In this document: positions 1 through 64,000 of the stretch, in pieces | Numbering within the stretch: the first letter of the stretch is position 1 | How the letters are laid out: each line of letters opens with the position of its first letter | Virus record (IMG/VR): IMGVR_UViG_3300028394_000034 | DNA from: a virus | Direction: 5' to 3' (one strand) | Length of the DNA: 64,000 bases | Position numbers and translations under genes: made by a program | The notes under the pieces: generated by a model | What the model saw: the letters and a program-made list of their open reading frames with translations, nothing else | What the model was told of the DNA's origin: nothing | The model's database searches: none

Positions 1-1098
1 TTATCGTTAGCTGTTACAGGAGTTAGTTTACCAGGACATACTCATACAGCTTCTAATATAACAGACTTTAATAGTGCTGTTAGACTAAACACTCTTGATC
101 AATTAGGAGCCCCAACCTCTTCTGTATCACTAAATAGTCAAAGAATAACAAATCTAGCTACTCCCACAGGAGACGCAGACGCTGCAACAAAATCTTATGT
201 AGATGCTTTTAAGCAAGGATTGGATGTTAAACAAAGCGTGCGGGTTGCTACAACAGAAAATATAACTTTAAGTGGAACTCAAACAATAGATGGAGTTTCC
301 TTGTCTGTTGGAGATAGAGTTTTAGTTAAAGACCAATCCCTTGCTAATTTAAATGGTATATATGCTGTTGCCTCTGGTTCTTGGTCACGAGATACAGATA
401 CTGATACTAGTGCCAAAGTTACTGCTGGTATGTTTACTTTTGTTACTGAAGGAACGACCAATGCAGATTCTGGATGGGTACTAACAACTAATGACACTAT
501 AAACTTAGGATCAACCTTCTTATCTTTTTCTCAATTTAGTGTTGCAGGACAAATAACTCCGGGTGCTGGTCTTACTAAGACTGGTAATACAATAGATATT
601 GGAACTGCTAGTTCTTCTAGAATAGTAGTAAATGCTGATAGTATAGATTTAGCAACAGTATCTCAAAGCAACTCTACAGGATCTTCTGGAGCATCTTTTG
701 TACAGAGTGTGGGTGTGGACTCTTATGGAAGAGTAACGGGAATAGTTACTGGTCCTATTAATGTAGTCGATGCTACATCTTCAGTAAAAGGCATAGCTAC
801 TTTTGATAGTGGTGATTTTGTAGTTACTACTGGTAATGTTTCAATTAAGCTTGGTGGTGTTGATAATCTCCAATTAGCTAATAGTACAGTAACTGTTGGA
901 TCAACAGCTATTTCGCTGGGAGCTTCTGCTACGACTTTAACTGGGCTTTCTTCAGTTTCAAGTTCATCTTTTGTTGGGGCTTTAACTGGTAATTCTAGTA
1001 GTGCGACTGCACTTCAAACTGCTCGTACAATCAACGGAACTAGTTTTGATGGAACAGCTAATATTACAATAGCTTCTGTTGATGGCGGCACTCCCTGA
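1..1098 (+). CDS. Phage tail fibre protein, 5'-truncated by the window (COG5301-like domain)
   Basis: Frame 1 is open from base 1 (LSLAVTGVSLPGHTH...DAATKSYVDAFKQGLDVK), so the listed TTG at 220 is internal. Contains DAATKxYVD and GLDVKQSVRVATT..ITLSGTQTIDGV..GDRVLVKDQ..NGIY..W.R.D..FTFVTEGT.NADSGW, typical of tail fibres. Confidence 0.8.
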   Translation, partial: LSLAVTGVSLPGHTHTASNITDFNSAVRLNTLDQLGAPTSSVSLNSQRITNLATPTGDADAATKSYVDAFKQGLDVKQSVRVATTENITLSGTQTIDGVSLSVGDRVLVKDQSLANLNGIYAVASGSWSRDTDTDTSAKVTAGMFTFVTEGTTNADSGWVLTTNDTINLGSTFLSFSQFSVAGQITPGAGLTKTGNTIDIGTASSSRIVVNADSIDLATVSQSNSTGSSGASFVQSVGVDSYGRVTGIVTGPINVVDATSSVKGIATFDSGDFVVTTGNVSIKLGGVDNLQLANSTVTVGSTAISLGASATTLTGLSSVSSSSFVGALTGNSSSATALQTARTINGTSFDGTANITIASVDGGTP

Positions 1099-1117
1099 AT
1101 TTAATTAGGATTTATTA

Positions 1118-1945
1118 ATGACTACATTTAATGTTTATTATTCAGGAGGAGTAGTAAAATTATATAGAGATACTAACTCTAATTATAAAATATTGTCTAT
1201 AAATGATGGAGTTTCTCCAACACCTACTCCAACTAATACTCCAACAGCAGTAGTATCATTTACTCCAATGGCTGTGCTATTAACTAGTGGGTCATCATAT
1301 ACAGTTCCAGCTAATGCAACCACCATGAAAGCGTGGGTAATTGGCGGTGGCGGCTCTAATGGAAGTACAAACTGGGGAGGCGCTGGTGGTTGTGCATATA
1401 AAACATGGTCTGTTACTGGTGGTAGTACTTTAGCAATGACTATAGGTTCTGGAGGACCAAAGTGGGGCGCAAATACATCTGTATCTGGCGCTGGCGGAAA
1501 TACCACTGTTACTTATGGCGGTGTGACAATTACCGGCCAAGGCGGGACGCAAGGCGGTGGCGGCGCAAGCGGCAACAATTACAGCGGTGGTAGTTTTAGC
1601 GGCGGAGACGGTGGTGCTGCTGGTGGAACAGGTAGCGGCAGTATTTACACGGGCGACGGCGACTATTACGGCGGCGCTGTCGGTGGTAATGGAGCATCCA
1701 CGGGGTCTTGCAAGAGAAGAGTTATGACTGATATATCTGGATTAAAAGCAGCATTAACTCTTGCTGGAATATCAACCACAGAAACTTGTGCAGCTTCTGC
1801 TGCTTTTGGTTCTGGGGGTGCTGGTAATAAATATGGGAGTGTTGCGGCTGGCTATGGCGGCGGTGGAGCAATGGATAATACAATCGGCAATTGGGGAACG
1901 GCACAAGCTGGTGGTAATGGAGCTATTGTATTATATTTTACATAG
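1118..1945 (+). CDS. Glycine-rich virion/fibre-associated protein with short Pro/Thr linker; paralog of 5809-6453
   Basis: AGGA RBS upstream; PTPTPTNTPT linker, then YTVPANATTMKAWVIGGGG...GGNGAIVLYFT (phage Gly-rich domain pattern). Confidence 0.7.
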   Translation: MTTFNVYYSGGVVKLYRDTNSNYKILSINDGVSPTPTPTNTPTAVVSFTPMAVLLTSGSSYTVPANATTMKAWVIGGGGSNGSTNWGGAGGCAYKTWSVTGGSTLAMTIGSGGPKWGANTSVSGAGGNTTVTYGGVTITGQGGTQGGGGASGNNYSGGSFSGGDGGAAGGTGSGSIYTGDGDYYGGAVGGNGASTGSCKRRVMTDISGLKAALTLAGISTTETCAASAAFGSGGAGNKYGSVAAGYGGGGAMDNTIGNWGTAQAGGNGAIVLYFT

Positions 1946-1955
1946 GAGTAATTTA

Positions 1956-2474
1956 ATGGGCGAAATTTTAAGAACACCTTCTAATAAAGCAATTTTATTA
2001 ATGCCACGATCTGCTAGTCATTCAATTGGATTAGCAGCTTTAGAAGCATTTTGGCCAGATCAGCTATTTCAATACAATCAACAGCTTTCTAATAATATTT
2101 CAACAAAAATTCCACATCCTGCAGCATGTTTTCCACAATATGAAGCATTTATAGGACAAAATGATTTAGCTATAGTGTTAAGAAATCCTATCGAAAGATT
2201 TCGATCCATGTGTTCCCATAGGCCAGATATATCTATTGATCAACATTTATCTAATCCAATGTATGGCCCATTACCAAAAGGTCAATGGTTAAAAGTATTT
2301 TTATTTGAAATTCAGTTACAGGAATGTATTGATTGGTTAGGAATTACTTTACCACTTAAAAAAATAGATCCTACAGAAGAAAGTGATAAACCAATTTTAA
2401 CACCACAGCAAGAAGATAAAATTAGAGAAATATATAATGATGATATAATATTATGGAATTCTTTACAAAATTAG
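1956..2474 (+). CDS. Sulfotransferase-family-like protein (172 aa)
   Basis: ATG 1956 follows an AGGAG RBS and is preferred over 1761. PRSASHS resembles the 5'-PSB loop and IVLRNPIERFRS the 3'-PB motif (RxPxxRxxS). Confidence 0.6.
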   Translation: MGEILRTPSNKAILLMPRSASHSIGLAALEAFWPDQLFQYNQQLSNNISTKIPHPAACFPQYEAFIGQNDLAIVLRNPIERFRSMCSHRPDISIDQHLSNPMYGPLPKGQWLKVFLFEIQLQECIDWLGITLPLKKIDPTEESDKPILTPQQEDKIREIYNDDIILWNSLQN

Positions 2475-2525
2475 ATTAATTTTATTATTAGCCTCATTTT
2501 AATGGACAATCATAGTATATTGATT

Positions 2526-2540
2526 CAGTGTATATCATAG
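2526..2540 (+). promoter_or_regulatory. Candidate phage promoter motif (GTGTA), flanked by a 10-bp direct repeat TCATAGTATA at 2510 and 2535
   Basis: CAGTGTATATCAT in an intergenic gap; GTGTA begins 45 nt before ATG 2573; same core recurs in other gaps. Confidence 0.45.
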
Positions 2541-2572
2541 TATACTTGACTACCTTTATAAATGGATCAATT

Positions 2573-5500
2573 ATGCCAGCAATTACGAATATTATTCTAC
2601 GCAAAGGACCAGCCTCTGAGTGGGTATCTGTGGACCCAGTTCTGAATAATGGAGAACCAGGATATGATACTACAAATAATATTCTAAAAATTGGAAATGG
2701 TACTCTTAGATGGTCATTATTGCCAATTGCTGGGGTCCAAGGTATTCAAGGATTGCAGGGTTTACAAGGAATATCTGGAAGTCAAGGCTTGACGGGTCTC
2801 CAGGGAATATCTGGTACTCAAGGAATTACTGGAAGTGGTAGTCAAGGTATATCTGGAAGTAACGGCAGCCAAGGCACACAGGGTATTTCTGGAAATAGCG
2901 GAAACAACGGTAGCCAAGGTACTCAGGGCATTACCGGAAATAGTGGAAGTAATGGAAGTCAAGGAATATCTGGTAGTAACGGTAGTCAAGGCATTTCTGG
3001 AAATAATGGTAGTCAGGGTATTCAGGGAATTACTGGTAATATTGGAAGCAATGGAAGTCAAGGCATAGCAGGAAATGATGGAGCTCAAGGAGCTAATGGA
3101 AGTGCTGGTAGTCAGGGAGCTCAAGGGATTACTGGGAGTCAAGGAACTAGCGGAAGCAATGGAAGTCAAGGCATAGCAGGAAATAATGGTTCCCAAGGCA
3201 TTTCTGGAATCAATGGCAGTCAAGGAACTATCGGAAGTCAAGGGATTACAGGAAGCGGAAGTCAAGGTTTACAAGGTGTCCAAGGATTAGGAGGTAATCA
3301 AGGCGTTCAAGGATTGGAAGGTAGTCAAGGTGTCCAAGGGACAAACTTTACAGGATATGATAATGAAATCCATGTTAGTCAAGTAGATGGAAATGATACT
3401 ACTGGTAATGGTGACTTATTAAATCCAGTTGCTAGTATTACCAAGGCTTTAACTTTAGTAGGATCTCAACGCAAAACAATTATTGTTCATCCCGGTGGTT
3501 ATACTGAAAATCCATCAATAACAGTTCCATATACAACTATAACTGGTCCGGGGCTTATTGGCGGTAATATAGTACTTTATGGAACATTAAGCACAAATAC
3601 TGGTTGTACAATTGCTGGAATAAAGATGACAAACCTGACCATAGCTACGCCAACTGGTGCAGGAAATGTAAATATTTTAAATTGTGAGATTTCTGGCACA
3701 TTTACAAAAAGCAGTAACGCCGACTACACTGTTCTTCGTTTATGTGACTATGGCTCCGCAAGTATTACTGGTGCAGGTTTAGTTGCTATTTTTGGTGGTA
3801 ATCCAAATTTTACAACAGTAAATAATGCTAGCGCAAATATAATTATTAAAAGCGCTGTTACTGTGGCTCCAGTTTTAACTTCTGGAACTTTAAGTCTTGT
3901 AGATTCTGTAGTAGTTGCTGCTGTGACAAATGCTATCACATCAGCCTCTTCAAGTATCATTACTTTAGCCAACTGTCAAATGCTAACTTCGGCATTAAGT
4001 AATGTCGCCCCAGTTGTACTAAGTGGATTTTATTCAATATTAAATTGCGTATATGATAAAACAAACTCAACACTAATAGCATTGTCTGCAACTGGCGGGC
4101 CTACTAATTCTATTGATTACTTTCAATATATTAATGCAGACAAGTTCATTACTCAGGGTGGGTCTTCTACCCAATTTGTGAAGGGAGACGGTTCTCTTGA
4201 TGCTACAGGACCAGTAGGTCCAACAGGATCTCAAGGCATAATGGGCGCTCAAGGTATTACTGGAAATAACGGAAGTCAAGGTGTCACCGGAAGTTCTGGG
4301 AGTCAAGGAATCTCTGGGAATACTGGAAGTCAAGGAATAACGGGTAGTCAAGGTTCTTCTGGAAGCAACGGCAGTCAGGGTATTACTGGAAGTGCTGGTA
4401 GTCAAGGAATAATAGGTAGTCAAGGAACCCAAGGCATTCAAGGATCGTACGCAAATTTAACTACATCTTTAGTTGCAGGAAGTAACATAACATTTACCTA
4501 CAACTCGGGAACAGACACTCTAACACTCAGCACAACAGTAGCACAAGGAACGCAAGGAGTTCAAGGAGTTACTGGTAGTGGCAGTCAAGGTGCCTCCGGT
4601 AGTAATGGTAGTCAAGGAGCACAGGGTATTACAGGTAATAGCGGCAGTAACGGTAGTCAAGGAACAGCTGGTAGTAATGGTAGTCAGGGAATTAGTGGAA
4701 GCAATGGCGTTCAAGGCACCCAAGGTATTACTGGAAATAGTGGAAGTAATGGGAGTCAAGGAGTTCAAGGAGTCACCGGAAATTCTGGTAGTCAAGGGAG
4801 TCAAGGAGTTCAAGGAACACAAGGATCATATGCTAATTTGACAACATCATTGGTAGCAGGAAGCAATATTTCTTTTAGCTATAATTCAGGAACAGATACT
4901 TTAACTCTTAGTACAACGGTAGCTCAAGGAACTCAGGGTATTCAAGGAATTACTGGTAGTGGTAGTCAGGGAACCTCTGGCAGCAACGGGACTCAGGGTA
5001 CAACAGGCAGTCAAGGTACTACCGGAAGTAACGGTAGTCAAGGCACAGCCGGAAGTAACGGCAGTCAAGGAATTACAGGAAGTCAAGGTATCTCTGGCAG
5101 CAACGGCAGTCAGGGAACAACAGGTACTACTGGAAGCCAAGGAACTACTGGTAGTCAAGGTACTACCGGAAGCAACGGTAGTCAAGGCACTTCCGGAAGT
5201 AATGGCAGTCAGGGTACCTCTGGTAGCAATGGCAGTCAAGGTACTATCGGAAGTCAGGGTATATCTGGAAGTAACGGAAGTCAAGGTTTAACTGGTACTC
5301 AGGGAACACAAGGCATTACCGGACCAGTTGCTGGTTCAGCAAATCAGGTTGTTTACAAAAACTCAAGCAATATTGCATCTGGAGTTTCTGATTTTGTGTT
5401 CGATGGAACTAATTTGGGTGTTGGAATAGCTTCACCAACTAGCAAATTACACGTAGTAGGAAATACTAATTTAGCCGGAACTTTAACCTTTAACGATTTT

Positions 5501-5803
5501 ACTGAAAGTGTCGTAGCTATAGGCAACAGCTCTACTGCTAAAACAATAGCTTTAACAAATGGAACTGTTCAAACTTGTACTCTTACTGGTAATTGTACAT
5601 TTACTATGCCAACTGCTACTGCTGGAAAAAGCTTTACCTTATTTCTAAATACTGGATCTGGTTCTTTTACATCGACTTTTACTGGCGTTAAGTGGTCAGG
5701 AGGCGTAGCTCCCACAGTCACTGTAACAGCTAGTAAAGTAGACATTTTAAGTTTTGTTAGTGATGGAACTTCATGGTATGGAGCATATAGTCAAAACTAT
5801 TAA
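2573..5803 (+). CDS. Collagen-like tail fibre: Mtd_N-like N-terminus, Gly-X-Y tracts, putative beta-helix, C-terminal fibre-tip domain
   Basis: N-term IILRKGPASEW..DPVL..GEPGYDTT..LKIGNG..W..LP; long GSQGxxG tracts; HVSQVDGND.TGNG..PVASITKAL..IIVHPGGYTE beta-helix-type start; C-term VKWSGGVAPT..KVDILSFVSDGTSWYG. ATG 2573 preferred over GTG 2528. Confidence 0.8.
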   Translation: MPAITNIILRKGPASEWVSVDPVLNNGEPGYDTTNNILKIGNGTLRWSLLPIAGVQGIQGLQGLQGISGSQGLTGLQGISGTQGITGSGSQGISGSNGSQGTQGISGNSGNNGSQGTQGITGNSGSNGSQGISGSNGSQGISGNNGSQGIQGITGNIGSNGSQGIAGNDGAQGANGSAGSQGAQGITGSQGTSGSNGSQGIAGNNGSQGISGINGSQGTIGSQGITGSGSQGLQGVQGLGGNQGVQGLEGSQGVQGTNFTGYDNEIHVSQVDGNDTTGNGDLLNPVASITKALTLVGSQRKTIIVHPGGYTENPSITVPYTTITGPGLIGGNIVLYGTLSTNTGCTIAGIKMTNLTIATPTGAGNVNILNCEISGTFTKSSNADYTVLRLCDYGSASITGAGLVAIFGGNPNFTTVNNASANIIIKSAVTVAPVLTSGTLSLVDSVVVAAVTNAITSASSSIITLANCQMLTSALSNVAPVVLSGFYSILNCVYDKTNSTLIALSATGGPTNSIDYFQYINADKFITQGGSSTQFVKGDGSLDATGPVGPTGSQGIMGAQGITGNNGSQGVTGSSGSQGISGNTGSQGITGSQGSSGSNGSQGITGSAGSQGIIGSQGTQGIQGSYANLTTSLVAGSNITFTYNSGTDTLTLSTTVAQGTQGVQGVTGSGSQGASGSNGSQGAQGITGNSGSNGSQGTAGSNGSQGISGSNGVQGTQGITGNSGSNGSQGVQGVTGNSGSQGSQGVQGTQGSYANLTTSLVAGSNISFSYNSGTDTLTLSTTVAQGTQGIQGITGSGSQGTSGSNGTQGTTGSQGTTGSNGSQGTAGSNGSQGITGSQGISGSNGSQGTTGTTGSQGTTGSQGTTGSNGSQGTSGSNGSQGTSGSNGSQGTIGSQGISGSNGSQGLTGTQGTQGITGPVAGSANQVVYKNSSNIASGVSDFVFDGTNLGVGIASPTSKLHVVGNTNLAGTLTFNDFTESVVAIGNSSTAKTIALTNGTVQTCTLTGNCTFTMPTATAGKSFTLFLNTGSGSFTSTFTGVKWSGGVAPTVTVTASKVDILSFVSDGTSWYGAYSQNY
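2732..5324 (+). repeat. Degenerate 9-nt-period Gly-X-Y coding repeats in four tracts, plus a duplicated ~110-bp spacer (about 4440-4555 and 4822-4935)
   Basis: Tandem agtcaagga/ggaagtaacggtagtcaagg variants; spacer QGSYANLTTSLVAGSNI(T/S)F(T/S)YNSGTDTLTLSTTVAQG occurs twice. Confidence 0.9.
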
Positions 5804-5808
5804 TCTTT

Positions 5809-6453
5809 ATGTTTAGCTCTAGATTTAATCACTTTAAGAAAATATCTTTAGTGTCATCACCGACACCAACGCCAACATCTAGTGCTATCCCAGTTACTCC
5901 AACAAAAACACCCACACCAACACCAACACGAGCTGGTTCTTTTACTCCAGTAGCTTTTGTTATAACTACCGGAACTAGTCGATCAGTACCAACAGGAGCC
6001 ACAAGTATGAAAGCTTGGGTTATTGGTGGCGGTGGTGGCGGAGCATATGATCCTAGTGGGTGTGAAGGTAATTCAGATGGATTTTACGGAGGAGAAGCTG
6101 TGAAAACTTATTCTGTGACGGGAGGAGCGACGGTTACTTATGTTGTTGGAGCAGCAGGAGTGGGAGGTGTCACCGATGGAGCAACACAAGGAGGTACCAC
6201 AACATTAACTTATGGAGGAGTTACAATCACAGCAACTGGTGGTGGAACAGGTTGGATAGGATTTGCGGACGGAACAGGCTCTGGTGGTAATTTTAATCGT
6301 TCATTTCTTGCAGGTGGTGTACTGGATTTTCAAGGACGAGTAGCTGCCGTTACTCTTTCTGGAAGTAATCTCAATGCTGGGTTTAAAGGAACTTCAACCT
6401 CAGTATCTGCAACTAACGGTGCAGCTGGTGGTATAGTATTATATTTTACTTAA
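5809..6453 (+). CDS. Glycine-rich virion/fibre-associated protein with Pro/Thr linker; paralog of 1118-1945
   Basis: FTPVAFVITTGTSRSVPTGATSMKAWVIGGGG...GGIVLYFT matches the 1118 product. Confidence 0.7.
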   Translation: MFSSRFNHFKKISLVSSPTPTPTSSAIPVTPTKTPTPTPTRAGSFTPVAFVITTGTSRSVPTGATSMKAWVIGGGGGGAYDPSGCEGNSDGFYGGEAVKTYSVTGGATVTYVVGAAGVGGVTDGATQGGTTTLTYGGVTITATGGGTGWIGFADGTGSGGNFNRSFLAGGVLDFQGRVAAVTLSGSNLNAGFKGTSTSVSATNGAAGGIVLYFT

Positions 6454-7562
6454 TTAGGTAAAGAGACATAATCTGGAACGCTAGTAAAATTATAAATCTT
6501 AACTTCTCTAAAGACATCTTGTAAGATTTGATCATCATATAATTCTACTGCTGCTTGTAGCCATGATCGTGTCATGGCAGAATTATTAGCTTCATCAGAA
6601 GTAGTCCATTCTGTAGGATGGAGATAATAATAGGCTAAATATTTCATAGCTTTCTTAATACTTCCTTTACCTTCGCTATCTTCGTAATTCCAAACGTCGA
6701 TCCCCAAAGATTTTGCTATAGTAGCTAGATTTACTAGTAGTATTAGATTAAAATTACTATAGTGCCTATTTTTTACTCTGTTCATCTCTAAGACCTGTTT
6801 GCCGTCCATGTCTATTTGAGCACTTAATAAAGAGGTTAAATTATTTTCTAGATAAGTTCGTGCTTCAACTTCTTTTCCACAAGCACAAAGATAAGAACAT
6901 AATTGTTTCATATAAGATGTTTTAATATTGTGGCTATAGCTAGCTTGCAATACTCCTCTAGGGTTAGTTTTGAACCAATCACTTAGTGAATCAAACCATG
7001 AAACCATTCCACTTTCTAGTTCATTTTTCCAATGTGAACTAAGTTTGATTAGTTCAATAAAGTCTGGTAATATAGACAGCATATTGCTATCAATAATTGC
7101 TCCTCTAATACGCAGATCATCCATACTATCTCCGATAACTATTCCACTGTATGTCATACTAGGATTCATTTTAGTATTTTCATTAATAAAAAAAGTTTGA
7201 AGAGCTTCCATAGCTTTAATGGCATAGTCTTCAGATTTAGTGTAGTGATACAAAATAGAACATGAAGATACTAAAGATAATAGAGAATTTAAATATGGGC
7301 TATCAGAACTTTTTCTAGATTCAAGATTTCTAGTTCCATCAATTCGAATATAAGGAAATCCTGTTGGAGAGTTTGGATCTGGGTGATAGTATGGAGCTAA
7401 ACTTGTAAAATTATTAACTCCTGTTTTTTGTTTTAGTTCAGCAGAGCTTTGTGTGATACTTGGTAGTGGAGCATTGAGAATGTCTCCGCATTGTCCTTGA
7501 TAAAACGCTATTTGATCCGGGGCTAGTTGGTCCATTCTATTCTTATTTAATATTAATAGCAT
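6450..7562 (-). CDS. Alginate lyase (PL5 / PF05426)-like protein with altered NNH motif
   Basis: SLAPYYHPDP..G.PYIRIDG.RN.E, TKMNPSMTY, QID.DG.Q..E..R...HYSNFNL and GSIKKA..YL match the family. Confidence 0.75.
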   Translation of the reverse strand: MLLILNKNRMDQLAPDQIAFYQGQCGDILNAPLPSITQSSAELKQKTGVNNFTSLAPYYHPDPNSPTGFPYIRIDGTRNLESRKSSDSPYLNSLLSLVSSCSILYHYTKSEDYAIKAMEALQTFFINENTKMNPSMTYSGIVIGDSMDDLRIRGAIIDSNMLSILPDFIELIKLSSHWKNELESGMVSWFDSLSDWFKTNPRGVLQASYSHNIKTSYMKQLCSYLCACGKEVEARTYLENNLTSLLSAQIDMDGKQVLEMNRVKNRHYSNFNLILLVNLATIAKSLGIDVWNYEDSEGKGSIKKAMKYLAYYYLHPTEWTTSDEANNSAMTRSWLQAAVELYDDQILQDVFREVKIYNFTSVPDYVSLPN

Positions 7563-8275
7563 TATATTATCTCCTCAGATAGTGTAATTTTTTTAGTAAA
7601 ATTGTATTCTAAATCGCAGCTTGTAAATTTTTTATTTGGGCAGTGTATTTTATTCTTTATATTATATTTCATTTTTTCTCCATTCAGATCATTCATATTA
7701 TCCCAATTCAAATCACTACCAGTATTAAGGGTGGTTTCTATTTTAGAGTTTGAGATTGGATTAATCATACATGGAATATGTTTAAAATAATAATTAATTA
7801 ATTTGCATCTAGATATAAAATCAGTATCGTGTTTTCCAGCCGGTAAAAAAGATTCATCATAACCCCCGACTATATTAAAAATTTTTCTAGAACATCCTAT
7901 CCTACCATAAACTCCACGCTTAAAAATATCACAACATACGCCAATTTTTGTTCCCAGGCTTTTTATTTGACTTGTGGCATTTCCAATATAGTTGTCAATA
8001 TCTAAATTAAACACATAATCCCCAGAACTCAACCGCACGGCTAAATTCTTAGCAACTGGAATTGAATAACTATGATAATTTAATGTTCTATGATAATGAA
8101 CTCTATCGGAGATTCCAAATTTTGACATATACTGATACAATCCATCTCTTGAATCACAATCCACAATGATCCATTCAGTGTCTGGATTATTCTTAATATG
8201 ATTTATATTATGAAAAAAAGTTTGTTGAAACTGATAAAATCTATTTTTAACTTGAGAACAATATGAAATAATCAT
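7562..8275 (-). CDS. Glycosyltransferase, GT-A fold (GT2 with GT7C-like C-terminus)
   Basis: WIIVDCDS.DG, AKNLAVRLSSGDYVFNLDID (DxD), GGYDESF..G..D.DF. Confidence 0.85.
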   Translation of the reverse strand: MIISYCSQVKNRFYQFQQTFFHNINHIKNNPDTEWIIVDCDSRDGLYQYMSKFGISDRVHYHRTLNYHSYSIPVAKNLAVRLSSGDYVFNLDIDNYIGNATSQIKSLGTKIGVCCDIFKRGVYGRIGCSRKIFNIVGGYDESFLPAGKHDTDFISRCKLINYYFKHIPCMINPISNSKIETTLNTGSDLNWDNMNDLNGEKMKYNIKNKIHCPNKKFTSCDLEYNFTKKITLSEEII

Positions 8276-9519
8276 AATTCCCCTTTAATCATTAGATCTT
8301 TTGCTAGATTTATTTCTTGTTTTTGATAAGACATTAGATTTTGCAAAGTATTCTGGTCTACAAGATCAGCCTTTACCCACCAATCTTCAAAAGTACATCC
8401 CTCATTAGGGGCTATATCATTAAACACTAGAGTATATCCTATGCTCTTTAAATATCTTCTACTCTTTTCTCGGTATGATCTACTCATATCTACATAATGA
8501 TCATGCTCATAAGTTATTACCCTAAATTGATATTTATCAAAAGGAATCAATAGCAGAGCCTCAAACGTATTACTAGATGGTTCAATATCTAGTTGCAAGT
8601 AATCAATAGTATTATCTGTAAAGTTTTCAACTAATAGCTTTTCATAGTCTATCTTTAGTGCATTCTCACACAAGACAGTATTCTTTCTTTCTTTTTTATG
8701 CATATCTGCTAGCTCTGGATTCATTTCTAGTCCTATGCCTGTCCATCCAAGATTTTCTAATAGCGCCGTGTTGCTATTGTGATAAGAATGAGCAGAACCT
8801 ATTTCCAGGTATGTTCCATTCTTTTTCCCGTTCAGAGCAGAAAGAACGAACAGATCCTGACAAACCTGAGAAAAATTTTCTTCAATATTCTCACAACCCT
8901 CGAACTTAAACCTAAGATCGTACTTTGATTTTTTATATCGAACAGAACTTTCAGCATCTGACCCAGAACCTAAATTTATAAGATTTTTTTCAATTAGTTT
9001 GAAATAGTAATCATTAAGAACATCACCATACTCATCCTTTAATTGTCTAAAAAGCATCCTCGATTCCTTTGGCTTTCCATACCACCATGAACTTACGGCT
9101 TTTTGAAAAAGAAGCATATATTTCGATTCATAACCCAAGTTCTTTTTAAGGTTTGAAGGCTCACAATCAGAAAGCTCTAATCCTAATGATGAGTATAAAT
9201 AGGAGTCCATCCAATTACTTTTATATTCATAGAATTGACTTAGGAAGAAATAAGCTTCTGGTTTTTGTGGACATAAATGAAGAGCACTTTTTAATAAATT
9301 TTCACATGTATAGTCTCTATTAGATAGGTTTCTATAACAGAGATATAATCTCAATAAGCACTCATATGCTAAAGATTTATCTTCTGTTAGTTCTGAGCAT
9401 CTTAGATAATAGCTACAAGCAGGAGAGGCATGGGACTGTTCATCATACCAGTTAGCTAAATAAAAATTAACCAGAGCATTTTTTGGATCATTAATATAAT
9501 CGATTAGTTCTTTATTCAT
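8272..9519 (-). CDS. TPR-repeat plus FkbM-family methyltransferase fusion
   Basis: N-terminal TPR-like helices (YECLLRLYLCY, PQKPEAYFFLSQFYE); C-terminal SQVCQDLFV..NGTYLEIGS..SNT..LE..GWTGIGLE..IDYLQLDIE..FRVITYEHD..EDWW. Confidence 0.8.
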   Translation of the reverse strand: MNKELIDYINDPKNALVNFYLANWYDEQSHASPACSYYLRCSELTEDKSLAYECLLRLYLCYRNLSNRDYTCENLLKSALHLCPQKPEAYFFLSQFYEYKSNWMDSYLYSSLGLELSDCEPSNLKKNLGYESKYMLLFQKAVSSWWYGKPKESRMLFRQLKDEYGDVLNDYYFKLIEKNLINLGSGSDAESSVRYKKSKYDLRFKFEGCENIEENFSQVCQDLFVLSALNGKKNGTYLEIGSAHSYHNSNTALLENLGWTGIGLEMNPELADMHKKERKNTVLCENALKIDYEKLLVENFTDNTIDYLQLDIEPSSNTFEALLLIPFDKYQFRVITYEHDHYVDMSRSYREKSRRYLKSIGYTLVFNDIAPNEGCTFEDWWVKADLVDQNTLQNLMSYQKQEINLAKDLMIKGEL

Positions 9520-10495
9520 ATATTTTTAAAAATTGTCCTAAGAGATTTTTAGGCATACCCAAGAGATATGCTGCATTATCTTGAAATCCGAAAGTGATCA
9601 ATAATTTATCAGCAACTTCTGCTAATCCACAACAAAACTCAATCTTGGCCCCCATAAACTTAAATGAGTCAGATACCTCAACTAGTTCAAAACTATCATT
9701 CCAGACAACAAATCTATGACTATAATCAGCATTCTTTCTCCCTGCTTCAGAGTTGTACAAGACCACTTCATGAACTATAGCTAAATAATATCCATTTAAA
9801 AATATAACCTGAGATCCTCCACGTAAATCTAAGTTGGTATCCACAGACTTCCTGTCTGTGATCACAATAGTTTTACAGGTCTTATCTTGTGGATTAACCT
9901 CAACCACTTCTGTAGGATTAGTCCATTTAATATAGGTATATGGCTTATTTAATATTGGCATCCAATTTTTTTCGCAATAACTATCGTTATTTCCCGGTGC
10001 TGGTATTCTCAATCTACTTTTTTCTATGGTTTTATCTTTCTTATGTACTATCTCCGATAGTTCCATTCTTCCAACACCATTAGTTGTAGTATCTCTCCTT
10101 ACTCCACTCAAAAATAATTTATTCTCCCATTCAACTAACCTACCATCCTCTAAGCCAACAAATTCCCACATAGGAGTTTCGTCTAAAAAGGAGGTATCAA
10201 TAGTCTGATGAGATACTATATTGTAGTCAGAATCTAATTTACATAAAATATTATTAGTAACTAGTCTTTGATCATTTTCTTTATGTAAATAGCACAAAGG
10301 CCCCCAGCTATGCTCAAATAGTCCATTTTCACTATGATAAAGAACATAGTTTAAATTTCTGATATTTACAAGAATTTCATCATTTCTAGAAACCAAGATG
10401 CTAGGATTGCTTAAAGAGGGGCCAATAGAATCTGGCAGAGGAACAAGTAAAGGATTAACGAATCCTTGATTTTTTAATGATAGTTGACAAAGCAT
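9512..10495 (-). CDS. Predicted glycosidase/phosphorylase, five-bladed beta-propeller (GH43/GH130, COG2152-like)
   Basis: NPSI, GLEDGRL, EKNWMP, LRGGSQ, AIVHE, YSHRFV, IEFCCGL, ITFGFQD motifs. Confidence 0.65.
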   Translation of the reverse strand: MLCQLSLKNQGFVNPLLVPLPDSIGPSLSNPSILVSRNDEILVNIRNLNYVLYHSENGLFEHSWGPLCYLHKENDQRLVTNNILCKLDSDYNIVSHQTIDTSFLDETPMWEFVGLEDGRLVEWENKLFLSGVRRDTTTNGVGRMELSEIVHKKDKTIEKSRLRIPAPGNNDSYCEKNWMPILNKPYTYIKWTNPTEVVEVNPQDKTCKTIVITDRKSVDTNLDLRGGSQVIFLNGYYLAIVHEVVLYNSEAGRKNADYSHRFVVWNDSFELVEVSDSFKFMGAKIEFCCGLAEVADKLLITFGFQDNAAYLLGMPKNLLGQFLKIYE

Positions 10496-10604
10496 ATAGG
10501 TTACTTAAAAGTATTTTTAACATGATCTTTCTTATAGTAGAAAGAAATCAATAAAAAGTCTACCAGATTTTATAAGGAATTCACTATTAGCCAATTAATT
10601 TTAA

Positions 10605-10616
10605 ATAGTACACCAA
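10605..10616 (-). promoter_or_regulatory. Candidate promoter motif TTGGTGTACTAT for the minus-strand glyco-operon
   Basis: Reverse complement of ATAGTACACCAA; identical 12-mer on the plus strand at 53996-54007. Confidence 0.55.
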
Positions 10617-10624
10617 TCATGATC

Positions 10625-10637
10625 AGGTGTATTAAAG
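10625..10637 (+). promoter_or_regulatory. Candidate promoter motif AGGTGTATTAA for the neck/tail operon (back-to-back with 10605-10616)
   Basis: GTGTA begins 44 nt before ATG 10671; forms TACACC-n11-GGTGTA with the divergent copy. Confidence 0.55.
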
Positions 10638-10670
10638 ACTAGAGATTATATTACTTAAAAGGGTCAAACC

Positions 10671-11192
10671 ATGAGTTGGCAAATTGAGATCCCTATTATA
10701 GTCAGATCATTAATAAATGACTTAAGTGATCAACCCACATATAGCGACGAAAGAGTTCAGCAATTAATAGTTGTCGCCGCTCAGTATGTAACAAGAGAAA
10801 TAAATTTGGTCAATACTTACATTATAGATATTGCCAATCCTAATATTTCTCCCGACCCAACAACCATGCAAGCCAAAGATGTTGACTTTATTGGTTTCGT
10901 TGCACTCAAAGCTTCGTGTTTGCTAGACCATAGCTCTTTAAGAACCAAAGCAGCAATGGAAGGCATCAGAGCATCTCTAGGATCTGCCAATTTAAGTGTT
11001 GCTGGAAGCTTAAGAGGTTACGAGACTATTATAAACCAAGGCCCCTGCGCCCTGTATCAAGAACTGAGAAGTCAGTATGAATTTGGTAATGCTAATACTG
11101 TCAGATCTATCCTCAGTCCCTTTGTGGGTAATAAGTTTGATCCAAGATCAATACAAATGAGTCCATACCGAAGTAGAGATCTTTATTCTTAA
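10671..11192 (+). CDS. Putative head-tail adaptor (connector) protein
   Basis: 173 aa, helical N-terminus (VRSLINDL..TYSDERVQQLI..AAQYV); first gene of the block upstream of tail tube. Call is mainly from synteny. Confidence 0.5.
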   Translation: MSWQIEIPIIVRSLINDLSDQPTYSDERVQQLIVVAAQYVTREINLVNTYIIDIANPNISPDPTTMQAKDVDFIGFVALKASCLLDHSSLRTKAAMEGIRASLGSANLSVAGSLRGYETIINQGPCALYQELRSQYEFGNANTVRSILSPFVGNKFDPRSIQMSPYRSRDLYS

Positions 11193-11201
11193 AGGAAATT
11201 T

Positions 11202-12119
11202 ATGCCAGCTATCAATTATAATTTTGTTATCGAACAAGGATCTGCTTTTGAGATTATCTTTCAGTACTATGATAGTAATGGAGCCTCAGTAGATCTAACA
11301 AACTGGTGTGTTTTACTACAATACAGAACAGATGCTAACAATATCCTCTCTTTCTCCAACAAGTACGACGGTTCTGCTTATAGTATGACCACAGATACTT
11401 TGGGACAAATCATACTCAGGATACCTTCAAAAACAACAACAACATATGCTTTTGGTAGTGCTGTCTATGATTTGGATTTACAAGAGCCAAATGAGCAATA
11501 TCCTAATAGTGGATTAAAAACCTACAGGCTAGCTACAGGAACTATTTCTATTGCAAGAAGAAATATTGATCCAGCATTATCTGACTGTGCCAGTACCACG
11601 GCGGGATTTCAAGCTAATGTTTGTAATATTGAATGTGGTAAATTAGATATCTATTCAGCAGTTTATGATGGTGGTTCTTTAACTATTCCAGATATGGGAG
11701 CTGTGAGCGGAAGCATAAGCACAAATGACACTAGACTTATTGAAAATATAGAGCTTGCTATCAACGGACTAAGACACAATAGTCCACAAGATCTTACTCT
11801 TCTTTTAGCTCCTCCTTCTGGCAATAAAATTTTATTATCGTCTCATAATAAGATAAAAAATTATGCTCCTGGTTTTAGCTTTATGTTTTCTAATAAAGCA
11901 GCATCAGGGACTTACATTAATAATATCAATAGTGGAGCATATTGTAATATTTCTAATAAGACTAATACCACTCGATATAATGGAGAAACACTATTAAGTA
12001 GTTTCGATCATCTTTTTAATAATGCTGTTAATGGACAATGGAAGTTTTGCGTTATTGATGATGATATTGGAACATCTGGTACTATTGACTCTTGGAAATT
12101 AATTATCACCTACAAATAA
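11202..12119 (+). CDS. Structural protein: BppU/LtfC-like N-terminal domain plus proprotein-convertase P-domain
   Basis: N-term YNFVIEQGSAF..VDLTNW..AVYDLDL; C-term TIPD...IENIELAINGLRHNSPQDLTLLL.PPSG.KILL...NGQWKFCVIDD..GTSGTIDSWKLII. Confidence 0.65.
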   Translation: MPAINYNFVIEQGSAFEIIFQYYDSNGASVDLTNWCVLLQYRTDANNILSFSNKYDGSAYSMTTDTLGQIILRIPSKTTTTYAFGSAVYDLDLQEPNEQYPNSGLKTYRLATGTISIARRNIDPALSDCASTTAGFQANVCNIECGKLDIYSAVYDGGSLTIPDMGAVSGSISTNDTRLIENIELAINGLRHNSPQDLTLLLAPPSGNKILLSSHNKIKNYAPGFSFMFSNKAASGTYINNINSGAYCNISNKTNTTRYNGETLLSSFDHLFNNAVNGQWKFCVIDDDIGTSGTIDSWKLIITYK

Positions 12120-12316
12120 TGAACATATCACAGATTCTTACAACCAATAATCCGATCTCTATACGAGTTAATAGTCTATATATCAAAGAATATAGTACTA
12201 TAAGAAACCATGTTAAAATTCAACAAAGCAATAGTCCGTATAGAACTCCTTCTAATGAAAAACAAAAAATATCAATAAATGACTCAGCCCCGATCTCTGT
12301 AAAAGTAGGTTCATAA
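12119..12316 (+). CDS. Small hypothetical protein (65 aa)
   Basis: TAATG coupling with both neighbours (12117-12121 and 12314-12318). Confidence 0.55.
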   Translation: MNISQILTTNNPISIRVNSLYIKEYSTIRNHVKIQQSNSPYRTPSNEKQKISINDSAPISVKVGS

Positions 12317-12837
12317 TGAGTAATCTTTTTAGTGGAATAATCTCTTCTGATTTTAAAAAGGTATTTAATGATGCTATTGACAGTCTTTTAGAGCAAAATT
12401 CTCTAACCGTCAAGTGTTCTGTAAAATATAGTAGCACAGAACAGAAGTTATGTAATAATTGTTTATTTGATAGCATTAGTAGACTCTCAGCAAATCTCTA
12501 CAATGGAACAGGACCAGTACGTTTTCCAGATAATACTATTTGTCCAGTATGCGGGGGGATGGGAGTCTCGACAAATGATACTCAAGACATTATATATCTT
12601 GGAGTAATTTTTGATAGTAAGTATTTCTTAAATAATGCTAATGTTAATATTGTAGATGGTATGGTTCAGACTTATTGTAATATTTCATTAATGCCAAAGA
12701 TTCGAGATGCTAATGAAATAGTTTTTGATTCTGCTATTGAAAAATATGGATCTTATGTTTATCAAAGAGCTGGAGATCCTCAACCTTGCGGATTTGGAGA
12801 TAATAGATATATCATTACTCTTTGGAAAAGAAAATGA
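12316..12837 (+). CDS. Putative head-closure (stopper) protein with CxxC...CxxC insert
   Basis: 173 aa, beta-rich C-terminus (YVYQRAGDPQPCGFGDNRYIITLWKR); LCNNC and ICPVCGG; position in neck module. Confidence 0.45.
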   Translation: MSNLFSGIISSDFKKVFNDAIDSLLEQNSLTVKCSVKYSSTEQKLCNNCLFDSISRLSANLYNGTGPVRFPDNTICPVCGGMGVSTNDTQDIIYLGVIFDSKYFLNNANVNIVDGMVQTYCNISLMPKIRDANEIVFDSAIEKYGSYVYQRAGDPQPCGFGDNRYIITLWKRK

Positions 12838-13478
12838 AAATAACAGTTAGCTTATTAGAATCTGATGCTGTTATCAGACAACAAATATTTCAAAGTCTTA
12901 AAAAAGATTTAGATATTGTTATGGCAAAATCTAGACCTGGTATTTTAGATAAAATTAAAATAGCTTTAGCTCAAGCTCTAAAACAAGAACCTGAGTATGA
13001 GTCTTTAGCTCATGGAGATCTTAGACTACAGTTTGGAATACCAGACCCAACTGCTGTAGATCAGGTGGTACAGAAGTTAGCAGAGAGTACTAATATAGAT
13101 ATGATACCGATTGCAATATCTAGTTTAGGACTTAAGGGAGGATTTAAGCTAACTGCTTTGAAGGCTGATGATATGGGAGGAGTAGTATCAGATAATAGCG
13201 CTATAGTAACTGATAATGAAAGAGGATATTCCTTGCCTTGGTTAGAGTGGCTACTATATAAAGGTAATGAAATTATTGTTAGAAAATTCGACGTGGAGCT
13301 TGGACCTAATCCCAATTCTAGAACAGGTATGGCTGTTATGGTTGGGTCTAATAATAACTGGAGAGTTCCACCAGCATTCGTAGGAACCATAACGAATAAC
13401 TGGACAACAAGAGCAATAGACAGGATAGAAAAACAGGTTGGAGATATTATACAAAAAACGATAGAGAATAATATATGA
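12834..13478 (+). CDS. Putative neck / tail-completion protein (HK97 gp10-like position)
   Basis: ATGA overlap with upstream gene; LPWLEWLL, SRTGMAVM, NNWTTRAI; synteny. Confidence 0.4.
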   Translation: MKITVSLLESDAVIRQQIFQSLKKDLDIVMAKSRPGILDKIKIALAQALKQEPEYESLAHGDLRLQFGIPDPTAVDQVVQKLAESTNIDMIPIAISSLGLKGGFKLTALKADDMGGVVSDNSAIVTDNERGYSLPWLEWLLYKGNEIIVRKFDVELGPNPNSRTGMAVMVGSNNNWRVPPAFVGTITNNWTTRAIDRIEKQVGDIIQKTIENNI

Positions 13479-14413
13479 CATCATTCCATAATGTATCAGA
13501 TATAGGACAAAGAAATGTTATTTCTTCATTAGAAGATAATATAAAGAGCTTTTTAGATTGGTCCTTTCTTAATATTGGAGGATTTATCAATGTTAATATT
13601 CCTACTAGTGGTTTTTTAGGTGGTAATTTTCACCAGATGAAAACTGTAGTAGATCCAGCAAAACCAGCAAATAAGGTATGGGAGACACAGAGAAAAGAGT
13701 GGGTTTATGAGAGTGGAGTGGTTCATAACAATTCTTCCCCAGTAAGAATATCGGGAATTTACCTAAATAATACTTTTTTACCAGCACCAACAGGTAGCGG
13801 CAATTATACATATCGCATGAATTATCCTTTGGGTAGAGTAACATTTGATAATCCAGTATCTTCAAATAGTAATGTCTCATTAAATTATTCATATAGATAT
13901 GTTCAAGTATATAAAGCTAATGAATCAGTTTGGTGGAAAGAATTGCAAACAGAAACTTACAATTCGGCTAATTTCAAAACTGATCCTGATCTTAGCATAA
14001 CATCAAATCATAGAATACAATTACCAGCAATCATCATAGAAACCACCCCAAGAACAGTCTTAACCCCATACGAATTAGGAACAACAGAGAATATCATCCA
14101 ACAGGATCTTCTGCTCCATGTTTTTACCGAAAATCCTGTTCATAGAAATTCTATAATAGATACTCTTTTATTACAAAAAGATAAAGTTCTATATCTATAC
14201 AATATAAATAAAGTTATCAAAAATAATGTGAATAGTTTAAACTTTAGCGGAGAACCCAACCCAAATCGGCTAAATTATGATAAGCTATCTACAAATCCTC
14301 TTTATATTCTTAAAAAATGCAATATTAAACAATCATCATTATCAGAACTAAATGCTTTTAGTCATAGTTTGTATAATGGAGTTGTTCGTTGGACTATTGA
14401 AATTTTTCCTTGA
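13475..14413 (+). CDS. Putative tail terminator protein
   Basis: ATGA overlap; IQLPAIIIE..R...PYELG....QDLLLHVF.E...RNSIID pattern; directly upstream of tail tube. Confidence 0.5.
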   Translation: MTSFHNVSDIGQRNVISSLEDNIKSFLDWSFLNIGGFINVNIPTSGFLGGNFHQMKTVVDPAKPANKVWETQRKEWVYESGVVHNNSSPVRISGIYLNNTFLPAPTGSGNYTYRMNYPLGRVTFDNPVSSNSNVSLNYSYRYVQVYKANESVWWKELQTETYNSANFKTDPDLSITSNHRIQLPAIIIETTPRTVLTPYELGTTENIIQQDLLLHVFTENPVHRNSIIDTLLLQKDKVLYLYNINKVIKNNVNSLNFSGEPNPNRLNYDKLSTNPLYILKKCNIKQSSLSELNAFSHSLYNGVVRWTIEIFP

Positions 14414-14425
14414 TCCTTATTAATA

Positions 14426-14436
14426 TTGGTGTATCT
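14426..14436 (+). promoter_or_regulatory. Candidate promoter motif TTGGTGTATC upstream of tail tube
   Basis: Intergenic copy of the GGTGTA motif, 86 nt before ATG 14515. Confidence 0.5.
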
Positions 14437-14514
14437 CTAACTAGATGTTTAAACTCAAAATATAAGGCCATATAACCCACATCTTATTCTCAATTTCATT
14501 AACGGAGAAGAGTC

Positions 14515-15621
14515 ATGCCAGCAAATAATAGAATTTATTACGCCAGTCAAGCAGTTCTTTTACAGCCACAAAATAGCGACGGGTCATCTGTCTATAACGG
14601 ATGGGTCGCTCCACAAGGCTTACAAAGCGTAGGTATGACCACAAATTTCAACTTACAGCAAGTTTTCCAGCTTGGTCAGCTAGAACTTTATGACAATCTA
14701 GAAAATGTTCCAGAAGTTGAAGTTACTCTCAATAAGGTTCTTGATGGAACTCCTCCGCTATATTTAATTTGCATGGGAGGAAGCGGCTCTGTTGCCGGAG
14801 CTAATGCGAAGGATATGGCAGAAATTGTTAATAATCGTGTTAATTTCCGTCTTGGTATCTATGCTGATAGTGTTACAGCAGCAACAGGAAATGCTAGTCA
14901 CTATGTTGATTGTAGTGGTATGTATCTTTCAAGATTTAGCTATACACTACCAGTCGAAGGTAATGCCACAGAAGAAGTTACTCTAGTAGGCAATAATAAA
15001 GTATGGAATACTGGAAGTGTTTTTAGTATGTCAGAATTTAATCCAACAGGAACTAATCCAACAAAATGGAGTAAGGCTCCATCAGTTGTTAAGAGATATA
15101 ATGTTAATATTGCTGGTTCAACTCTACCAACTGGTACTGCTGGTATCCCAATTCCATCTGGTCGTAGTGTTAATAGACCATATGTACAACAGGTGACTAT
15201 TAGTTCTGACCTTGGTCGTGAAGCTATCTATGAACTAGGTCGTATGGCTCCATACTTCCGCTATGTTAACTTCCCAGTACAAGTAACATCAGAATTTTCT
15301 GTTACCGCTAGTGATGGAGATTATGTAAATGCTGATGACTTTGCATCGAAGACTGGTTGTGGTCAGACTTATACAAATCTAACTGACAAGACTATCATTA
15401 TTAATCTATGTGGTACCGGAGTAAATGATTATCTAACACTAGATCTTGGAGGCAAGAATAAGCTAACATCAGTAAACTACAGTGGTGGAGATACTGGCGG
15501 TGGCAATGCCACAATCAGCTATAGCTTCCAAACCTTCAATAAGTTTAAGATGACAGCTAGCGGAACATATTCCGAGACCAAGTGGATTGATAATACTGCT
15601 GATGATAATAACTACTTTTAA
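14515..15621 (+). CDS. Major tail tube protein
   Basis: GGAG RBS; two tube-like halves (GLQSVGMTTNFNLQQVFQLGQLE; VQQVTISSDLGREAIYELG..PYFRYVNFPVQVT); between terminator-like gene and TMP; no sheath gene nearby. Confidence 0.7.
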   Translation: MPANNRIYYASQAVLLQPQNSDGSSVYNGWVAPQGLQSVGMTTNFNLQQVFQLGQLELYDNLENVPEVEVTLNKVLDGTPPLYLICMGGSGSVAGANAKDMAEIVNNRVNFRLGIYADSVTAATGNASHYVDCSGMYLSRFSYTLPVEGNATEEVTLVGNNKVWNTGSVFSMSEFNPTGTNPTKWSKAPSVVKRYNVNIAGSTLPTGTAGIPIPSGRSVNRPYVQQVTISSDLGREAIYELGRMAPYFRYVNFPVQVTSEFSVTASDGDYVNADDFASKTGCGQTYTNLTDKTIIINLCGTGVNDYLTLDLGGKNKLTSVNYSGGDTGGGNATISYSFQTFNKFKMTASGTYSETKWIDNTADDNNYF

Positions 15622-15680
15622 TCAGTAGTTGTCAATTATAATTAAAGACCGAGGAATTTTAATAGATAAAGGAAACAGGA

Positions 15681-15824
15681 ATGGAAGATCTATTCAATAT
15701 GATAGGAAAGCTGTACGTTGATGTATATAATAGTCAAAAGATCATAGAGATGCTACAAAAGCAACTCAAGGAAAAAGACCAGGAACTTGCGGAATTAAAA
15801 ATACCCAAGGCTAAGGATGAATGA
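15681..15824 (+). CDS. Small coiled-coil protein (47 aa), absent from ORF track
   Basis: AAGGA/CAGGA upstream; MEDLFNMIGKLYVDVYNSQKIIEMLQKQLKEKDQELAELKIPKAKDE*; stop overlaps start region of 15817. Confidence 0.65.
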   Translation: MEDLFNMIGKLYVDVYNSQKIIEMLQKQLKEKDQELAELKIPKAKDE

Positions 15825-16857
15825 TGCCGAAAAAGAACTTCTTCTTCATAGGATATTATGTGGTTCTTTACTTTTTTACTTTCGTAATGAAAAGTATGAG
15901 CTAAAAAAGATTACTAATCACATAAGGTATGAAGCAGATTTACTTTATAATAGAATTATGAATGATGAAAAATATGAGGAATGGATAAGAGAAGCTAATA
16001 TGGTTCCTCATATGATTAGTTTAGGACTATGGACAAAAGACTCTGACCAAATGATAACACAGATGGAAAAAAGAATAGACAATCTAAAAGTAGAACTTTT
16101 TCAAAACCTAGTATCTTCTGATAATCAAAAGAAAATCAGAAAAAATCTAACTATCGCCAAAAATGCTCTCAATCGAATTCTTAATGCTAGATCTGAATTC
16201 AGAGTTAATACTCTTGAAGGATATGCTGAATCAATTAAGAATGAATACATAATATGTAAAAGTCTATATAAAAAAGGAATGAGGGTTTTTGATGCTGAAG
16301 ATACATCATCATCTTCCTATACTTATTTTAATGATCTTGTCAATATTATAAATCGTCATATTATAAAGCTAGAAGACTTTAAACTTTTATCAAGAAGTAA
16401 TATTTGGAGAGCTTATTGGAATGCTAATAAAGAACATATATTTCCTGGATCTGTAAGTGAGTGGACCGATGATCAAAGAGGATTGGTTAATATTACAAAA
16501 ATGTATGATAGTGTTTATGAACATCCAGAATGTCCAAATGAAAAAGTTATAGAAGATGACGATATGCTGGACGGATGGATGATACTACAAAAAAGAAAAG
16601 CAGATAAAACAAAAAACCAAAAGAGTATTGATGAAATTAATCCAAATTTGAAAAATGCTCAAGAAGTATTTTTAATGAGCAGAAATACCCAAGATTTTGA
16701 AAGTATTATGGATCTTAATAGTGAAGAATCAAAACGAAGATTACAAGAAAAAATGGCAGTTATTAATCGGTCTGGAGAAGTAGAAGATGCTCAACTGCCG
16801 GATGTTCAAAGAGAACTATTAGCACAATCTAATGAATTATTTAAAAATAGGAAATAA
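15817..16857 (+). CDS. Hypothetical helical protein (tail assembly region)
   Basis: 346-aa ORF with AAGGA RBS; HPECP..VIEDDDMLDGWMI motif resembles chaperone-type C-termini. Confidence 0.6.
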   Translation: MNDAEKELLLHRILCGSLLFYFRNEKYELKKITNHIRYEADLLYNRIMNDEKYEEWIREANMVPHMISLGLWTKDSDQMITQMEKRIDNLKVELFQNLVSSDNQKKIRKNLTIAKNALNRILNARSEFRVNTLEGYAESIKNEYIICKSLYKKGMRVFDAEDTSSSSYTYFNDLVNIINRHIIKLEDFKLLSRSNIWRAYWNANKEHIFPGSVSEWTDDQRGLVNITKMYDSVYEHPECPNEKVIEDDDMLDGWMILQKRKADKTKNQKSIDEINPNLKNAQEVFLMSRNTQDFESIMDLNSEESKRRLQEKMAVINRSGEVEDAQLPDVQRELLAQSNELFKNRK

Positions 16858-16859
16858 CA

Positions 16860-17165
16860 ATGAAAGATAAAGATCAACTAATGTATGATATGGAAAAAAG
16901 ACTAAAGACAACCATGATTGGAGCTATAGCTAAATTTGAAGAATCATTTGGATATTTATGGGAAGAGGAAAGTGATAAAAGATTAATTTATGATAGCTTG
17001 TGGGAACAAACTCGTAATAATATCCTAAATCACGGCAATCACCAAATAAGATTGGCTCTAAAAGAATTAGGAGAAGCTTTATACAACCAACCGGCCTTTA
17101 AAGAAAAATATCACTATAAGTTCTATTTTAACAAGAATGACAGAGGAGACTCATATGAAAACTAA
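16860..17165 (+). CDS. Hypothetical protein (101 aa)
   Basis: Tightly packed ORF; KRLKTTMIGAIAKFEESFGYLW. Confidence 0.65.
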   Translation: MKDKDQLMYDMEKRLKTTMIGAIAKFEESFGYLWEEESDKRLIYDSLWEQTRNNILNHGNHQIRLALKELGEALYNQPAFKEKYHYKFYFNKNDRGDSYEN

Positions 17166-18042
17166 GACATTTACAGCAGAAGTAGGAACAGAGAAGACAG
17201 AGAAGGAATTTTTAGTTCGTTCACCATCATTAACTGATCAAAGAGAAGCCCAGAAGGTTTATAATCAGGCCTTTACAGACGCTATTAAGAGCAAGAGCGT
17301 GGTAAGAGCAAAGCTAGATGATCTTCTTGCAGATCAGGGACTATGGAATGATGAGAAACAGGCTAAGTTCTCTCTTCTGCAAAAAGAACTGCTAGATGGA
17401 GAAAAGCAATTAGCAAAGGGTGGTTTTAGTTTAAATGAGGCCAAAGACCTTGCTATTAAAATGAAAGGTGTACGAGATGAAATCCGAGACCTAATTAGTG
17501 TTCGTACATCATTAGATAATCATAGTGCAGAAGGTCAAGCGGATAATGCTAGATTTAACTATTTAGTCTCAGCTTGCTTGGTGTATAATGATACTAAACA
17601 GCCATACTTTAGTAGTATGGAGGACTACCTTAATAGGGCAACGGAACCGGCAGCAATATTGGGTGCTCAGAATTTGGCTAATATGTTATATGGTTTGGAT
17701 AATGATTACGAAAGTGGATTACCAGAAAACAAATTTTTAAAGAAATATAAGTTTGTTGATGATAAACTAAGGTTGATTGATAAAAAGGGTCGTCTAATTG
17801 ATTCTGAAAATAGACTAGTTGATGATAGTGGTCGTTTTATTGATGAACAAGGTAATTTTGTTGATAAGTACGGCAATAGAGTTGATAAAGAAGGAGATTA
17901 TGTTGTTGAGACTAAACCCTTTTTGGACGATAATGGAAACCCTATTATTCTCGATGAAGAAGCCAATGAAACTAAACAACAGGAACAACCAGCCGAAGCT
18001 CCAGCAGTACCAACACCAGAGCCCAAAGTCTCTGAAGAATAA
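17155..18042 (+). CDS. Putative tail assembly chaperone
   Basis: GAGGAG at 17143-17148 supports ATG 17155; acidic helical protein directly upstream of TMP; internal D.xGRLID/VD repeats. Confidence 0.5.
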   Translation: MKTKTFTAEVGTEKTEKEFLVRSPSLTDQREAQKVYNQAFTDAIKSKSVVRAKLDDLLADQGLWNDEKQAKFSLLQKELLDGEKQLAKGGFSLNEAKDLAIKMKGVRDEIRDLISVRTSLDNHSAEGQADNARFNYLVSACLVYNDTKQPYFSSMEDYLNRATEPAAILGAQNLANMLYGLDNDYESGLPENKFLKKYKFVDDKLRLIDKKGRLIDSENRLVDDSGRFIDEQGNFVDKYGNRVDKEGDYVVETKPFLDDNGNPIILDEEANETKQQEQPAEAPAVPTPEPKVSEE

Positions 18043-18071
18043 TTGGTTTGTTATTTATATCACTCCTAAGA

Positions 18072-18111
18072 AGTCCCCAGGTATAGAAAATATGCTTGGG
18101 GATTTTCTTTT
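18072..18111 (+). terminator. Rho-independent terminator between chaperone and TMP
   Basis: TCCCCAGGTATA-GAAAA-TATGCTTGGGGA 12-bp stem (two G-U pairs) followed by TTTTCTTTT. Confidence 0.7.
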
Positions 18112-18132
18112 GGCTACATACTAGGATAAAAT

Positions 18133-21100
18133 ATGGCATCAGCATTTAACTTAACAGCTCAATTAAATCTACGAGGTCCATCTAATGTTAGTGCTATTGT
18201 ATCTAATATTAGAAGACAGCTTGGTACCATTAGTGCAAATGTTAATGTAAATATTAATCCAACAACAACCAGAAATGTAGCACAGCTTAGTGCCTCTTTA
18301 AATAATCTTAATAGAACATTTGGAACTACCACGACATCAGCTAATAATGCTGCAAGAGCACTACAAAATTTTGGCAATTCTGTTGCTCAATTTAGTAATA
18401 ATATCCGCAATGTTCCTCAACAAATCAATAATACTACCAGTTCAATTGCAAGATTAAATGCTGCTATGACTTCCTCTAGAGCCACCTCGGCGGCTGCTGG
18501 AACAGAAATGCAAGAGTTCGGTAGACAAGCAGGATTAGCCGCCAGAAGATTTGCTGCTATTTCAACGGTAACAAGTGTTATCTTTGGATTAACTAGCGCT
18601 ATTAAAGCAGGTGTTCAAGCCTTTATTGACTATGATAGAGAGTTCATTAAGCTGCAACAGGTTACTGGTGAATCTGCTGCTGGACTAAAGGGCCTTAGTG
18701 ATACTATTGGTAGTTTATCTACTAGTCTTGGAGTATCATCTAAAGAATTAGTAGACGTATCTAGTACTTTAGCTCAGGCTGGTTTAAGTGCAAGAGATAC
18801 AGAGAAAGCATTAAAGGCTTTAGCATTAAGTGCATTAGCTCCATCCTTCGATGATATGAATAAAACGGTAGAAGGATCTATTGCTTTGATGAGACAGTTC
18901 GGAATTAGTGCTGGAGATTTAGATAAAGCTTTAGGTTCGGTTAATGCTGTTGCTGCTAAGTTTGCTGTTGAAGCTAGTGATATTATTACTGCCATTCAGC
19001 GTACTGGTGGTGTGTTCGCTACTGCAAGTAAGGGAGTAAGTGAAGGAACAGATGCTTTAAATGAATTTATTTCAGTATTTACTAGCGTAAGAGCAACAAC
19101 TCGTGAAAGCGCTGAAACAATTGCTACCGGTTTAAGAACAATCTTTACCAGAATTCAAAGAGGAGATACAATAGAGGCCCTTAAAGAGTATGGTGTTAAT
19201 TTACAAGATCTAGATGGTAAATTCGTTGGGGCATTTAAGGCTGTTCAGCTTTTAAGTCAGGGATTAAGTAAATTAGATCCTAGAGATTTAAGTTTCTCAA
19301 AAATTGTTGAAGAGCTTGGTGGATTCAGACAGATCGGTAAGGTTATTCCATTAATTCAGCAGTTTGCCACAGCACAAGACGCATTAAAGGTTGCACAAGC
19401 TGGACAAGGCTCGTTAGCCGCCGACGCTGCAAAAGCACAACAATCTTTAGCAAATCAGATTAGTAAAGTTCGAGAAGAATTTTTATCATTGTTTAGAGAG
19501 ATTGGTAGCTCTGACGGTTTTCAAACTATTATTAAAGGAGCATTAACATTAACTAGTACTTTAATTAAAGTAGCAGATAGTGTTAAGGGAATTTTACCCG
19601 CTCTTGCAGCTATGTTGGCTTTTAAAGGAGCTTCTTCATTAGTTCAGTTCGGTGCAGGCTTTGTTGGAGCAGTAAGAGGACAAAGAAGAGCAGAGGGTGG
19701 TACTATCAGAAGATATGCTGCTGGTGGACATGTTCCTGGTTCTGGAGATGGAGATACTGTTCCTGCAATGTTAACTCCTGGCGAATTTGTCATGAGAAAA
19801 CAAGCTGTTCGCAGTATTGGAGTAAATAATCTTCATAGTTTAAATAGGAATGGTGGAGGACTAATACAAAGATTTGCTAATGCTGGAGAAGTATCTGATT
19901 TATCTAAGACAGAAAGGACACACATAGGACCAAAGATCCAGATATCTGCAAAAGAAGCAAAAGAAGCTAGAACTTATGGATACAAACAGGCATATGCATC
20001 TTTAGGAGTAGAAAGACAAATTGATTTTAAGCCTCATCTTCCAGCTGAATGGAATCAAAGATGGAGAAGAATTGGCTCAGGAGAACCAGTCCCGTCTAAA
20101 GATATTATAGACTATGTAGCCTCAAGAACTCCTCCTCAATTATTCGGTAATCAAGGGATCCCTCTGAGACTATATCAAAAACTATCAAGTATAAATAAGC
20201 TATCATCACTTAAACAAACTTTTTTAACTGGTTTGTCTAAACTTCCACCGACGGTATCAAAAGATCCACAATTAGATTTTATTTTACCGCAGTATATTAA
20301 ACCATTTTTAGAATCACTAGATTTATGGGGACAATTATCTAAATCACAGACACTAAGCGTTCCAAAAGAATTCTCTGGAGTTAGTGTTTTTGATAGATTA
20401 AGAATGAAAGGTGTTCCAAGAGAAAAAAGACGAACTACAACTAAGGTACGATCTGCTTTGGCAGAAAAATTTGGTGATACCTTTGCTGATGGTGGTTCGG
20501 TTCGTAAATTCGTTGATGCTGGTATGGTGACACCAACATCAGGCAGAGCAGCTACTTCTACTGATATCTTCAGAGTTCTTACTCTAGATGAAGTTATTAA
20601 AGATACTGGATCAAATCCTGGAGATATACAAAGAATATTAAAGAAAAGAAATGCACTAAGTCCATCAGAACAAGCTATCAAAGATAAAATTTTAGCAAAA
20701 TACACAGAGAAAACTTCTGGTATTAAAAAAGCAAATAATCTTGATATAGAAAAAGCAACTACAGAGGGTCTTTTGTTCGGAGCTGCTGGGTTTAAGGGCA
20801 AAGCTTTTGCTACAACTCCAAGAATAGATATTCCAGGACTACAAAATCCAGTTAAAGTTAGAATTACTAGTGGTGTTTTAGATTCTGAAATGTCAAAGAA
20901 GCTATTAAAGAAGATGAGTGGTGGACTAAATGACATAGCAAATAAAGCCTCAAGAAATATGATGATCAAGGATATCTTGAAGCAAACTGGTCCAATATAT
21001 GCTGATTTTGATAGAACATTAGCTTTCGGTGCTGACAAGATTTTAGCAGATCCAAGAAAACCCAAATATAGTGAGTTCTCTGATAGAAATAAAGTTCAGG

Positions 21101-24100
21101 GAGCCCTAGGAAAAGCCAAACTTAGTGCTCTAGGAGCAGCTATTGTTAGTACAATAAAACAAGCTCCGGAGTTTGCCAATAACCTAAATATTATTTCTGC
21201 TAGACCACAATCTACTATGGATTTGGTGGCCGGATGGTTAGCCCAAAAGGGTATTCCAATTCCTCTTAGTAGAATTAAGGGTGTTGGTGGAGAGAATGTC
21301 ACAGCAGAACAAATTGCCGTTCTCAAAGCAGACTTGATGAATCCAGAGGGAGCTTTTGTTGACGACGATGATAGAAATGTTGCAGAAGCTGAGAAGAGAG
21401 GTATTCGATCATATCTATATAAAAAGAAAAATGTTGGATCGGTATCAAGAAAGAAGCTTGGAGAAGCGAATGCACAAGGTTATTTAGCTGAGAGAATTAT
21501 TCACGAGCTAGGTGGTCCAATAGCTAATAAGGCCACAACAAACTACGGCATAGACTTTCCAGATGGCCTACAAAGTGCTGCTAAATACTTTAATCTTCCT
21601 TCAAATATTCCAACAGACGCTAAATTAACTCTTAATGGCCCAGCAGAACTAAAGGGTCAGATTGGCAATTATCTTAAAGCCAGAGGCTATGCATCAGGTG
21701 GACATGTTCAAGCTATGGTTTCTGCTGGCGAAGCTTTTGTTCCACCAGAAGAAGCAAGGCAAATAGGATATGGCAAATTAAATCGAATGAATCAAGCAGA
21801 TCGTAATGGAATGGGTTCATTTTCGTCCGGAGGCATTAGTGTTTTTAAAGGACCAGGAACAGGAACTAGTGATAGTATCGGACCAGTATCTTTACCAGTA
21901 GGTGGTTTTGTCCTTCGTGAAAAAGCAACAAAGGCTTTAGGTTTACGTTCTGGTGGTTCTGTTGGAGGAGTTAAAAGATTTCTCACTGGAGGAACAATAG
22001 AAGACGCTTCTGATGCGCTAGTTAATGCTAATAATAGAGCTATAAGACCAAGCGTTAGAAGTTTAGATAGTCGTTTAAATATTCCAACAGCACAATTAAA
22101 TGAACTAGGAGCTGCTTTAAGAGCAAGTGGAGTTCAGATGACTCAATTTGCTCAATTAGCAAGTAGAGGAGGAGATGTCTCTGTAGCTGCTGCAAAAAGA
22201 GCAATAGAAGCAGATATTAGACATTCTGCCTCTCTTGGAACAGCAACAGTATCTACAACAGCACTTACAGCAGCTAGAGAAGTATTAACTAGAGTTCAAA
22301 GTGTAGAGGCAGCTTCTGCTGAAAATGTTTCAAGAACAAGACAATCGATAGTTGCTCAAAGATTTCAAAATATAGGAAATACTGTTTCAAACGTCCCTGT
22401 TGTTGGAGGTGCAGTTCGAGGATTAGGTCGTGTTGGAAATGGATTAAACGGTCAAGGAGGATTTATTGCTTCTATGGCAGTAGGAGCTTTGGCTGGACAA
22501 GGGGAAAATATTTTTGGTAAAAAAGACTCAAGCGAAGGAGCAGCTAGAAGTAATGCCAAGCTTGAATCAGGAGCTACTGCATTATCAACAGGATTAGGTT
22601 TAGCTAGTTCAGTAGCTATGATTCCTGGTGTAGGCCCAGCATTAGCTGGAACCATAGCAATAGGAACAGCATTAGCAGTCGCTGCTGATTCTGTTTATGA
22701 CTTCTCAGGAACAGCACAGAAAGCTAGTCAAGAATTTAAACAAGGAAAAAGAACTAAAAATATAGAAGATCTTGGAGAGAGAGTTGGTAAGTCTATGGAG
22801 GCTTATCAAAAAAATCCAAGTGGAGCTAAAGAAAGAGCAGCCCTTATATCTGATTCATTACAACAAAGTAGAGCAATATCAAATGACTCTACAGAAAGAG
22901 TTAAAGACCTAAAAGCTTCAAGAGCACCGAATATCTTCCAAAGAGGACTAATAGGTCTCGGACTATCTTCTGCTAAAGGGATTGGCAATGAAGATTTAAT
23001 GCAGATCTCAAAAGAGAGTGCCAAAAAAGCAGAACCCGCTGCTGATGCTGCTAGAAAAATAATCGAACAAAGAGTAGATTCTGGAGAAAAATTATCAGAT
23101 ATTACTAATCCAGCAAGCAAAGAGTTTCAACAATTAACAGAAATTATCGCCTCTGCTAATCCAGAATTTATTAATGCTAGAGATAGAATCATGGAGATGA
23201 GCGATGCTGCTGTCGCTACCACGGGAAAAACTAAAGAGGGATTAATTGCTGAAAGATTAAGAATTGAAGGAGCAAAAATTGCTAATGATGGCTATTTAAC
23301 AGCTAAGGAAAAAACAGCAGCAGCTGCTAAAGCTATGGAGGAGGCTGATAAGGCCGGACGTCAGCTTGCCCAAAGTTTCCAAAGAATGGTTAATACATTT
23401 AATCAGGCTTTAGGCAAGGTAACATTTAATTTGGAAAAAATGGAAAATGCTAGTCAAGCTAATATAGCAGCTCTTAATGGTAATGCAAAAGTTAGTCAGG
23501 TTGTTTCTAAGAACTTAAATGTACTATCTAATCCTAGAGCTTATTCTCAAAATGAAAGAAATACTGCATACGATAATGTTTCTGCTCCTTTTGGTCAAGA
23601 TAAAGATTCAGTAAGAAAGCTATTAAATTTAGATAGTGAGAATTTAGGATTCTCTGTTAGAAACAATATAAATTCATCTCTACAAGATAGGGCTGGACTA
23701 ACTCTTGATAAAGCAGCATCAAGTAGCAGAAAAAACCTAGAACAAGAAATATCAAATCTTCCAGAGATTGTTAGAAATGAAATTTTAGGTAAATTTGATG
23801 CTATTGCAGGAAAGGTTGCTTCTGATACTACTCCAGGTATGAGTGAACAAGATAAAGTAAATAAATTAGCAAACCTATTAGAAGAAGAACTAGGTAAAGC
23901 GGCCTCAGAATCTGCTCAAAATGTTAGAAATATGGCTATCGAGTTTGAGAAAGCCAGAGTGGGAGCTCTTAATAACTTTATAGATAGTATCAATAATGCA
24001 GCAGAAGCACAAAGAAAAGCACAGAAATCTATGGCTGATGCTAGAGAAACAAGAATTGCTGGAGGAGATGCTATTAATGAAGTTCTTGGTGGTGCTCCAA

Positions 24101-27100
24101 GATCAGTAGCAACTCTACAAGGAAGACAAAACTTTAATATTGGACAATTAACTGGAGGAATAACTGATCCAGTTAAGATTAGAGAAAACATAGAAAGAAA
24201 AAATGCACGAAGAAGCCAACTAGAAGAACAAAAACAACAATTAGCAGAAGCAAAAGGAAATAATGATCCTGGAGTTATACAGCTTAGTGGTCAAATTGCT
24301 GGACTAAATACTGAAATAGCTAATAGTAGTGATGCTCTTGGTCAATTAGCTAATAGTACAGAAATAGCAACAGCTGCTTTGAATAAAATCAAAGATATTC
24401 AACAGCAAATGTCTGCCCAGGGAGATTTCTTAGATCGACTAGCAACCTCAACTCCAGAAGAAGCAGATAAGCTAGCTAAAACTTTCCAAAGACTACAAAA
24501 TAATTTGGCTGGAGGATTTAATGACGCTAGAGGCTCGCAAGCTGCACAAGAAGCATATTCAAACGCATTGCAGTCTGGAAGTAGTCATGATCAGGCAAAA
24601 ATGGCAGGTGATGCTGTTCTTGCCCAAGAGAGAGCAGAAGTATTGTCTCTGTTTAAAGACCTAAAGCCATTATTGTCTCTCTCAGGTAAGTCTGATGCTC
24701 AAATTAATGCAATGCAAGGAACAGTACGACAAGGAGTTTATACTGAAAGTGGACTACTTAATAATCCTATGTTAGGAGGAATAGCTCAAGGACAAATAAA
24801 CTATGATAGAAACCCACTTAATAATCCCGCACTACGCCAAGCGGTCGCCGAACACGATGCCGCAATCGAGAATAGAGCAGTTGCTCAAGAACAAGAAGGA
24901 AAACTTCAACTTAAAGTTGCTTCTGAGACTATGGCCTCTGCCGCCGCCAAATTTGCAGAAGCAACCCAGAATTTTGCAAAAATATTTGAGGAAATGAGAA
25001 ATGGAGATAGAAAGGTTGAACCTCCACAAAGACCCGCGCCAGGACTACCAAGAGTAGCAAATGCTCCAGCAAAAGCAAAGGGAGGATTAATATATGCTAG
25101 TGAAGGCATGTTGGTTAATTTTAAACCAAAAGGTCCAGATGTTATTCCTGCAATGCTAGCTAAGAACGAATATGTAATTAATGCTAAAGATACTATGAGA
25201 AATCTTCCTTTATTAGAAGCTATTAATAGTGGAGAAAAAATACAATATGCATCTAAGGGAGGTAAAGTAGGATATCATGCTAATGGTGGTGGTCCAATTA
25301 GCGCCTCTCGTGAATTTGCTTTACTTGATAAAAACAAAGATGGAATTTTAAGCCTACAAGAAGCTGGCGAGTATATTAAATTTGACACTAATAAAGACAA
25401 AAGAATTACTATAAGCGAATTTAATTCTCAATTTATGGCAGACAAGGAGGAAGGAAATAGAGTTAATAGAGGTGTTTCTGTTCTTAGAAGCAAAGAACAT
25501 TCTAGAAATGAAGCATTTAGAAGAGGAGTATCAGAATCTCAAGTAAGATATGAAAGAAGAGCATTATTTGCTGAGAGTAAACCAGTTAAACCTAATGCTG
25601 CTACTAGACCAGGAATGGATCAAGCTCCACCAAAAGAAAATCCTGTAGATAATGTTCCTCCTGTTCCTAAGCCTTCACCATCTAGTTCTCCACGCGGAGC
25701 TGAAAGAGAAGATCCGGCAGTTACAGCAGCTAAGAGACAACAGAGGGAAATGGATGAAGTAAGAGAAATACAAAGAAAATGGCAGGAGGATCGTGTTCTG
25801 CCTAATGCTAGAGAAGAAGCATTATTAAAAAAATATGAACAGAGACAAAGAGAAGAATCATTAAGTGAAAATCGAAGTAAAAATGAAGAAGGAAGAGTTA
25901 TTGATCAAGGAGGAGCTCCAACAACAGAATGGGGAAGAAAATATAAAGCACAGCAAGATGCAAGAAGACAAAAAAGAGAAGAAAAACTAAGAGAAGAACA
26001 GAAAAAACAAGATGATGATATGGCAGCTAGAAGAAAAGCAACAGAAAAAGCTGCTGAAGCTGCAAATAACGATCCTGAGGTACAAAAAGAAAGAGCAGAA
26101 CGAGATGCTCGCTACAAAGCAGAAGCCGAAGCTGCAAAAGCAGATGCAGCCAAATGGGCAGCAGAGAATCCAGAAGAAGCTAATAAGCTTCTGAAAAGGA
26201 ATCCAGAAACTGGTTTGATAAGTCCAGCAGAAGACAGACCTACTACTGGAGACTCATATACAGATAGATTAAGATACAGAGCTGCTGCTGATGCTCTCTA
26301 TAAAAGAGAAGAAGAAAAGAAACTTCAAAAAGAAGCAGAGGATGCTGATAAAAAAGAAAAAGCTAGTCTTGAGTCTGCATTTAAGATGGGAGAAAAAATT
26401 TACGAGAGAGAGGAAGCAGAAAGAAAACAGAAAGTACAAGAAGCAAGAGATGCAGAAGAAGAAAGACAATATCTTGCAACTCCAGAAGGACAAGAAAGAG
26501 CAAGAAGAAGCCAGGAGCAAGTAGAGCAACAAAATCTTGAGGCTTTTAGAGCAAGAAAACAGAAAGAAAAAGATGATAATGAAGCGGAGCGTGCTCGTCG
26601 TGGAGGCGGATTAGGAGGAATGACACAAAAAGATGTTGATGATGCTAATAAAACATATCAAGAATATACAGATTATGCTGGGGCAGTAGCTGGAGGGTTT
26701 TTTGAGGGATTAACAAATAATCCAATGACAAGAGTTTTATCTGGTGTTGGTTCAGCAGGAAGATATGCTGTTCAAACAGGAGCGGTAGCATTAACTACAG
26801 CAGCATCCCGAGCTATTGATCAACAAGCTAGAACACAGGCTAATTATGGTAGTCTTGGATCTTCTTCTGATGATAAACCATTAGATATTAATGGTCCAGA
26901 ATACAGAGCATATTATGATAGTCTTGGTAAATTACAAGATGCTAGTGCGGCAGGATTACAAGCAGGAGTAGTTGAGACAGCAGGAGGATTAACATCATAT
27001 GTAGATAAAAAAACGGGTAATCAACTCCTAAATTATTCAGATAGACTTAATGCACAAAGACAAGGATTAGAAGATCAATATTTGGAAGGGGCTGATGAAA

Positions 27101-28953
27101 CAACTAGAAGAACATATTCTTATGCTAATGAGGCAGCAAATTATACTCTTGACCCAACTCTTACTGCCGGAGCAGGAGTTGCAGCAAAAGGAGCTAGTAG
27201 AGTAGCTGGAGCAATAGATGCAGCAGATACTGCAAGGAGAGCAGCAGCTGAAGCAGCAGCCAAAGCAGCTGACGACGCAGCTAAAGCAGTAGCAACAAGA
27301 ACAGCAGAAAGAACAGCAGCAGCAGCTAAAGCAGCTGACGATGCAGCTGCAAGAACAGCGGCAGTAGTACGAAAAGAAGAGAAAGCAGCATCAGAAGCAT
27401 TAGCTATGGCTGACAGCACTCCAGATTTCACTCCTCCGAGAGCAACAGATGGAGGCCCCCCACAAGTTCATGGTGAAGATTTTTATGTTAATCCTGGAGA
27501 AGCAGAACAAGCGGCTGTCATGAAGAAAGCGGCAGATGAAGCAGCAGCAAGAACAGCAGCAAGAGCAGCAGAAAAAGAAGCAGCAGAAAAAGCAGCTAGA
27601 CAAGCAGAAACAAAATATCCTGTTAAGAATCCTTCACAAGAATTTAAAGACGCATATGATAAAGCAACAGCTGAAGCAGCAGCAAGGGAAGCTAGTAGAC
27701 CAAAGCCACAGACAGTAACTAATAATCAACCAGATTTAGATAAATCTTTAGATGATTATAGTAAAATTAAAGGAAATGACCCAGCAGCGCCAGCAACAAA
27801 ACCAAGATACGACTTAGACGCAGCTGTAAAACAAGATAAATTTGGCACTACTGCAACCAAAGATCAAACAGGACAAGTAGCTTCTCAACGAGCAATGGAA
27901 GGAACCGCACCAACAGCTCCAACATATCCGGCGACTCCAACAACTTCAACATATCCAAGTCCAACCCCAAGAATAAAACCAGCTGTTCGTCCATTTAGTA
28001 GAAGAGCTGGAGAATTAGCTTTAGTTGGAGGAACAACTTCAGCTGCTACTTATTTTGGAGATACTATGGGTAGGCAGATATTTACCCCGGTAGCAGAGAT
28101 GAATGATGGACTACCTCCTCTTCCTAATACTCCCCCTCAGCCAGCATTTATGCAAAATAGAGTGCCTATGGGACAAGGAGAAGTAGGAAGAGGAGGGGAT
28201 GATCTTCCAAGAGCAAATGAAGAAGACTTAGACAGAAAAAAGAAAAATGCAAAACCTAAATCTTTAGGTGGTTTAATTTATGCTAGTAATGGAGCACTGA
28301 TATCTGCCAAAAAGTCTGGTGCTGATAGGCATTTAGCAATGTTGTCTGATAATGAATATGTGGTCAATAATAAAGATTCACTAAGACACAGAGGATTGTT
28401 AGACGCTATTAATAGTGGTAATTATAGTCGTGGGGGTATAGTTAATTACATGGCTAATGGTGGAGTTGTAGGGGCAAAATATTATCAAAAAGCTGGTTTA
28501 GTAGATCATAGTGGTAATGTTCCTAGTGGAGGATCCTCCGGTGTATCTAGTAATAGTCAAATGTCGGCTGATGCTCTTAGTTCTGTTGTGGATAAATTTG
28601 GACAGCATGTGAATAATATTGCTCCTGCAATTAGCCAATTTGGAGAACACGTTGGTCAAGTATCTCCAGCGTTGATGTCTTTTGGTGGAATGGTTGGTGC
28701 TTTCGGAGGTCATGTAGAAGCTATGAGCGCTGGAGGAACTGTTAGCCATACTCATAGTGTAGAAAATAATCATAGATTTATTGGTGGTGAAAGTATTAAT
28801 AATGTATTGAACACTATGGGTGATGGTCTTAAGATAGCAGCTGATAATAGATTAAAGGATACTCTAAGAAATATTGATACATATAACGAAAATTCACTAT
28901 TAAGAGGCACAGACGCTCAAAGTATTATGGGTAAAAACAATAATATAGCATAA
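18133..28953 (+). CDS. Tape measure protein (3606 aa) with embedded accessory domains
   Basis: TP901-type core at about 18600-19500 (FIDYDREF.KLQQVTG..LAQAGL..VNAVAAKFAVEASDI..RESAETIATGLRTIFTRIQ..ELGGFRQIGK); long helical regions; repeated (Y/F)AxGG..AMLxxGE(F/Y)V motifs; HAD, nuclease-like and EF-hand inserts. Confidence 0.9.
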   Translation: MASAFNLTAQLNLRGPSNVSAIVSNIRRQLGTISANVNVNINPTTTRNVAQLSASLNNLNRTFGTTTTSANNAARALQNFGNSVAQFSNNIRNVPQQINNTTSSIARLNAAMTSSRATSAAAGTEMQEFGRQAGLAARRFAAISTVTSVIFGLTSAIKAGVQAFIDYDREFIKLQQVTGESAAGLKGLSDTIGSLSTSLGVSSKELVDVSSTLAQAGLSARDTEKALKALALSALAPSFDDMNKTVEGSIALMRQFGISAGDLDKALGSVNAVAAKFAVEASDIITAIQRTGGVFATASKGVSEGTDALNEFISVFTSVRATTRESAETIATGLRTIFTRIQRGDTIEALKEYGVNLQDLDGKFVGAFKAVQLLSQGLSKLDPRDLSFSKIVEELGGFRQIGKVIPLIQQFATAQDALKVAQAGQGSLAADAAKAQQSLANQISKVREEFLSLFREIGSSDGFQTIIKGALTLTSTLIKVADSVKGILPALAAMLAFKGASSLVQFGAGFVGAVRGQRRAEGGTIRRYAAGGHVPGSGDGDTVPAMLTPGEFVMRKQAVRSIGVNNLHSLNRNGGGLIQRFANAGEVSDLSKTERTHIGPKIQISAKEAKEARTYGYKQAYASLGVERQIDFKPHLPAEWNQRWRRIGSGEPVPSKDIIDYVASRTPPQLFGNQGIPLRLYQKLSSINKLSSLKQTFLTGLSKLPPTVSKDPQLDFILPQYIKPFLESLDLWGQLSKSQTLSVPKEFSGVSVFDRLRMKGVPREKRRTTTKVRSALAEKFGDTFADGGSVRKFVDAGMVTPTSGRAATSTDIFRVLTLDEVIKDTGSNPGDIQRILKKRNALSPSEQAIKDKILAKYTEKTSGIKKANNLDIEKATTEGLLFGAAGFKGKAFATTPRIDIPGLQNPVKVRITSGVLDSEMSKKLLKKMSGGLNDIANKASRNMMIKDILKQTGPIYADFDRTLAFGADKILADPRKPKYSEFSDRNKVQGALGKAKLSALGAAIVSTIKQAPEFANNLNIISARPQSTMDLVAGWLAQKGIPIPLSRIKGVGGENVTAEQIAVLKADLMNPEGAFVDDDDRNVAEAEKRGIRSYLYKKKNVGSVSRKKLGEANAQGYLAERIIHELGGPIANKATTNYGIDFPDGLQSAAKYFNLPSNIPTDAKLTLNGPAELKGQIGNYLKARGYASGGHVQAMVSAGEAFVPPEEARQIGYGKLNRMNQADRNGMGSFSSGGISVFKGPGTGTSDSIGPVSLPVGGFVLREKATKALGLRSGGSVGGVKRFLTGGTIEDASDALVNANNRAIRPSVRSLDSRLNIPTAQLNELGAALRASGVQMTQFAQLASRGGDVSVAAAKRAIEADIRHSASLGTATVSTTALTAAREVLTRVQSVEAASAENVSRTRQSIVAQRFQNIGNTVSNVPVVGGAVRGLGRVGNGLNGQGGFIASMAVGALAGQGENIFGKKDSSEGAARSNAKLESGATALSTGLGLASSVAMIPGVGPALAGTIAIGTALAVAADSVYDFSGTAQKASQEFKQGKRTKNIEDLGERVGKSMEAYQKNPSGAKERAALISDSLQQSRAISNDSTERVKDLKASRAPNIFQRGLIGLGLSSAKGIGNEDLMQISKESAKKAEPAADAARKIIEQRVDSGEKLSDITNPASKEFQQLTEIIASANPEFINARDRIMEMSDAAVATTGKTKEGLIAERLRIEGAKIANDGYLTAKEKTAAAAKAMEEADKAGRQLAQSFQRMVNTFNQALGKVTFNLEKMENASQANIAALNGNAKVSQVVSKNLNVLSNPRAYSQNERNTAYDNVSAPFGQDKDSVRKLLNLDSENLGFSVRNNINSSLQDRAGLTLDKAASSSRKNLEQEISNLPEIVRNEILGKFDAIAGKVASDTTPGMSEQDKVNKLANLLEEELGKAASESAQNVRNMAIEFEKARVGALNNFIDSINNAAEAQRKAQKSMADARETRIAGGDAINEVLGGAPRSVATLQGRQNFNIGQLTGGITDPVKIRENIERKNARRSQLEEQKQQLAEAKGNNDPGVIQLSGQIAGLNTEIANSSDALGQLANSTEIATAALNKIKDIQQQMSAQGDFLDRLATSTPEEADKLAKTFQRLQNNLAGGFNDARGSQAAQEAYSNALQSGSSHDQAKMAGDAVLAQERAEVLSLFKDLKPLLSLSGKSDAQINAMQGTVRQGVYTESGLLNNPMLGGIAQGQINYDRNPLNNPALRQAVAEHDAAIENRAVAQEQEGKLQLKVASETMASAAAKFAEATQNFAKIFEEMRNGDRKVEPPQRPAPGLPRVANAPAKAKGGLIYASEGMLVNFKPKGPDVIPAMLAKNEYVINAKDTMRNLPLLEAINSGEKIQYASKGGKVGYHANGGGPISASREFALLDKNKDGILSLQEAGEYIKFDTNKDKRITISEFNSQFMADKEEGNRVNRGVSVLRSKEHSRNEAFRRGVSESQVRYERRALFAESKPVKPNAATRPGMDQAPPKENPVDNVPPVPKPSPSSSPRGAEREDPAVTAAKRQQREMDEVREIQRKWQEDRVLPNAREEALLKKYEQRQREESLSENRSKNEEGRVIDQGGAPTTEWGRKYKAQQDARRQKREEKLREEQKKQDDDMAARRKATEKAAEAANNDPEVQKERAERDARYKAEAEAAKADAAKWAAENPEEANKLLKRNPETGLISPAEDRPTTGDSYTDRLRYRAAADALYKREEEKKLQKEAEDADKKEKASLESAFKMGEKIYEREEAERKQKVQEARDAEEERQYLATPEGQERARRSQEQVEQQNLEAFRARKQKEKDDNEAERARRGGGLGGMTQKDVDDANKTYQEYTDYAGAVAGGFFEGLTNNPMTRVLSGVGSAGRYAVQTGAVALTTAASRAIDQQARTQANYGSLGSSSDDKPLDINGPEYRAYYDSLGKLQDASAAGLQAGVVETAGGLTSYVDKKTGNQLLNYSDRLNAQRQGLEDQYLEGADETTRRTYSYANEAANYTLDPTLTAGAGVAAKGASRVAGAIDAADTARRAAAEAAAKAADDAAKAVATRTAERTAAAAKAADDAAARTAAVVRKEEKAASEALAMADSTPDFTPPRATDGGPPQVHGEDFYVNPGEAEQAAVMKKAADEAAARTAARAAEKEAAEKAARQAETKYPVKNPSQEFKDAYDKATAEAAAREASRPKPQTVTNNQPDLDKSLDDYSKIKGNDPAAPATKPRYDLDAAVKQDKFGTTATKDQTGQVASQRAMEGTAPTAPTYPATPTTSTYPSPTPRIKPAVRPFSRRAGELALVGGTTSAATYFGDTMGRQIFTPVAEMNDGLPPLPNTPPQPAFMQNRVPMGQGEVGRGGDDLPRANEEDLDRKKKNAKPKSLGGLIYASNGALISAKKSGADRHLAMLSDNEYVVNNKDSLRHRGLLDAINSGNYSRGGIVNYMANGGVVGAKYYQKAGLVDHSGNVPSGGSSGVSSNSQMSADALSSVVDKFGQHVNNIAPAISQFGEHVGQVSPALMSFGGMVGAFGGHVEAMSAGGTVSHTHSVENNHRFIGGESINNVLNTMGDGLKIAADNRLKDTLRNIDTYNENSLLRGTDAQSIMGKNNNIA

Positions 28954-28966
28954 CATAAGGTTCATT

Positions 28967-30349
28967 ATGATAAAATCTCCTATTCATATATTTGATAATA
29001 TTGGTGCAAATTGTTCTATTGATAATAATAGTTTTGTTATAGGACAGAATTTAACAGGATATAAGACCTTATCTAGTGAGCATGTTGGCCACTATGTCTC
29101 CTATCTTGTTAAAAATGGTGGATCATGGGAAGTTGGACTAGGTTTAGTAAAGTATGATAATACAAAAATTGTTGTTGAAAGAACAAAAGTTACCAGATCT
29201 TCTGATAGTGATAATCAAGTAGTATTCTCTGGTAGTATCAACCAGTTTTATGTTTTTGCCAATGAGTATAACTTCAATGTGGGTTTAAATAATTGTATAT
29301 CTCTTAATAAAGATACAGATATAGAGAATATTCGTGCCACCTATCTAGTAGACCTCTCAGATAAAAATATTCAAGTCAACTTACCTTCTGCAACAGAAAA
29401 CCAAGGACTAGTATTAGAATTCAAAGGGTCGGGAAGTAAATATTTACAAGTTAAATCTGATAATACTACAGTATGTATCTTATCTGATCAACAATATATT
29501 AAACTTATTTCTAACGGAGAATCTTGGATCAGTTTAGTTTCAAATTCTCAAAATGATTCTGTTTCATCTCAGGCAGCAATTACGGGAATTAGTACCGATA
29601 TTGCATATAATGCTTTATTAGAAAATATTAGTGGATTAATTAGTGGATCTAATCTTTATCTAGGTAATAATGGAAAGCTATTAATTGGTGCTTCTGGAGA
29701 AGCTGATGCTGCTAATATAATCCCAACATCTGGTAATTATCCAGTAGTCTTTAATAATACAAGAGTTGGTTCTGATTTTTGGGTTAAGGGTAGCGGAGAT
29801 AAGAGTTTATACTTTTCATATACAGGAAAGGTTGGGATTAATGTTCCAACAACAGTGTCTTCTGATTCACTCTCTACTCTTCATGTTGTTAATACTCTTT
29901 GTGGAGAAGGTATTCGTTTAGAAAATAGAAATCAATGTTCTCCAGCAAATATTACTTTATATCATAAGCCCTCCACCGTACCAGCAAATAATGATATAGT
30001 AAGCACAATTAATCTATCTTCTAAAAATTCAACTAATAATCAGATTGATTATGCTCAGATTAGATCACGAGCATTAAATGCTACCTCTCCTTCTACTAGT
30101 GGAGAATTCTCAATAGCTGTTAATAATACTAGTAATAATTTAATAGAAATATTTAAAGCAAATAGAGATGGCTGTTACGTTAGTGGAGTAGTTTCGGCTT
30201 CTTCCTTTAGACTTAGCGTTCCAACAACTAGTGGCAATCTTTTAATGTCAGATAGTAATGGAAATATAATGTTGACAAGTGTTGCAAATAGCCCCATTAT
30301 TAATTTGATAGATGGTGGTGTTGTTGTCTTTACTGGAGTTTTGACATAA
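28967..30349 (+). CDS. Putative tail fibre / tail-tip-associated protein
   Basis: N-terminal YLV..G.WEVGLG..VER..V.RSS..VVFSG..YVF module seen in phage fibre proteins; KVGINVP shaft motif. Confidence 0.5.
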   Translation: MIKSPIHIFDNIGANCSIDNNSFVIGQNLTGYKTLSSEHVGHYVSYLVKNGGSWEVGLGLVKYDNTKIVVERTKVTRSSDSDNQVVFSGSINQFYVFANEYNFNVGLNNCISLNKDTDIENIRATYLVDLSDKNIQVNLPSATENQGLVLEFKGSGSKYLQVKSDNTTVCILSDQQYIKLISNGESWISLVSNSQNDSVSSQAAITGISTDIAYNALLENISGLISGSNLYLGNNGKLLIGASGEADAANIIPTSGNYPVVFNNTRVGSDFWVKGSGDKSLYFSYTGKVGINVPTTVSSDSLSTLHVVNTLCGEGIRLENRNQCSPANITLYHKPSTVPANNDIVSTINLSSKNSTNNQIDYAQIRSRALNATSPSTSGEFSIAVNNTSNNLIEIFKANRDGCYVSGVVSASSFRLSVPTTSGNLLMSDSNGNIMLTSVANSPIINLIDGGVVVFTGVLT

Positions 30350-30870
30350 TGAAAATTAAACGAGACATATCATCGACTGCCGCCCCATCTGCCGAACAAT
30401 TAGAAGTTGGAGAATTAGCTATTAATGCTAAAACTGGTATTCTATATACTAAATTAGTAGACGGATCAGTTGTCAAATATCTAGGATCCCCAGTAGGAGC
30501 CTCATCTGCTAACCCTGGTGTTTACTCCCCTACTCCTGTTATAACATTCTCAGATACCACTAGTTTTTGCTGTAATGGTACTAGTTTGATAGTTACTGTT
30601 AATAATCTCTTAGTAGATTCTATTTATTCTTATTCTATAGTTGATCTTACAGGAAACTCTACTGTTTCCTTTAGTCAAACAAGTGCCCAACTATTCCCAT
30701 TAAATAGCTCGCAAAGATCTGCTGTACTAAATATTAGTATAGGAACCTCTCAGCCTAATGCTACTTTAAAATTTAGTATTTATGAAATAGTTACAGTGGG
30801 AAGTTCAACAACCAGCATTATTCGTTCAGAAAAATTATTACCCATTTGTTGTCAGAATTGCACAGGATAA
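30349..30870 (+). CDS. Structural protein: Mtd_N-like N-terminus plus Cys-flanked beta-sandwich
   Basis: KIKR..APS..QLEVGELAINAKTGILY; FCCNG...NNLLVDSIYSYSI...PICCQNC; TAATG coupling. Confidence 0.6.
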   Translation: MKIKRDISSTAAPSAEQLEVGELAINAKTGILYTKLVDGSVVKYLGSPVGASSANPGVYSPTPVITFSDTTSFCCNGTSLIVTVNNLLVDSIYSYSIVDLTGNSTVSFSQTSAQLFPLNSSQRSAVLNISIGTSQPNATLKFSIYEIVTVGSSTTSIIRSEKLLPICCQNCTG

Positions 30871-30873
30871 ACT

Positions 30874-31665
30874 ATGCCAAATAAGATATACTATGCAGGA
30901 AATCTATGTTCTGGCGGAGTTGTGGTACCCTTCAGTGGCATAAATCTATCTCTTAATCAAACATATAGAATTAACTTTTCTTGTATTAGTACTATTTCTC
31001 CTAATAGTCAGGTTACTTTAAATCCTACTGGATATATGTTAACTCCTTCAGAAAGAGAATTAAAACTACAAACCAATTTATTAGTTAAAAACGGATATAA
31101 TATAGATAACAGTAGCTCTAATATTGTTCAATTATCTATTTTTAATAGTAATAATACTGAAATATATAGAGATTATGTTGCTGTTACTTGTGGAGATTTA
31201 TGTGGGGCTAATGGGATACCAGCTTCTACAGCTACTCCCACCATAACTCCATCACAAACTAGTACTCCTCCTCTAGTTACTCCGTCAGTTACCCCAACAA
31301 TAACTCCAACAATAACACTAACCCCCACCCCAACAAGAACTAGGGCTTTAACCTTCAAAGTAGAGTTTGATAGCAAAGAGTTTATTACAAATCTTCCTGC
31401 TTGTAATCAAGCTATTGTTAAAGCAAATATATATGGCTTAGTAAATGAATACTATCAATATCGTTTTAGTACAGATATGGTTGGAACTGATTTAGGTTTA
31501 TCTAATCCTTCTGGAACCGTCCTCTTGACTAGTAATCCAACAACAGTTGTAACCACCGTTAGTATGCCTCGTCCATGCACCAATTATTCATTAAAATTTG
31601 GAGTTACTAATACTGGCCATACTGTAGAGACCATAGGCTTTTTTAATTGCGGTAATTGTTCATAA
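30874..31665 (+). CDS. Structural protein: two Cys-flanked beta-sandwich domains joined by a Pro/Thr linker
   Basis: NLCSGG..NLSLNQTYRINF..VTCGDLC; TPTITP linker; PACNQ..YYQYRF..FNCGNC. Confidence 0.6.
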   Translation: MPNKIYYAGNLCSGGVVVPFSGINLSLNQTYRINFSCISTISPNSQVTLNPTGYMLTPSERELKLQTNLLVKNGYNIDNSSSNIVQLSIFNSNNTEIYRDYVAVTCGDLCGANGIPASTATPTITPSQTSTPPLVTPSVTPTITPTITLTPTPTRTRALTFKVEFDSKEFITNLPACNQAIVKANIYGLVNEYYQYRFSTDMVGTDLGLSNPSGTVLLTSNPTTVVTTVSMPRPCTNYSLKFGVTNTGHTVETIGFFNCGNCS

Positions 31666-31673
31666 GTCGTCTT

Positions 31674-31687
31674 TTAGTGTATATTAT
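31674..31687 (+). promoter_or_regulatory. Candidate promoter motif TTAGTGTATATTAT
   Basis: GTGTA begins 41 nt before ATG 31718. Confidence 0.5.
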
Positions 31688-31717
31688 TTTATATATTGAC
31701 CTTTTAGGATTTCATTC

Positions 31718-34700
31718 ATGTCCATAACCATTAATCTTGATTTTAGGAACTATACCAAAAAAACGAATCTAGAACAAGTCGTTGTATTAACGGCTAATGA
31801 CTCACTACAAGGATTCTTTATTGCTTCTGTTTATTGTACTAATTTAATTGTAGGAAATAAATATCAAATAAATTATTCAGTATTACAAAATAATAATAAT
31901 GCTATTTTCGACCCAGCTCAACAAACAATATATGCATCTTATCAGACACAAAATTTTGCAACATTAATTAAAGTACCTACCCAAGGACTATATACGTTAT
32001 CGGCAACAATAAGAGATATTACTCTTGGACCAACTGGTGGGGATGTTGGTACTGATACTATTACTGTTCAGTGTGGGCCTTTTCCAGTAACTCCTACTCC
32101 GACCCCAACAGTTACTCCTAGCTCTCTATATAGAGAGAATAAATTAAATGTAATTTTATTAGATTCTGATTTAGTAGAAGATTCTATTATAAATTTTGAT
32201 AGTTGTTCTCAAGACTTAGTTTTAGTAACATTAGCCAGCGGTGCTATTGTAGGGAATAAATATTCATACAATTTTAAAGATTATCCTCAAAATTCAGTTT
32301 CTATTGAGAATAGGCAGGGAGAAATTTTTGCCGGGTCTGAGATTCAAAATATCAATACAAAAATAGCCCTTACTGGAATTCCTTATGCTTTTATTGTTTC
32401 TGAAATTACAGATATCAATACTGGCTTCAAAAAACAAAGTCAACCAATACTTTTAAGATGTTCTCAAGGAGGATCTTGCTCTACTACTATTCTACCAGTA
32501 GGAATAGATATTAATTTTGGAGCACCAACCTTCAAAAGTTGTAATTCCCGAGGATTAACTTTAGCTAGTATATCATACCTCAAAGGAGGTACTGGTTTTT
32601 CTATTGGAGATAAACTAACAACAAAGGATGCGGGAGGATATGGAGCAGAAATAACTATCAATTCTGGTGGAATTACTGTTGATACTATTACCTCTATTTC
32701 TGGGGGTACAGGTTTTAATATTGGGGACTATGTATCTGTTACTGGGTCAGATGGAAATGGAGCTTTACTAAAAGTAGTATCAGGAGGAATAACTGCTCAA
32801 TCTATTGATGCTACTTCAAATAATTGCACAGGCTTTAGTATTGGAGAGTTGATAACTACTATAGGAGGCGGAGGAAGTGACGCTCTCATTTCTGTTACAT
32901 CTACAGGAATAAATGGATCTATAACAAATTTTTCCATTCTCAATAATGGTTACGGTTACACCTATGCTCCAAACGGAATTAAATCTTTAACCTCTAATAG
33001 AGTATGTACATCTCTATCATTCAATGCTAATAATTTTACTATTCCTCCTGTTGGAGGAGTAACAAATGATTCTCTTAATTTATCAGGAGGTACTGGTTTT
33101 GACATAGGAGAGATAATTAGTATCTCTGGAGCAGAAAGTACCAGTGGTGGAGCAAAAGTAAGAATATTATCTGGATCTCTTAGTGCTGCCTCTATAAATA
33201 TAGCTAGTGGAACAGGATATGTTGTAGGAGATTTATTAACAACTACTGGTGGAAATGGAGCAGACGTTGTTATTAGAGTAACCTCCGTGAGTAGTGGAGC
33301 TATTACTGGTTGGGAAATATTGAATGGAGGCTATGGATTTACTAGTGCTCCAACAGGACTTGTTAGACTAACAGGAGCAGGTACCTCAGCAACATTTACT
33401 GGTAATGCAACGAATTTTGCTATTACTCCTGCCGGAGAAATTACATCAAGTTCAATTTCTGGATTAATAGGAACTGGACCATTTTCCGTTAATGATATTA
33501 TATTGGTAGCTGGAGGAGATGGTAATGGAGCAACAATACAAGTAACAAAAATAGATAGTAATCAAAAAATTCTAGAATATGTAATAACTAATCCTGGTTC
33601 TAGTTACACAAAGACTCCAATATTAGCCAACCCTAATGGATTAGCTTTAACAATACAACCAACATTTAATATTGATAATTTTACAGACGCTGGGTATGTT
33701 GTAACCAATGCTGGATGTTGTTATAAAAATACTCCAACAGCTATTTCTTCAGACGGTAATGGCTCTGGGATGATAGTTCAATATGATACAAAAAACTTTA
33801 TAGATCCTGCTTTAGCCGTTGTTAATCCCGGAGCAGGATATACTCGTCCTCCTACTGGTCTTAATGTTGTGACTGGAGATGGTTCAGTAGCGTCTGTTAC
33901 AGCTTCTTTCAATGGAAATAATTTTACCATCCCTGCTGCTGGATCAATAACATATTCTTCAATGAGTAGTTTGATAGGAAAATCAGGATTCTCTAATGGA
34001 GAAGAACTCCTACTAGCTGGAGCAGATGGGACTGGCGGAAGAATACAAGTATTTACGAATAGTTCTGGAATTATTACTAAGTACGTAATACTAGATCCAG
34101 GTTCTGGATATACTATTTCTCCAACTCTAACTAAAATAAATGGGACAGTTATTCCTGGTATTCTTTTCGATCCATCTCTATTTACAACACCAGCAATTTC
34201 GGTTACAAATCCTGGTTATGGATATTTTGATAAGCCATCAGCACTAGAAGTTACAACAGGATATGGTAATCTAGATACTGCTGTTGTAGTATTTAACGAT
34301 AATCATTTCATTGAGATTATTGGGCCACAACCAACACCATCTAATACTCCCCCAAATACTCCAACACCAACACCAACCCTGCCCGCTCTATGTAACGATT
34401 TACAATTCGCTGGTGGACAGAATGATAGATATGATCTTACAGTTAGTCTTCCAGCAATTAGTGGTCAAAATTTCTTGATAGTTGAAAATTCTCCAGCAGC
34501 AAGTATGCATTCAATTCTACAAGGAGCTGGTTTGGTAAATGGAACAGCTATCATTAGTGTTGAAAATTATTATACGACTTTTATGAATGATACTAATTTA
34601 AGAAAAATTTATTTGGATCGTAATTTAACAGCAAATATTGATGGAGATACACAGGTCACTGGCTTTACTGTAGATGCCAGAATTATTAAAACATCATATT

Positions 34701-35119
34701 GGCCTGGATATATGAGATTTGATTATGATGCTTATCAAATCCCTGACAGATTTAAAATAATTGGTATTCCATTAGATTCCAATAAACCACAAACATTACT
34801 ATGGGATAGTGATTATAGAGGAGAGACTAATAGCTGCGGATTTGCTGTTCCTGTCGCTTTAGGAAAAGGAACCACGACCATATACAAACCAGAAGGTGTT
34901 ACTAATGTTAAAGTTATAGTAGAGGCCCCATGTGTAGGTACGGCTTGGGAGTATATCCTATACTGTCCAATCAGAACTCTCATGAGTCCAACACCAACTA
35001 TTACTCCAACTATAAGTTTAACTCCCTCTATAACTCCAACTATAAGCTTAACCCCCTCTATAACTCCAACCAAAACTGTTACGCCCACAATAACATTAAC
35101 TCCATCCAGAAGTCGTTAA
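31718..35119 (+). CDS. 1133-aa structural protein: two beta-sandwiches, seven tree-nested GxG(F/Y)...NxGxGY repeats, C-terminal DAY.IPDRF domain, Pro/Thr tail
   Basis: TTAGGA RBS; repeats read directly from the translation; C-term FDYDAYQIPDRF..V.VEAPCVGTAWEY.LYCP. Confidence 0.7.
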   Translation: MSITINLDFRNYTKKTNLEQVVVLTANDSLQGFFIASVYCTNLIVGNKYQINYSVLQNNNNAIFDPAQQTIYASYQTQNFATLIKVPTQGLYTLSATIRDITLGPTGGDVGTDTITVQCGPFPVTPTPTPTVTPSSLYRENKLNVILLDSDLVEDSIINFDSCSQDLVLVTLASGAIVGNKYSYNFKDYPQNSVSIENRQGEIFAGSEIQNINTKIALTGIPYAFIVSEITDINTGFKKQSQPILLRCSQGGSCSTTILPVGIDINFGAPTFKSCNSRGLTLASISYLKGGTGFSIGDKLTTKDAGGYGAEITINSGGITVDTITSISGGTGFNIGDYVSVTGSDGNGALLKVVSGGITAQSIDATSNNCTGFSIGELITTIGGGGSDALISVTSTGINGSITNFSILNNGYGYTYAPNGIKSLTSNRVCTSLSFNANNFTIPPVGGVTNDSLNLSGGTGFDIGEIISISGAESTSGGAKVRILSGSLSAASINIASGTGYVVGDLLTTTGGNGADVVIRVTSVSSGAITGWEILNGGYGFTSAPTGLVRLTGAGTSATFTGNATNFAITPAGEITSSSISGLIGTGPFSVNDIILVAGGDGNGATIQVTKIDSNQKILEYVITNPGSSYTKTPILANPNGLALTIQPTFNIDNFTDAGYVVTNAGCCYKNTPTAISSDGNGSGMIVQYDTKNFIDPALAVVNPGAGYTRPPTGLNVVTGDGSVASVTASFNGNNFTIPAAGSITYSSMSSLIGKSGFSNGEELLLAGADGTGGRIQVFTNSSGIITKYVILDPGSGYTISPTLTKINGTVIPGILFDPSLFTTPAISVTNPGYGYFDKPSALEVTTGYGNLDTAVVVFNDNHFIEIIGPQPTPSNTPPNTPTPTPTLPALCNDLQFAGGQNDRYDLTVSLPAISGQNFLIVENSPAASMHSILQGAGLVNGTAIISVENYYTTFMNDTNLRKIYLDRNLTANIDGDTQVTGFTVDARIIKTSYWPGYMRFDYDAYQIPDRFKIIGIPLDSNKPQTLLWDSDYRGETNSCGFAVPVALGKGTTTIYKPEGVTNVKVIVEAPCVGTAWEYILYCPIRTLMSPTPTITPTISLTPSITPTISLTPSITPTKTVTPTITLTPSRSR

Positions 35120-35134
35120 TAGGATAAAATATAG

Positions 35135-35827
35135 ATGGCTACTAATAATAATTTACTTTTTAAAATTACTATACTAGAACAAGTATCTTCGAATGAAGCT
35201 TGTAAAACAGCAGAAGATATTATCTCTATAGTCTGTCTGCCTATAGCAACCCCAACACCAACTCCAACTAATACTATTACTCCATCAGTAACTCCTACAA
35301 TATCATTAACTCCATCTATAACTCCAACTATTTCGTTAACTCCATCTATAACCCCCACTATTTCATTAACTCCATCAATAACACCAACAATAACTCCTAC
35401 AGTAACAGCTACGGTTACGGTAACTCCATCAATTACTCCTACTAAAACTTTGACTCCTACTCCGACTAATACTGTAACTCCAACAATGTCGGTTACCCCA
35501 ACAATGACCCCAACGCCTTCTGGTCCTAACTCTATTCAATTAAATCAGGCTAATAATTGGACATATAATTTGAATAATGAACCATTAGTCAGGTTTGTTC
35601 CACAAGACAATACTCGTTATTCGGTATCTATGAAAATACTAGTAACATCAACAGATTTAACCTCCTCATCCTCCATTCCTAGTGTATCTAATATTATGGC
35701 TGGAGGTTCTTTACTTGGACAGGTAATATATAGTGCTTCTAATTTTGATAATAAATCGATAATTCTTTATTATAATGGACTTACTTATACTGGCCGAATT
35801 ACTAATCCATCTACCAATTTATCTTAA
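35135..35827 (+). CDS. Pro/Thr-rich structural protein with short N-terminal hairpin and C-terminal beta domain
   Basis: AGGA RBS; about 90 aa of TPT/TPS repeats. Confidence 0.7.
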   Translation: MATNNNLLFKITILEQVSSNEACKTAEDIISIVCLPIATPTPTPTNTITPSVTPTISLTPSITPTISLTPSITPTISLTPSITPTITPTVTATVTVTPSITPTKTLTPTPTNTVTPTMSVTPTMTPTPSGPNSIQLNQANNWTYNLNNEPLVRFVPQDNTRYSVSMKILVTSTDLTSSSSIPSVSNIMAGGSLLGQVIYSASNFDNKSIILYYNGLTYTGRITNPSTNLS

Positions 35828-35840
35828 CTAAGGTGATCTA

Positions 35841-36881
35841 ATGATAATTGATAATGTCTTTAATATTAAAACATATCTTGGTAGTCAAGCACTACCTGTG
35901 GTTAATCCTCCAGCTTCATTGGCTTCTGATGCCACATATTCGACATTCATAAGCAATATCAGCTCCATCTATGGGACACAGGCAATTAATGGATCTATAC
36001 CGTACCTATTTAAAACAGGTGGTGTGGTTGATGTTAACTCAACTTTAAAAACACTAGAGCCCAAACAGTCATACTATTTTGTATCCAAATCAAATGCTGT
36101 ATTCCCATATAACATCCCATATTCTGGATCATTAATGCCATTTACTACTTACGGAAATTGTCCAGTAGTTAATTTATCAAGTGATATTGTGGTATTAACA
36201 TCGACTAGTGGTAATCATTATTATTGTAATCAAAATATTAGTAATCTGAATATTGGAGAAAATTATACATATAGCTTTAGGGTGGTTGATAGTAATTGGC
36301 CAGTTACTATTTTCCCATCTTCTGGTAGTCTTCAAAGTTCTCAAAATGTTAATAATATTGGAGCTTTAATCCGCTTCGATAATGATTCTGGAGTTACTGA
36401 CTACAGCACATTCTTACCACCAAGAACATCCTTAAGCCAATTAGACAAAAAGAATTTATTTGCAGTTATAGAAGTTTCTGTAACGGCTCCATCAAATATA
36501 GGCTGTCCAAAAGTATTAGATACATTCATGATGCAATGTAATAGTTGTGTACCATTACCCACCCCAACCCCATCAGTTACCCCAACCCCAACTCCAACCC
36601 CTGTCCCAACATTTGCTTCAGCTATAATAATTTTAGCTGGAGCCACCTCTATAATATCCAATGGAATAACATTTGTTGGTAATCCTGGAGATAAATTAGA
36701 AGTAACGCATCCCAGTCCTTTCACTGGAACACCAAAGACCATGATTGTAAATATCGGAGGAACTCAGGTTTGTCAAATAACCTTTAATGATCCTTATACT
36801 GGCAGATCTTTTAAGTTTACCAGATCAGGATCGTCAACATCATATATTGGGACATTTGTGGATGGAACGGTTAACTTTTAA
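35841..36881 (+). CDS. Structural protein: Cys-flanked beta-sandwich, Pro/Thr linker, C-terminal beta domain
   Basis: ISNLNIGENYTYSF..PVTIFPSSG..MQCNSC paralogous module; AAGG RBS. Confidence 0.65.
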   Translation: MIIDNVFNIKTYLGSQALPVVNPPASLASDATYSTFISNISSIYGTQAINGSIPYLFKTGGVVDVNSTLKTLEPKQSYYFVSKSNAVFPYNIPYSGSLMPFTTYGNCPVVNLSSDIVVLTSTSGNHYYCNQNISNLNIGENYTYSFRVVDSNWPVTIFPSSGSLQSSQNVNNIGALIRFDNDSGVTDYSTFLPPRTSLSQLDKKNLFAVIEVSVTAPSNIGCPKVLDTFMMQCNSCVPLPTPTPSVTPTPTPTPVPTFASAIIILAGATSIISNGITFVGNPGDKLEVTHPSPFTGTPKTMIVNIGGTQVCQITFNDPYTGRSFKFTRSGSSTSYIGTFVDGTVNF

Positions 36882-36900
36882 TTTTTAATAGGACTTATTG

Positions 36901-39900
36901 ATGTCATTAACTATAAATAAAAAAATAGCATTAGTAGAATATTTAGGTCCTACAAAAAATATTTCTGCTCTTACTAATGTTTCTGAAATTGACATAATAT
37001 ATAAAGTCAATCCTAATGGTAATGGATACGTTTCTTGGAAGAGTGGTAGTCTTTTTAATTTTCTTTCGACATTAGATGGCCCAGCTGCTGCAACCGTTGG
37101 TGGATCAGTAGAAACTTCTTATTATATCATAATTAGCAAAAGTGACAACCCTAATTATGAACTATATAGTGAATCAGATAGATTAAATAGTAAAGATACT
37201 ATAAATATAGATAAACAAATAGTTATTGTCAAATATCCAGGATCCACAGATTTAACTTTATCTATAGCTCCTTTTAAAAATTATGTATCAAAAATATACA
37301 AAGTTGGAGATACCGGTACTTCTTGGCAAGTTTGGGATCCTAATTCTAATTTTAATGCAATTACAGCCCTTAATACAAATACTATCTATTTATTTCTGTC
37401 ACAAAGTTTTCCTTATAATTTATGGACGATTGCCACCCCAACACCAACACCAACGTTAACTCCAACGCCAACAAAGACTCCAACAGTTACTCCAACAATA
37501 ACACTAACTCCTACAATAACACTAACTCCTACTCAGACACAAACCCCATCAATAACTCCAACAAAAACTGTTACTCCAACAGTTACTCTTACTCCAGGAA
37601 TTTCTCCTTCTCCAACTCCTACGATAACCCCTACTATAAGTGTAACAGCTACTAGAACCCCCACAGTAACCCCTACAGTAACCCCAACACAAAGTCAAGA
37701 TATTTGTATAACTGCTCCTGATAGAGCTATTTACTTTGGAGATCAAGAAAGTATTGGAAAAACTTATGGAGGAGGATATCTTGCTGGATATATATTAGAT
37801 CCAACAAATGCTACTCGTGGATGGGCTTTGATTGTTGCCGAAATAACTGGGTATGCAGAAGGTAATCATTTAAACTTAGGAACCACTTTACTTCAACCAT
37901 TACCAGCTAGTGGTCATTTTTATGATGGGTCTGCTGTTATGGCAAGTGGTCTAGCAGCAGCTAGTGCACAAGGTGTTGATTTTGATACAGCATTGCCAGG
38001 TATGGCTTTTTGTAATAATCTAAATATAGGATTCACACCCTATCAAGGATATGCTGACTGGTATTTACCATCAATATATGAATTAGAATTAATATATAGA
38101 AATTTTAAACCAACAACAAATATTAATGATATTTTAAATTCTAATGGATTTAATAGATATAGTATTCCAGAAGGAGCAGCATACTCCCTCTCAGATCCCG
38201 CACAAACTTCTTGTCGTTCTTGGCAAAATAACGGTGCTGGTTTTATAGGCAATAATTCTTTGATTGATACTAGCAAATATGCAAACAGTAGTCTATTATC
38301 TTCTACTCAAACAGCTACTCCTCAATTTGCTGGCGCTGGAACTAATGTTTGGAGAATTGCTTATATTGATCCTAATAATGGAAATTTCCGCAATTGGGAT
38401 ATATATGAAAATATTAATACTAGTTCTCCTTTTACAGTCAAGCCTATCAGAAGAATAAGTCTACTTACGAATATTACCCCAACTCCAACAAAAACTCAAA
38501 CTCCAACCCCAACAGTTACTCCAACTATCACAATAACTCCGACGACAACAGTAACTCCATCGGTAACTCCAACAAAAACAGTAACTCCTAGCGTAACTCC
38601 GACAATTACTCCAACTATTAGTGTTACTCCCACACTAACTCCAACTGTGAGTATAAGTCTCTCACCAACCCCAACACTAACTCCTAGTCCTACAAAAACA
38701 GTAACTCCTACAATAAGTCTAACTCCCACAATAACCCCAACAGTATCTATTACTCCTACTATTACTCCTAGTTTACCAGCTGATTTAAATACAGTAAACT
38801 ATAATAATCTTGCTATTTTTAATGGAGCAGCAAACTTAACTACGGTAGGTAGTAATGGAGGACAATCATATTATGGACTATATGATATGTCTGGAAATGG
38901 ATCAGAATATATCGGAGATGGATCTAACACATATGTTATTGGTGGATGCTATAACTCATCAGCAACAGATATTAGTAAAAATGCATTATTGAGCGCAACA
39001 TATTCTATAGCAGATGCTTCCACTAGTTTTAGAATAGCTTCTATTAATGATGAGGTTTCTGTTGGAAATTTTGTGACTATTGGAGACGCCGGTAATAATA
39101 ATGATGCTAATGGTAGAGGTGGCGTATCTTATGTTTATAGACTTGGTAAATATCTAGTAACTAATGATGAATATTGTGCTTTCTTAAATAGTGTAGCTAG
39201 AAATTCTGACAATAGAGCTCTTTATAATCCTAGTATGAATTCTGATGCTGTTCGTGGAGGAATATTCAGAATATCTACTATTAGTGGATCAACAGTGACC
39301 TACACCTACGTTTGTAAAACAAATTTTGGAAATAAACCAGTAAATTATGTTTCTTGGTTTGATTGTGCTAGATATTGCAATTGGTTACATAATGGAGCAC
39401 TATCTTCTAGCGATACTGAGACTGGGGCTTATACTTTAACCTCTTTAGTTCCACCAACCAAAAATTCTGGGGCTAGATATTGGCTTCCATCATTAAATGA
39501 ATGGTATAAAGCAGCATATTTTAAAGGAGCAGCACCCGGAGCAGGATATTGGACATATGGAACTAAATATGATACAGTCCCATCTTCAGTAATAGCAAAT
39601 TCTATTGGAGAAGGCCCGTATACCACAGAGAATGAGACATTCCCTCCTGGAAAAATATTCATTTTAACAAACTCTAGGCTTGTTAGTATTGATAATACTA
39701 ATAACTCTATTAAATTTATTGATGGTATTAATTCTACAACAGATTCTATCGTTCTTAGTAGAGATCAAAAATTAGCATTCATATCCAATAATACAATCGG
39801 TGTTGATGTTGTTGATATTTCTTCTTCTAATCAATCAGATTTTTCTGTTATAGCTGGCATAGGAGCAGGATCAAATCCAACAAAACTATTAGTTAATGAT

Positions 39901-41922
39901 GATGGTAATAGACTTCTTATTGTAGGAAACGGATCAAATACAATAAGACTAGTAGATATTACAAACACTCTGTTTTCAACTACAAATATTATACCAAATC
40001 CTTTTACTTCTAATTCCTATATAGATGCATGTTATGGATCTGATTCCAATACTATTTATTTGTTGTCTTATAAAGGTTTTCCAGATTATAGTAATTCTCT
40101 TTATCTATTAACCATGAATAGTGATGGGACAGTAGCTCAGAATATACTAATAAGGACAATATCCTCTGTATCTTCTCCAGAATTATCAAAGATATTTTTC
40201 ATAGATAATAAGATATACTACTATTCTACTCAAAGCAGTGCTATTAATGTATATAGTTCAACTGGATCTCCACTAGGTTCTATTCCTCTATATATTTTTA
40301 ATTCTGGTTCACTAAGTTCATATAATATAATCTTATTAAAAGCATATACAGATACTATTAAACATAGACTGTATTTATATTGTCGTTCAGCATCTACTAC
40401 TGTTACTAATGTTTTTACTATTAATACTATTAATGATACTGTTATAGGATCGACTGTTGTTAATGGTTCCACTAATTTTGCTGGAATAGTTAGTGGAGAT
40501 GTTTTATCTATTGTTTCTGATAAATATCTCCGAGCAGTAGATACTACAAATAGACAAATTATCAATAATATTGATTTGACTCAATATGGATTAACAAATA
40601 CAGAAATCTCTAATATAAAAGGTCTTGCTTTCAAATCTAATGATCCTCCAAAGTTCACCCCAACAGCAACAAGAACGCCAACTCCAACTCCAACACTAAC
40701 CCCATCAGTAACAGCAACACAAACCCCGACACCCACAATAACTCCAACTAAGACAGTAACACCGACCCCATCATTAACTCCTCCAGAGACACCACCAGCA
40801 TTCGTAAACAATATACTGTCTGCTGTAGGGTTAAATAATCTAGGACAATTAGGAGATGGTACATATAAATCTAAAAATAGATTCATAACTATAACTGCTC
40901 CTTCTGGAGATATTACTTCCACTAATTATCCAATTAGAGCTAGTGCTTTAGGTGACCATAATCTGATTATAGATTCAAATAATAGAATGTGGGGCTGGGG
41001 GGCTAATGATAAAGGACAGGTTGGAACAGCTAATTGGAAAGCAACGTCTATCTTTAATAACGGAAATACTCCCGACAATATCATCTATGATGGAATTGCT
41101 AATAAGTATACATTGTTCAGTTCCAATATATCAAACACTGCCCTTATGTCTAGTGACGGTTTGAGTTGGGGACCAACATCTCTTCCTTCAAACTCCTTAT
41201 GGTCAGCTTCTGCTGGATTTAATACAAAAATAGCAGGAATTCCAGCAAATATAGAAGCATCATCGTTCGTGGCTGCAAATGCATCAAACGTACTGGCTCA
41301 ATATAGTATGAGTACAAATGCTTGGACAACAAAGACATTGCCATCTGCAAATAATTGGACAACAATGACTCAAAATGGATCAAGATTCTTTATCTTCTCT
41401 AGCAATTCTTCTAAAGTAGTATATTTTGTTCCAGCTATTAATCTAGCTTCATTTTCTACAGGAGAAATTAGTCTTGGTACAACCTCTAATAGTATATATT
41501 GGAAATCAGCAGCATCATATAGCAAAAATATTGTTGCCATATCTTATAACAATAATATTATAACTAGAAGCTTAGACTCAGGAAATACTTGGACTATTAC
41601 TAATATGCCGGTATCTGCAAATTGGGAGCAGATTATTTATGTTGGACCTAGATTAATAGCAATTGCCTCAAATTTAGACGCAATCTATATTAGCGAAGAT
41701 AACGGAACAACATGGACACAGAAAAATTTACAAGTTTTTGGTGGATGGTCAAGTATAACCTACTTTAATAATACATTAATTTTAGTTGCAAAAAATGGCC
41801 TATACTACTTGATTAGTTCAGATAGTGGAAATACTTGGAGCAAAAAAATCCTTCCGTCAGGACTATATGTCACACCAACGCCAACCGCTACCTTAACTCC
41901 AACACCGAGTAAGGGTGTATAG
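36901..41922 (+). CDS. Multi-domain adhesin: DUF1566/Lcl C-type lectin, permuted FGE-sulfatase domain, YVTN-like propeller, partial RCC1, BNR-like propeller, Pro/Thr linkers
   Basis: GGGYLAG..FCNNL..GYADWYLPSIYELE (DUF1566); YDMSGN..FRIAS..GKYLVTNDEYCAFLN..NYVSWFDCARYCNWLHNG..LNEWYKAAY (FGE type); NNLGQLGDG/WGWGANDKGQVG (RCC1); SSDSGNTW (Asp-box). ATG 36901 fits the AGGA RBS. Confidence 0.75.
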   Translation: MSLTINKKIALVEYLGPTKNISALTNVSEIDIIYKVNPNGNGYVSWKSGSLFNFLSTLDGPAAATVGGSVETSYYIIISKSDNPNYELYSESDRLNSKDTINIDKQIVIVKYPGSTDLTLSIAPFKNYVSKIYKVGDTGTSWQVWDPNSNFNAITALNTNTIYLFLSQSFPYNLWTIATPTPTPTLTPTPTKTPTVTPTITLTPTITLTPTQTQTPSITPTKTVTPTVTLTPGISPSPTPTITPTISVTATRTPTVTPTVTPTQSQDICITAPDRAIYFGDQESIGKTYGGGYLAGYILDPTNATRGWALIVAEITGYAEGNHLNLGTTLLQPLPASGHFYDGSAVMASGLAAASAQGVDFDTALPGMAFCNNLNIGFTPYQGYADWYLPSIYELELIYRNFKPTTNINDILNSNGFNRYSIPEGAAYSLSDPAQTSCRSWQNNGAGFIGNNSLIDTSKYANSSLLSSTQTATPQFAGAGTNVWRIAYIDPNNGNFRNWDIYENINTSSPFTVKPIRRISLLTNITPTPTKTQTPTPTVTPTITITPTTTVTPSVTPTKTVTPSVTPTITPTISVTPTLTPTVSISLSPTPTLTPSPTKTVTPTISLTPTITPTVSITPTITPSLPADLNTVNYNNLAIFNGAANLTTVGSNGGQSYYGLYDMSGNGSEYIGDGSNTYVIGGCYNSSATDISKNALLSATYSIADASTSFRIASINDEVSVGNFVTIGDAGNNNDANGRGGVSYVYRLGKYLVTNDEYCAFLNSVARNSDNRALYNPSMNSDAVRGGIFRISTISGSTVTYTYVCKTNFGNKPVNYVSWFDCARYCNWLHNGALSSSDTETGAYTLTSLVPPTKNSGARYWLPSLNEWYKAAYFKGAAPGAGYWTYGTKYDTVPSSVIANSIGEGPYTTENETFPPGKIFILTNSRLVSIDNTNNSIKFIDGINSTTDSIVLSRDQKLAFISNNTIGVDVVDISSSNQSDFSVIAGIGAGSNPTKLLVNDDGNRLLIVGNGSNTIRLVDITNTLFSTTNIIPNPFTSNSYIDACYGSDSNTIYLLSYKGFPDYSNSLYLLTMNSDGTVAQNILIRTISSVSSPELSKIFFIDNKIYYYSTQSSAINVYSSTGSPLGSIPLYIFNSGSLSSYNIILLKAYTDTIKHRLYLYCRSASTTVTNVFTINTINDTVIGSTVVNGSTNFAGIVSGDVLSIVSDKYLRAVDTTNRQIINNIDLTQYGLTNTEISNIKGLAFKSNDPPKFTPTATRTPTPTPTLTPSVTATQTPTPTITPTKTVTPTPSLTPPETPPAFVNNILSAVGLNNLGQLGDGTYKSKNRFITITAPSGDITSTNYPIRASALGDHNLIIDSNNRMWGWGANDKGQVGTANWKATSIFNNGNTPDNIIYDGIANKYTLFSSNISNTALMSSDGLSWGPTSLPSNSLWSASAGFNTKIAGIPANIEASSFVAANASNVLAQYSMSTNAWTTKTLPSANNWTTMTQNGSRFFIFSSNSSKVVYFVPAINLASFSTGEISLGTTSNSIYWKSAASYSKNIVAISYNNNIITRSLDSGNTWTITNMPVSANWEQIIYVGPRLIAIASNLDAIYISEDNGTTWTQKNLQVFGGWSSITYFNNTLILVAKNGLYYLISSDSGNTWSKKILPSGLYVTPTPTATLTPTPSKGV

Positions 41923-41926
41923 AATA
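41913..41926 (+). promoter_or_regulatory. Candidate promoter motif GGGTGTATAGAATA overlapping the stop codon at 41920-41922
   Basis: GTGTA begins 37 nt before ATG 41952. Confidence 0.45.
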
Positions 41927-41951
41927 ATACATAATTTATTTAGGATTAAAC

Positions 41952-44900
41952 ATGGTTAATTTCAGAAAATTAATAACTGGTAATGGTTTTGTACTAGGTA
42001 TCGGAGACGAAAACGATAAATTATACGTTTTTGGGGACGAAATCAATAAAAATTCTATTAGTAGAATGGGAAATGATGGTGATTTATATGGGAGTAGATG
42101 GTCTTCAATTGCTGTAAATTATAAGCATTCCGCCGCTATTGATATTAATAATAAGCTATATATATGGGGAGATAATTATTACGGTCAATTAGGACTTGGT
42201 GGTAGTATATCAAATGCAGTTGACCCACAGCTTCTTAATAATGATTTATGGTCATCGGTTAGTTGTGGAGCGTTTCATACGTCTGCCATTAAAGGAGATG
42301 GATCTTTATGGACTTGGGGAGATAATACTTTCGGACAAATAGGAAACGGAACAGTGGGTGGGAATTTTTCAAAATTCTTCCCTGTACAAATTTCTTCATA
42401 TGATTTTAATACTGTCTCTCTTCTTATGCATATGGATGGAATTGATGGAAGTTCAGTATTCACAGATAGTTCATTCAGAAATTTCACCTTGAACAAAGTT
42501 GGATCTCCTGTGATCTCTACAGTTCAAAGTAAGTTTGGAAATTCTTCTTATTACAAGGGAACATCATCTTCTTCTTGTCTTTATACTATAGATGATGCTT
42601 TTAAGTTTGGATCTGAAGACTTTACTGTAGAAGCATATGTATATTTGATTGGAGGAAGTTTAGGCTACAATATTTTAATGGATACTCGGAAAACTAGCGA
42701 TGGTTCTGGAGGTTCTTGGTTTGGAGTCTATAATGGTATGCTCTATTATGAAGATAAACCAACAATTAGTATGCCTACTAATAAATGGGTTCATGTTGCT
42801 TTTGTTAGAAGCTCAGGATCTTTAAAGCTATATCTAGATGGAGTTTTAGTTTATACCATAACTTCTACTATAGATTATAGTTCAGGATATTTTTCTCTAG
42901 GAGGAGCCAGCTACTCTTCGTTAGGAGCAACTCCATTTAATGGATATATTGACGAAGTAAGAATAAGCAAAGGAGTTCCAAGATACTTAACCAACTTTAC
43001 TCCAACAACAGTCCCATTTACCAATATTAATGAAGTTTATACTAAGGTAGTTAGTGGTACAAATTTTAATATTGCTATTAAAAATGACGGGACTTTATGG
43101 TCATGGGGAAATAATACCTATGGTCAATTAGGACTATCAGATAATCTTTCTAGATATATTCCAACTCAAATAACAGGAACTAACTGGGCAGATATTTCTT
43201 GTGGGGATGGGCATGTTATTGCTATAAAATCTAATGGAGAACTATATTCTTGGGGATATAATCAAAATGGAGAATGTGGATTAGGAGATAATTCAAATAA
43301 AAATGCACCTAATAAAATCACACTCCTTAAAGCGAATGATAGTCCAATTAACTTAGTTGGAATAACTGTAGACAATCAAAAAAGAATAGCCTGTGGAAGA
43401 AACCACAGTTTTATCATCGCAAATACTGCTGGTGTAAATAATGTTTTATATGGAACAGGAAAGAATGATAATGGACAATTAGGAACAGGAGACAGTATAG
43501 CGAAAAATTTCTTTACTGCTATAGACTTGAGTAAACGACATCTTTCTGTTAATGCTGGAGCAAGTCATAGTATTGTTAAGCTAGATATTCCTGCTAATCA
43601 GCCTACTCCATCTCCAACCCCTACATCTACCGTTACTCCTACTGTAACTCAAACAATTACTCCTACAGTAACACCAACTGTTAGTATTACTCCAACAATA
43701 ACTCCAACTAAGAGTGTTACTCCAACGGTAACCCCAACAATATCGTCATCCCCAATACTTACCAGAACTCCTACTCCAACAGTAACTCCTTCTCAAACTC
43801 CGCCCTCAAGAATTGGTAAATTTTGGATACCAATGACCGCTCTAAGTAAAGTTTGGAGCGGTATAGCCTACTCATCATCTCTAAATAAATTTATAGGGGT
43901 TCCTATTGGAAATATAGGCATGGTTAGTTCGGTTGGCGTAGGCAATTCTTGGCAAGAATCCAATCTTCTGCCTAACTCCATAATATGGAATGTAATTGAC
44001 GGAGGAGACTTTATCTTAGGATATGGACCTAACACACTATATACTGCAATAAGTAATGATGGATTTACTTGGGCTCCTGGTCCTAATTCTCGTCAAGATA
44101 CTCAGTCTCAAGAAGGATCAATTATTAGTACCTCTAAAGTAGGAAATCAGATAATATCTCTTACATATCCGCTTGATGCTATTTCTCCATTAGGTTATAG
44201 AATTCTCAAAAAAGACAATTCATCTTTAGTTTTTTCAAATAGAATATACCATAAAGACTCTAATAATAAGAATATTATCTATAAAGATAGTGCTAATTGC
44301 AATAATGTTGCTAAAACACTAACTGACGTAAGATACAATGGAGGACCCGGACCATATGGTACTTATGATATGGGAGGGAACGTTTATAATTGGACAGATA
44401 CTACAGCAGGATCTTATAAAGTTTATAGAGGTAACAATTATCTCAGTAATTTTAATACCTCTAGAAATTATAGTGTATCCCCAACAACAACTGATGGTAG
44501 CATAGGAGTTAGATTTGTTACAACTCAAAGCTCTCCATCTTATAGTTCTTTTGTTTCTGTCGGAGATGCTGGAAATAGCGGAAATTCTGGATATGGTGCC
44601 GTCTCATATAACTATAAGATTCAAAAATATCCAGTAACGTGTTCTGAATATGTTGAATTTTTAAATGCTGTTGCTTTAAATGGTGATCCAAACTCATTAT
44701 ACGATCCCTTGATGAGTGAATACTCCGTACCATATGGAGTAAAGAGTCAAATAAACTTATCTTCTGGAACTTCAGGATATCCTAGAGTACTTTTAGTTAA
44801 AGATGTTTTTCTTTATGTTATTCATTATCCTATTGGTGGTTCGTATATAGAAGTTATAGATACTAGCACAGATACTATCGTTAAACAAATTCCATTCGGA

Positions 44901-47279
44901 GGAGGCGGGGCATCTGATATTTTTGCAGTATTTAATTCAGATAAGACTAAGATATATATTCATCCTTATGGAAGTTATTTTATTTATGAACTAGATACAA
45001 CGACTAACACAGTATCTACTATGACTAGTCTTTTCCAAAGTTCTACTTTTAGTAATGTTTGGTCTGACATGATATATGATCAAACAAATGACAGACTTTT
45101 ATTTTTATCTTGGGGAGCTTTTGAGGTCAAAGCATTTAATTTAGCTACAAAAACTGCTACTACCATAATTAAAAATTCAACCACAACTTTAGGTTTTATT
45201 TATAGATCCAATGCGTTTTTGTATAATAATAAACTATATGCATTAAGTTCTACATATAGTAGTCTTAATACAACTTCTGGAACATTATCAGTAATTAATT
45301 TATCAAATAATACATCAACAAACTATGCAATAGATAGCGGACCACTCAGCTCAGGCTTTAATGAAACAACAGGCAAAATATATATTGGTTGTAATAATTA
45401 TTCTACTACTACAAATAAAATAAAAGTATTTGATATTGCTCAAAACTTATTCGAAACAGATATTAGTTTAAATTTAGGATCTAGAAGAATATATAAATTC
45501 TTAGTAGATAAAACTAATAATAAAATTTATGTATGTGGAGGAAATACTAGTGGAGGCTTTGTTATTACTATTGTTCCAGGTCCTGTTTCTGCTTCTGTTT
45601 CTTTATTAGATATTAATTCTAATATAGAGTCTATAGCACTAGATAGCACAAAGAATAAACTGTTCGTTTCTTCACAATCTTTGACAGGTATCGGGGGAGG
45701 CAGATATCCAGTAATAGTATCTGTTATAGATACAAGCAATACTACTCTATTAAAAACAACACAACTACCAATAATATTAGGAGCCCATTTAGTTTCAATT
45801 GATTCTTTAAATAAAATATATATTGCAGGAAGTACATTTTCGAGTTTTTTTACTGGTTCTGTGGTATCAATTTCTTCATTATCAGGGACCTACTCAGTAA
45901 AGAGTGGATTAGATTATTATCCAGCAAGATACATAAATTTCTACAATGCTGCAAGAATGGCTAATTGGCTTAGTAATGGAAAACCAACAGGTACCCAAAC
46001 AGCATCGACAACAGAAAACGGGGCTTATAATTTAAGTGCAGGAAATACTGGGACACCAGAAAGGAATACTGCTAATCCTAATACTGGAGGAGGAGCGCCT
46101 TTATATTATATAGCAAATGAGAACGAATGGTACAAAGCAGCTGCTTATAAGGGAGGAAGTACTAATGCTGGTTATTGGAATTATTATACGGCTAGTGACA
46201 AAGCTCCAAAAGCTATTTCTTTAGACTCTAATGGAGAGTCTATTAATTTAGTTCTAAACTCAGTAGCATCAAGAGAAAAAGATGGACTAACAGTTATGGT
46301 TGGAGATGATATTGTTTTAGTTGGTAATCCTATAACAAATGTTTGGACCAAAACAGACATAGCTTTTGCCAGTACCAATAATAGCAATAGCTATAAGAGT
46401 CCTTACCACATACTAATGAATAATTCAAGCACTATAGTAGTGATTCCTAAGAGTGTCTGGCCAAACCCATTACCAACTACTACCTATATTTATAGTACAG
46501 ATAATGGAGTTACTTGGACAGCCGCAACCCTATTTGTTCCGTCTGGGACAACAATAGGGGCTGCAATCTATAGTAATGGATATTTTGTTCTTATTCCAAT
46601 AACCACGACAAGTAGAACTGACTCGGTATATTTATCGACAGATGGAATTAATTGGACATCTTATGATGTCCCTTACCTAAAAGGTAAAACCTGGATAGGA
46701 ATGGCTAGTAAAGAAAATCTAATTGTTCTACTGTCAAATAGTTCTGCTGGGGCAATAAGTTATAGTGACGATATTTTAATAACAAGTCCAACTCCAACCC
46801 CAACAATCACAACGACACCCTCATCCCTTAGCATTTCCATTACTGAACAACCTTTAGACCAGTCCGTTCAACTAAATGTGGATAGTACCTCTGGACCAAC
46901 AGTTATTTTTTCTGTTTCTGCTATTAGCAGAGCTCAAATCTCATATCAATGGCAGCAATCAATTGATAATGGAGTATCTTTTAGCAATATAGTTGGAGAA
47001 AATAGTTCAAGTTTAACCATATCAGATATTACATTAGATGATAATAATTCTAAATATAGAGTAGTATTAACCTCTCCGGGTCTTCAAACAGTTACTAGTT
47101 CAATAGCAACACTAAAAGTATTAACTGGTTCGTGTATAACTATATCTCAACAGCCTGTTGATACGATAGCTTCTAATGCTTCTGTCACATTAACTGTGAA
47201 TGCTCGTATTCCTTGTGCTGAAACTCCAACTCCAACTCCTACTCCAACCGTAACACCATCAGCAACTCGAAGGATTTAA
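41952..47279 (+). CDS. Multi-domain adhesin: RCC1 repeats with LamG insert, BNR-like propeller with nested FGE and YVTN domains, one Ig plus a half Ig
   Basis: Multiple G..H..IK.DG.LW.WG.N..GQLG repeats; VSLLMHMDG..SKFG..DFTVE..WVHVAFVR..FNGYIDEVRISKG (LamG); YDMGGNVYNW..GVRFV..KYPVTCSEYVEFLN..ENEWYKAA; YQWQQS.D.G..YRVV. Confidence 0.75.
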   Translation: MVNFRKLITGNGFVLGIGDENDKLYVFGDEINKNSISRMGNDGDLYGSRWSSIAVNYKHSAAIDINNKLYIWGDNYYGQLGLGGSISNAVDPQLLNNDLWSSVSCGAFHTSAIKGDGSLWTWGDNTFGQIGNGTVGGNFSKFFPVQISSYDFNTVSLLMHMDGIDGSSVFTDSSFRNFTLNKVGSPVISTVQSKFGNSSYYKGTSSSSCLYTIDDAFKFGSEDFTVEAYVYLIGGSLGYNILMDTRKTSDGSGGSWFGVYNGMLYYEDKPTISMPTNKWVHVAFVRSSGSLKLYLDGVLVYTITSTIDYSSGYFSLGGASYSSLGATPFNGYIDEVRISKGVPRYLTNFTPTTVPFTNINEVYTKVVSGTNFNIAIKNDGTLWSWGNNTYGQLGLSDNLSRYIPTQITGTNWADISCGDGHVIAIKSNGELYSWGYNQNGECGLGDNSNKNAPNKITLLKANDSPINLVGITVDNQKRIACGRNHSFIIANTAGVNNVLYGTGKNDNGQLGTGDSIAKNFFTAIDLSKRHLSVNAGASHSIVKLDIPANQPTPSPTPTSTVTPTVTQTITPTVTPTVSITPTITPTKSVTPTVTPTISSSPILTRTPTPTVTPSQTPPSRIGKFWIPMTALSKVWSGIAYSSSLNKFIGVPIGNIGMVSSVGVGNSWQESNLLPNSIIWNVIDGGDFILGYGPNTLYTAISNDGFTWAPGPNSRQDTQSQEGSIISTSKVGNQIISLTYPLDAISPLGYRILKKDNSSLVFSNRIYHKDSNNKNIIYKDSANCNNVAKTLTDVRYNGGPGPYGTYDMGGNVYNWTDTTAGSYKVYRGNNYLSNFNTSRNYSVSPTTTDGSIGVRFVTTQSSPSYSSFVSVGDAGNSGNSGYGAVSYNYKIQKYPVTCSEYVEFLNAVALNGDPNSLYDPLMSEYSVPYGVKSQINLSSGTSGYPRVLLVKDVFLYVIHYPIGGSYIEVIDTSTDTIVKQIPFGGGGASDIFAVFNSDKTKIYIHPYGSYFIYELDTTTNTVSTMTSLFQSSTFSNVWSDMIYDQTNDRLLFLSWGAFEVKAFNLATKTATTIIKNSTTTLGFIYRSNAFLYNNKLYALSSTYSSLNTTSGTLSVINLSNNTSTNYAIDSGPLSSGFNETTGKIYIGCNNYSTTTNKIKVFDIAQNLFETDISLNLGSRRIYKFLVDKTNNKIYVCGGNTSGGFVITIVPGPVSASVSLLDINSNIESIALDSTKNKLFVSSQSLTGIGGGRYPVIVSVIDTSNTTLLKTTQLPIILGAHLVSIDSLNKIYIAGSTFSSFFTGSVVSISSLSGTYSVKSGLDYYPARYINFYNAARMANWLSNGKPTGTQTASTTENGAYNLSAGNTGTPERNTANPNTGGGAPLYYIANENEWYKAAAYKGGSTNAGYWNYYTASDKAPKAISLDSNGESINLVLNSVASREKDGLTVMVGDDIVLVGNPITNVWTKTDIAFASTNNSNSYKSPYHILMNNSSTIVVIPKSVWPNPLPTTTYIYSTDNGVTWTAATLFVPSGTTIGAAIYSNGYFVLIPITTTSRTDSVYLSTDGINWTSYDVPYLKGKTWIGMASKENLIVLLSNSSAGAISYSDDILITSPTPTPTITTTPSSLSISITEQPLDQSVQLNVDSTSGPTVIFSVSAISRAQISYQWQQSIDNGVSFSNIVGENSSSLTISDITLDDNNSKYRVVLTSPGLQTVTSSIATLKVLTGSCITISQQPVDTIASNASVTLTVNARIPCAETPTPTPTPTVTPSATRRI

Positions 47280-47282
47280 CAA

Positions 47283-50200
47283 ATGAGTCTAGCATATCAA
47301 TGGCAAGTTTCAACAGATGGCGGGGTAACATATTCAGATATACCAGCAAATACTCCTGGTGTTACTGGAGAAACTTCTTCTTCTTTGATATTAACTGGAC
47401 TTACAGCCTCTAATAATAAATCTAAATATAGAGTTAGATTATCAGACACCGATGCGGTAACATCTCCTACAAACAGCAAACCAGCAACAATAACAACCGC
47501 CCCATCGGTATCGATTGCTAACCTATCAAACGCTTTTTCTTCAAATGGATCTGCAACTATTACTGTTAGTGCAACATCTGATATTGGTAGTTTATCTTAT
47601 CAATGGCAAAAGTCAACAGACGGAATTAGCTTTATTAATCTTAATGATGTTACTGGATCAGTTTCTGGTTCTAATACAAGCTCTTTGGTTCTAAGTAATC
47701 TTGTTCCAGCTATCGATAATAATACTAAATATAGAGTTGTTGTTGGAGGACAATGTTGTGGTACCACAACTCTTTATAGTAATAGTACCATATCAACATT
47801 AACAGTTCAATCTACTAATCAAACAATAAGAATAATTGCTCATCCAACAGACGAACTGATTATCAATGGATTAGCAACCTTTACAGTTTCTGCAACAACA
47901 ACTAGTGATATCGGTCTTATTAATACTGGATCTGTTATTGGATATCAATGGCAAAAATTTATTAATAATGCTTGGACAAATATTTTAGGTGCTACAAAGA
48001 GTAGCTTAAATTTATCTGGACTAGTAAAAGCAGATGCTAATTCTCAATATAGAGTTGTGGTTTATGACTTCAATGGGTCAATATCCTCTAATATTGCACA
48101 AATCTTTAATAGTAGTACTGTTCCTCCATGCTATCCTCAATGTGGTGGTCAAGGATGGGGAGACGTTCATTATTATATAGAAGGTCCAGGGCGCTCATTT
48201 TTAGCTAGATTAGATGATAATCCACCAGGAGCTAAAAACGAACACCTAATATTGTATATTAAAAATAACAAAACAAATAATGAATATAGATTATCGGCAA
48301 CATTAAAGGGGTGGCCGGTAGTAAGTAATCCCAATCCTTTAATATTTGACAAAATTTACTTTAAAACTTTTGATGGACAACAAAATACAACTAAAATTGA
48401 AGAGCTGTCATTAGGATCAAAAAAAGTTATAGAAAATATAGTCTCTTTTACCACCTCTCCTCTAGTTATGCCTTTTGTATGGGAAATATTGAATCCGACT
48501 AATATTGCTGAAATTAATAATTTAGATATTACTATAGGAGGAGTTTGGTATTGGATTAATAAATCTTTCATAGAATATAAAAAATCAAATCCTAAATTTG
48601 CAAAATTAGGCTGGCCTAATATTTCGGGAGCAGCAGTTGATGGAATAGGCATGGTTTTAAAACCATATTCTATAGTTAGGTCGGATTTTGAAAAAGCAGC
48701 ATCAGCACAAGCTGGATCAGCAGAGTTATCTAAGGTTTGTGAAACTCTTGTTAATGATGATGGTGTTAAAAATTTCTGGCAGGATCTAACAGGAGTATTA
48801 AATCAAATTCCATATGATCCAACTACTGGAAAATGGAAAAATCAAGTAGAAAAAATTATTTGTATAACATCAAACCCGATATCTGCAATAGCTCAGAATG
48901 GATCAGCAACATTTTATTGTTCTAGCAATTACTCTACTGATTTCGTTTGGCAAAAATCTAAAGACAACGGTATTTCTTGGACTGATATAACGTCAAATAA
49001 TGATACAAATTTTATTATATCTGGAGACAAAAACTCAGTACAATCTTCTCTTCAAAAGTATAATTTGACAGTATCAAATAATGGAGAACTATATAGAGCA
49101 TTATTACAGAATAAGAGTATCACAAGCAATTCAGCTAAATTAACCTATACTGCTTCTAATCTTTCTATCCTAACAGAACCAGTTAATCAAAATAGTATTA
49201 ATTTACAAGCTACATTTACTAGTTATGCTAGTGGAACAGCTCCTATTAGTTATCAGTGGTATAAATCTGATAATAATGGTGAAATATTTGATAAAATATC
49301 TGGAGCAGTTAGTTCTGGAATATCTCTTACTAATCTTAATATGAATGATGACGGAGATCTTTATAGAGTAAATATCAAAGACGGAGCAGGAAACTCCTAC
49401 GATTCAAAAATAGCAAAACTAACAATTAATCCAGTTATAACAATAACAAATCAGCCAACTAATCAAACAGCTTCAAATGAAGAGACCGCCACCTTCATAA
49501 CATCTGCAACCTGCAATAACGGAGATATCTCTTATATCTGGGAAATGTCTCATGATGGAAAACAGTTTTCTCCCGTTGGAGGGGGTAGTCCTAGTGGAGT
49601 ATTAGCTTTATCTGGGCTTAAAAGCTATAACAATGGAGATATATATAGGGCAAAAATAATATCTTTACTTAAATCAAATTCTGTTTATACTAACAATGTT
49701 ACTCTTAGTGTTCCAAGAAGCTTATCTATAGCTACCCAACCAACTGATCAATTAGCTATAAATGGAACTGCAACTTTTAGTATAAATGCTTCTACTACAC
49801 AATCTAGTATAACATACCAGTGGCAAAAATCAACAGACGGTATAAACTATACCAATATAGCCCAAGCAACCGGATCTTCTCTTGTTCTTAGTAATCTTAC
49901 TTTACAAGATGACAATACTAAATTTAGAGTTATTTTACAAGATGACAGGGATTACTTAGTAAGTAATACTGCTAATCTAGATACTACTCCCCAAATAACT
50001 ATTACTCAACAACCAACAAGCTACACAGCAACTAATTATAGTGTTGATTTAACCTGTAATGCCACAACTACTGGTGGAGCTATCGCTATTCAGTGGCAAC
50101 AAAGTAGAGGAGATTATGAGTATTATACCAATATTTCTGGAGTAACAGCAACAACAAATAGACTAATACAACAGATTACTCCTGATGAAAATGGCAAGAA

Positions 50201-51290
50201 ATTCAGAGCCAAATTAGATGTAACAGGAGCACGAACAGTATTCTCAGATATTGCTACAATAACTGTTCCTCAGAGTATATCTATTAATACTTCTAATACT
50301 GATGTTCCAGTATCTAAAAAGGTTAACTATCCAAACAAAGATATAATCCTCTCTATTGATGCTTCTTCAGTCAAACCTCCACTAACTTATCAGTGGCAAA
50401 AATCAACACCAAGTGGATCAGTCGTAGCCTTTAGCTTTGCCAATAACGATATTCTATCTAATAAGGTTCAATTATTGTTAGAGTTTGATGGAACAATTAA
50501 TACTCAAAATTTTGTTGATAGTAGTCAAAATGCTTTAACAGTTAAAGTATACTCAAATAATACTGAAACAACTTCGGCTAATACTTCTTTAAACACTATT
50601 GTCAAAAAATTTGGATCTGCTAGTGCTAAATTTGATACTACTGGAAAATTAAGAGTGATTGACACAAATGATAAGTTAAAATTTCAAAATAATTTTACCA
50701 TAGAATGCTGGTACTATACCTCTTTGCCCCAAGATATGTGTTTGATTAGCAGGAGATTGACTACTACCACATCTAATGGTCAAGAAGGTTGGTTTTTAAC
50801 TCCATTCAGATTTGCTGCTAGATTAGGTTCTGTTTGGAAAGACAATCTAATAGACGATAGAATTTCTATTGATAATATGGATATTAATACATGGACACAT
50901 ATAGCACTCACCAGATCAAATAATACTTATAGACTGTTTCGAAATGGATTATTGGTTGGTTCATTTTATAGCTTTTTACCGCTAGATGAAAATTCTGGAT
51001 CTATTCATATAGGAGATGCTTCAGGAGAAAGCACACAACTACAATGGATTGGCTATATAGACCGATTAAAAATTACAAATGGAGTTGCTAGATATACTTC
51101 TAGTTTTGATCCTAATGCTTCTATTGATAGTAACTATACTTCTTATGGCAATTATGGAGCATATACAGATATATCTGGGGCCAATTCTAATACGTTAAAC
51201 TTAACTAATTTATCTGATATTAATAATGGTGAAAAATATAGGGTTATTTTAACGGATCAAGTTTCTCAAATAATTACAGAGGCAACATAA
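47283..51290 (+). CDS. Poly-Ig protein (about eight full Ig plus an N-terminal half Ig) with VWD-like and LamG inserts
   Basis: Repeated ITxQP...ATFxxxA...YQWQKS.DG...L.L.NL...DN..YRV; GWGDVHY insert; second LamG (VQLLLEFDG..KKFG..NFTIECW..WTHIALTR..GYIDRLKITNG). Confidence 0.8.
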   Translation: MSLAYQWQVSTDGGVTYSDIPANTPGVTGETSSSLILTGLTASNNKSKYRVRLSDTDAVTSPTNSKPATITTAPSVSIANLSNAFSSNGSATITVSATSDIGSLSYQWQKSTDGISFINLNDVTGSVSGSNTSSLVLSNLVPAIDNNTKYRVVVGGQCCGTTTLYSNSTISTLTVQSTNQTIRIIAHPTDELIINGLATFTVSATTTSDIGLINTGSVIGYQWQKFINNAWTNILGATKSSLNLSGLVKADANSQYRVVVYDFNGSISSNIAQIFNSSTVPPCYPQCGGQGWGDVHYYIEGPGRSFLARLDDNPPGAKNEHLILYIKNNKTNNEYRLSATLKGWPVVSNPNPLIFDKIYFKTFDGQQNTTKIEELSLGSKKVIENIVSFTTSPLVMPFVWEILNPTNIAEINNLDITIGGVWYWINKSFIEYKKSNPKFAKLGWPNISGAAVDGIGMVLKPYSIVRSDFEKAASAQAGSAELSKVCETLVNDDGVKNFWQDLTGVLNQIPYDPTTGKWKNQVEKIICITSNPISAIAQNGSATFYCSSNYSTDFVWQKSKDNGISWTDITSNNDTNFIISGDKNSVQSSLQKYNLTVSNNGELYRALLQNKSITSNSAKLTYTASNLSILTEPVNQNSINLQATFTSYASGTAPISYQWYKSDNNGEIFDKISGAVSSGISLTNLNMNDDGDLYRVNIKDGAGNSYDSKIAKLTINPVITITNQPTNQTASNEETATFITSATCNNGDISYIWEMSHDGKQFSPVGGGSPSGVLALSGLKSYNNGDIYRAKIISLLKSNSVYTNNVTLSVPRSLSIATQPTDQLAINGTATFSINASTTQSSITYQWQKSTDGINYTNIAQATGSSLVLSNLTLQDDNTKFRVILQDDRDYLVSNTANLDTTPQITITQQPTSYTATNYSVDLTCNATTTGGAIAIQWQQSRGDYEYYTNISGVTATTNRLIQQITPDENGKKFRAKLDVTGARTVFSDIATITVPQSISINTSNTDVPVSKKVNYPNKDIILSIDASSVKPPLTYQWQKSTPSGSVVAFSFANNDILSNKVQLLLEFDGTINTQNFVDSSQNALTVKVYSNNTETTSANTSLNTIVKKFGSASAKFDTTGKLRVIDTNDKLKFQNNFTIECWYYTSLPQDMCLISRRLTTTTSNGQEGWFLTPFRFAARLGSVWKDNLIDDRISIDNMDINTWTHIALTRSNNTYRLFRNGLLVGSFYSFLPLDENSGSIHIGDASGESTQLQWIGYIDRLKITNGVARYTSSFDPNASIDSNYTSYGNYGAYTDISGANSNTLNLTNLSDINNGEKYRVILTDQVSQIITEAT

Positions 51291-53758
51291 TGACTAAGAT
51301 ATATACTATTAATACCCTAGAAGTATATGCTAATTCCCAACACATAGACGCAAAAGTAGGAGAACCGTTGTCTCTTGTTGTTGATATAAAAATTAATTGG
51401 GTAGATCAAAGTAGTGCTCAAAGAATATTATTTTATCAATGGGAACAATCTTTAGATAGGGGAGTTTCATGGACACAGATTTTATTTGATAAAAATGTTA
51501 GTATGTTTGATGATAGGTCTTCTAATACTATTTATACTAATTCATATCTAGTTAACGGAGAGTTTGATTTTAAATGGGCAAATTTTAACATATTTAGTGA
51601 TCAATCTCCAAAAGCTTATCTTGATACCACTAGAGTTGTAGCTGCTCAAAACCAAGCAAGATATCGATGTAATGTTTTCTTGTATAATGTTGATTCTAAT
51701 ACTATAGAGTCTGTTGCAACCTCAGATACTATGACTTTATATGTTGTAGATGCCAACAATAATCCTATTAAGGATACTGATATTTTATGGGATGGTATTC
51801 CTAATAAAAGACCAAGCAAGGATACTATCTTAGACCAAAATACAGTTATTAAACTATTTAATCCTAATGGAGTTACAAATAACGTTGATATATTATTGAA
51901 TGGAATAAAAATAATTTCAAATGCTGTTTTACCAACATCTTCTAGTAATGCTTTGTCTATAAATCTTGGTAACTATGTAGATTCATTTGATCCCTCAAAT
52001 ATAACGACAGATACAAATTTAGGACAAATTAATGCTGGTCTTAATAGTTTAACTATTCAACAATCTCAAAAAACTACTACTTTTAGTGTTAATCCACGAA
52101 GTAGTTGGCAGTCAACAGGATTGTCTGTAACTAATGGAATGAAGTTAGTAATTTCTGCTGAGGGTTCGGTAGTATGGGGTGGTGGAGGATCCGTTGGACC
52201 AGATGGTGTCTATAATTCTGTATCTCTTGGTCTTGGTGGAGTAAGTGTTGATGCTAGATTTAAACATGAGGCTTTGCTAGGAAAAGTTGGTAGTAATATA
52301 TTTTTGATTGGAAGCTATTATGTTGGAACTATGTCAAGCGCAGGAACTTTAGAAGTAGCTACTAATGATACTGCGAGATCAGACAACTCCGGAAGTTTTG
52401 ATATGACAATCAGTAGTTCTACGATTAAAACTACTCCTATCAGCGTCTTGGCTGTTAAATCTGATGGAGCACTAGCAGACTTATCAACAACGCAAAAAGG
52501 AGTAGCTTCAACTCTTGATGCTAATGGTAATTTAGTATCTAATACTATTAATCCTCCAACTATTGTTAATAGCGATCCATTTACAGCTACTGGAGGTATG
52601 GCATTATTATTCAACTTTAAACCAGCACCACCAGCTTCACCAACTCCCACAGCAACAATAACACCAACAGTAACACCAACTAGCGTAACACCAACACCAA
52701 CAGTTAGTCCTGGAACTTCATCTACCCCAACGCCAACTATTACTACGAGCGTAACCCCAACCTTAACTCCAACAATAACTCCAACAATAACTACATCACC
52801 GACCAATAATAACAACCCAGGAGTTAATAGCGCTAATTGGAAGGCTAGTTCAAATTGGGATGGTACAGATGTTCTTAATCCTTCTGGTAATGTTACTTCA
52901 GTAGGTACTAATGGTGGTCCAAGCGCATATGGAACTTATGATATGGGAGGAAATGTTAGAGAATGGGCTAGTGATCTTTGTACTTGGTCAAATGGAAACA
53001 ATAGTTCAGATATGACAAGATCAATATTTGGATGGGCTTATGCTTCATCAATTTGTCTTTCTAGAAATAAATCAGTAGATTATAGTGCTGGAGATACTTA
53101 TTATAGTAATTCTCTGGGTTTTAGAGTTGTTACTATAGACAATCCGTATAATTTAAGTAATTTTGTTCCAGTGTCGGATACTAATAATACTCCAGACACT
53201 AGAGATTTTAATTCAGCATATCAAGTAGGAAATGTTTCTTATGCCTATAAAATTAATAAATACAAAGTAACAAATACTGAATACGTTGCATTTTTAAATA
53301 GTGTTGCTGTAACTGATACTAATGGTCTTTATGTTGCTGAAATGGGTGTTGTTAGAGGAGGAATAAGTAGAACCGGATCAAGCGGAAGCTACTCATACTC
53401 TGTTAAAACTAATTATGGAAATAAACCTGTAAATAATGTAACTTGGCTCAATGCTGTAAGATATTGTAATTGGCTTCATAATAATAAACCTATTGGAGCT
53501 CAAAGTTCGACTACTACTGAAGGAGGAGCATATACAATAGTATTGCCTCTAGATCCCAATGGAGATAACGGAGATCCCGTTATTCTTCCAACAGCTAATT
53601 CTGGAGCAAAGTATCGTTTACCAACATCAACAGAATGGTGGAAAGCGGCTTATTATGCTGGTGGAGGAACAAGTTCTGGATACTGGGAATATGCTACACA
53701 ATCTAATACTGAACCATCAGCAGCAGGCTGTAATAGTTTTGGAGTAGGACCTACATAA
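51290..53758 (+). CDS. Adhesin: Ig-like domain, LecA/PA-IL-like lectin, Pro/Thr linker, permuted FGE-sulfatase domain
   Basis: FYQWEQS..RYRC; FSV.PRSSWQSTG..G..L.I.AEG..GPDG..ALLGKVG..F.IG..ND..SDNSG; YDMGGNVREW..LGFRVV..KYKVTNTEYVAFLN..TEWWKAAYY. Confidence 0.75.
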   Translation: MTKIYTINTLEVYANSQHIDAKVGEPLSLVVDIKINWVDQSSAQRILFYQWEQSLDRGVSWTQILFDKNVSMFDDRSSNTIYTNSYLVNGEFDFKWANFNIFSDQSPKAYLDTTRVVAAQNQARYRCNVFLYNVDSNTIESVATSDTMTLYVVDANNNPIKDTDILWDGIPNKRPSKDTILDQNTVIKLFNPNGVTNNVDILLNGIKIISNAVLPTSSSNALSINLGNYVDSFDPSNITTDTNLGQINAGLNSLTIQQSQKTTTFSVNPRSSWQSTGLSVTNGMKLVISAEGSVVWGGGGSVGPDGVYNSVSLGLGGVSVDARFKHEALLGKVGSNIFLIGSYYVGTMSSAGTLEVATNDTARSDNSGSFDMTISSSTIKTTPISVLAVKSDGALADLSTTQKGVASTLDANGNLVSNTINPPTIVNSDPFTATGGMALLFNFKPAPPASPTPTATITPTVTPTSVTPTPTVSPGTSSTPTPTITTSVTPTLTPTITPTITTSPTNNNNPGVNSANWKASSNWDGTDVLNPSGNVTSVGTNGGPSAYGTYDMGGNVREWASDLCTWSNGNNSSDMTRSIFGWAYASSICLSRNKSVDYSAGDTYYSNSLGFRVVTIDNPYNLSNFVPVSDTNNTPDTRDFNSAYQVGNVSYAYKINKYKVTNTEYVAFLNSVAVTDTNGLYVAEMGVVRGGISRTGSSGSYSYSVKTNYGNKPVNNVTWLNAVRYCNWLHNNKPIGAQSSTTTEGGAYTIVLPLDPNGDNGDPVILPTANSGAKYRLPTSTEWWKAAYYAGGGTSSGYWEYATQSNTEPSAAGCNSFGVGPT

Positions 53759-53776
53759 TAAAAAAGGAGAATACCA

Positions 53777-53983
53777 ATGTTTGATCCATTAATACAATCT
53801 TGCCTTCCTATTTCAAAGTGGATAAATGAATGGAAAGATCGTCTACCTTCTATTACTTATCGTGGAGAAATGGCATCTCAAATATTTTCTATTAGAAAAA
53901 TTCATGGATATTCAGTTGCCAAGAGCTATGCTTACTATATTAGAGATCTTGGACATTATCCTACAGAGCTTCCACGCAATTGA
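53777..53983 (+). CDS. Small hypothetical protein (68 aa)
   Basis: Strong AAGGAG RBS; fills the gap between adhesin and next promoter motif. Confidence 0.6.
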   Translation: MFDPLIQSCLPISKWINEWKDRLPSITYRGEMASQIFSIRKIHGYSVAKSYAYYIRDLGHYPTELPRN

Positions 53984-53995
53984 CCTAATTACCGT

Positions 53996-54007
53996 TTGGT
54001 GTACTAT
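53996..54007 (+). promoter_or_regulatory. Candidate promoter motif TTGGTGTACTAT
   Basis: Identical 12-mer to the minus-strand copy at 10605-10616; GTGTA begins 40 nt before ATG 54039. Confidence 0.55.
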
Positions 54008-54038
54008 ATTATAGGTTTCATATTTTAGGAGATTTACT

Positions 54039-54278
54039 ATGGCAGACAGAGATTTAAAGGTCGTTTTTCGTGATGGGAATACTATTTCTTTACCTAATAG
54101 TTCTTGTAATTGTCCTAATAGTATAAATATTGATGTTACTGATATGATGCCAGGTAAAAAATATACGGTTTTTATTAAAAACTTGAATAGTACTCCGGTT
54201 AGAACATTTCCAGAAAGCTATAGTTTTATAGCAGAAGCTTCAAGCAAAACACTATCATTCTATTATCAGTTTAGCTAG
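54039..54278 (+). CDS. 79-aa protein, truncated member of the Cys-flanked beta-sandwich family
   Basis: AGGAG RBS; SCNCPNSINIDVTDMMPGKKYTVFI..PVRTFPESYSFIA matches the xNLxxGxxY module. Confidence 0.65.
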   Translation: MADRDLKVVFRDGNTISLPNSSCNCPNSINIDVTDMMPGKKYTVFIKNLNSTPVRTFPESYSFIAEASSKTLSFYYQFS

Positions 54279-54312
54279 TTTAAATCAAAGGAAACAATTT
54301 AAGGAAAACTGA

Positions 54313-56370
54313 ATGGTATATTCTAGTCCATTTTCTAATGACGATTTATCAATACTAGCTGGTCCCCCTGCTACTACCACATCTAATGATAGAGCAGTTT
54401 CTATCTATTATAATGGTACCGGCCTTCATAATATTACTGGACCAACACCATTCATCAATATCAATAAGAAATTCAATAGAGATAATGCTGGAACTATTGA
54501 AAATATCTTAACATCAATGACTCTAAGTGGTAAAATTGTAAGAGGAAATACAGACAATTCTAAATTAACACCATCAGGAACAGGAACGGCATCTATTATC
54601 GGAGCAGTAGACACTTTACAAAAACTATTTAGTTGTGGTGTGGGAAATTTGATAGTATCCTGTGGAGATAAGGATATAATTACTGCTACAGGAGTAAGAG
54701 TCGAAGCATTTAGTGCAAGTAAATCTAATGATAATTGGATTTTTAGTGCCGACTATGAAATAGCATTAGAATATAATGAGCCTGTTCGTACTGGAGGATA
54801 TAAAGTAAAGAATACATCAGATTCATGGACCATAGAACCATTAGAAGACTATGCTTATACTTCTTTCAAGATTCCAATAACTCAGAAACAAGAATATCAT
54901 AATCCTAAACTTAAACCAACGACCCCAACAGATAATAATCCTCAACCAAATAGTTCAACAACATCACAAACTGGCCCAATTAGGCTGTCAGATATTGATC
55001 TTCAGGTAACAAATATTCCACAATTTAGAATTAGTCGTAAATTATCAGCAGTTGGATTTCCTACATCTCCTGGTACTGGAAATATTTGTGCTAGTGGTAA
55101 TGCTGGTGTAGGATCTTATTTGGAAGCTAAAGGATGGGTTATGGAAAGATTGGCTACTACTTTTCATGGAAGCGCATCAGTATCTGGTATGCCATATTTT
55201 ACTAGAGATACTACTGCGGGATCTTTATCTAATTTTGAAAAAACATTCGTATATAATCATTTAAGATCAACAGAATTTAGTATTACTGATGGTTCATATT
55301 CTGTTAATGAAACATGGTTAGCTATGCCAACAGGAATAAAATATATAGAAGATTATACTATAGAAGCATCAACAGATACAAATTTTATTAAAACAGTTAG
55401 AGTTCAAGGAAGTGTAAAAGGTTTGAATATAGCATCTTTTCCAATGATGGAAGGAGGCTCAGGTAAATCTCCAACAGGCATTATTCCTAGTGGAAATAGT
55501 GGATATATTGATCTTTCATATAGTGTAAACCCAGACATCTTTGCTAGTGGAACATTTATTGCTGATCAGCATCCAATATTAGATATTGTAAAAACAGCAA
55601 CTATTGCAGATTCGCAATCGTATGTTACGACTATGTCTGCTAGCAAATATGTAAATGCTTCTAGTGGATGGTTAAATGACATTAAACCATATCTTTATAG
55701 AAGAGCTCATATTGCAGTTAACAGTCCAGATAGAGGAAATGAGCTATATATTAATCCAGCAGCTAGTCCACCTCCTGCTCCTAGAAATCCAGCTTATTGT
55801 AGAGAAAATATCTTAAATATTATTCCAGTTAGCACCACAGAAGCTCATGATCCTAGAAAAGGCAGTATTAATTATACATACGAATTTAATAATAAATTTA
55901 CTCTTATAAGTGGAGTATTAGCAGAAAGTATTAATATTAATGATACTGGACCAATTGATGTTATTAATGAAGCTTTCGTACTAGGAAGAAGACTAGGGCC
56001 AGTGCTTCAGTCTTTAGGATCAAAAACTAGTTCCAAAAAAGATATTACTGTCGAAGTTATTGTTATGCCACCCACAGGTTTAGCCGGTTTCACCATGACC
56101 AATAAGGAGTGTCCATTATGGACAGGTGGTACGGTGTATACTACTATAATTGGTATTATAGAAGGATTAAAACCATTTGGAGATAGAACCACATCAATAT
56201 TTGGTAATTTAGGTAATGAGACTAGGACCGGAGGAACTATTAATGTTGCTGGTCAAGTATATACCACTCAGGACAATCAAACATGGAATCCAACCGAAGG
56301 AAGATTTTCTAGAAGTGTTTCGTGGACATATCAGACTTGTAGTAATGCAAGAAGTTATCTGGATAATTAA
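54313..56370 (+). CDS. Putative tail-tip / distal-tail structural protein (685 aa)
   Basis: AAGGAA RBS; GPTPFININKKF..MTLSGKI and repeated SW.IE/SV.ETW/YTYEF patterns; adjacent to hub-like gene. Function inferred from position. Confidence 0.45.
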   Translation: MVYSSPFSNDDLSILAGPPATTTSNDRAVSIYYNGTGLHNITGPTPFININKKFNRDNAGTIENILTSMTLSGKIVRGNTDNSKLTPSGTGTASIIGAVDTLQKLFSCGVGNLIVSCGDKDIITATGVRVEAFSASKSNDNWIFSADYEIALEYNEPVRTGGYKVKNTSDSWTIEPLEDYAYTSFKIPITQKQEYHNPKLKPTTPTDNNPQPNSSTTSQTGPIRLSDIDLQVTNIPQFRISRKLSAVGFPTSPGTGNICASGNAGVGSYLEAKGWVMERLATTFHGSASVSGMPYFTRDTTAGSLSNFEKTFVYNHLRSTEFSITDGSYSVNETWLAMPTGIKYIEDYTIEASTDTNFIKTVRVQGSVKGLNIASFPMMEGGSGKSPTGIIPSGNSGYIDLSYSVNPDIFASGTFIADQHPILDIVKTATIADSQSYVTTMSASKYVNASSGWLNDIKPYLYRRAHIAVNSPDRGNELYINPAASPPPAPRNPAYCRENILNIIPVSTTEAHDPRKGSINYTYEFNNKFTLISGVLAESININDTGPIDVINEAFVLGRRLGPVLQSLGSKTSSKKDITVEVIVMPPTGLAGFTMTNKECPLWTGGTVYTTIIGIIEGLKPFGDRTTSIFGNLGNETRTGGTINVAGQVYTTQDNQTWNPTEGRFSRSVSWTYQTCSNARSYLDN

Positions 56371-56372
56371 TT

Positions 56373-59300
56373 ATGCCAACTCAGCCTTGTACCTATGATA
56401 AATTAATAGCTCAAACACTATTTTTAGGAGCTAGCGTTTCTAGTTTTAATACTAGTGTTGGATGGGGAAGTCAAGCGTCTCAGCTTACAGTTAATCTAAT
56501 AGAGGATAACGAATCAGTCCCAAACTGCTTACATCCATCAGGTAATGCGGATCCCAGCTATTTGTCTCAACAATTTGGAAATGGAAATATTATTCCAAAC
56601 TTGATTCAGGCTGATACTGGACAAGATTATGCTAGATTTTCAGATAATCACTATGAGGATTGTGTTGGAAATGCTTGTTATGTAAATACTTATGGAGAAC
56701 CTTTTACTTCAACCATGAGATTAGAAGATCGAATGATACCAGGAAAAGTTTATTATCGATTTCCTGGAGGTATTGGTAATGGATCAATATTACAAACCGC
56801 CACGGCAGCTGCAACATACGGTTTACGAAAACCAGCACTTCAATCTCAATACTGGTATAATCCTGATCCTGGATTTTTTGGTGTTCCCAACAGAATAAAC
56901 CCAGATAACTCATATTTACGACAGTATTCTGGTACTGCTCTAAATAATGGATATGATATAATTGATACTCCTGTTATTTTTAAAATGGGAGATTTCTCTT
57001 TTGGTGGAGTGGTTCAATCTTGGAATAAAAATTTGAGTGCTGGCGGACGGAGCTATAGCGTTGTTATTAATAGTATGACTAGCGTATTAAATAATTGCTA
57101 TATTATTCTTTCTCAATATGCTGGATCTCTTTATAGTAAACTGCACTCTGCTACATTTAATATTGATTTAACAAGAACTGAAGTCAATTCTATTTTTGGA
57201 GGACCAAGAAACTATACCGGACATGCTTCTGGGAATATTGATTATTTTGGACAAATATATGAAGGCAATCTTCCAAATGTATTTAATGTTTATGGATTTT
57301 TAGAGTCTATGGGTATGGACCACTTTGGAGGTTCAAGATCCACCAGTGACGGCATTTCTGCTAATAGTGTTTTGGATGCTTTGAGCGTATTAACTTCAAC
57401 TTTCCCATCTGACGATGGAGGAGGTCCTCTTTTAACTTATAGAGCAGGGAACTCTCTTGTTGACTCTCATGGAGAGGTTGGAAAAAGAACAGCTTTTTCT
57501 CCTTTTGGTAGAATAATAACAAAGTGTATGCAAGAAAATGATACCTATACTCAAATTACTAGTGCTTTTAATAGATTTGGAGTTATTCCTCCTACAACAG
57601 TATTAAACGATGAAACAAATACCTCTGTTTCTCAGAGTGCTAAAAGTGATAGATGTCAATTTGTTTTAGACCTAAGTGAAATCCCCAGACTTCCAAATGA
57701 TTTTAGAGTCCCAGGTCCTGTAATAAGTATTACTGATTTAATCAATTTAGTTACTGAACAAATGGGCTGTGACTATTATGTTGATTTGGTTCCACTATCT
57801 ATTAACGATATTTTATACAATGTCATTAAGATTAAAATAATATCTAGACTAAAACAACCAAGACAAAATGAAATTAGCAATACTATTAAAAAACTTCAAT
57901 GTGCTGGTTATGCTATTAGTTCAGCAACAACAGGAAAAGAAAAAAACGAAACTAATGCTCGTAGTATGATAGTTGGAGGTCCTCAACAAAGACTATATCA
58001 AGCTAAGAGTTATAGACTAGCATATACTCAAAATAATTTTATTTTTAATCCTAGAACATATCAATTCGTTGATTATATGCAGTTGGGGACTTTTGATGCT
58101 TTAAATAATATGACTAGATCAACCCATATTACGGGAAGAAAACAATTCCATTATGGGAAGATAAAAACCCCAACAGCTTTTTCAGTTAGAAATAAACAGC
58201 TATCTGATATTATCAATCCTGCTTATAGTGGGTTATACAAGCACGAAGAAGAAGTAAAAAAAATAATTCCTGGAATAACATATGATTTTAGTACTAAAGA
58301 CCCCAAATGGAGTGATCGTAACCAAATATTAGGAAATCAATCAAGTAAATTAACAGGAAACTATGCAGAAGGAATTATAGTAAAGCAGGAAGAAGTGGGA
58401 GCTAATGCTGAAGACGTTAGTACATGGGGGGATGCAAGAAATCAAAGATATTTCCCTATTCATAGAGATGTTATTTGTCCATTCTTTGGTTTTGTAATGG
58501 AAAATGAGCTACAGCTTAATACTAGTGGAGACAATAATGATTTTAGAAGAATTAGACCAGTATGGTTTGATACATGGACTGGGCAGATAGTTGTAGTTTT
58601 AAGAGTCGATGAACTTCCAGTAACATCAGCAAATTTAGAGGGTATTTATGGTAGTGGAACAAAATATTTCTTATTAACAGAATCCGAAATAAGAGCAGCT
58701 ATTGCTGGTTTTGATAACTTTGTTGTTTATTGTTTATCCAAAGACTATAAGCCAGATCTTATAGAAATGCTAAGAAATGCTTACGTTATAAAAACCGCAA
58801 AACAACTGAAAATAGCAAATCCTAGCTGGTCATCCTCATATGCTTGGAAGGCTGCTGAAGATGAACACAATTGGTATTGGAACTTGATGAATGGAAATAT
58901 TTCTGGACCTTTCGGAAATTCTATTAGAGTTGTTCCTGATAAGTCTGATGGGTCGAGTAAGCTTGGTGAAGAAGTAACAATGGATTTACAAATTCTTCAT
59001 TCGTTCATTAATGATATAGCAAAATATTATGGTAAAAAATATATGGTAATGGCTCCTATGGTCAAATCATATAGAGATGATAGTTTTGCAGATATTGTTT
59101 TGCCCACACAAGCCGGAGATGCTTATGTTTTTAGCGGTGGAGGCTCTCTTCATTACAATTATCAGCCTACTAATGACGGAGCATGGGAAGAACCAGGAAA
59201 TATTATTGATGATAGTATCGCTGTTGGCAGCAAAAATGGATTTGCTCTTAGTGATGACTCCGGGAAAATTAAGCCAATATTAGGATATAATGCTAGTGAA

Positions 59301-62300
59301 ACCTTTGATTACATAAGATATAATATTTGCAAAATGGAAATTGCTTCTTTTGAAAAATATAAAAAGGACCGAGCTAATCCATACTGGAGTTATAAAAATT
59401 GGAAATTTTTATTAGACAAAAGAGACGGGGAGTGTAATCTTGGTAATTTCGTTATTCCTTCTATTGATATTTCTAATTTAAGTGCTACTGATTATATCAT
59501 AACCGAAGTTTCTGGTATGGCAGAAGAGACACAGCTTCCTGGAACATATAATCAATTTGGTCTTCCATCTCCAAGTCGATTTATGCCTTTAAGTTATACT
59601 TGGACTAATACACAAGCTAAAGATGCTTGGGGTAGTGGACTAGTTAATTTAAGTGGAAATCCAATTCCTGTTAAAAAACTTTATTTAACTACCAGTGTTG
59701 ATGAAAAATTTGTTTATTTAGACCCAGAGAAGCTGGAAGGTCCAAGAATATTAATAGATTCACCAGGAATTAACTTAACAGCTAGCACAAGCTCAAACCA
59801 ATATGCTAAAGATCCAAATAGAACAGTAATTTCAAATATAGCTATTGAAGATTTGGCTATTTATTTGAAAAGCACAGAGGTTAGGTATTGGAACTTTGAC
59901 AGAATAGACTTATGGTTATATTATGTTGCTCCAGTAGCAGGTCCGAGAGGAGGAATAACTCCACTGAAGGGAAATCTTGCTGCTTCAGCTAATCGTGCTT
60001 CTAGTCATGTTGAAATAGCACCAAAAGCAGCTCATCCTTTTTTTGCTGGTATTCCATTAAGATCTAATCAATTTACATATGGTCCTTGGACCAATTATCC
60101 ATATGTAGAATATTTAATTAATCCAGAAAGCATATTGCCTAGCGGCGAAACAATTACATTAAGTAATGATATTAATCCAATTTGCTCTAGTAGTGGTCTA
60201 GACGTATCAGCAGCAGCTGCTAAAAGAGCCATTAATAATTGGATAACTCCAACCTCAATAGAAGTTAGAGATGATTTTGTTCCATGGAATTATGGAGGCA
60301 TTTCTTTTTTAGATAGAGTTGCTTTTAGTGAAATTCAAACCAAAATCAATTATCAAAATATTATTGAGACAGCACAATTGGAGATGCCCGGATTACCAAT
60401 ATTTAATCTTGGAGGATCTTTTTCTTATGGAAATTTTGCTTTTGTTCCAACAGGAGTTTATGCTCAAAAGTTTACTTATTTAGACAAGAAAAGACGAGCA
60501 GATCCGTTAGCTGCTTTGCCTTCTAATTTAGCAAGACTATATAGTGGAGTAATTTCTACAACAGGAATAGACGTTATTGAATATAAAACTATTGCTCTAG
60601 CATTAGATAATAGTTCTAATAGCGGTCCTATTATTACTAATATACAAACTAATATAGGACAAGGAGGGATATCTACAACATACTCATTTAGAACATATAC
60701 TCGTAAACTTGGGTTGTTTAATAAAGAAAATAGTGATCGAATTAAAAAATTGGCTGCTGATAATATTAAAAGAAGTAAACAAATTTCTAGTTTGGCTCAA
60801 CAATCAACAAATATTATCAATACACAGTCTAAGTTTTTAGAAGAGCAAAGATTAGCCAAGGCTAATTTTAGTGGTAAAGACTTAAGAAGCAAACTATTTG
60901 GTTGGAGTCCTTCAACAGTATTAATAGGCCAATCACATCCATATATAGAGTACCTTGAACCACCAACACCAACAAATACCGATATCATTGTTCCAAGAGA
61001 ATTAACTAGAACATATTTAAGTAAAAGTCCTCCTCAGATACAACCTGAGATAACAATAAAAGCTTGGGCATCTGGAATTGAGGATAAAGCATTAATTGGA
61101 AAAGGAGAATTATTACTCACGTTGGAAGTACTCGGAGATAATTTCCCCGTTGTTAACGGAGAAAAACAAAAAATAGCAATAAGAGCTGAAAGACAAGGAG
61201 TATTTAATGGAAATAGATTGAAAGAAGATGGGGAGACTGTAGTTGCTGGAGATAAATTAGGATCACTAGTAGACGCATTAACATTACCAACAGGATTAGA
61301 TCCTGGAGATGATGCCAAGACAAAAGATGCAGAACAGTATTTAACCGCTCAAGCTAGCATTGCCACATTAGCAAATACTCGTAGAGTTAAAACTAGTGTT
61401 GGTCTTTATGAGCTTAAAGAAGTAGAAGCTCAATTAAATAATGATCATGGTTTACAGTCAGTAATGAGTATTGATGGAATTTTTTCTCCAGTTTCTTTTT
61501 ATCCAACTCTTAAAGATAGTACATATAGCTTTAGTGTTTATGATACTGATAAGTGTCCGTTCTGTACTGGAACCAAAAAGATTAATTTTTTCGTTAATAA
61601 ATATTCATATAGACCAGTTGCTAGGGGAGATGGAACAACAGGATATATTAGTCTAGATGATGATAAATATTTATACTGTGATAAATGTGGAACTCCAGAT
61701 GAAAAACTTAACGTTAAACTTAAAGGAAGCGTAACTTCAGTATCTTCTGTACAGTCTATTGAAAGTTTACCTCCTTATATCATAACAAATTCAACAGACA
61801 TTGGTACTTTATTAGAATTTAATTCTAATATTGGATCAACAGTATCAATTAGCACAACACAAGCAGCAAGTACCAGTTCAGCTTCGTCCTCAGCAGCAGG
61901 AGTTTCTATTCCAATTAATTTGGTAAGTTTAAATCCTATTGTTGTTCCTTATAGTGAATTTAAAAACCCCAATACTCAATCTTATAGTGGAATTTATCCA
62001 TATGCTCCTAATAGTGGTATTCATGGAGTTCTTTCTGGAAAACCCGGATCAGCATATGAGTCAACTAGTAGGCCTTTTTATGACAGAATGAGACATAGTA
62101 TTGAAATTGTCGGTAGAGGAGCTGTGAATCCTGGAGAGGTAACAACTGGAGGAGTAGAAACGGACACTATTCTTCATAATAATTTAACAAAGTATAAAGA
62201 TGGAAGAAATATAGATTTTTATCATAGAGATCTTCATCTTCAAGCAGAAAGAAAAAAGAGAGAAAATATTGATGTAAATTATATGATGAATCAAAGATTC

Positions 62301-63338
62301 CTTGGATTAAGGGGGCCTTTGGTTCTTCATGGTTGGGGATATGATTTAGAAGGATATCCTGTTCCTAATGCTGCTGATGAACCAGCTGATATTGATACCT
62401 GGGGAAGACCAAAAAGATTTAAGATTAAAGTGACAGAAACACCTAATTTAAAATATCCAGATATTAAAATTAATGAGTTTTTCAAAACCTCCAATGATCC
62501 AAAAGTATACTGTAAGACTATTGATTTTGTGATTCCTAAAGATAGTAACAATAATCCTTTATTCAACGACACTACTGCACTAATAAAATTAGTATACGCA
62601 GATGATCTAACTGTTCCCGGAGGATTTATGGACAATGATGCTCCAACTGGGGCAGAAACATATAAAAATGATAGAACAGTTGGTTATCAAGGTAGTATTA
62701 TTAGTAAAACTCAAAAATTTACTCCTACAGACCCAAATAATCCAACTGGAGCAGGAAAGTGGTCGGCTAAAAAGAAGTTGGGTCAGTTTTATTTAAACTG
62801 GGCAGAACGAACTGATCTTTGGCCTGTTGGACCGATAGATTTAAGATGGGACGAAAGTCGTAAAGTGTGGGCCACAAAGTCTGATTCTGCTGCTAGCATA
62901 TACAAAATGGTATACGTCACTTTAGAAGAAGATTTAGTAAAAGATGAAAATATGGACGAGACTTATCCTACCAGAGGATTTTTGGATGACTTAGAATATT
63001 CAACGGACCCACTGGAAGCTGGATATAGGAGATTGGTGTATGTAAAAGACAAAGTAGGATATACTGCTCCAAGAGGAGCAAAAATATTATGTAGATACGA
63101 TAAAGATGCTGGATTTTATGAGCCAGTCAGCAAGCCTTCATATGTGGCCAAAGGAACAATTACTCCTGGATCATCACAAGCAAATATAGAAATGACATTT
63201 GTTCAAGGAAAGAAGAGGGGAGAATCCGCACCAACAATGTTAGTTAATTTTGATAATCCTTTTTCTCTATCTACTATTGGAGGAATTGGATTATTTACTT
63301 TTATTAATGGAAAATGGACATTAACAGCAAGTAGCTAA
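56373..63338 (+). CDS. Putative baseplate hub / central tail-tip protein (2321 aa) with Zn-ribbon insert
   Basis: QTLFLGASVSSFNTSVGWG..SQLTVNLIED N-terminus; GGISTTYSFRTY; CPFC..CDKC; LRGPLVLHGWGYD..WPVGPIDLRWD. Function inferred from size and position. Confidence 0.5.
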   Translation: MPTQPCTYDKLIAQTLFLGASVSSFNTSVGWGSQASQLTVNLIEDNESVPNCLHPSGNADPSYLSQQFGNGNIIPNLIQADTGQDYARFSDNHYEDCVGNACYVNTYGEPFTSTMRLEDRMIPGKVYYRFPGGIGNGSILQTATAAATYGLRKPALQSQYWYNPDPGFFGVPNRINPDNSYLRQYSGTALNNGYDIIDTPVIFKMGDFSFGGVVQSWNKNLSAGGRSYSVVINSMTSVLNNCYIILSQYAGSLYSKLHSATFNIDLTRTEVNSIFGGPRNYTGHASGNIDYFGQIYEGNLPNVFNVYGFLESMGMDHFGGSRSTSDGISANSVLDALSVLTSTFPSDDGGGPLLTYRAGNSLVDSHGEVGKRTAFSPFGRIITKCMQENDTYTQITSAFNRFGVIPPTTVLNDETNTSVSQSAKSDRCQFVLDLSEIPRLPNDFRVPGPVISITDLINLVTEQMGCDYYVDLVPLSINDILYNVIKIKIISRLKQPRQNEISNTIKKLQCAGYAISSATTGKEKNETNARSMIVGGPQQRLYQAKSYRLAYTQNNFIFNPRTYQFVDYMQLGTFDALNNMTRSTHITGRKQFHYGKIKTPTAFSVRNKQLSDIINPAYSGLYKHEEEVKKIIPGITYDFSTKDPKWSDRNQILGNQSSKLTGNYAEGIIVKQEEVGANAEDVSTWGDARNQRYFPIHRDVICPFFGFVMENELQLNTSGDNNDFRRIRPVWFDTWTGQIVVVLRVDELPVTSANLEGIYGSGTKYFLLTESEIRAAIAGFDNFVVYCLSKDYKPDLIEMLRNAYVIKTAKQLKIANPSWSSSYAWKAAEDEHNWYWNLMNGNISGPFGNSIRVVPDKSDGSSKLGEEVTMDLQILHSFINDIAKYYGKKYMVMAPMVKSYRDDSFADIVLPTQAGDAYVFSGGGSLHYNYQPTNDGAWEEPGNIIDDSIAVGSKNGFALSDDSGKIKPILGYNASETFDYIRYNICKMEIASFEKYKKDRANPYWSYKNWKFLLDKRDGECNLGNFVIPSIDISNLSATDYIITEVSGMAEETQLPGTYNQFGLPSPSRFMPLSYTWTNTQAKDAWGSGLVNLSGNPIPVKKLYLTTSVDEKFVYLDPEKLEGPRILIDSPGINLTASTSSNQYAKDPNRTVISNIAIEDLAIYLKSTEVRYWNFDRIDLWLYYVAPVAGPRGGITPLKGNLAASANRASSHVEIAPKAAHPFFAGIPLRSNQFTYGPWTNYPYVEYLINPESILPSGETITLSNDINPICSSSGLDVSAAAAKRAINNWITPTSIEVRDDFVPWNYGGISFLDRVAFSEIQTKINYQNIIETAQLEMPGLPIFNLGGSFSYGNFAFVPTGVYAQKFTYLDKKRRADPLAALPSNLARLYSGVISTTGIDVIEYKTIALALDNSSNSGPIITNIQTNIGQGGISTTYSFRTYTRKLGLFNKENSDRIKKLAADNIKRSKQISSLAQQSTNIINTQSKFLEEQRLAKANFSGKDLRSKLFGWSPSTVLIGQSHPYIEYLEPPTPTNTDIIVPRELTRTYLSKSPPQIQPEITIKAWASGIEDKALIGKGELLLTLEVLGDNFPVVNGEKQKIAIRAERQGVFNGNRLKEDGETVVAGDKLGSLVDALTLPTGLDPGDDAKTKDAEQYLTAQASIATLANTRRVKTSVGLYELKEVEAQLNNDHGLQSVMSIDGIFSPVSFYPTLKDSTYSFSVYDTDKCPFCTGTKKINFFVNKYSYRPVARGDGTTGYISLDDDKYLYCDKCGTPDEKLNVKLKGSVTSVSSVQSIESLPPYIITNSTDIGTLLEFNSNIGSTVSISTTQAASTSSASSSAAGVSIPINLVSLNPIVVPYSEFKNPNTQSYSGIYPYAPNSGIHGVLSGKPGSAYESTSRPFYDRMRHSIEIVGRGAVNPGEVTTGGVETDTILHNNLTKYKDGRNIDFYHRDLHLQAERKKRENIDVNYMMNQRFLGLRGPLVLHGWGYDLEGYPVPNAADEPADIDTWGRPKRFKIKVTETPNLKYPDIKINEFFKTSNDPKVYCKTIDFVIPKDSNNNPLFNDTTALIKLVYADDLTVPGGFMDNDAPTGAETYKNDRTVGYQGSIISKTQKFTPTDPNNPTGAGKWSAKKKLGQFYLNWAERTDLWPVGPIDLRWDESRKVWATKSDSAASIYKMVYVTLEEDLVKDENMDETYPTRGFLDDLEYSTDPLEAGYRRLVYVKDKVGYTAPRGAKILCRYDKDAGFYEPVSKPSYVAKGTITPGSSQANIEMTFVQGKKRGESAPTMLVNFDNPFSLSTIGGIGLFTFINGKWTLTASS

Positions 63339-63340
63339 TT

Positions 63341-64000
63341 ATGTACTCGATAAACAATACTAAAAAATGTTCTATTTTTAGCAAATCTCTGTATCAGGAT
63401 TTGGAACCCTATAATATAATGGATGAGGTTTCATCATTTAATGATACTTCTTTACCTGATCAAATTAGCAGCACTTCCAAAGCTTACTTGTTTTTTAAAT
63501 ATCAGTCCGGATATTCTGCTCGTTGTGATATATCTAAAAATTATTTAATAGATATGATAGATAGTTCTATCTCTTATGATATTTGGACACCAGCAATAAT
63601 AACTCCAGAAGATATAACAAGAATAAAGAGTCCGATTTTAAATAAAAGAAATATAAGAGATCCTATTCTAGGAATAAGTGATTTTATTCAATTTGAGCCT
63701 AGATTCCAAAATTGGTGGATCACCAAACCTAATGATACTAATCGTTTTCAAAATCATGAGATAACTAATAGTGATCCCAGGCCGGTTGGTAAAATGACAG
63801 CAAGTTGGGATATTAGTTCTTCTTTTCCAACAAAACTAGCAGAGTATGGGATCTTATTCTGGTATAAAAAAACATCCAATGGCGCTGATTTTAGTTCAAA
63901 TAATATTAGAAGATCCATATCTAAAGAATTTTTATTATCAGAGCTACCAGTTAATTCTGTTGTTAGGTCCAAAAAACCACTAACGTACTCAGATGGTTCT
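63341..64000 (+). CDS. Hypothetical protein, 3'-truncated by the window, absent from ORF track
   Basis: ATG 63341 two nt after the previous stop; open for 220 codons to window end (MYSINNTKKCSIFSKSLYQDLEPYNIMD...). Confidence 0.75.
   Translation, partial: MYSINNTKKCSIFSKSLYQDLEPYNIMDEVSSFNDTSLPDQISSTSKAYLFFKYQSGYSARCDISKNYLIDMIDSSISYDIWTPAIITPEDITRIKSPILNKRNIRDPILGISDFIQFEPRFQNWWITKPNDTNRFQNHEITNSDPRPVGKMTASWDISSSFPTKLAEYGILFWYKKTSNGADFSSNNIRRSISKEFLLSELPVNSVVRSKKPLTYSDGS

Follow-up and report, generated by a model that had tools for sequence, protein, structure and literature searches.

A predicted HAD-type phosphatase cassette within the giant tape measure proteins of uncultured phages

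Tape measure proteins (TMPs) of phages are usually regarded as rulers that also form a channel, and the only enzymatic additions common among them are wall-degrading motifs. The TMP of mycobacteriophage TM4 carries peptidoglycan-hydrolase motifs that are dispensable for tail assembly (PMC1796659). Another type of addition is present in Thermus phage P23-45, in which gp96, a TMP of 5,002 aa, is fused to a virion RNA polymerase whose function was shown experimentally; this enzyme is directed to the cytoplasm and was proposed to work at the TMP pore ahead of the expression of other phage genes (PMC10770324).

Phosphatases of the HAD fold are described in phages and bacteria in other settings. T4 polynucleotide kinase-phosphatase (PseT/Pnkp; PDB 5uj0, 1ltq, 2ia5) is a soluble early enzyme in which a kinase is fused to a C-terminal 3'-phosphatase. 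The deoxynucleoside-5'-monophosphatase of phage T5 (Dmp; PF26880; phrog_415) is encoded by a free-standing gene that is expressed after DNA entry and, by annotation, is a pre-early gene on the first-step-transfer DNA acting at the onset of infection; the T5 pre-early programme breaks down host DNA and then dephosphorylates the dNMPs. We know of no Dmp structure in the PDB. AphA (PDB 1z5g, 2b82) is a periplasmic, homotetrameric bacterial enzyme with a T-G-R-type motif II and a small cap.

Here we describe a HAD domain inside a giant TMP encoded in a window of 64,000 nucleotides, the whole stretch analysed, from the virus record IMGVR_UViG_3300028394_000034 of IMG/VR. As in P23-45 gp96, a giant TMP and an enzyme would share one polypeptide, but the gp96 polymerase is N-terminal, whereas the HAD domain is internal, downstream of the TMP core, and is known from sequence and model. 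It would resemble the TM4-type motifs as an enzymatic accessory within a TMP; their target is the cell wall, however, whereas a HAD phosphatase brings a different chemistry without a known wall role. Unlike T4 Pnkp, it lacks a kinase and is embedded in a virion-type protein, and unlike T5 Dmp it is part of the TMP. With AphA it shares the HAD fold, the type of motif II and the small cap, but no sequence-level relation to AphA was detected. A literature search on HAD or haloacid dehalogenase domains in tape measures found nothing relevant, and a paper on polyvalent proteins mentions neither tape measures nor phosphatases.

The HAD domain within the tape measure reading frame

The reading frame and the elements of the HAD domain are located as follows.

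18133-28953, + strand: TMP open reading frame P0002, 3,606 aa, from the ORF list and translation, PF10145 and PHROGs
18700..19284, + strand: PF10145 (PhageMin_Tail) core, aa 190-384 of the TMP
20902..20979, + strand: N-terminal helix of the cassette, aa 924-949 (model residues 2-25 helical)
20980..21426, + strand: HAD Rossmannoid core, aa 950-1098 (pLDDT >90, Foldseek and VIA matches)
21004..21021, + strand: motif I, D958-x-D960-x-T962-L963, invariant in one alignment, nucleophile and general acid/base (D-F-D-R-T-L)
21196..21204, + strand: motif II, S1022-A-R1024, within I-I-S-A-R
21325..21327, + strand: motif III, the conserved Lys K1065
21361..21378, + strand: motif IV, D1077-D1078 and N1082 (F-V-D-D-D-D-R-N), with the Asp pair at 21361-21366

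The ORF was identified as a TMP by PF10145 (E 1.3e-22, Pfam) and by phrog_28 (6.1e-34) together with five other TMP PHROGs, which span aa 26-556. The adjoining ORFs are large and of structural type, and relatives are named 'TP901 family phage tail tape measure protein' in one source. The ORF is one uninterrupted frame that contains the HAD domain in-frame, downstream of the PF10145 core, and 88 of the 103 homologues described below share the N-terminal TMP region, so that the location inside the TMP proposed in the sequence-only reading is confirmed. The same reading had claimed a complete HAD domain with its four motifs in order; all four were recovered, at positions agreeing within 3 nt.

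A HMMER search with a 261-aa piece of the TMP as query, run exhaustively over 1.84 billion cluster representatives, yielded these 103 homologues. Their HAD domains (87-91 homologous domains) lie nearly all within TMP-like proteins of 2,000-7,900 aa from uncultured phages, and the divergent members of the family were drawn from IMG/VR and JGI loci. Overall identity among the homologous proteins is only 30-50%, while in motif I the nucleophile Asp and the Asp two positions further are present in 87/87 domains and the Thr in 86/87. Motif II retains its Ser/Thr and the following Arg in 87/87, the motif III Lys occurs in 88 of 89 homologues, and in motif IV the two Asp are found in 89/91 and 90/91 and the Asn (N1082) in 72/91. 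Judged on these sequences, the conservation of the motifs is far beyond chance, and the active site is under strong purifying selection. GenBank phages gave no match (tblastn of the module, megablast of the TMP region) and a pattern scan of bacterial and archaeal genomes found no relative; the family members all come from uncultured phages.

Read from sequence and model, aa 950-1097 of the TMP are a genuine HAD-type phosphatase domain, all of whose catalytic residues are intact. Asp958 is the predicted nucleophile and Asp960 the predicted acid/base, whereas Ser1022, Arg1024 and Lys1065 would hold the phosphate and Asp1077/Asp1078 the Mg2+. We consider a HAD fold with a working active site highly probable, in which case aa 924-1098 would form a self-contained, catalytically competent HAD phosphomonoesterase.

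Structural and family relationships

Using an alignment of 39 sequences, AlphaFold2 modelled residues 20-175 of the 261-aa piece with pLDDT >90, and the top Foldseek and VIA matches of this confident model are all HAD enzymes; a HAD fold, on which the sequence-only reading depended, is thus predicted. In VIA, residues 26-174 of the piece align with residues 157-298 of T4 Pnkp, and among solved structures T4 Pnkp and the Pnkp1/Rnl/Hen1 RNA-repair phosphatase rank highest. Pnkp phosphatases come first in the structural ranking and are the closest neighbour over the whole domain. The best Foldseek E-value was obtained for the class B acid phosphatase AphA, the scores of which are not distinct from those of other HADs. 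A search with ESM features gave HAD_SAK_1, of the 'Swiss Army Knife' RNA-repair proteins, as its lead, with PF26880 clusters among the nearest.

At the sequence level the piece had no match in Pfam or NCBIfam at E up to 10, and PHROGs returned nothing useful for the window's own piece. Among the 39 members no HAD-clan Pfam family scored below E 0.08 and PF26880 had no match at E up to 1; PF08645 and phrog_505 matched neither the piece nor the members. Neither phmmer nor the family profile found anything significant among PDB sequences, the profile giving sub-threshold matches only, at motif IV. The only family matched by relatives of the domain is phrog_415, weakly, in 15 of the 39 members (best 3.6e-5) and not in the window's own copy. 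T5 Dmp belongs to phrog_415 over its full length (3.6e-57), and the phosphatase half of T4 Pnkp is matched by phrog_415 as well. T4 PseT matches phrog_505 at 1e-125. Because no Pfam, NCBIfam or PDB sequence profile is significant, the placement rests on structure and the weak PHROG matches.

Pairwise comparison gave a mixed picture. Hhalign against single T4 PseT and T5 Dmp sequences produced short or non-significant alignments in the correct register: the motif IV Asp pair was aligned to T4 D277-D278, and residues 30-117 were aligned to Dmp 16-103 through both motifs (E 0.22, not significant). Motif II of the cassette and of T4 Pnkp (S211-G-R213) share S-x-R, while T5 Dmp has T-A-R where the cassette family has [ST]-A-R. 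Motifs I and II are separated by 64 residues in the cassette and in T5 Dmp, versus 46 in T4 Pnkp, and this spacing, that of a mononucleotidase, runs against reading the domain as an end phosphatase. R176, R213 and D254 are further essential residues of T4 Pnkp; R213 corresponds to the invariant R1024, whereas by offset no conserved residue obviously matches R176 or D254.

The sequence-only reading had likened the domain to the T4 PNK 3'-phosphatase class. This stands as far as the closest structural neighbour and the small cap are concerned, and fails in the sequence families (PF08645, phrog_505) and in the partners of that class, a kinase in the TMP or a PF09414 ligase in five complete relatives. 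We lean slightly towards a HAD family not described before, most closely akin to two small phage HADs that both fall in phrog_415, the T4 Pnkp 3'-phosphatase and T5 Dmp, a judgement made jointly with that on the explanation as a whole given below.

The cassette and its neighbouring module

In three relatives both flanks are kept and a linker of about 25 aa replaces aa 924-1098, so that the N-terminal helix is absent along with the HAD core; these relatives are otherwise similar. Among the closest relatives, taken as matches to the flank aa 560-924, the cassette is present in 11 of 12, all of those that share the lineage, only P0088 being without it. Thus aa 924-1098 are an optional in-frame cassette, common to about 85 clusters of related giant TMPs.

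A further conserved segment follows directly.

21430..21687, + strand: second conserved module, aa 1100-1185, with an E...D...(D/E)xK pattern

Its E is conserved in 93/105, D in 105/105, D/E in 103/104 and K in 101/104. The module is the usual neighbour of the HAD domain and is found without it in at least 12 giant TMPs; this separate occurrence, together with the lack of counterparts of T4 R176 and D254, speaks against an end-phosphatase reading. A PD-(D/E)xK nuclease fold was considered for the module and is not endorsed, as AlphaFold2 reached a pLDDT of 51 for the module alone, and an ESM search gave no usable match.

Delivery and candidate substrates

As a segment of the TMP chain, the cassette would be built into the tail and be ejected along with the TMP when the phage infects. 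Several TMP copies, each with a folded domain of about 150 aa, are difficult to accommodate in a tail-tube lumen of about 4 nm; the cassette may therefore be unfolded in the virion, refolding after ejection, whether in periplasm or cytoplasm, being assumed. By the logic of the P23-45 polymerase it would serve as a pre-made accessory enzyme, active before any phage gene expression, and by this analogy the phage probably brings its phosphatase ready-made into the host. That the cassette is delivered and useful at infection seems to us rather likely.

It would most likely act on nucleic-acid ends or nucleotides. As to which, we tentatively propose nucleic-acid ends with a 3'- or 5'-phosphate, located at the DNA entry channel or close to it, at somewhat less than even chances, because the enzyme copies per virion are few, the small cap gives macromolecules access to the site, Pnkp phosphatases are the best structural matches and the usual neighbour carries a nuclease-like E/D/(D/E)xK pattern. 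Taken as a whole, an explanation by a HAD phosphomonoesterase cassette delivered with the TMP and having a nucleic-acid-end substrate is one that we favour by a little.

A mononucleotidase like T5 Dmp, dephosphorylating free nucleotides, (d)NMPs or others, immediately upon entry as a protein-level counterpart of the T5 pre-early programme, would account for the spacing of 64 residues, the T-A-R-like motif II, the hhalign register, the phrog_415 matches and the PF26880 clusters of the ESM search. It appears unlikely nevertheless: PF26880 matches 0/39 members, Pnkp phosphatases lead the structural ranking, and the few TMP copies that presumably enter per infection would suit few macromolecular substrates better than bulk nucleotides. 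The top solved matches and the HAD_SAK_1 lead fit the idea of the sequence-only reading that an injected phosphatase heals RNA, clearing 3'-phosphate or 2',3'-cyclic phosphate ends left by host anticodon nucleases such that tRNAs can be resealed. This idea is weakened, and we judge it improbable, since PF09414 RNA ligase was not found in five complete related phage genomes in which positive controls matched; moreover, Pfam detected no kinase domain adjoining the cassette or elsewhere in the TMP, and the relatives without the cassette are otherwise similar. PF09511 had no match in the relatives, nor did its control give one, which leaves this result without weight.

The peptidoglycan hydrolase motifs of other TMPs offer a parallel for an envelope or periplasmic phosphatase that eases penetration, either by attacking phosphorylated components of the envelope or in the manner of the acid phosphatase AphA. 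With AphA indistinct among the HADs, no signal tying the family to envelope substrates and a usual partner with a nuclease-like motif, this has a similarly small probability. It is very improbable that the domain is no enzyme at all, its motifs matching by chance or its HAD fold being retained solely for structure or docking. In favour of this, none of the curated sequence models recognises the domain and TMP interiors would usually be helical spacers; against it, conservation among about 90 divergent homologues is highest at the catalytic residues and the fold prediction is confident and HAD-specific. A structural role is further disfavoured by the dispensability of the cassette for TMP architecture.

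If the phosphatase reading is true, a conserved optional HAD cassette in about 85 giant-TMP clusters would widen the single RNA polymerase case to a principle, the tail lumen as carrier of cytoplasm-directed enzymes. The cassette also defines a HAD family that every curated model missed. Action on nucleotides or on nucleic-acid ends would place it in a very early step of phage-host conflict, independent of gene expression. The domain is compact (about 175 aa) and easily expressed, which puts the substrate within reach of standard assays.

A broader and more doubtful proposal is that the giant TMPs of a large group of uncultured phages are modular delivery scaffolds with swappable in-frame enzyme cassettes between Gly-marked spacers. 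The HAD cassette would then be a pre-made nucleic-acid-end phosphatase at the DNA entry pore that edits the termini of phage DNA as it enters, or of nucleic acids cut by the host, protecting the genome or blunting defence before any phage gene is read. One such spacer lies directly after the second module.

21688..21738, + strand: Gly-marked spacer motif (Y-A-S-G-G ... G-E-A-F), from a regular-expression scan of P0002

The motif recurs at nt 19696, 25081 and 28267, with a short form, F-A-D-G-G, at 20482.

The giant tape measure protein and its HAD domain

The HAD domain is enclosed by a single open reading frame of 10,821 nt at 18133-28953 (+), which encodes the 3,606-aa tape measure protein (TMP) P0002. 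The N-terminal 500 residues contain a PF10145 match (aa 190-384, 1.3e-22) together with matches to six tape-measure PHROGs (6.1e-34 for phrog_28). One source labels relatives of the protein 'TP901 family phage tail tape measure protein'. A JGI contig of 125 kb also encodes this TMP; no close relative of the window was present among 50,697 GenBank phages, and its GC content is low (32-40%).

All four HAD motifs that a sequence-only reading had located in 20980-21425 were found in place, the region translating to aa 950-1097. An exhaustive search of 1.84 billion cluster representatives with the 261-aa piece P0003 (aa 925-1185, comprising the HAD part and a second module) yielded 103 matches, 89 of them below 1e-10 and nearly all in proteins of 2,000-7,900 aa; the N-terminal TMP region is common to 88 of these 103 homologues. 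From DNA loci in IMG/VR and JGI metagenomes, on contigs mostly of 60-240 kb, an alignment of 39 sequences (A4) was built, whose members share 28-86% identity with the copy in the window and whose invariant columns include D958, F959, D960, T962, L963, A1023, R1024, K1065, D1077 and D1078. The catalytic residues of the HAD thus stand out as the most strongly conserved, a signature of selection for catalysis.

Conservation of the HAD motif residues
Motif I, nucleophile Asp: 87/87 representatives
Motif I, Asp at +2: 87/87 representatives
Motif I, Thr: 86/87 representatives
Motif II, Ser/Thr: 87/87 representatives
Motif II, Arg: 87/87 representatives
Motif III, Lys: 88/89 representatives
Motif IV, two Asp: 89/91 and 90/91 representatives

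Predicted fold and placement in the HAD superfamily

AlphaFold2 applied to A4 gave a model with a mean pLDDT of 81 (93-97 in the HAD part) and a pTM of 0.77. Its topology follows the HAD Rossmannoid order: motifs I and II sit at the ends of strands 1 and 2, the Lys of motif III lies on a helix and the two Asp of motif IV are at the end of strand 4. The HAD fold on which the earlier reading depended is thus predicted, and the top Foldseek matches in the PDB are HAD enzymes only (AphA at 1.4e-4, phosphoserine phosphatase, Pnkp1, T4 Pnkp, MDP-1 and HisB-N). Range offsets align D958 with D165 and D1077 with D277 of T4, both motif residues in the pseT product, and hhalign independently places F-V-D-D of the TMP domain onto A-I-D-D of T4. 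Among the named top matches in BFVD, most bear the title 'PNKP phosphatase domain-containing protein' or 'polynucleotide kinase/phosphatase'. The C1-cap position of the model is occupied by a small insert of helices (55-93 in the numbering of the piece).

Pfam and NCBIfam models did not match the window's HAD copy up to E 10, none of the HAD Pfam families matched the 39 A4 members convincingly, and the family profile found 17 PDB sequences, all sub-threshold, of which 7 belong to the HAD superfamily and match over the motif III-IV part. The one real sequence-level link appears to be phrog_415, which is matched by 15 of the 39 members (best E 3.6e-5). A complete relative likewise matches it, within an open frame of 5,294 aa (E 0.0018). 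The T5 dNMPase Dmp belongs to this PHROG over its full length (3.6e-57), and T4 PseT matches it with its phosphatase half (3e-24). T5 Dmp resembles the TMP family in its motif I-II spacing of exactly 64 residues and its T-A-R motif II, whereas in T4 Pnkp the spacing is 46 and motif II reads S-G-R. ESM-feature neighbours, taken as a lead only, are without exception small viral HADs (clusters of HAD_SAK_1, acid phosphatase B and T5 dNMPase). The TMP HAD is therefore placed as a new, divergent family of the HAD superfamily, in the neighbourhood of the phage Dmp and Pnkp phosphatases.

Cassette behaviour and surrounding modules

The A4 profile matched 82 representatives over the HAD part and the second half together; a further 4 stretches had just the HAD, and 16 stretches just the second half. 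The 7,122-aa relative P0027 has two HAD copies, one without the second module (aa 2279-2440) and one with it (aa 3478-3713). In the related TMPs P0088, P0091 and P0094, the segments aligned to window aa 787-941 and 1111-1192 lie only ~23 residues apart, and local alignment reveals a short linker in place of aa 924-1098, between a retained K-V-R-x-x-S-G-V flank and a retained downstream module. Because the unit, including its N-terminal helix, can be replaced in this way, these alignments indicate a discrete, dispensable in-frame insert, which argues for an accessory rather than a structural function. The insert is stable in the lineage to which the window belongs, being present in 11 of the 12 relatives that have the flank aa 560-924. 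Identity between the related TMP P0004 and the window's TMP is 98% over the 261-aa module, 77% overall and 38% over aa 560-924, a mosaic that suggests recombination inside the TMP gene.

Features of the TMP gene (+ strand)
21430-21687: second module, 85 aa (aa 1100-1185), near-invariant E...D...(D/E)xK-R-T pattern
19696-19791, 20482-20496, 21688-21738, 25081-25176, 28267-28362: copies of a Gly-marked motif, G-G ... P-A-M-L ... G/N-E-F/Y-V; short forms F/Y-A-x-G-G

In the second module the E is conserved in 93/105, the D in 105/105, the D/E in 103/104 and the K in 101/104 sequences. At least 12 giant TMPs have this module without the HAD, and the protein P0008 has two copies of it. As AF2 modelled it alone at a pLDDT of 51 and neither sequence models nor a PDB profile recognised it, a nuclease of the restriction-nuclease fold is kept as an unproven lead. 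Immediately after it, at nt 21688, comes the Gly-marked motif (Y-A-S-G-G ... G-E-A-F), copies of which flank the cassette region on both sides and cross-match many sites in related TMPs by BLAST.

Further downstream, aa 2395-2414 (25315-25374) form an EF-hand-like loop (PF00036, E 3.7e-4, sub-threshold and under the gathering score); one relative has a precomputed PF13202 match. A long Lys/Glu/Ala/Pro-rich stretch (aa 2481-3300, about 25570-28030) contains the AT skew maximum (0.33) and has a homologue in 1 of 103 relatives, essentially none.

Possible substrate and delivery

In D-x-D HADs, an Asp at +2 marks phosphomonoesterases or mutases, which act via an aspartyl-phosphate with Mg2+, and macromolecular substrates tend to go with small-cap HADs. 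Phosphorylated nucleic-acid ends are our tentative choice of substrate for the predicted phosphatase, because the enzyme copies would be few, the site is open, the structural neighbours are of Pnkp type and the partner module is nuclease-like. A Dmp-like nucleotidase, the chief alternative, seems rather improbable. Healing of RNA ends had also been proposed, but a T4-style heal-and-seal pathway is not supported, since the TMP has no kinase domain and the PF09414 ligase is absent from five complete relatives in which positive controls were detected.

At infection, TMPs exit the tail and help to form the DNA conduit. The HAD domain would travel in the tail, be freed along with the TMP and then work as a pre-made enzyme. 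Fitting several TMP copies, each with a folded domain of 150 aa, into the tail lumen is a physical problem; the domain may be unfolded until ejection. A published precedent for an enzyme fused to a TMP is P23-45 gp96, a 5,002-aa TMP with a fused RNA polymerase that transcribes pre-early genes, for which the TMP pore was proposed as the site of action (PMC10770324).

Our literature search found no paper describing a HAD domain in a TMP, and a survey of polyvalent proteins mentions neither tape measures nor phosphatases. Precedents exist for HAD phosphatases, for enzyme motifs in TMPs and, in one case, for a TMP-enzyme fusion; the HAD family and its TMP carrier context are new.

Elsewhere in the window, a 1,091-aa protein (2528-5803) combines an Mtd_N domain (PF18454, 9.2e-11) with long stretches of collagen triple-helix repeats (PF01391, 5.4e-69), which gives it the appearance of a fibre or of a receptor-binding protein. 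A 305-aa protein (11202-12119) carries a proprotein-convertase P-domain (PF01483, 1.4e-7) among virion-region genes that are otherwise unrecognisable.

Follow-up and report, generated by a model that had tools for sequence, protein, structure and literature searches.

Recursive self-insertion of a protein domain is very rare. The principle is already published for Si3 of the β' subunit (RpoC2) of cyanobacterial RNA polymerase (PMC11515920, PMC13114784), which comprises recursively inserted SBHM/HABAS domains (PMC10895346, PMC11515920, PMC13114784). Four of the eight SBHMs in Si3 are discontinuous (PMC10895346), and its nesting reaches six levels and includes bifurcating nodes (PMC13114784). 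Among 48,551 insertion events surveyed in a 2026 study, deep nesting is exemplified by a single protein, cyanobacterial RpoC2 (PMC13114784). Other insertions are found in the periplasmic adaptor proteins AcrA and EmrA, where a lipoyl-type barrel-sandwich is split by a hairpin insert in a Russian-doll manner, and in the T4 tail sheath protein gp18, whose domain I spans residues 98-188 (3FOA, 3FO8, 3J2M; Pfam PF22639, Gp18_dom_I). This domain is exposed, protrudes from the sheath and lies outside the inter-subunit contacts (PMC3004832). Our literature search on nested barrels in phage fibres returned no paper describing self-nesting for a phage tail protein.

Here we compare these systems with P0001, a protein encoded in a window of 64,000 nucleotides of viral DNA (IMG/VR record IMGVR_UViG_3300028394_000034). 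We consider it quite likely that P0001 carries seven small β-barrels at aa 279-869, predicted to be nested in one another, that its family grows by the addition of wrappers around existing units, and that the whole serves as a tail scaffold.

Gene neighbourhood and module order of P0001

The P0001 gene (31718..35119, + strand), defined by ORF calling and sequence inspection, encodes 1,133 aa. Upstream lies the tape measure gene (18133..28953, + strand; 3,606 aa), recognised by PF10145 and by similarity to SPbeta-type tape measures. The P0001 gene follows shortly 3' of it, as the fourth ORF, amid adhesin-type structural genes. More than 25 kb of giant ORFs follow it, with Pro/Thr linkers and C-type-lectin-like (FGE-sulfatase), RCC1, LamG and Ig domains, and a collagen/Mtd_N protein is encoded upstream at 2528-5803. 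The latter product, of 1,091 aa, joins an N-terminal domain of the major tropism determinant (Mtd_N; E 9e-11) to long collagen triple-helix repeats (E 5e-69), and FGE-sulfatase/C-type-lectin-like domains occur in several of the giant ORFs downstream of it. The C-type-lectin-like fold is a target of diversity-generating retroelements. The opposite strand immediately upstream of the tail module (6450-8275, − strand) codes for an alginate lyase (PF05426, E 5.5e-47) together with a family 2 glycosyltransferase, which could be a phage polysaccharide depolymerase or modification pair.

A tblastn search of P0001 against 50,697 phage records gave 0 matches, and the source contig is a large uncultured phage to which none of those records is closely related. 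No Pfam family was found on the whole of P0001 at E values up to 1, and a search against PDB sequences gave nothing relevant. Only single units were matched weakly in PHROG (phrog_460, head closure, 5e-8; phrog_438, baseplate wedge, 4e-4). For phage biology, P0001 would thus represent a way of building tail appendages that is invisible to standard annotation.

Outside the array, the protein begins with a small domain at aa 1-125 (31718..32092, + strand), assigned from sequence and followed by a TPTPTP linker. A second small domain at aa 131-250 (32108..32467, + strand) is predicted to be all-β: in an AlphaFold2 model of aa 131-658, model residues 14-118 form strands only, with pLDDT 80-91. The N-terminal domains (31718-32467) have in common with the ORFs at 30349-30870, 30874-31665, 35841-36881 and 41952-47279 a weak domain of the type G-x-x-Y-x-(Y/I)-x-(F/Y), detected by phmmer at E 1e-3 to 6e-3 in a database of only 23 ORFs. 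This domain may be an attachment module of the gene cluster or an Ig-like module. After the array and a Pro/Thr linker, conserved alignment columns mark a Cys-containing domain at aa about 894-1092 (34397..34993, + strand). Its conserved cysteines are accompanied by the motifs CNDLQ.AGGQN, YWPG.M.F.YDAY..PDRFK and EAPC.GTAWEY.L.CP. Pfam assigned it to no family and an ESM Atlas feature search gave no usable match; the function of the protein, possibly binding, may reside at this end. A Pro/Thr-rich tail at aa 1093-1133 (34994..35116, + strand), recognised from sequence and weakly matched by phrog_15511, completes the chain.

The first-pass annotation had described the array as seven repeats, each of an N-half and a C-half, and had sorted them into three split repeats (each with an opening half, or open, and a closing half, or close) and four contiguous ones, or leaves. 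Profile HMMs of the N-half (39 positions) and the C-half (48 positions), both trained on the halves delimited in that annotation, find exactly seven copies each in P0001, within aa 279-869, and reproduce the proposed units to within a few bases. A search for further copies of either half in P0001 gave none that was convincing. The E-values of 1e-16 to 1e-25 are those of self-trained models, so independent support for the parse comes from conservation in homologs. The N-halves fall at aa 279-317, 318-356, 357-396, 447-486, 487-524, 574-611 and 743-779, and the C-halves at aa 398-446, 525-573, 614-658, 659-697, 699-741, 782-825 and 826-869, giving a unit of ~85 residues and the module order N N NC N NC NC C C NC C.

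Read along the + strand, the array begins with open1, the N-half of the outermost (root) barrel (aa 279-317; 32552..32668), and open2, the N-half of the second split barrel (aa 318-356; 32669..32785). Leaf A (aa 357-446; 32786..33055) is followed by open3, the N-half of the third split barrel (aa 447-486; 33056..33175), and this by leaf B (aa 487-573; 33176..33436), a contiguous barrel assigned from its HMM halves, and leaf C (aa 574-658; 33437..33691). The putative C-halves that complete open3 and open2 come next, as close3 (aa 659-697; 33692..33808) and close2 (aa 698-741; 33809..33940). Leaf D (aa 742-825; 33941..34192) precedes close1 (aa 826-869; 34193..34324), which would complete open1. 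In sequence, therefore, the halves of each split unit are separated by complete copies of their own domain and close in last-in-first-out order.

Such an order can be rationalised if a hairpin links the N-half of each barrel to its C-half, and if three of these hairpins have been opened at the tip to take in complete further barrels. Insertion at hairpin tips would give the chain order open1, open2, A, open3, B, C, close3, close2, D, close1, with the halves closing last-in-first-out. Seven N-halves and seven C-halves can be ordered in 3,432 ways, of which only 5 (Catalan(3) over C(14,7)) describe a tree with exactly two units inside each split unit. The array had been called a balanced binary tree; its bracket order is indeed balanced and full binary, but the tree is not height-balanced.

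The two positions within a split unit also differ in sequence, as had been proposed from the letters of P0001. In first children (A, B and open2/close2) the end is an NNFTIP-like strand. In second children (C, D and open3/close3) it is an F(T/I)D-like turn, assigned as a 3-10 helix in a DSSP analysis of the model described below. The N-half and C-half profiles aligned only weakly with each other by hhalign (P about 1e-3, probability 22%), and on that value we do not claim that the halves are homologous, as they would be in a pseudo-symmetric barrel.

Homologs, and the probable growth and possible role of the tree

We found 42 close homologs, 46-86% identical to P0001 and located on contigs as long as 235 kb. 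The module order of P0001 recurs in their consensus. Parsing homologs for other tree topologies, a check that the first-pass annotation had put forward, brought out five architectures, all of them balanced. With L for a leaf and brackets for a split unit, 26 full-length homologs have 7 units, as ((L(LL))L). The iterated HMMs also found 9 units as ((L(LL))(LL)) in 4 proteins, 11 units as ((L(LL))(L(LL))) in 5, 13 units as ((L(LL))(L(L(LL)))) in a further 5, and 19 units as ((L(LL))(L(L((L(L(LL)))L)))) in 1 protein (P0055). Every full-length close homolog, whether of 7, 9, 11, 13 or 19 units, is a balanced word in which each split unit holds exactly two units. At 19 units such two-child words number 4,862 in 3.5e10 orders, although the homolog cases are mutually non-independent. 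Every expansion of the array nevertheless had to keep the bracket balance.

This grammar test covers the close family of P0001, since the half-HMMs become unreliable on distant relatives (137 representatives), where the iterated C model drifts ('CCCC...'). One protein, P0016, has a surplus close; it starts at residue 15 on a short contig, and so is probably truncated. In P0057 and P0058 (38-41% identity), whose divergent halves were read by eye, the 7-unit layout is kept with a divergent close2. A more distant relative of 2,103 aa, P0056, was also read partly by eye, as ((L(L X L))L) with X = ((L(LLLLLL))L). In its sequence a complete array appears to be nested again inside the outer open3 node; six leaves (B C B C B C) lie within the inner open3, and two divergent close2-type segments were assigned by eye. 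The earlier statement that each internal node has exactly two children therefore holds for P0001 and its close family of 7-19 units, but not for P0056, which has nodes with three and six. We regard the two-children rule as a strong habit and not a law.

The added parts are recognisable by type. Added opens resemble open3 or open2, and added first leaves resemble B; added closes are mostly close3- or close2-like, with a few divergent ones that score best against other C-halves. Judging by these resemblances, existing units seem to have been wrapped in further matched open/close pairs, which would have taken the family from 7 to 19 units, with the whole array inserted again in one relative. We infer that the array was generated by recursive self-insertion. 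The barrel is also inserted as a single copy in other proteins (P0128, P0072 and P0049), among them PATR autotransporter-type proteins and a phage protein with DUF2586 (PF10758), which carries it at residues 134-218. Such insertions suggest that the barrel is an insertion-prone, mobile domain.

The position of the P0001 gene after the tape measure gene, together with its adhesin-type neighbours, leads us to read the product as a probable tail-tip or fibre-module protein. The barrel tree may then act as a rigid scaffold or arm of adjustable size that bears the C-terminal domain, and its own surfaces might be adhesive as well. Should the topology be right, the array might instead be a tolerated decoration without a role of its own, arising by neutral accretion of an insertion-prone barrel. 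The number of units does vary freely among close homologs, and gp18 domain I offers a precedent in that it protrudes from the sheath without inter-subunit contacts (PMC3004832). Yet in every homolog half of the sequence belongs to the array, and homologs of 38% to 86% identity keep the first seven-unit block together with its junction dialects, so we consider this account unlikely. A more far-reaching proposal, which we hold tentatively and with some doubt, is that the barrel tree represents a distinct evolvable route to branched single-chain phage tail appendages. A junction code, in which a first child docks by a strand and a second child returns by a turn, would allow matched open/close wrappers, and even whole arrays, to join without disrupting the fold. 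The number of branches and their reach, varying between close relatives (7, 9, 11, 13, about 17, 18 and 19 units), would tune binding to the host surface, and the proteins would form a widespread undescribed class of phage fibres. The scaffold reading remains the one that we prefer for P0001 itself.

Predicted pairing of the separated halves

The nested reading requires each open to pair with its distant close, and the first-pass annotation had named the three pairs open1-close1, open2-close2 and open3-close3. AlphaFold2 prediction of aa 271-874 with the homolog alignment gave a 604-residue model, to which the model residue numbers below refer, with pLDDT 91.3, pTM 0.82 and all fourteen halves confident. 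In structural alignments, leaves A, C and D (model residues 85-174, 301-388 and 470-555, respectively) match generic small barrels. Contiguous domains of 68-96 residues align with the model over only 57-69 residues spread across 176..422 (open3-close3) or 10..598 (open1-close1). For example, 66 residues of 9rkv_M (residues 507-580) were aligned across 176..422, while 4tko_B aligned across 179..411 and 2mqb across 176..409; for the root barrel, 69 residues of 9ndy_H were aligned across 10..598, from open1 to close1. That compact single domains align over such ranges indicates that the paired halves sit together in the model, each pair of separated halves being predicted to form one compact domain.

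DSSP bridge patterns match and co-vary for open1-close1, open2-close2 and open3-close3. The leaves have a long central hairpin exactly at the point where the split units are interrupted.

A deletion model (AlphaFold2 of aa 131-658) keeps all opens and leaves A-C and contains no closes. Here pLDDT for open1, open2 and open3 fell from about 92, 92 and 88 to about 61, 78 and 80, and nearly all strands were gone in open1 and open3. Leaves A, B and C were unaffected, at about 87, 95 and 94, and pTM fell from 0.82 to 0.57.

In a two-chain prediction with ESMFold2, open1+open2 was paired with close2-D-close1 and scored 0.77, compared to 0.00 for the best of 3 controls. A score of 0.77 is reached by 58 of 80 solved complexes and by 2 of 110 mismatched pairs. 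The runs share at least 95% of contacts, with partner pLDDT of at least 84, whereas either chain paired with an unrelated partner gave pLDDT 51-52. In model numbering, the contacts join open1 41-46 to close1 556-561, open1 30 to close1 573-576, and close1 588 to 17; open2 79-80 meets close2 433-435, and close2 466-468 meets 20-25 and 48-50. This experiment is of the 'halves of one protein' kind and leaves the native state aside; at the level of prediction, the opens and closes fit one another in the way that nesting demands. The two-chain contacts, the deletion model and the alignment ranges agree with the nested pairing, all as predictions, and with two programs and the comparative grammar behind it the nested reading of the P0001 array is supported at the level of models.

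The contacts also suggest how neighbouring barrels may be joined. We propose that the terminal strand of a first child (NNFTIP) adds onto the first strand of its parent. In the two-chain model the close2 strand 466-468, its last and NNFTIP-containing one, rests on residues 20-25 of open1 and on the beginning of open2, and DSSP gives a longer first strand in all three opens, which would fit such docking. The short end turn of a second child would instead lead back into the C-half of the parent. A strand-docking junction and a return-turn junction could account for the two sequence dialects. Docking of this kind would make the assembly rigid rather than a set of beads on a string, in line with the pTM of the full model, which itself suggests that the array is a rigid body. 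The dendritic form suggested at first reading is one candidate for its three-dimensional shape.

The same data bear on two other ways in which the halves could be satisfied. Many phage fibre proteins are oligomers. The opens of one chain might therefore be completed by the closes of another, for example in a fibre trimer, and the complementation of the two chains in trans in the ESMFold2 prediction would be compatible with this. We nevertheless find it quite improbable, as a single chain folds confidently with all halves satisfied, and as the strict last-in-first-out order is needed for closure within a chain but not for a swap.

Least credible of all, and rejected here on the two-chain contacts, the deletion model and the alignment ranges, is a linear array or solenoid of 14 modules of ~39 residues pairing with their sequence neighbours (as N-N, N-C or C-C barrels) and balanced only by an accident of block duplication: the weak alignment of N and C profiles and the long runs called only C or only N by drifted HMMs in distant proteins might allow like-with-like packing elsewhere, but in P0001 leaves A-D are compact N+C barrels that leave open3 and close1 with no neighbour to pair with, the two-chain contacts run from open to close, all five architectures are balanced, and, where a fragment of a linear repeat or β-solenoid would fold without its distant parts, the opens lose confidence and strands without the closes, open1+open2 alone reaching only pLDDT 51 in the two-chain experiment and about 61/78 in the deletion model.

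The predicted nested array beside known systems

Under the nested reading, the fold of the individual unit has its nearest predicted likeness in domain I of the T4 tail sheath protein, which faces outwards. The modelled P0001 unit is a small β-barrel of ~90 residues that can be superposed on gp18 residues 98-188. The likeness is one of structure: the leaves A-D gave nothing relevant in Pfam at E up to 10, PF22639 included, and a profile of 18 units searched against PDB sequences found neither gp18 nor anything else of relevance. A Foldseek search of the 604-residue model against the PDB returned nothing below E 1e-3, and a structure search of the ESM Atlas gave TM 0.26 or less, with hints at phage baseplate and sheath clusters. 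An exposed insertion domain is what gp18 domain I is, and what the P0001 barrel would be. The two differ in that gp18 has a single copy nested in unrelated domains, whereas in P0001 the barrel would be nested in itself. The periplasmic adaptor proteins differ in the same respect, as the inserts of AcrA and EmrA are of other folds (such as a helical hairpin), with no self-nesting and no sequence relation to P0001.

The closest parallel in architecture is Si3. In both proteins a small β-rich domain is inserted into its own copies several levels deep, some hosts hold more than one insert, and about half of the domains are discontinuous in sequence. In structural searches, the Si3 chains 8emb_B, 9dvs_F and 8gzg_Z were matched weakly by Foldseek with the P0001 model (E 0.05-0.2, TM below 0.1), and none appeared among the structural-alignment matches. 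Si3 as a whole forms an elongated body, and the P0001 array may do so as well. Their roles also differ, Si3 belonging to the trigger loop of a polymerase and P0001 being, on our reading, a phage tail protein.

P0001 would offer a small, clean second system in an unrelated protein. Nested architectures of this kind raise a question of folding, as an outer barrel cannot close before everything inside it has been made. For protein design, the junction motifs of first and second children would be a ready-made grammar for branched single-chain scaffolds. Unlike Si3, the P0001 family varies in tree size from 7 to 19 units among close homologs, and this natural series makes the growth, the folding and the junction rules of nested architectures testable.

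Follow-up and report, generated by a model that had tools for sequence, protein, structure and literature searches.

Probable three-level nesting of domains in a putative tail-fibre protein of an uncultured phage

Introduction

Nested domain insertions of the type A1-B1-C-B2-A2, such as that of NdhH, have been catalogued from ECOD and the AlphaFold DB, and nesting reaches up to six levels in the Si3 region of the cyanobacterial RNA polymerase RpoC2 (PMC13114784). Some 20% of multidomain proteins contain an inserted domain; in 77% of the events the guest is smaller than its host, the median lengths being 115 and 199 residues, respectively (PMC13114784). Insertions apart, the closest described binders are those with an FGE-sulfatase/C-type-lectin fold (Mtd, TvpA and the tentaclins), which are non-enzymatic, receptor-binding and found with Ig-like domains (PMC10743442, PMC5758913).

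Here, we describe a gene (ORF B, P0001; positions 41952-47279, plus strand) that encodes a putative tail-fibre/adhesin protein of 1,775 aa. It lies in a 64,000-nucleotide stretch of viral DNA (IMG/VR record IMGVR_UViG_3300028394_000034), hereafter the window. Its nesting is a new example of an established way of building proteins. As in the catalogued cases (PMC13114784), a complete guest sits in a host, the guest is itself interrupted, the guest termini adjoin and the folds are unrelated; unlike in most of these events, the guest exceeds its host in length (379 as against 275 aa), and here two propellers and one permuted FGE-like fold act as hosts. ORF B is moreover a putative phage fibre gene, and the word 'virus' is absent from the catalogue paper (PMC13114784). 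With Mtd, TvpA and the tentaclins, it would share a non-enzymatic, receptor-binding use of the fold alongside Ig-like domains, and its FGE profile matches TvpA (2y3c) as well as FGE structures. It differs from these binders in the permuted C-N-M order of its segments, in the whole propeller carried in a hairpin, and in that no template/variable repeat pair is found in the window.

Domain order and conservation

ORF B belongs to a run of large plus-strand genes with PT linkers and Ig, LamG and FGE-like domains; all segments listed below are on the plus strand. From the N-terminus, its product contains RCC1 units 1-3, a LamG domain, RCC1 units 4-7, a PT linker, BNR blades 1-3, the first part of an FGE-like domain, an 8-bladed propeller, the second part of the FGE-like domain, BNR blades 4-7 and an Ig region. 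The Pro/Thr-rich linker (aa 549-619, 43596..43808) was identified from the translation and is encoded by PT-coding repeat families common to the neighbouring genes. The C-terminal PT linker and Ig-like region (aa 1611-1775, 46782..47276) was assigned by profile, through its similarity to Ig repeats encoded by the following gene, Pfam giving weak matches only (I-set/Ig_3). A first-pass annotation, made from the sequence alone, had already placed the domains of this ORF, and its coordinates agree with the re-measured boundaries to within a few codons.

The domain order is kept in at least 10 orthologues, down to ~30% identity (P0001-P0008, P0037, P0051 and L001-L003). It recurs in single ORFs from independent sources (JGI, ENA, NCBI, Logan and IMG/VR) at 30-85% identity, and all orthologues have identical insertion points. 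Together with the mapping of the pieces onto uninterrupted homologues, this conservation upholds the proposed three-level nesting of a propeller in an FGE-like domain in a BNR propeller. For two insertions, that of the propeller into the FGE-like domain and that of LamG into the RCC1 propeller, the host pieces are co-linear with one uninterrupted homologue and the guest is complete; for the FGE-like domain in the BNR propeller, the corresponding evidence consists of a cut Asp-box and the size of the pieces.

Comparison with cultured phages by tblastn gave domain-level matches only, at <40% identity and <=19% coverage, and PHROGs likewise gave domain-level matches, with no orthologous annotated fibre and no orthologous functional name. 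Gene context and domain types suggest that the uncultured phage, of ~200 kb, uses the product of ORF B as a modular adhesin or tail-fibre component, which would place this protein in the virion with a binding function. Standard domain scans of the ORF found 45 residues of the FGE-like domain and nothing of the BNR or inserted propellers. Nested and permuted domains that escape such scans are thus one tangible cause of the 'unknown' appearance of large phage fibre genes.

RCC1 repeats interrupted by a LamG domain

RCC1 units 1-3 and the first strand of unit 4 (aa 1-150, 41952..42401) were recognized by Pfam (RCC1, RCC1_2 and WD40_RLD) and by the repeat register; the remainder of unit 4 and units 5-7 (aa 359-548, 43026..43595) were recognized by Pfam, by VIA comparison with UVR8 and by the register. 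On the whole ORF, PF00415 scored 168.6 bits over five stretches (cut-off 21.7) and PF25390 scored 205.7 bits over two (cut-off 150). The motif register yields seven RCC1 units, the fourth of which houses a LamG/concanavalin-like lectin domain (aa 151-358, 42402..43025; PF13385, E 4.7e-16; Laminin_G_3, 59.7 bits with a cut-off of 27.6).

The LamG model (150-347) is a beta-sandwich similar to AbnA domain 4 and to the trans-sialidase lectin domain (VIA Z ~15, rmsd 3.1, ~177 residues aligned). The RCC1 model 349-547 was superimposed on UVR8 145-347 (VIA Z 16.2, rmsd 2.8). In the model of aa 1-550, UVR8 14-381 is co-linear with both RCC1 parts (Z 16-17.6), at an rmsd of ~10 Å and with the two parts poorly assembled (mean pLDDT 55.7). 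The register and this co-linear alignment bear out the earlier proposal that LamG interrupts the RCC1 repeats. Outside the orthologue group, this module was absent from the best 120 shorter homologues, save for the split orthologue P0204.

A split, permuted and non-catalytic FGE-like domain

The FGE-like domain begins with a segment equivalent to the canonical FGE C-terminal part (aa 779-858, 44286..44525), which corresponds to positions 164-252 of the PF03781 profile and to the C-terminal parts of FGE and SUMF2 in the PDB. It is followed by the canonical N-terminal part, which ends in SSGTSG (aa 859-933, 44526..44750), and, beyond the insert, by the middle segment, which resumes at TYSVKSG (aa 1313-1432, 45888..46247). 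PF03781 scored 31.4 bits on the ORF (cut-off 23.3), with only aa 789-833 matched. As phmmer with single pieces reached only E ~0.1-0.3 against PDB sequences, a profile of the uninterrupted FGE paralogues was used instead, and it matched FGE, SUMF2 and TvpA at E 1e-6 to 1e-11. These PDB chains match in swapped order, which indicates a circular permutation. The order C-N-M, rather than the canonical N-M-C, is found in genes A, B and D and in most related viral loci; canonical-order copies and tandem arrays (P0036, P0038, P0044 and P0047) are also present among the homologues.

Two uninterrupted permuted copies in the window served for comparison: one in the upstream paralogue, gene A (36898-41922; aa 631-902, 38788..39603), and one at the C-terminus of gene D (aa 530-811, 52877..53722). 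Residues 779-917 and 1316-1428 of gene B match 524-681 and 705-818 of gene D, and likewise gene A, at E 1e-15 to 1e-17; profiles of the three gene B segments match A and D contiguously (E 1e-9 to 1e-29). The first-pass annotation had pointed to copies near 38790 and 52823 for this purpose, and the gene B halves do align co-linearly to both. Set against the uninterrupted copies, the two pieces complement each other exactly (C+N, then M), and no part of the domain is lacking or present twice. The insert sits at the hairpin turn SGTSG/TYSVK, the split site originally proposed, which corresponds to the SGS.G/SY.Y hairpin of those copies. Contiguous C-N-M copies were found in 25 other viral loci (L004-L028), with an N-to-M spacing of 40-110 nt, as against ~900 nt in the orthologues L001-L003; in this set of 28 related viral loci, the propeller insert is confined to the three orthologues.

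Catalytic FGE (SUMF1, PDB 1y1e/2aft) shares with gene B the motifs DMxGNVxEW...GFR, KYxVTxxEYxxFLN and PVxxVSWxxAxxYCNWL. The gene B domain differs in lacking the two catalytic cysteines, in its permuted order and in being embedded in a putative structural protein. No invariant Cys was found in the FGE segments across eight orthologues. In those of gene B, the only Cys are isolated, non-conserved residues at 783 and 897, and the family has no Cys at the position of human FGE YCYRYRC. Without the catalytic cysteine pair, the domain is, judging by its residues, non-catalytic.

The inserted 8-bladed propeller

The insert (aa 934-1312, 44751..45887) was modelled as a complete, closed 8-bladed beta-propeller of 32 strands (AlphaFold2 pLDDT 60-86; VIA Z 31.3, rmsd 2.7, 330 residues aligned). 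Its VIA structural neighbours are 8-bladed Rsa4/NLE1, BamB and Tako8, the best ones being generic 8-bladed propellers, and Foldseek returned the YVTN structure 1l0q at 18% identity. PF10282 and PF21783 are listed, without positions, for the orthologues P0004 and P0005; on the gene B insert itself, SBBP and Kelch remained below threshold and no propeller family scored above it. The insert had been described as a YVTN propeller of ~380 aa. A complete propeller of 379 aa does sit in the hairpin; it has eight blades and its assignment to the YVTN family is only tentative.

This is the least conserved segment of the protein, with 21-33% identity as against 41-71% for the FGE host; relative to P0003, identity falls from 60-80% to about 20% within the insert. 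The innermost propeller would be the part that is most exposed and evolves fastest, and it probably has the largest share in determining fibre binding. Its divergence makes it a candidate host-range determinant in a group of uncultured phages of ~160-230 kb.

A probably divided BNR/Asp-box propeller

The first BNR-like piece comprises a closing strand, GKFW, and blades 1-3 (aa 620-778, 43809..44285); the second comprises blades 4-7 and ends in AISYSD (aa 1433-1610, 46248..46781). In hhalign, they matched stand-alone BNR-type propellers with probabilities of 91.5% and 97.6%, respectively. Asp-box motifs (S-x-D-x-G-x-x-W) are present at aa 701, 1515 and 1562, with a degenerate copy at 664. The outer ends of the two pieces form the parts of one cut Asp-box (AISYSD ... 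GKFW; 1603-1606 and 622-625) with invariant residues G622, W625, P627 and S1603-D1606, and the stand-alone profile runs ungapped over the artificial join AISYSD/GKFW in nine orthologues. At 159 and 178 aa, the halves amount to about one propeller, stand-alone homologues (P0179-P0188) measuring 302-426 aa. Gene B resembles these homologues (Pfam BNR_2, DUF6242 and Sortilin-Vps10-like) in blade type, Asp-box and a total of ~337 aa, and differs from them by a 654-aa guest between blades 3 and 4 and by Pfam scores below the cut-offs (BNR, 15 bits with a cut-off of 27; BNR_2, 15 bits with a cut-off of 31.4; no match for aa 620-783). The cut Asp-box, the summed size and the ungapped profile support the original suggestion that a BNR-like propeller holds the FGE domain.

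The second half was modelled with ~15 strands, or about 3.75 blades, and is not a closed unit. Alignment of the N half with the C half by hhalign was weak (E 0.022), and the ESM Atlas gave no usable match for aa 620-778. The window holds no uninterrupted copy of this propeller, and no intermediate with an FGE-like domain but no inner propeller in the BNR host was seen among ~300 proteins examined.

Proposed build and alternatives

AlphaFold2 was run on aa 620-1610, with an 8-sequence alignment, and on aa 1-550. In the former (mean pLDDT 47.5), folding was limited to the insert and the second BNR half; both FGE pieces and the BNR piece before them remained unfolded (pLDDT ~20-25), and the halves, whose pairing this modelling had been proposed to check, were in contact in no model. 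From homology, we infer that the FGE halves, and the BNR halves, pair in three dimensions.

The best explanation, in our view a likely one, is a protein with two compact heads on Pro/Thr-rich linkers. Head 1 would be a seven-unit RCC1 propeller with a loop of its fourth unit occupied by the LamG lectin domain. Head 2 would be a seven-bladed BNR/Asp-box propeller, closed by the pairing of its first strand (GKFW) with the last blade (...AISYSD); its blades 3 and 4 would be separated by the non-catalytic, circularly permuted FGE/C-type-lectin-like domain, which in turn would bear the complete 8-bladed propeller at the turn of one surface hairpin. Each predicted guest, whether closed propeller, permutant cut in a loop or jelly-roll sandwich, would have adjoining ends, which makes loop insertion possible by letting the chain return to its host.

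The main competing explanation is that the BNR pieces do not form one intramolecular domain but two part-propellers, or a ring closed between subunits by domain swap; the FGE-like domain would then lie between domains and the nesting would be only two levels deep. Many phage fibres are trimers, and phage fibres are often oligomers, so that closure could occur between subunits; the lack of a confident model for aa 620-778 and the weak match between the halves point the same way. We nevertheless regard this as improbable, as the halves add up to the size of stand-alone homologues, the invariant Asp-box is cut at their outer ends and bridged by the stand-alone profile, and 3.75 blades do not close. 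A swap between subunits would, moreover, still build one propeller from both halves.

The FGE pieces could instead be decayed remnants of two copies (FGE-propeller-FGE) that no longer co-fold, a relic of end-to-end fusion. Tandem FGE arrays are indeed common among the homologues, and FGE followed by a propeller exists in gene A and P0170. The pieces are, however, exactly complementary and better conserved than the insert, the middle segment at 57-69% identity with many invariant residues, which argues for a folded, selected FGE-like domain; a tandem origin could account for the past of the pieces but not for their failing to pair now. This alternative is very unlikely. Less probable still, to the point of being negligible, is an artefact of assembly or gene calling, whether a chimeric contig or several genes falsely joined. 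The window is of metagenomic origin, the database gene call P0035 begins inside the ORF and one orthologue is split after LamG into two genes (P0204 and P0005), but the reading frame is open for 5.3 kb and the shared order in single ORFs comes from independent samples.

Returning to the two-headed protein, three naturally tolerated insertion sites can be named: the RCC1 loop, the BNR inter-blade loop and the FGE/C-type-lectin hairpin. Each takes guests of 200-650 residues, and they could be useful as display scaffolds. A more speculative and rather doubtful proposal, taken as a whole, is that the FGE hairpin and the inter-blade loops act as 'display sockets' and the inner propeller as an exchangeable or hyper-evolving specificity cassette. 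The propeller might be swapped or reshaped (7 or 8 blades) with the scaffold undisturbed, and the FGE permutation might have been selected for bringing the termini together and hence for insertability. If true, this would be a general design rule for receptor-binding diversification in large phages.

Growth of the family

Paralogue A has the same permuted FGE-like domain as gene B and a propeller (aa 946-1248, 39733..40641) homologous to the gene B insert (profile E 1.5e-6; blastp E 3e-4). In A, as in P0170, the FGE-like domain and the propeller are in tandem, whereas in B the former encloses the latter. Likewise, P0051 has two extra LamG domains appended, P0005 has a long C-terminal extension, and the gene after B is filled by PT-linked Ig arrays. 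These cases of end-to-end growth leave unsupported the idea, put forward in the first-pass annotation, that the lineage as a whole habitually extends its proteins by inserting into loops and not by fusing ends. The insertion points common to all orthologues point to one ancestral set of events and not to a recurring tendency.

FGE/CLec domains are typical DGR targets. A DGR link of the gene B domain was considered and set aside on the DNA repeats of the window, among which no template/variable type was seen: the long ones fall into families of PT-linker, collagen-like and Ala-rich repeats. A 108-nt repeat pair (D10, 39286/53375, 75% identity) simply reflects the paralogy of the FGE-coding stretches of genes A and D.

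Genomic context of ORF B

ORF B (P0001) is a single open reading frame of 1775 aa at 41952-47279 on the + strand. It is one of a series of very large genes on that strand, with gene A (36898-41922), gene C (47283-51290), gene D (51290-53758) and gene F (56373-63338). These genes are rich in Pro/Thr linkers and in Ig-like, LamG and FGE-like domains. Upstream of the series are a collagen-like tail-fibre gene and a 3606-aa gene. The gene context suggests a structural role for B, as an adhesin or fibre gene in a large, uncultured phage. Comparison with PHROGs and cultured phages gave domain-level matches only. The protein is recorded from ~200-kb metagenomic contigs, and its relatives lie on viral contigs of 65-180 kb in IMG/VR. 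No tRNA was found in the window. The 3606-aa ORF (18133-28953) carries an Ala/Lys/Glu-rich imperfect repeat at 27200-27620, and repeats coding for Pro/Thr linkers are shared among eight or more genes of the interval 31200-52800.

An FGE-like domain split by a propeller

The first-pass annotation had described B as nested domains, with an FGE domain broken at an SGTSG/TYSVK hairpin by a YVTN propeller. By blastp, the two FGE pieces of B are co-linear with contiguous domains in D (B 779-917 and 1316-1428 with D 524-681 and 705-818) and in A (B 785-946 and 1281-1429 with A 642-805 and 766-905), with E-values of 1e-15 to 1e-17. Three segment profiles were made from the orthologue alignment and named after the canonical order N-M-C: C-like (779-858), N-like (859-933) and M-like (1313-1432). 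These match back to back in A (631-716, 721-786, 803-902) and in D (530-616, 621-686, 702-811). Each FGE copy in 28 related viral loci has the three segments in one contiguous stretch, N and M being 40-110 nt apart, with the exception of the copies in the orthologous loci L001-L003, where ~900 nt separate N and M. Alignment of 13 uninterrupted copies places the break, as had been proposed, at a hairpin turn (RGGIxR-SGSxG/SYxYxxKTN, equivalent to SSGTSG/TYSVKSG in B; slash, break), and the adjoining loop also accepts small indels.

The 379-aa insert is the sole well-modelled part of the AlphaFold2 run (pLDDT 60-86, 32 strands). Its model aligns over its full length to the 8-bladed propeller Rsa4/NLE1 (Z 31.3, rmsd 2.7, 330 residues) and also matches the 8-bladed propellers Cdc4, BamB and Tako8. 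It is thus safe to call the insert a complete 8-bladed propeller. The YVTN label is plausible but unproven, because the insert had no family match above threshold; the archaeal YVTN propeller 1l0q was among the Foldseek matches, at 18% identity, and the database lists lactonase/YncE propeller families, without positions, for the orthologues P0004 and P0005.

Among orthologues, no segment is less conserved than this inner propeller (21-33% identity versus 41-71% for the FGE host), and its length varies from 303 to 383 aa, or roughly seven versus eight blades. Identity between the orthologue P0003 and B is 60-80% along the protein and falls to ~20-25% within aa ~1060-1280 (45130-45790). This hot-spot suggests accelerated evolution or cassette exchange, which cannot be told apart on the present data. 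The inner propeller is probably an exposed tip, with a putative role in specificity. In the orthologue P0037, the first half of the propeller profile is matched twice, suggesting an internal duplication. A public gene call for the B protein on a twin contig of 199,884 nt (P0035, 736 aa) begins at B aa 1040, inside the propeller; either the call is truncated or the near-identical assembly differs in sequence here.

Circular permutation of the FGE-like domain

The Pfam FGE match of B (aa 789-833) covers profile positions 164-225 of 255, so the canonical C-terminal part of FGE stands first. Similarly, when the uninterrupted copies are made into a profile, PDB chains of FGE, SUMF2, TvpA and others match it with the two parts exchanged, profile positions 13-75 corresponding to the C-terminal ~70 residues of the chains and 107-250 to their N-terminal half. 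The C-N-M order is found in all three FGE-like domains of the window (38788-39603, 44286-46247 and 52877-53722). Database homologues include canonical-order (P0130, P0168, P0171, P0129, P0142), tandem (P0036, P0038, P0044, P0047) and C-terminal permuted forms (P0112, P0127, P0151), which fit a permutant that would have arisen by duplication and trimming. Since such a permutant is cut in a loop, its termini are adjacent, as insertion into a loop of another domain geometrically requires. No Cys is conserved across the FGE segments, and nothing corresponds to the catalytic pair of human FGE; the domain is a lectin-like scaffold and not an enzyme. Phage receptor-binding proteins are well known to carry domains of the FGE/C-type-lectin fold, which are also known as DGR targets (PMC10743442, PMC5758913). 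Within the library searched, nothing relevant was retrieved on circular permutation of formylglycine-generating enzyme.

The flanking BNR-like pieces

Pfam gave nil or sub-threshold matches to the BNR-like pieces. Residues 1433-1610, however, find stand-alone BNR-type propellers of 302-426 aa (P0179-P0188), and in hhalign against their alignment the C piece scored a probability of 97.6% (E 3e-12) and the N piece one of 91.5% (E 9e-7). The pieces, of 159 and 178 aa, sum to the size of one such propeller, with blades 1-3 before the FGE-like domain, blades 4-7 after it, and Asp-boxes at aa 701, 1515 and 1562. Of the two outer ends, that of the C piece is an invariant AISYSD and that of the N piece an invariant G..W.P; combined, they give the AISNDGFTWAP of a normal blade. 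When the C-end was joined to the N-start by script, the stand-alone profile crossed the artificial join without gaps in 9/9 orthologues tested (in one, SAGAISYSD/GKFWIPMT against tkiayStDnGvTWtsgt). These ends are the decisive sequence detail for a probable single propeller built from both pieces. The join corresponds to the "velcro" by which propellers usually close, the first strand completing the last blade; with this closure, the FGE-like domain would be a guest between blades 3 and 4. The AlphaFold2 model of the N piece has a pLDDT of ~25, and the ring could conceivably close between subunits of an oligomer. Closure within one chain is the reading we retain, and pairing of the host halves in B is probable.

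LamG within RCC1 repeats

Counting by the WG.N..GQLG register gave seven RCC1 units in B, the fourth (aa 132-394) holding the LamG domain between FFPVQISS and YTKVVSG; that LamG interrupts the RCC1 repeats agrees with the first-pass annotation. The Pfam scores are far over the cut-offs. The model is of low confidence (pLDDT 56); in it, aa 150-347 resemble lectin-type beta-sandwiches (Z ~15, rmsd 3.1) and aa 349-547 match UVR8 145-347 (Z 16.2, rmsd 2.8); UVR8 14-381 is co-linear with residues 1-550 at an rmsd of ~10 Å. The insertion is therefore clear in the sequence and only loosely supported by the predicted fold.

The C-terminal 424 aa of gene A (40648-41919) give a partial RCC1-like match together with BNR/Sortilin/PSII_BNR-like blades and may form another composite or interrupted propeller. 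As B already has seven units, its RCC1 domain needs no blades from A. On a Logan contig of 29,185 nt one orthologue is split: P0204 (363 aa) comprises RCC1 units 1-3 and LamG, and P0005 begins in unit 4 directly after LamG. Here two polypeptides would together make up the RCC1 propeller, provided that the split is neither a frameshift nor an error.

Conservation and mode of growth

The orthologues P0002-P0008, P0037 and P0051 have the same domain order, RCC1-LamG-RCC1-PT-BNR-FGE(C,N)-propeller-FGE(M)-BNR-Ig, as do single ORFs of L001-L003, with core identity down to ~30%. Synteny is also kept, the upstream gene being A-like and the downstream one an Ig/LamG gene. This recurrence excludes an assembly artefact and shows that the nested build is ancient and has been kept by selection. 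The nested architecture is confirmed by sequence and, for the guests, in part by structure models.

The further interpretation, a lineage-wide habit of loop insertion in preference to end-to-end fusion, is not supported: all orthologues record one ancestral set of insertions, and neighbouring genes are typically built of PT-linked modules and Ig arrays. In gene A the permuted FGE-like domain is followed in tandem by a homologous propeller (946-1248, E 1.5e-6; 38788-40641), as in P0170, and two orthologues have grown at the C-terminus, P0051 by two LamG domains and P0005 by ~390 aa. Gene A is the end-to-end counterpart of the nested layout of B, and both modes of growth occur in the lineage.

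Domain nesting is a known phenomenon, of which B is a well-conserved new case. A 2026 survey found domain insertion in 20% of multidomain proteins, including A1-B1-C-B2-A2 arrangements and, in cyanobacterial RpoC2, nesting as deep as six levels (PMC13114784). No similar build was retrieved, within the library searched, for inserted domains or propellers in phage receptor-binding proteins. The unusual touches in B are its permuted FGE host and the size of the inner guest: guests are smaller than hosts in 77% of surveyed insertion events (PMC13114784), whereas in B a guest of 379 aa sits in a host of 275 aa.

Follow-up and report, generated by a model that had tools for sequence, protein, structure and literature searches.

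How can a single Ig-like domain be encoded by two genes, and what could its halves do as parts of separate proteins? The question is raised by two consecutive genes in the window, the 64,000-nucleotide stretch of DNA from a large uncultured phage that was analyzed here. The translation of the first, ORF1, ends with a segment corresponding to strands A-B of an Ig domain (..ITISQQP..SVTLTVNA..) followed by a Pro/Thr tail, and the N-terminus of the second, ORF2, reads MSLAYQWQVSTDGG and begins exactly at strand C. Both would be virion fibre proteins, judging only from their position after the tape-measure gene and from their domain content. The genes and the elements of their junction are the following.

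41952-47279, + strand: ORF1, putative fibre/adhesin protein of 1775 aa (ORF list, Pfam, translation)
47283-51290, + strand: ORF2, putative fibre/adhesin protein of 1335 aa (ORF list, Pfam, own Ig HMM)
47277-47285, + strand: junction TAA-CAA-ATG, comprising the ORF1 stop, one codon and the ORF2 start in a single frame (sequence; same in the related locus L055)
47271-47274, + strand: AGGA, a Shine-Dalgarno-like motif within the last ORF1 codons, 8 nt 5' of the ORF2 ATG (sequence)

The original prediction held that the two genes are in frame across TAA-CAA-ATG and that ORF2 nevertheless has an AGGA ribosome-binding site of its own. Both features were read directly from the sequence: the ORF1 stop TAA occupies 47277-47279, CAA 47280-47282, and the ORF2 ATG starts at 47283, with AGGA at the spacing given above. 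An AGG is found at a comparable distance from the ORF2 ATG in five relatives.

To locate the halves, we used our own HMM of 99 positions, made from 24 intact Ig domains of this family. The tail of ORF1 fell on positions 6-32 (18.3 bits) and the N-terminus of ORF2 on positions 37-98 (53.9 bits). When spliced, the halves scored as one domain (68.8 bits, positions 7-98), and the intact Ig domains of the window scored 55-115 bits with the same HMM. In the window, the only orphan halves detected were a single A-B and a single C-G half. Judged against this intact-domain profile, the halves are complementary, with neither overlap nor gap, and an Ig-like (I-set/Ig_3-type) match extends over the whole spliced domain. 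The HMM thus agrees with the proposal that a gene boundary divides an Ig domain, with A-B at the end of ORF1 and C-G at the start of ORF2. The segments concerned are these.

46830-47120, + strand: intact Ig domain D1 of ORF1 (aa 1627-1723; HMM positions 7-96, 93.2 bits)
47130-47207, + strand: orphan N-terminal Ig half, strands A-B (ORF1 aa 1727-1752; HMM positions 6-31/32 only; also in ORF1 orthologues)
47208-47276, + strand: Pro/Thr-rich tail of ORF1 (translation, relatives, AlphaFold2 pLDDT <50)
47289-47504, + strand: orphan C-terminal Ig half, strands C-G (ORF2 aa 3-74; HMM positions 37-98, 53.9 bits)

ORF1 comprises, in order, an RCC1 propeller with a nested LamG, an FGE-sulfatase-like domain, propeller repeats, the intact Ig domain, the A-B half, which is flanked in the window's clade by Cys1728 and Cys1755, and the Pro/Thr tail. 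ORF2, which is matched by Pfam Ig_3, consists of the C-G half, two Ig domains, a non-Ig middle domain, five Ig domains and a last Ig domain in which a LamG is nested after strand C. This nested LamG is kept in the orthologues, and the last ORF2 domain is an example of the tolerance of this Ig family for large loop insertions in cis.

A survey of homologues, which had been suggested as a check on the original prediction, found the break point shared by about ten diverged lineages. Each of the 14 ORF2 orthologues (35-97% identity, E<1e-245) starts at strand C, HMM position 36/37, with the pattern M-x-[LI]-x-Y-[QK]-W-Q, and in all of them the first domain is devoid of strands A-B. On the other side of the junction, an intact Ig domain, an A-B half (HMM positions 2-5 to 31-35) and a Pro/Thr linker are present in each of the eight relatives in which the upstream gene was readable there (L001, L056, L057, L058, L060, L061, L062 and L063). 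A protein search gave a similar picture, as 10 of 11 ORF1 orthologues share this arrangement; the A-B end is missing from the eleventh, P0137. In the relatives the Pro/Thr stretch is a linker bearing variable C-terminal cargo, and it either ends the protein or leads into two LamG domains, a BNR-like propeller of ~480 aa or ~530 aa of other domains. The halves are always in adjacent genes and in the same order. A GGTGTAWWT motif was also observed after the ORF1 stop in relatives; it shows no enrichment in the window.

Could the two genes be expressed as one protein? Recoding, by read-through of the TAA here and by frameshifting or hopping in the relatives, would yield a single protein of ~3100 aa in which the Pro/Thr stretch forms a long B-C loop. 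In the window and in its twin L055 (ORF2 97% identical), the genes are in frame with only TAA-CAA between them, and Ig-like domains are appended to phage structural proteins, sometimes via programmed frameshifts, as far as the account in the review goes (Fraser et al. 2006, reviewed in PMC5009743). The other lineages make recoding extremely unlikely. In eight of them the spacers measure 31-75 nt with frame offsets of 0, 1 and 2, and each has a stop 6-33 nt ahead of the ATG that closes the ORF2 frame, which never overlaps the ORF1 coding sequence; a conserved open downstream frame, in frame or overlapping, as expected for programmed read-through or frameshifting, was not found. An in-frame spacing occurs in about one third of lineages, which is the chance expectation, and by this comparison the in-frame TAA-CAA-ATG is particular to the window's own lineage. 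The ORF2 ATG is itself conserved in all 14 orthologues, 3-4 codons before the strand-C Tyr, and is preceded in most lineages by AGG/AGGA at 8-14 nt, so that a downstream part devoid of its own initiation signals is not what is observed. Translational bypassing of the T4 gene 60 type was rejected: the last ORF1 codons vary (ATT, GTA, GGA, TCA, GAT, GCA, AAC, TGT), none recurs beside the ATG in spacers inspected by eye, and no matching take-off and landing codons surround the spacers. Among proteins of 2338-5000 aa, no ORF1-ORF2 fusion was seen, only generic Ig proteins of the Bacteroidota surface-protein type, which is weak evidence. A split intein or trans-splicing was also discarded, as neither ORF1 nor ORF2 has a Hint/intein match in Pfam; the Pro/Thr tail lies on one side of the break and strand C directly on the other. 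The mixed frames, the spacers, the closing stops and the conserved ATG of the relatives thus speak against the stop read-through to a ~3100-aa fusion that had been put forward as one of two readings.

The split might instead be without function, left decaying after a gene fission or at a recombination junction, or produced by an error of assembly or sequencing. Modular repeat proteins often recombine, and junctions can retain partial domains. An error at the TAA, raised originally as a way in which the observation could fail, is contradicted by L055, a near-identical locus from an independent assembly (ENA) whose junction is identical to that of the window, and by the ORF1 orthologues P0133 (87%) and P0134 (61%), which stop at the same place as ORF1. 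The recurrence of the junction in L055 and in about ten diverged lineages likewise argues against a relic, as does sequence conservation. In the C-G half, mean pairwise column identity is 0.50-0.52, compared to 0.23-0.62 (mostly 0.4-0.55) in 40-residue blocks of the remaining ORF2; in the A-B half it is 0.48, compared to 0.46 in the intact domain D1 and 0.415 in ORF1 overall. Both halves are therefore conserved to the level of intact domains, and they have remained so while the cargo beyond the linker has been replaced on at least three occasions. A column identity of ~48-52% at this divergence is unexpected for a neutral remnant, and we consider a relic or error highly unlikely. Conservation indicates constraint on the halves; that they are partners of one another does not follow from it. 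It is the break point shared by about ten diverged relatives that leads us to regard the halves as most likely a joint rather than the result of error or read-through.

The fold that the halves might adopt was predicted with AlphaFold2 using a read-through model, in which the TAA was read as Q and the halves were covalently linked in one chain. MAFFT alignments A1-A4 were discarded, having aligned the A-B pieces to an incorrect Ig repeat or stretched entire proteins, and alignment A5 was used; because of this the A-B part of the input is covered by two near-identical rows only. The model reached a pLDDT of 79 overall, with 74-90 for C-G and a moderate 65-76 for A-B, and the linker was disordered (pLDDT <50 at model residues 132-153). 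With the halves so linked, a single Ig domain was predicted as a two-sheet beta-sandwich, with the linker looped out. Two-Ig PDB chains aligned over ~180/190 residues at 3-4 A with model residues 103-330; two-Ig and three-Ig chains, compared with model residues 103-330 and 1-330, respectively, gave Z scores of about 12-14 and rmsd of 3-7 A, with Z 14.4 for the three-Ig titin segment I67-I69. As a control, ORF2 residues 1-177 alone were predicted as confidently (pLDDT 90.7). The control does not discriminate, and as it is equally confident the model does not demonstrate that C-G needs a partner; with the halves linked and so few A-B rows, the model is a weak test.

This control bears on another explanation, in which the split is conserved and the halves are not partners. 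The A-B segment would then serve as a spacer or extend the domain before it, and the C-G half would fold alone, pair elsewhere, self-swap or stay a disordered attachment peptide. The confident prediction of C-G alone favors this explanation, as does the different end of the ORF1 orthologue P0137. Against it, the Ig strand pattern of both halves is kept at the level of intact domains over ~40% divergence, the halves invariably lie in neighboring genes in a fixed order, and the window contains a single orphan A-B half and a single orphan C-G half. The core of an Ig sandwich would also be exposed if strands A and B were missing. Combined, these observations lead us to rate unpartnered halves as unlikely, though by a less wide measure than recoding or decay, and to prefer a joint.

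The same Ig split was found in an unrelated gene pair of another large phage contig (L064/L065, 238 kb). There, an A-B half and a Pro/Thr tail close the upstream protein, and the protein that follows begins with MINYKWQVSTD, its ATG lying 2 codons before the strand-C Tyr. The C-G halves of the two gene families are 31-41% identical between families compared to 43% to the best intact domain, and do not group clearly as a separate clade. The WQVSTD motif is not specific for split domains, being placed at an ORF start in only 5 of its 119 IMG/VR matches. Of 54 IMG/VR loci picked up by the initial scans, most were set aside, having matched only through ordinary Ig domains without a split; when the C-G half was searched against a representative library, internal repeats of multi-Ig proteins were all that it retrieved, and the window DNA had no match in the INPHARED collection.

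We propose that the two genes probably encode a conserved trans-split Ig domain acting as a non-covalent joint of two fibre proteins. One I-set-like Ig domain would be encoded in two pieces by consecutive tail-fibre/adhesin genes, with ORF2 translated from its own ATG and starting at strand C. The A-B hairpin of ORF1 would insert into the incomplete N-terminal sandwich of ORF2 during or after synthesis and complete the fold, resulting in an end-to-end non-covalent linkage and a composite fibre of ~3100 aa. The chain leaving at the B-C loop would form a free C-terminal arm that carries exchangeable lectin-type cargo in relatives (two LamG domains, the BNR-like propeller and others) and is reduced to a bare tail in the window. 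That the halves bind one another is what we infer from their complementarity in sequence, the conserved break point and halves, the separate translation signals in relatives and a compatible model. Non-covalent complementation was the other of the two readings first offered; the conserved break point, the second gene family, the retained halves and the linked AlphaFold2 model support it indirectly, and it outlives read-through. More tentatively, these large phages may chain different giant proteins into long adhesin fibres, with a domain divided over successive genes at each link and exchangeable lectin cargo at the break-point loop. The Ig domain would be one such link; an RCC1 propeller where ORF1 meets the gene before it, and a further beta-sandwich at another site, are candidates for others. 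Joints of this kind would amount to a general, modular grammar for building and re-tooling receptor-binding fibres.

If the halves pair, they would constitute a natural, heterotypic, two-strand complementation joint in a virus. Such a joint would be a compact and portable means of coupling two very large proteins with interchangeable sugar-binding domains on it, and receptor-binding modules could be swapped while the attachment point stays intact. This would contribute to explaining how fibres are assembled from several proteins of 1300-3600 aa in uncultured large phages, and protein engineering would gain a new split-Ig pair of natural origin. Annotators of such phages should not take every half-domain at a gene end for a pseudogene or an assembly error.

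In chaperone-usher pili, an incomplete Ig-like fold is completed by one or more strands of the neighboring subunit, forming a non-covalent fibre, and strands are similarly exchanged in type V pili of Bacteroidota. Like pilus subunits, ORF2 has an incomplete Ig fold (14/14 orthologues). Pilus subunits, however, miss the C-terminal G strand whereas ORF2 misses the two N-terminal strands A-B, and the donor here would be a hairpin close to the C-terminal end of another, very large protein, giving one heterotypic joint instead of a homopolymer. The setting also differs, being that of a phage with no chaperone, usher or protease evident, and association here is one that we infer; Pfam detected no chaperone or usher in the window's other large or neighboring genes, which gave phage tail, lectin or collagen-type matches or none, and a literature search on strand or fold complementation in phage fibres returned nothing relevant. 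As the locus is a phage tail module, it is therefore donor-strand-complementation-like at most and not a member of that class. In SpyTag/SpyCatcher, derived by splitting CnaB2, a beta-sandwich divided between two polypeptides reconstitutes spontaneously. That pair is engineered and forms a covalent isopeptide bond, whereas the ORF1/ORF2 split is natural and shows no sign of a covalent bond. The split domain also resembles the appended Ig-like domains of virion proteins, which lie at gene ends and are moved by recombination; there, in the review's account, a whole domain is added by recoding (PMC5009743), whereas here one domain extends over two genes, each with its own initiation, and the relatives exclude recoding in their case. 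Finally, as in the nested LamG of the last ORF2 domain, an Ig loop would serve as the exit and entry point for another domain, and relatives with A-B, linker and two LamG domains look like a nested arrangement truncated distally. With nesting, the chain comes back to complete the host fold; in the split Ig domain the chain ends, and the second gene would supply the rest.

The two genes that flank the split, ORF1 (a fibre/adhesin gene) and ORF2, are arranged in the window as follows:

41952-47279, + strand, ORF1, 1775 aa
47277-47279, + strand, TAA stop codon of ORF1, followed by CAA and then by the ATG of ORF2 at 47283, in the same frame
47283-51290, + strand, ORF2, 1335 aa

Pfam assigns RCC1, LamG and FGE-sulfatase-like domains to ORF1, and Ig_3 and LamG domains to ORF2. 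Because a tape-measure gene (3606 aa, PF10145) lies 5' of the pair and the neighbours encode further giant proteins resembling lectins, a collagen/Mtd_N fibre and an alginate lyase, the region was taken to be an uncultured phage's tail/adhesin module. The tape-measure protein (18133-28953, PF10145 near its N-terminus) implies by its length an unusually long tail. The contigs of relatives measure 160-238 kb, and no isolated phage with a DNA-level match to the window was found in the INPHARED collection.

In translation, the C-terminus of ORF1 consists of an intact Ig domain (D1), a stretch that follows the neighbouring domains' pattern for strands A and B (the A-B half) and a Pro/Thr tail, and ORF2 opens directly on the strand-C motif YQWQ. 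All ORFs of the window were scanned with an Ig HMM of 99 positions, for which 24 intact Ig domains of the family were used. The ORF1 tail covers only positions 6-32 and the ORF2 N-terminus (the C-G half) only positions 37-98; joined, they are recognised as one domain with 68.8 bits, and the scan showed a single orphan A-B half and a single orphan C-G half in the window. These results bear out the original prediction that a gene boundary divides an Ig domain, and the window DNA directly confirms its reading of two ORFs in one frame across TAA-CAA-ATG, ORF2 having its own AGGA 8 nt 5' of the ATG, within the final ORF1 codons. The last Ig of ORF2 is split in cis by a LamG domain (HMM 2-49 at aa 993-1046, then 44-89 at aa 1287-1332). 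This LamG of ~240 aa is nested after strand C, the flanking Ig parts lying at 50259-50420 and 51141-51278, and the nesting is common to all ORF2 orthologues examined.

Two cysteine features were also observed. In the window's clade, C1728 and C1755 of ORF1 (47133-47135 and 47214-47216) flank the A-B hairpin, and a disulfide between them could staple it; P0133 and P0134 have the pair as well, and other lineages do not carry it. A vicinal Q/K-C-C-G-T motif in the second full Ig of ORF2 (aa ~158-161, 47750-47770) is invariant in all aligned orthologues.

The original prediction had considered a fusion made by stop read-through, as well as a TAA created by a sequencing error, and had called for a survey of homologues. 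By protein search, ORF2 has 14 orthologues (E<1e-245, 35-97% identity); all start with M-x-[LI]-x-Y-[QK]-W-Q at HMM position 36/37. The DNA context was compared in nine relatives (L055-L063) representing eight distinct lineages, L058 being the same as L059, and in L001 from IMG/VR. TAA-CAA-ATG is identical in L055, an independently assembled twin (97%), so the TAA is not an error; a relic or an artefact is a very unlikely explanation of the split, the artefact being contradicted by this second assembly. In the eight lineages other than the window and L055, ORF1 and ORF2 do not overlap, the spacer is 31-75 nt long with a frame offset of 0, 1 or 2, and in every one a stop closes the ORF2 frame 6-33 nt 5' of its ATG. 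Read-through and simple frameshift fusion are therefore excluded as the mechanism of the family, and it is extremely improbable that any recoding joins the two products. No paired take-off and landing codons for ribosome hopping were seen at the junctions of relatives, and a fused ORF1-ORF2 form was not found among longer proteins, which is weak evidence. The TAA-CAA-ATG coupling is peculiar to the window's lineage.

In most relatives the conserved motif GGTGTAWWT occurs 0-12 nt 3' of the stop of the upstream gene and may be a promoter or other signal for the downstream gene:

L001, 8396-8404
L056, 3869-3877
L057, 5950-5958
L058, 5953-5961
L060, 5959-5967
L062, 2670-2678
L064, variant near 5946

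It lies farther 3' in L063; none was found in the L061 spacer or in the 3-nt spacer of the window, where the motif is not enriched.

The upstream half is retained with variable additions. L001 and L060 resemble the window: their upstream protein ends with an intact Ig, the A-B half and a Pro/Thr tail. In L056, L057, L058 and L062, ~460 aa with two LamG domains come between the A-B half with its linker and the stop; in L063 the half and linker precede ~530 aa of other domains, and in L061 a long Pro/Thr stretch leads from them to a ~480-aa BNR-like propeller. As 10/11 ORF1 orthologues from the protein search share the Ig/A-B/linker arrangement, these relatives define an invariant grammar: Ig, Ig(A-B), Pro/Thr linker, optional cargo, stop; start, Ig(C-G), Ig and so on. 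Mean pairwise column identity is 0.48 for the A-B half, compared to 0.46 for D1 and 0.415 for the whole of ORF1, and 0.50-0.52 for the C-G half, compared to 0.23-0.62 (mostly 0.4-0.55) in 40-residue blocks of the rest of ORF2; both halves are conserved to the same degree as intact domains.

The preceding gene boundary resembles the Ig split in its layout (partial domain, cargo, stop, then the rest), which is kept in two relatives. At its C-terminus the 36898-41922 product carries roughly two RCC1 motifs together with a BNR/Sortilin-like domain and a Pro/Thr tail, and ORF1 begins within RCC1 repeats (M[AV]NF[RK]..ITGNG). Comparison of window 40800-42100 with L001 2000-3400 and L060 1-950 indicated that the RCC1/BNR end followed by an RCC1 start recurs in both, there without a Pro/Thr tail.

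The Ig split also occurs in a second, unrelated gene pair, L064/L065 (IMGVR_UViG_3300043464_002284 and 3300044616_001642), on a 238-kb IMG/VR contig. In its upstream protein, DUF642 and PA-IL lectin domains precede a terminal A-B half and Pro/Thr tail; the downstream protein begins with MINYKWQVSTD after a spacer of 57 nt (L064 5820-6060). Three proteins, P0042, P0048 and P0070, also start in the B-C loop; P0234, in turn, stops after strand B. Such splits are rare: the strand-C motif has at least 119 matches in IMG/VR, and among the 119 listed it stands at an ORF start in 5, all within these lineages.

Window 46824-47813 was modelled with AlphaFold2, the TAA being read as Q; the model comprised D1, the split domain and the Ig after it. 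Mean pLDDT was 79, with values below 50 for linker residues 132-153, 65-76 for the A-B strands and 74-90 for the C-G half. Solved two-Ig chains align ~180/190 residues at 3-4 A over model residues 103-330 and titin I67-I69 aligns to all three domains (Z 14.4), which indicates that in the model the halves close into one Ig and the linker loops out. A single covalent chain carried both halves in this model, and the A-B alignment was two rows deep because MAFFT had misplaced the orthologous A-B pieces. ORF2 residues 1-177 alone were predicted as confidently, which is in line with the rather unlikely alternative that the halves are kept for other partners; the model speaks for compatibility of the halves with one Ig, not for necessity.

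The best-supported reading of sequence and model, which we consider probable, is that the trans-split Ig domain forms a non-covalent joint between the two proteins. The A-B hairpin of ORF1 would complete the first domain of ORF2 and thereby couple them, while the Pro/Thr arm would exit at the B-C loop and bear exchangeable cargo, lost in the window. The tight TAA-CAA-ATG coupling would favour co-localised synthesis, as a lineage-specific trait. As to origin, the split likely arose when an insertion nested in an Ig loop, comparable to the LamG of the final ORF2 Ig, was severed at its distal end.

The literature searched contained no account of an Ig domain divided between phage fibre genes. Ig-like extensions added by frameshifting have been described (PMC5009743), and the split Ig of ORF1/ORF2 differs from these. 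In how it would work, the arrangement resembles the donor-strand complementation of pili. However, Pfam scans of the window's other large or neighbouring genes showed neither chaperone nor usher, and the arrangement would use other strands and form a heterotypic joint in a phage; it is therefore not a member of the donor-strand family.
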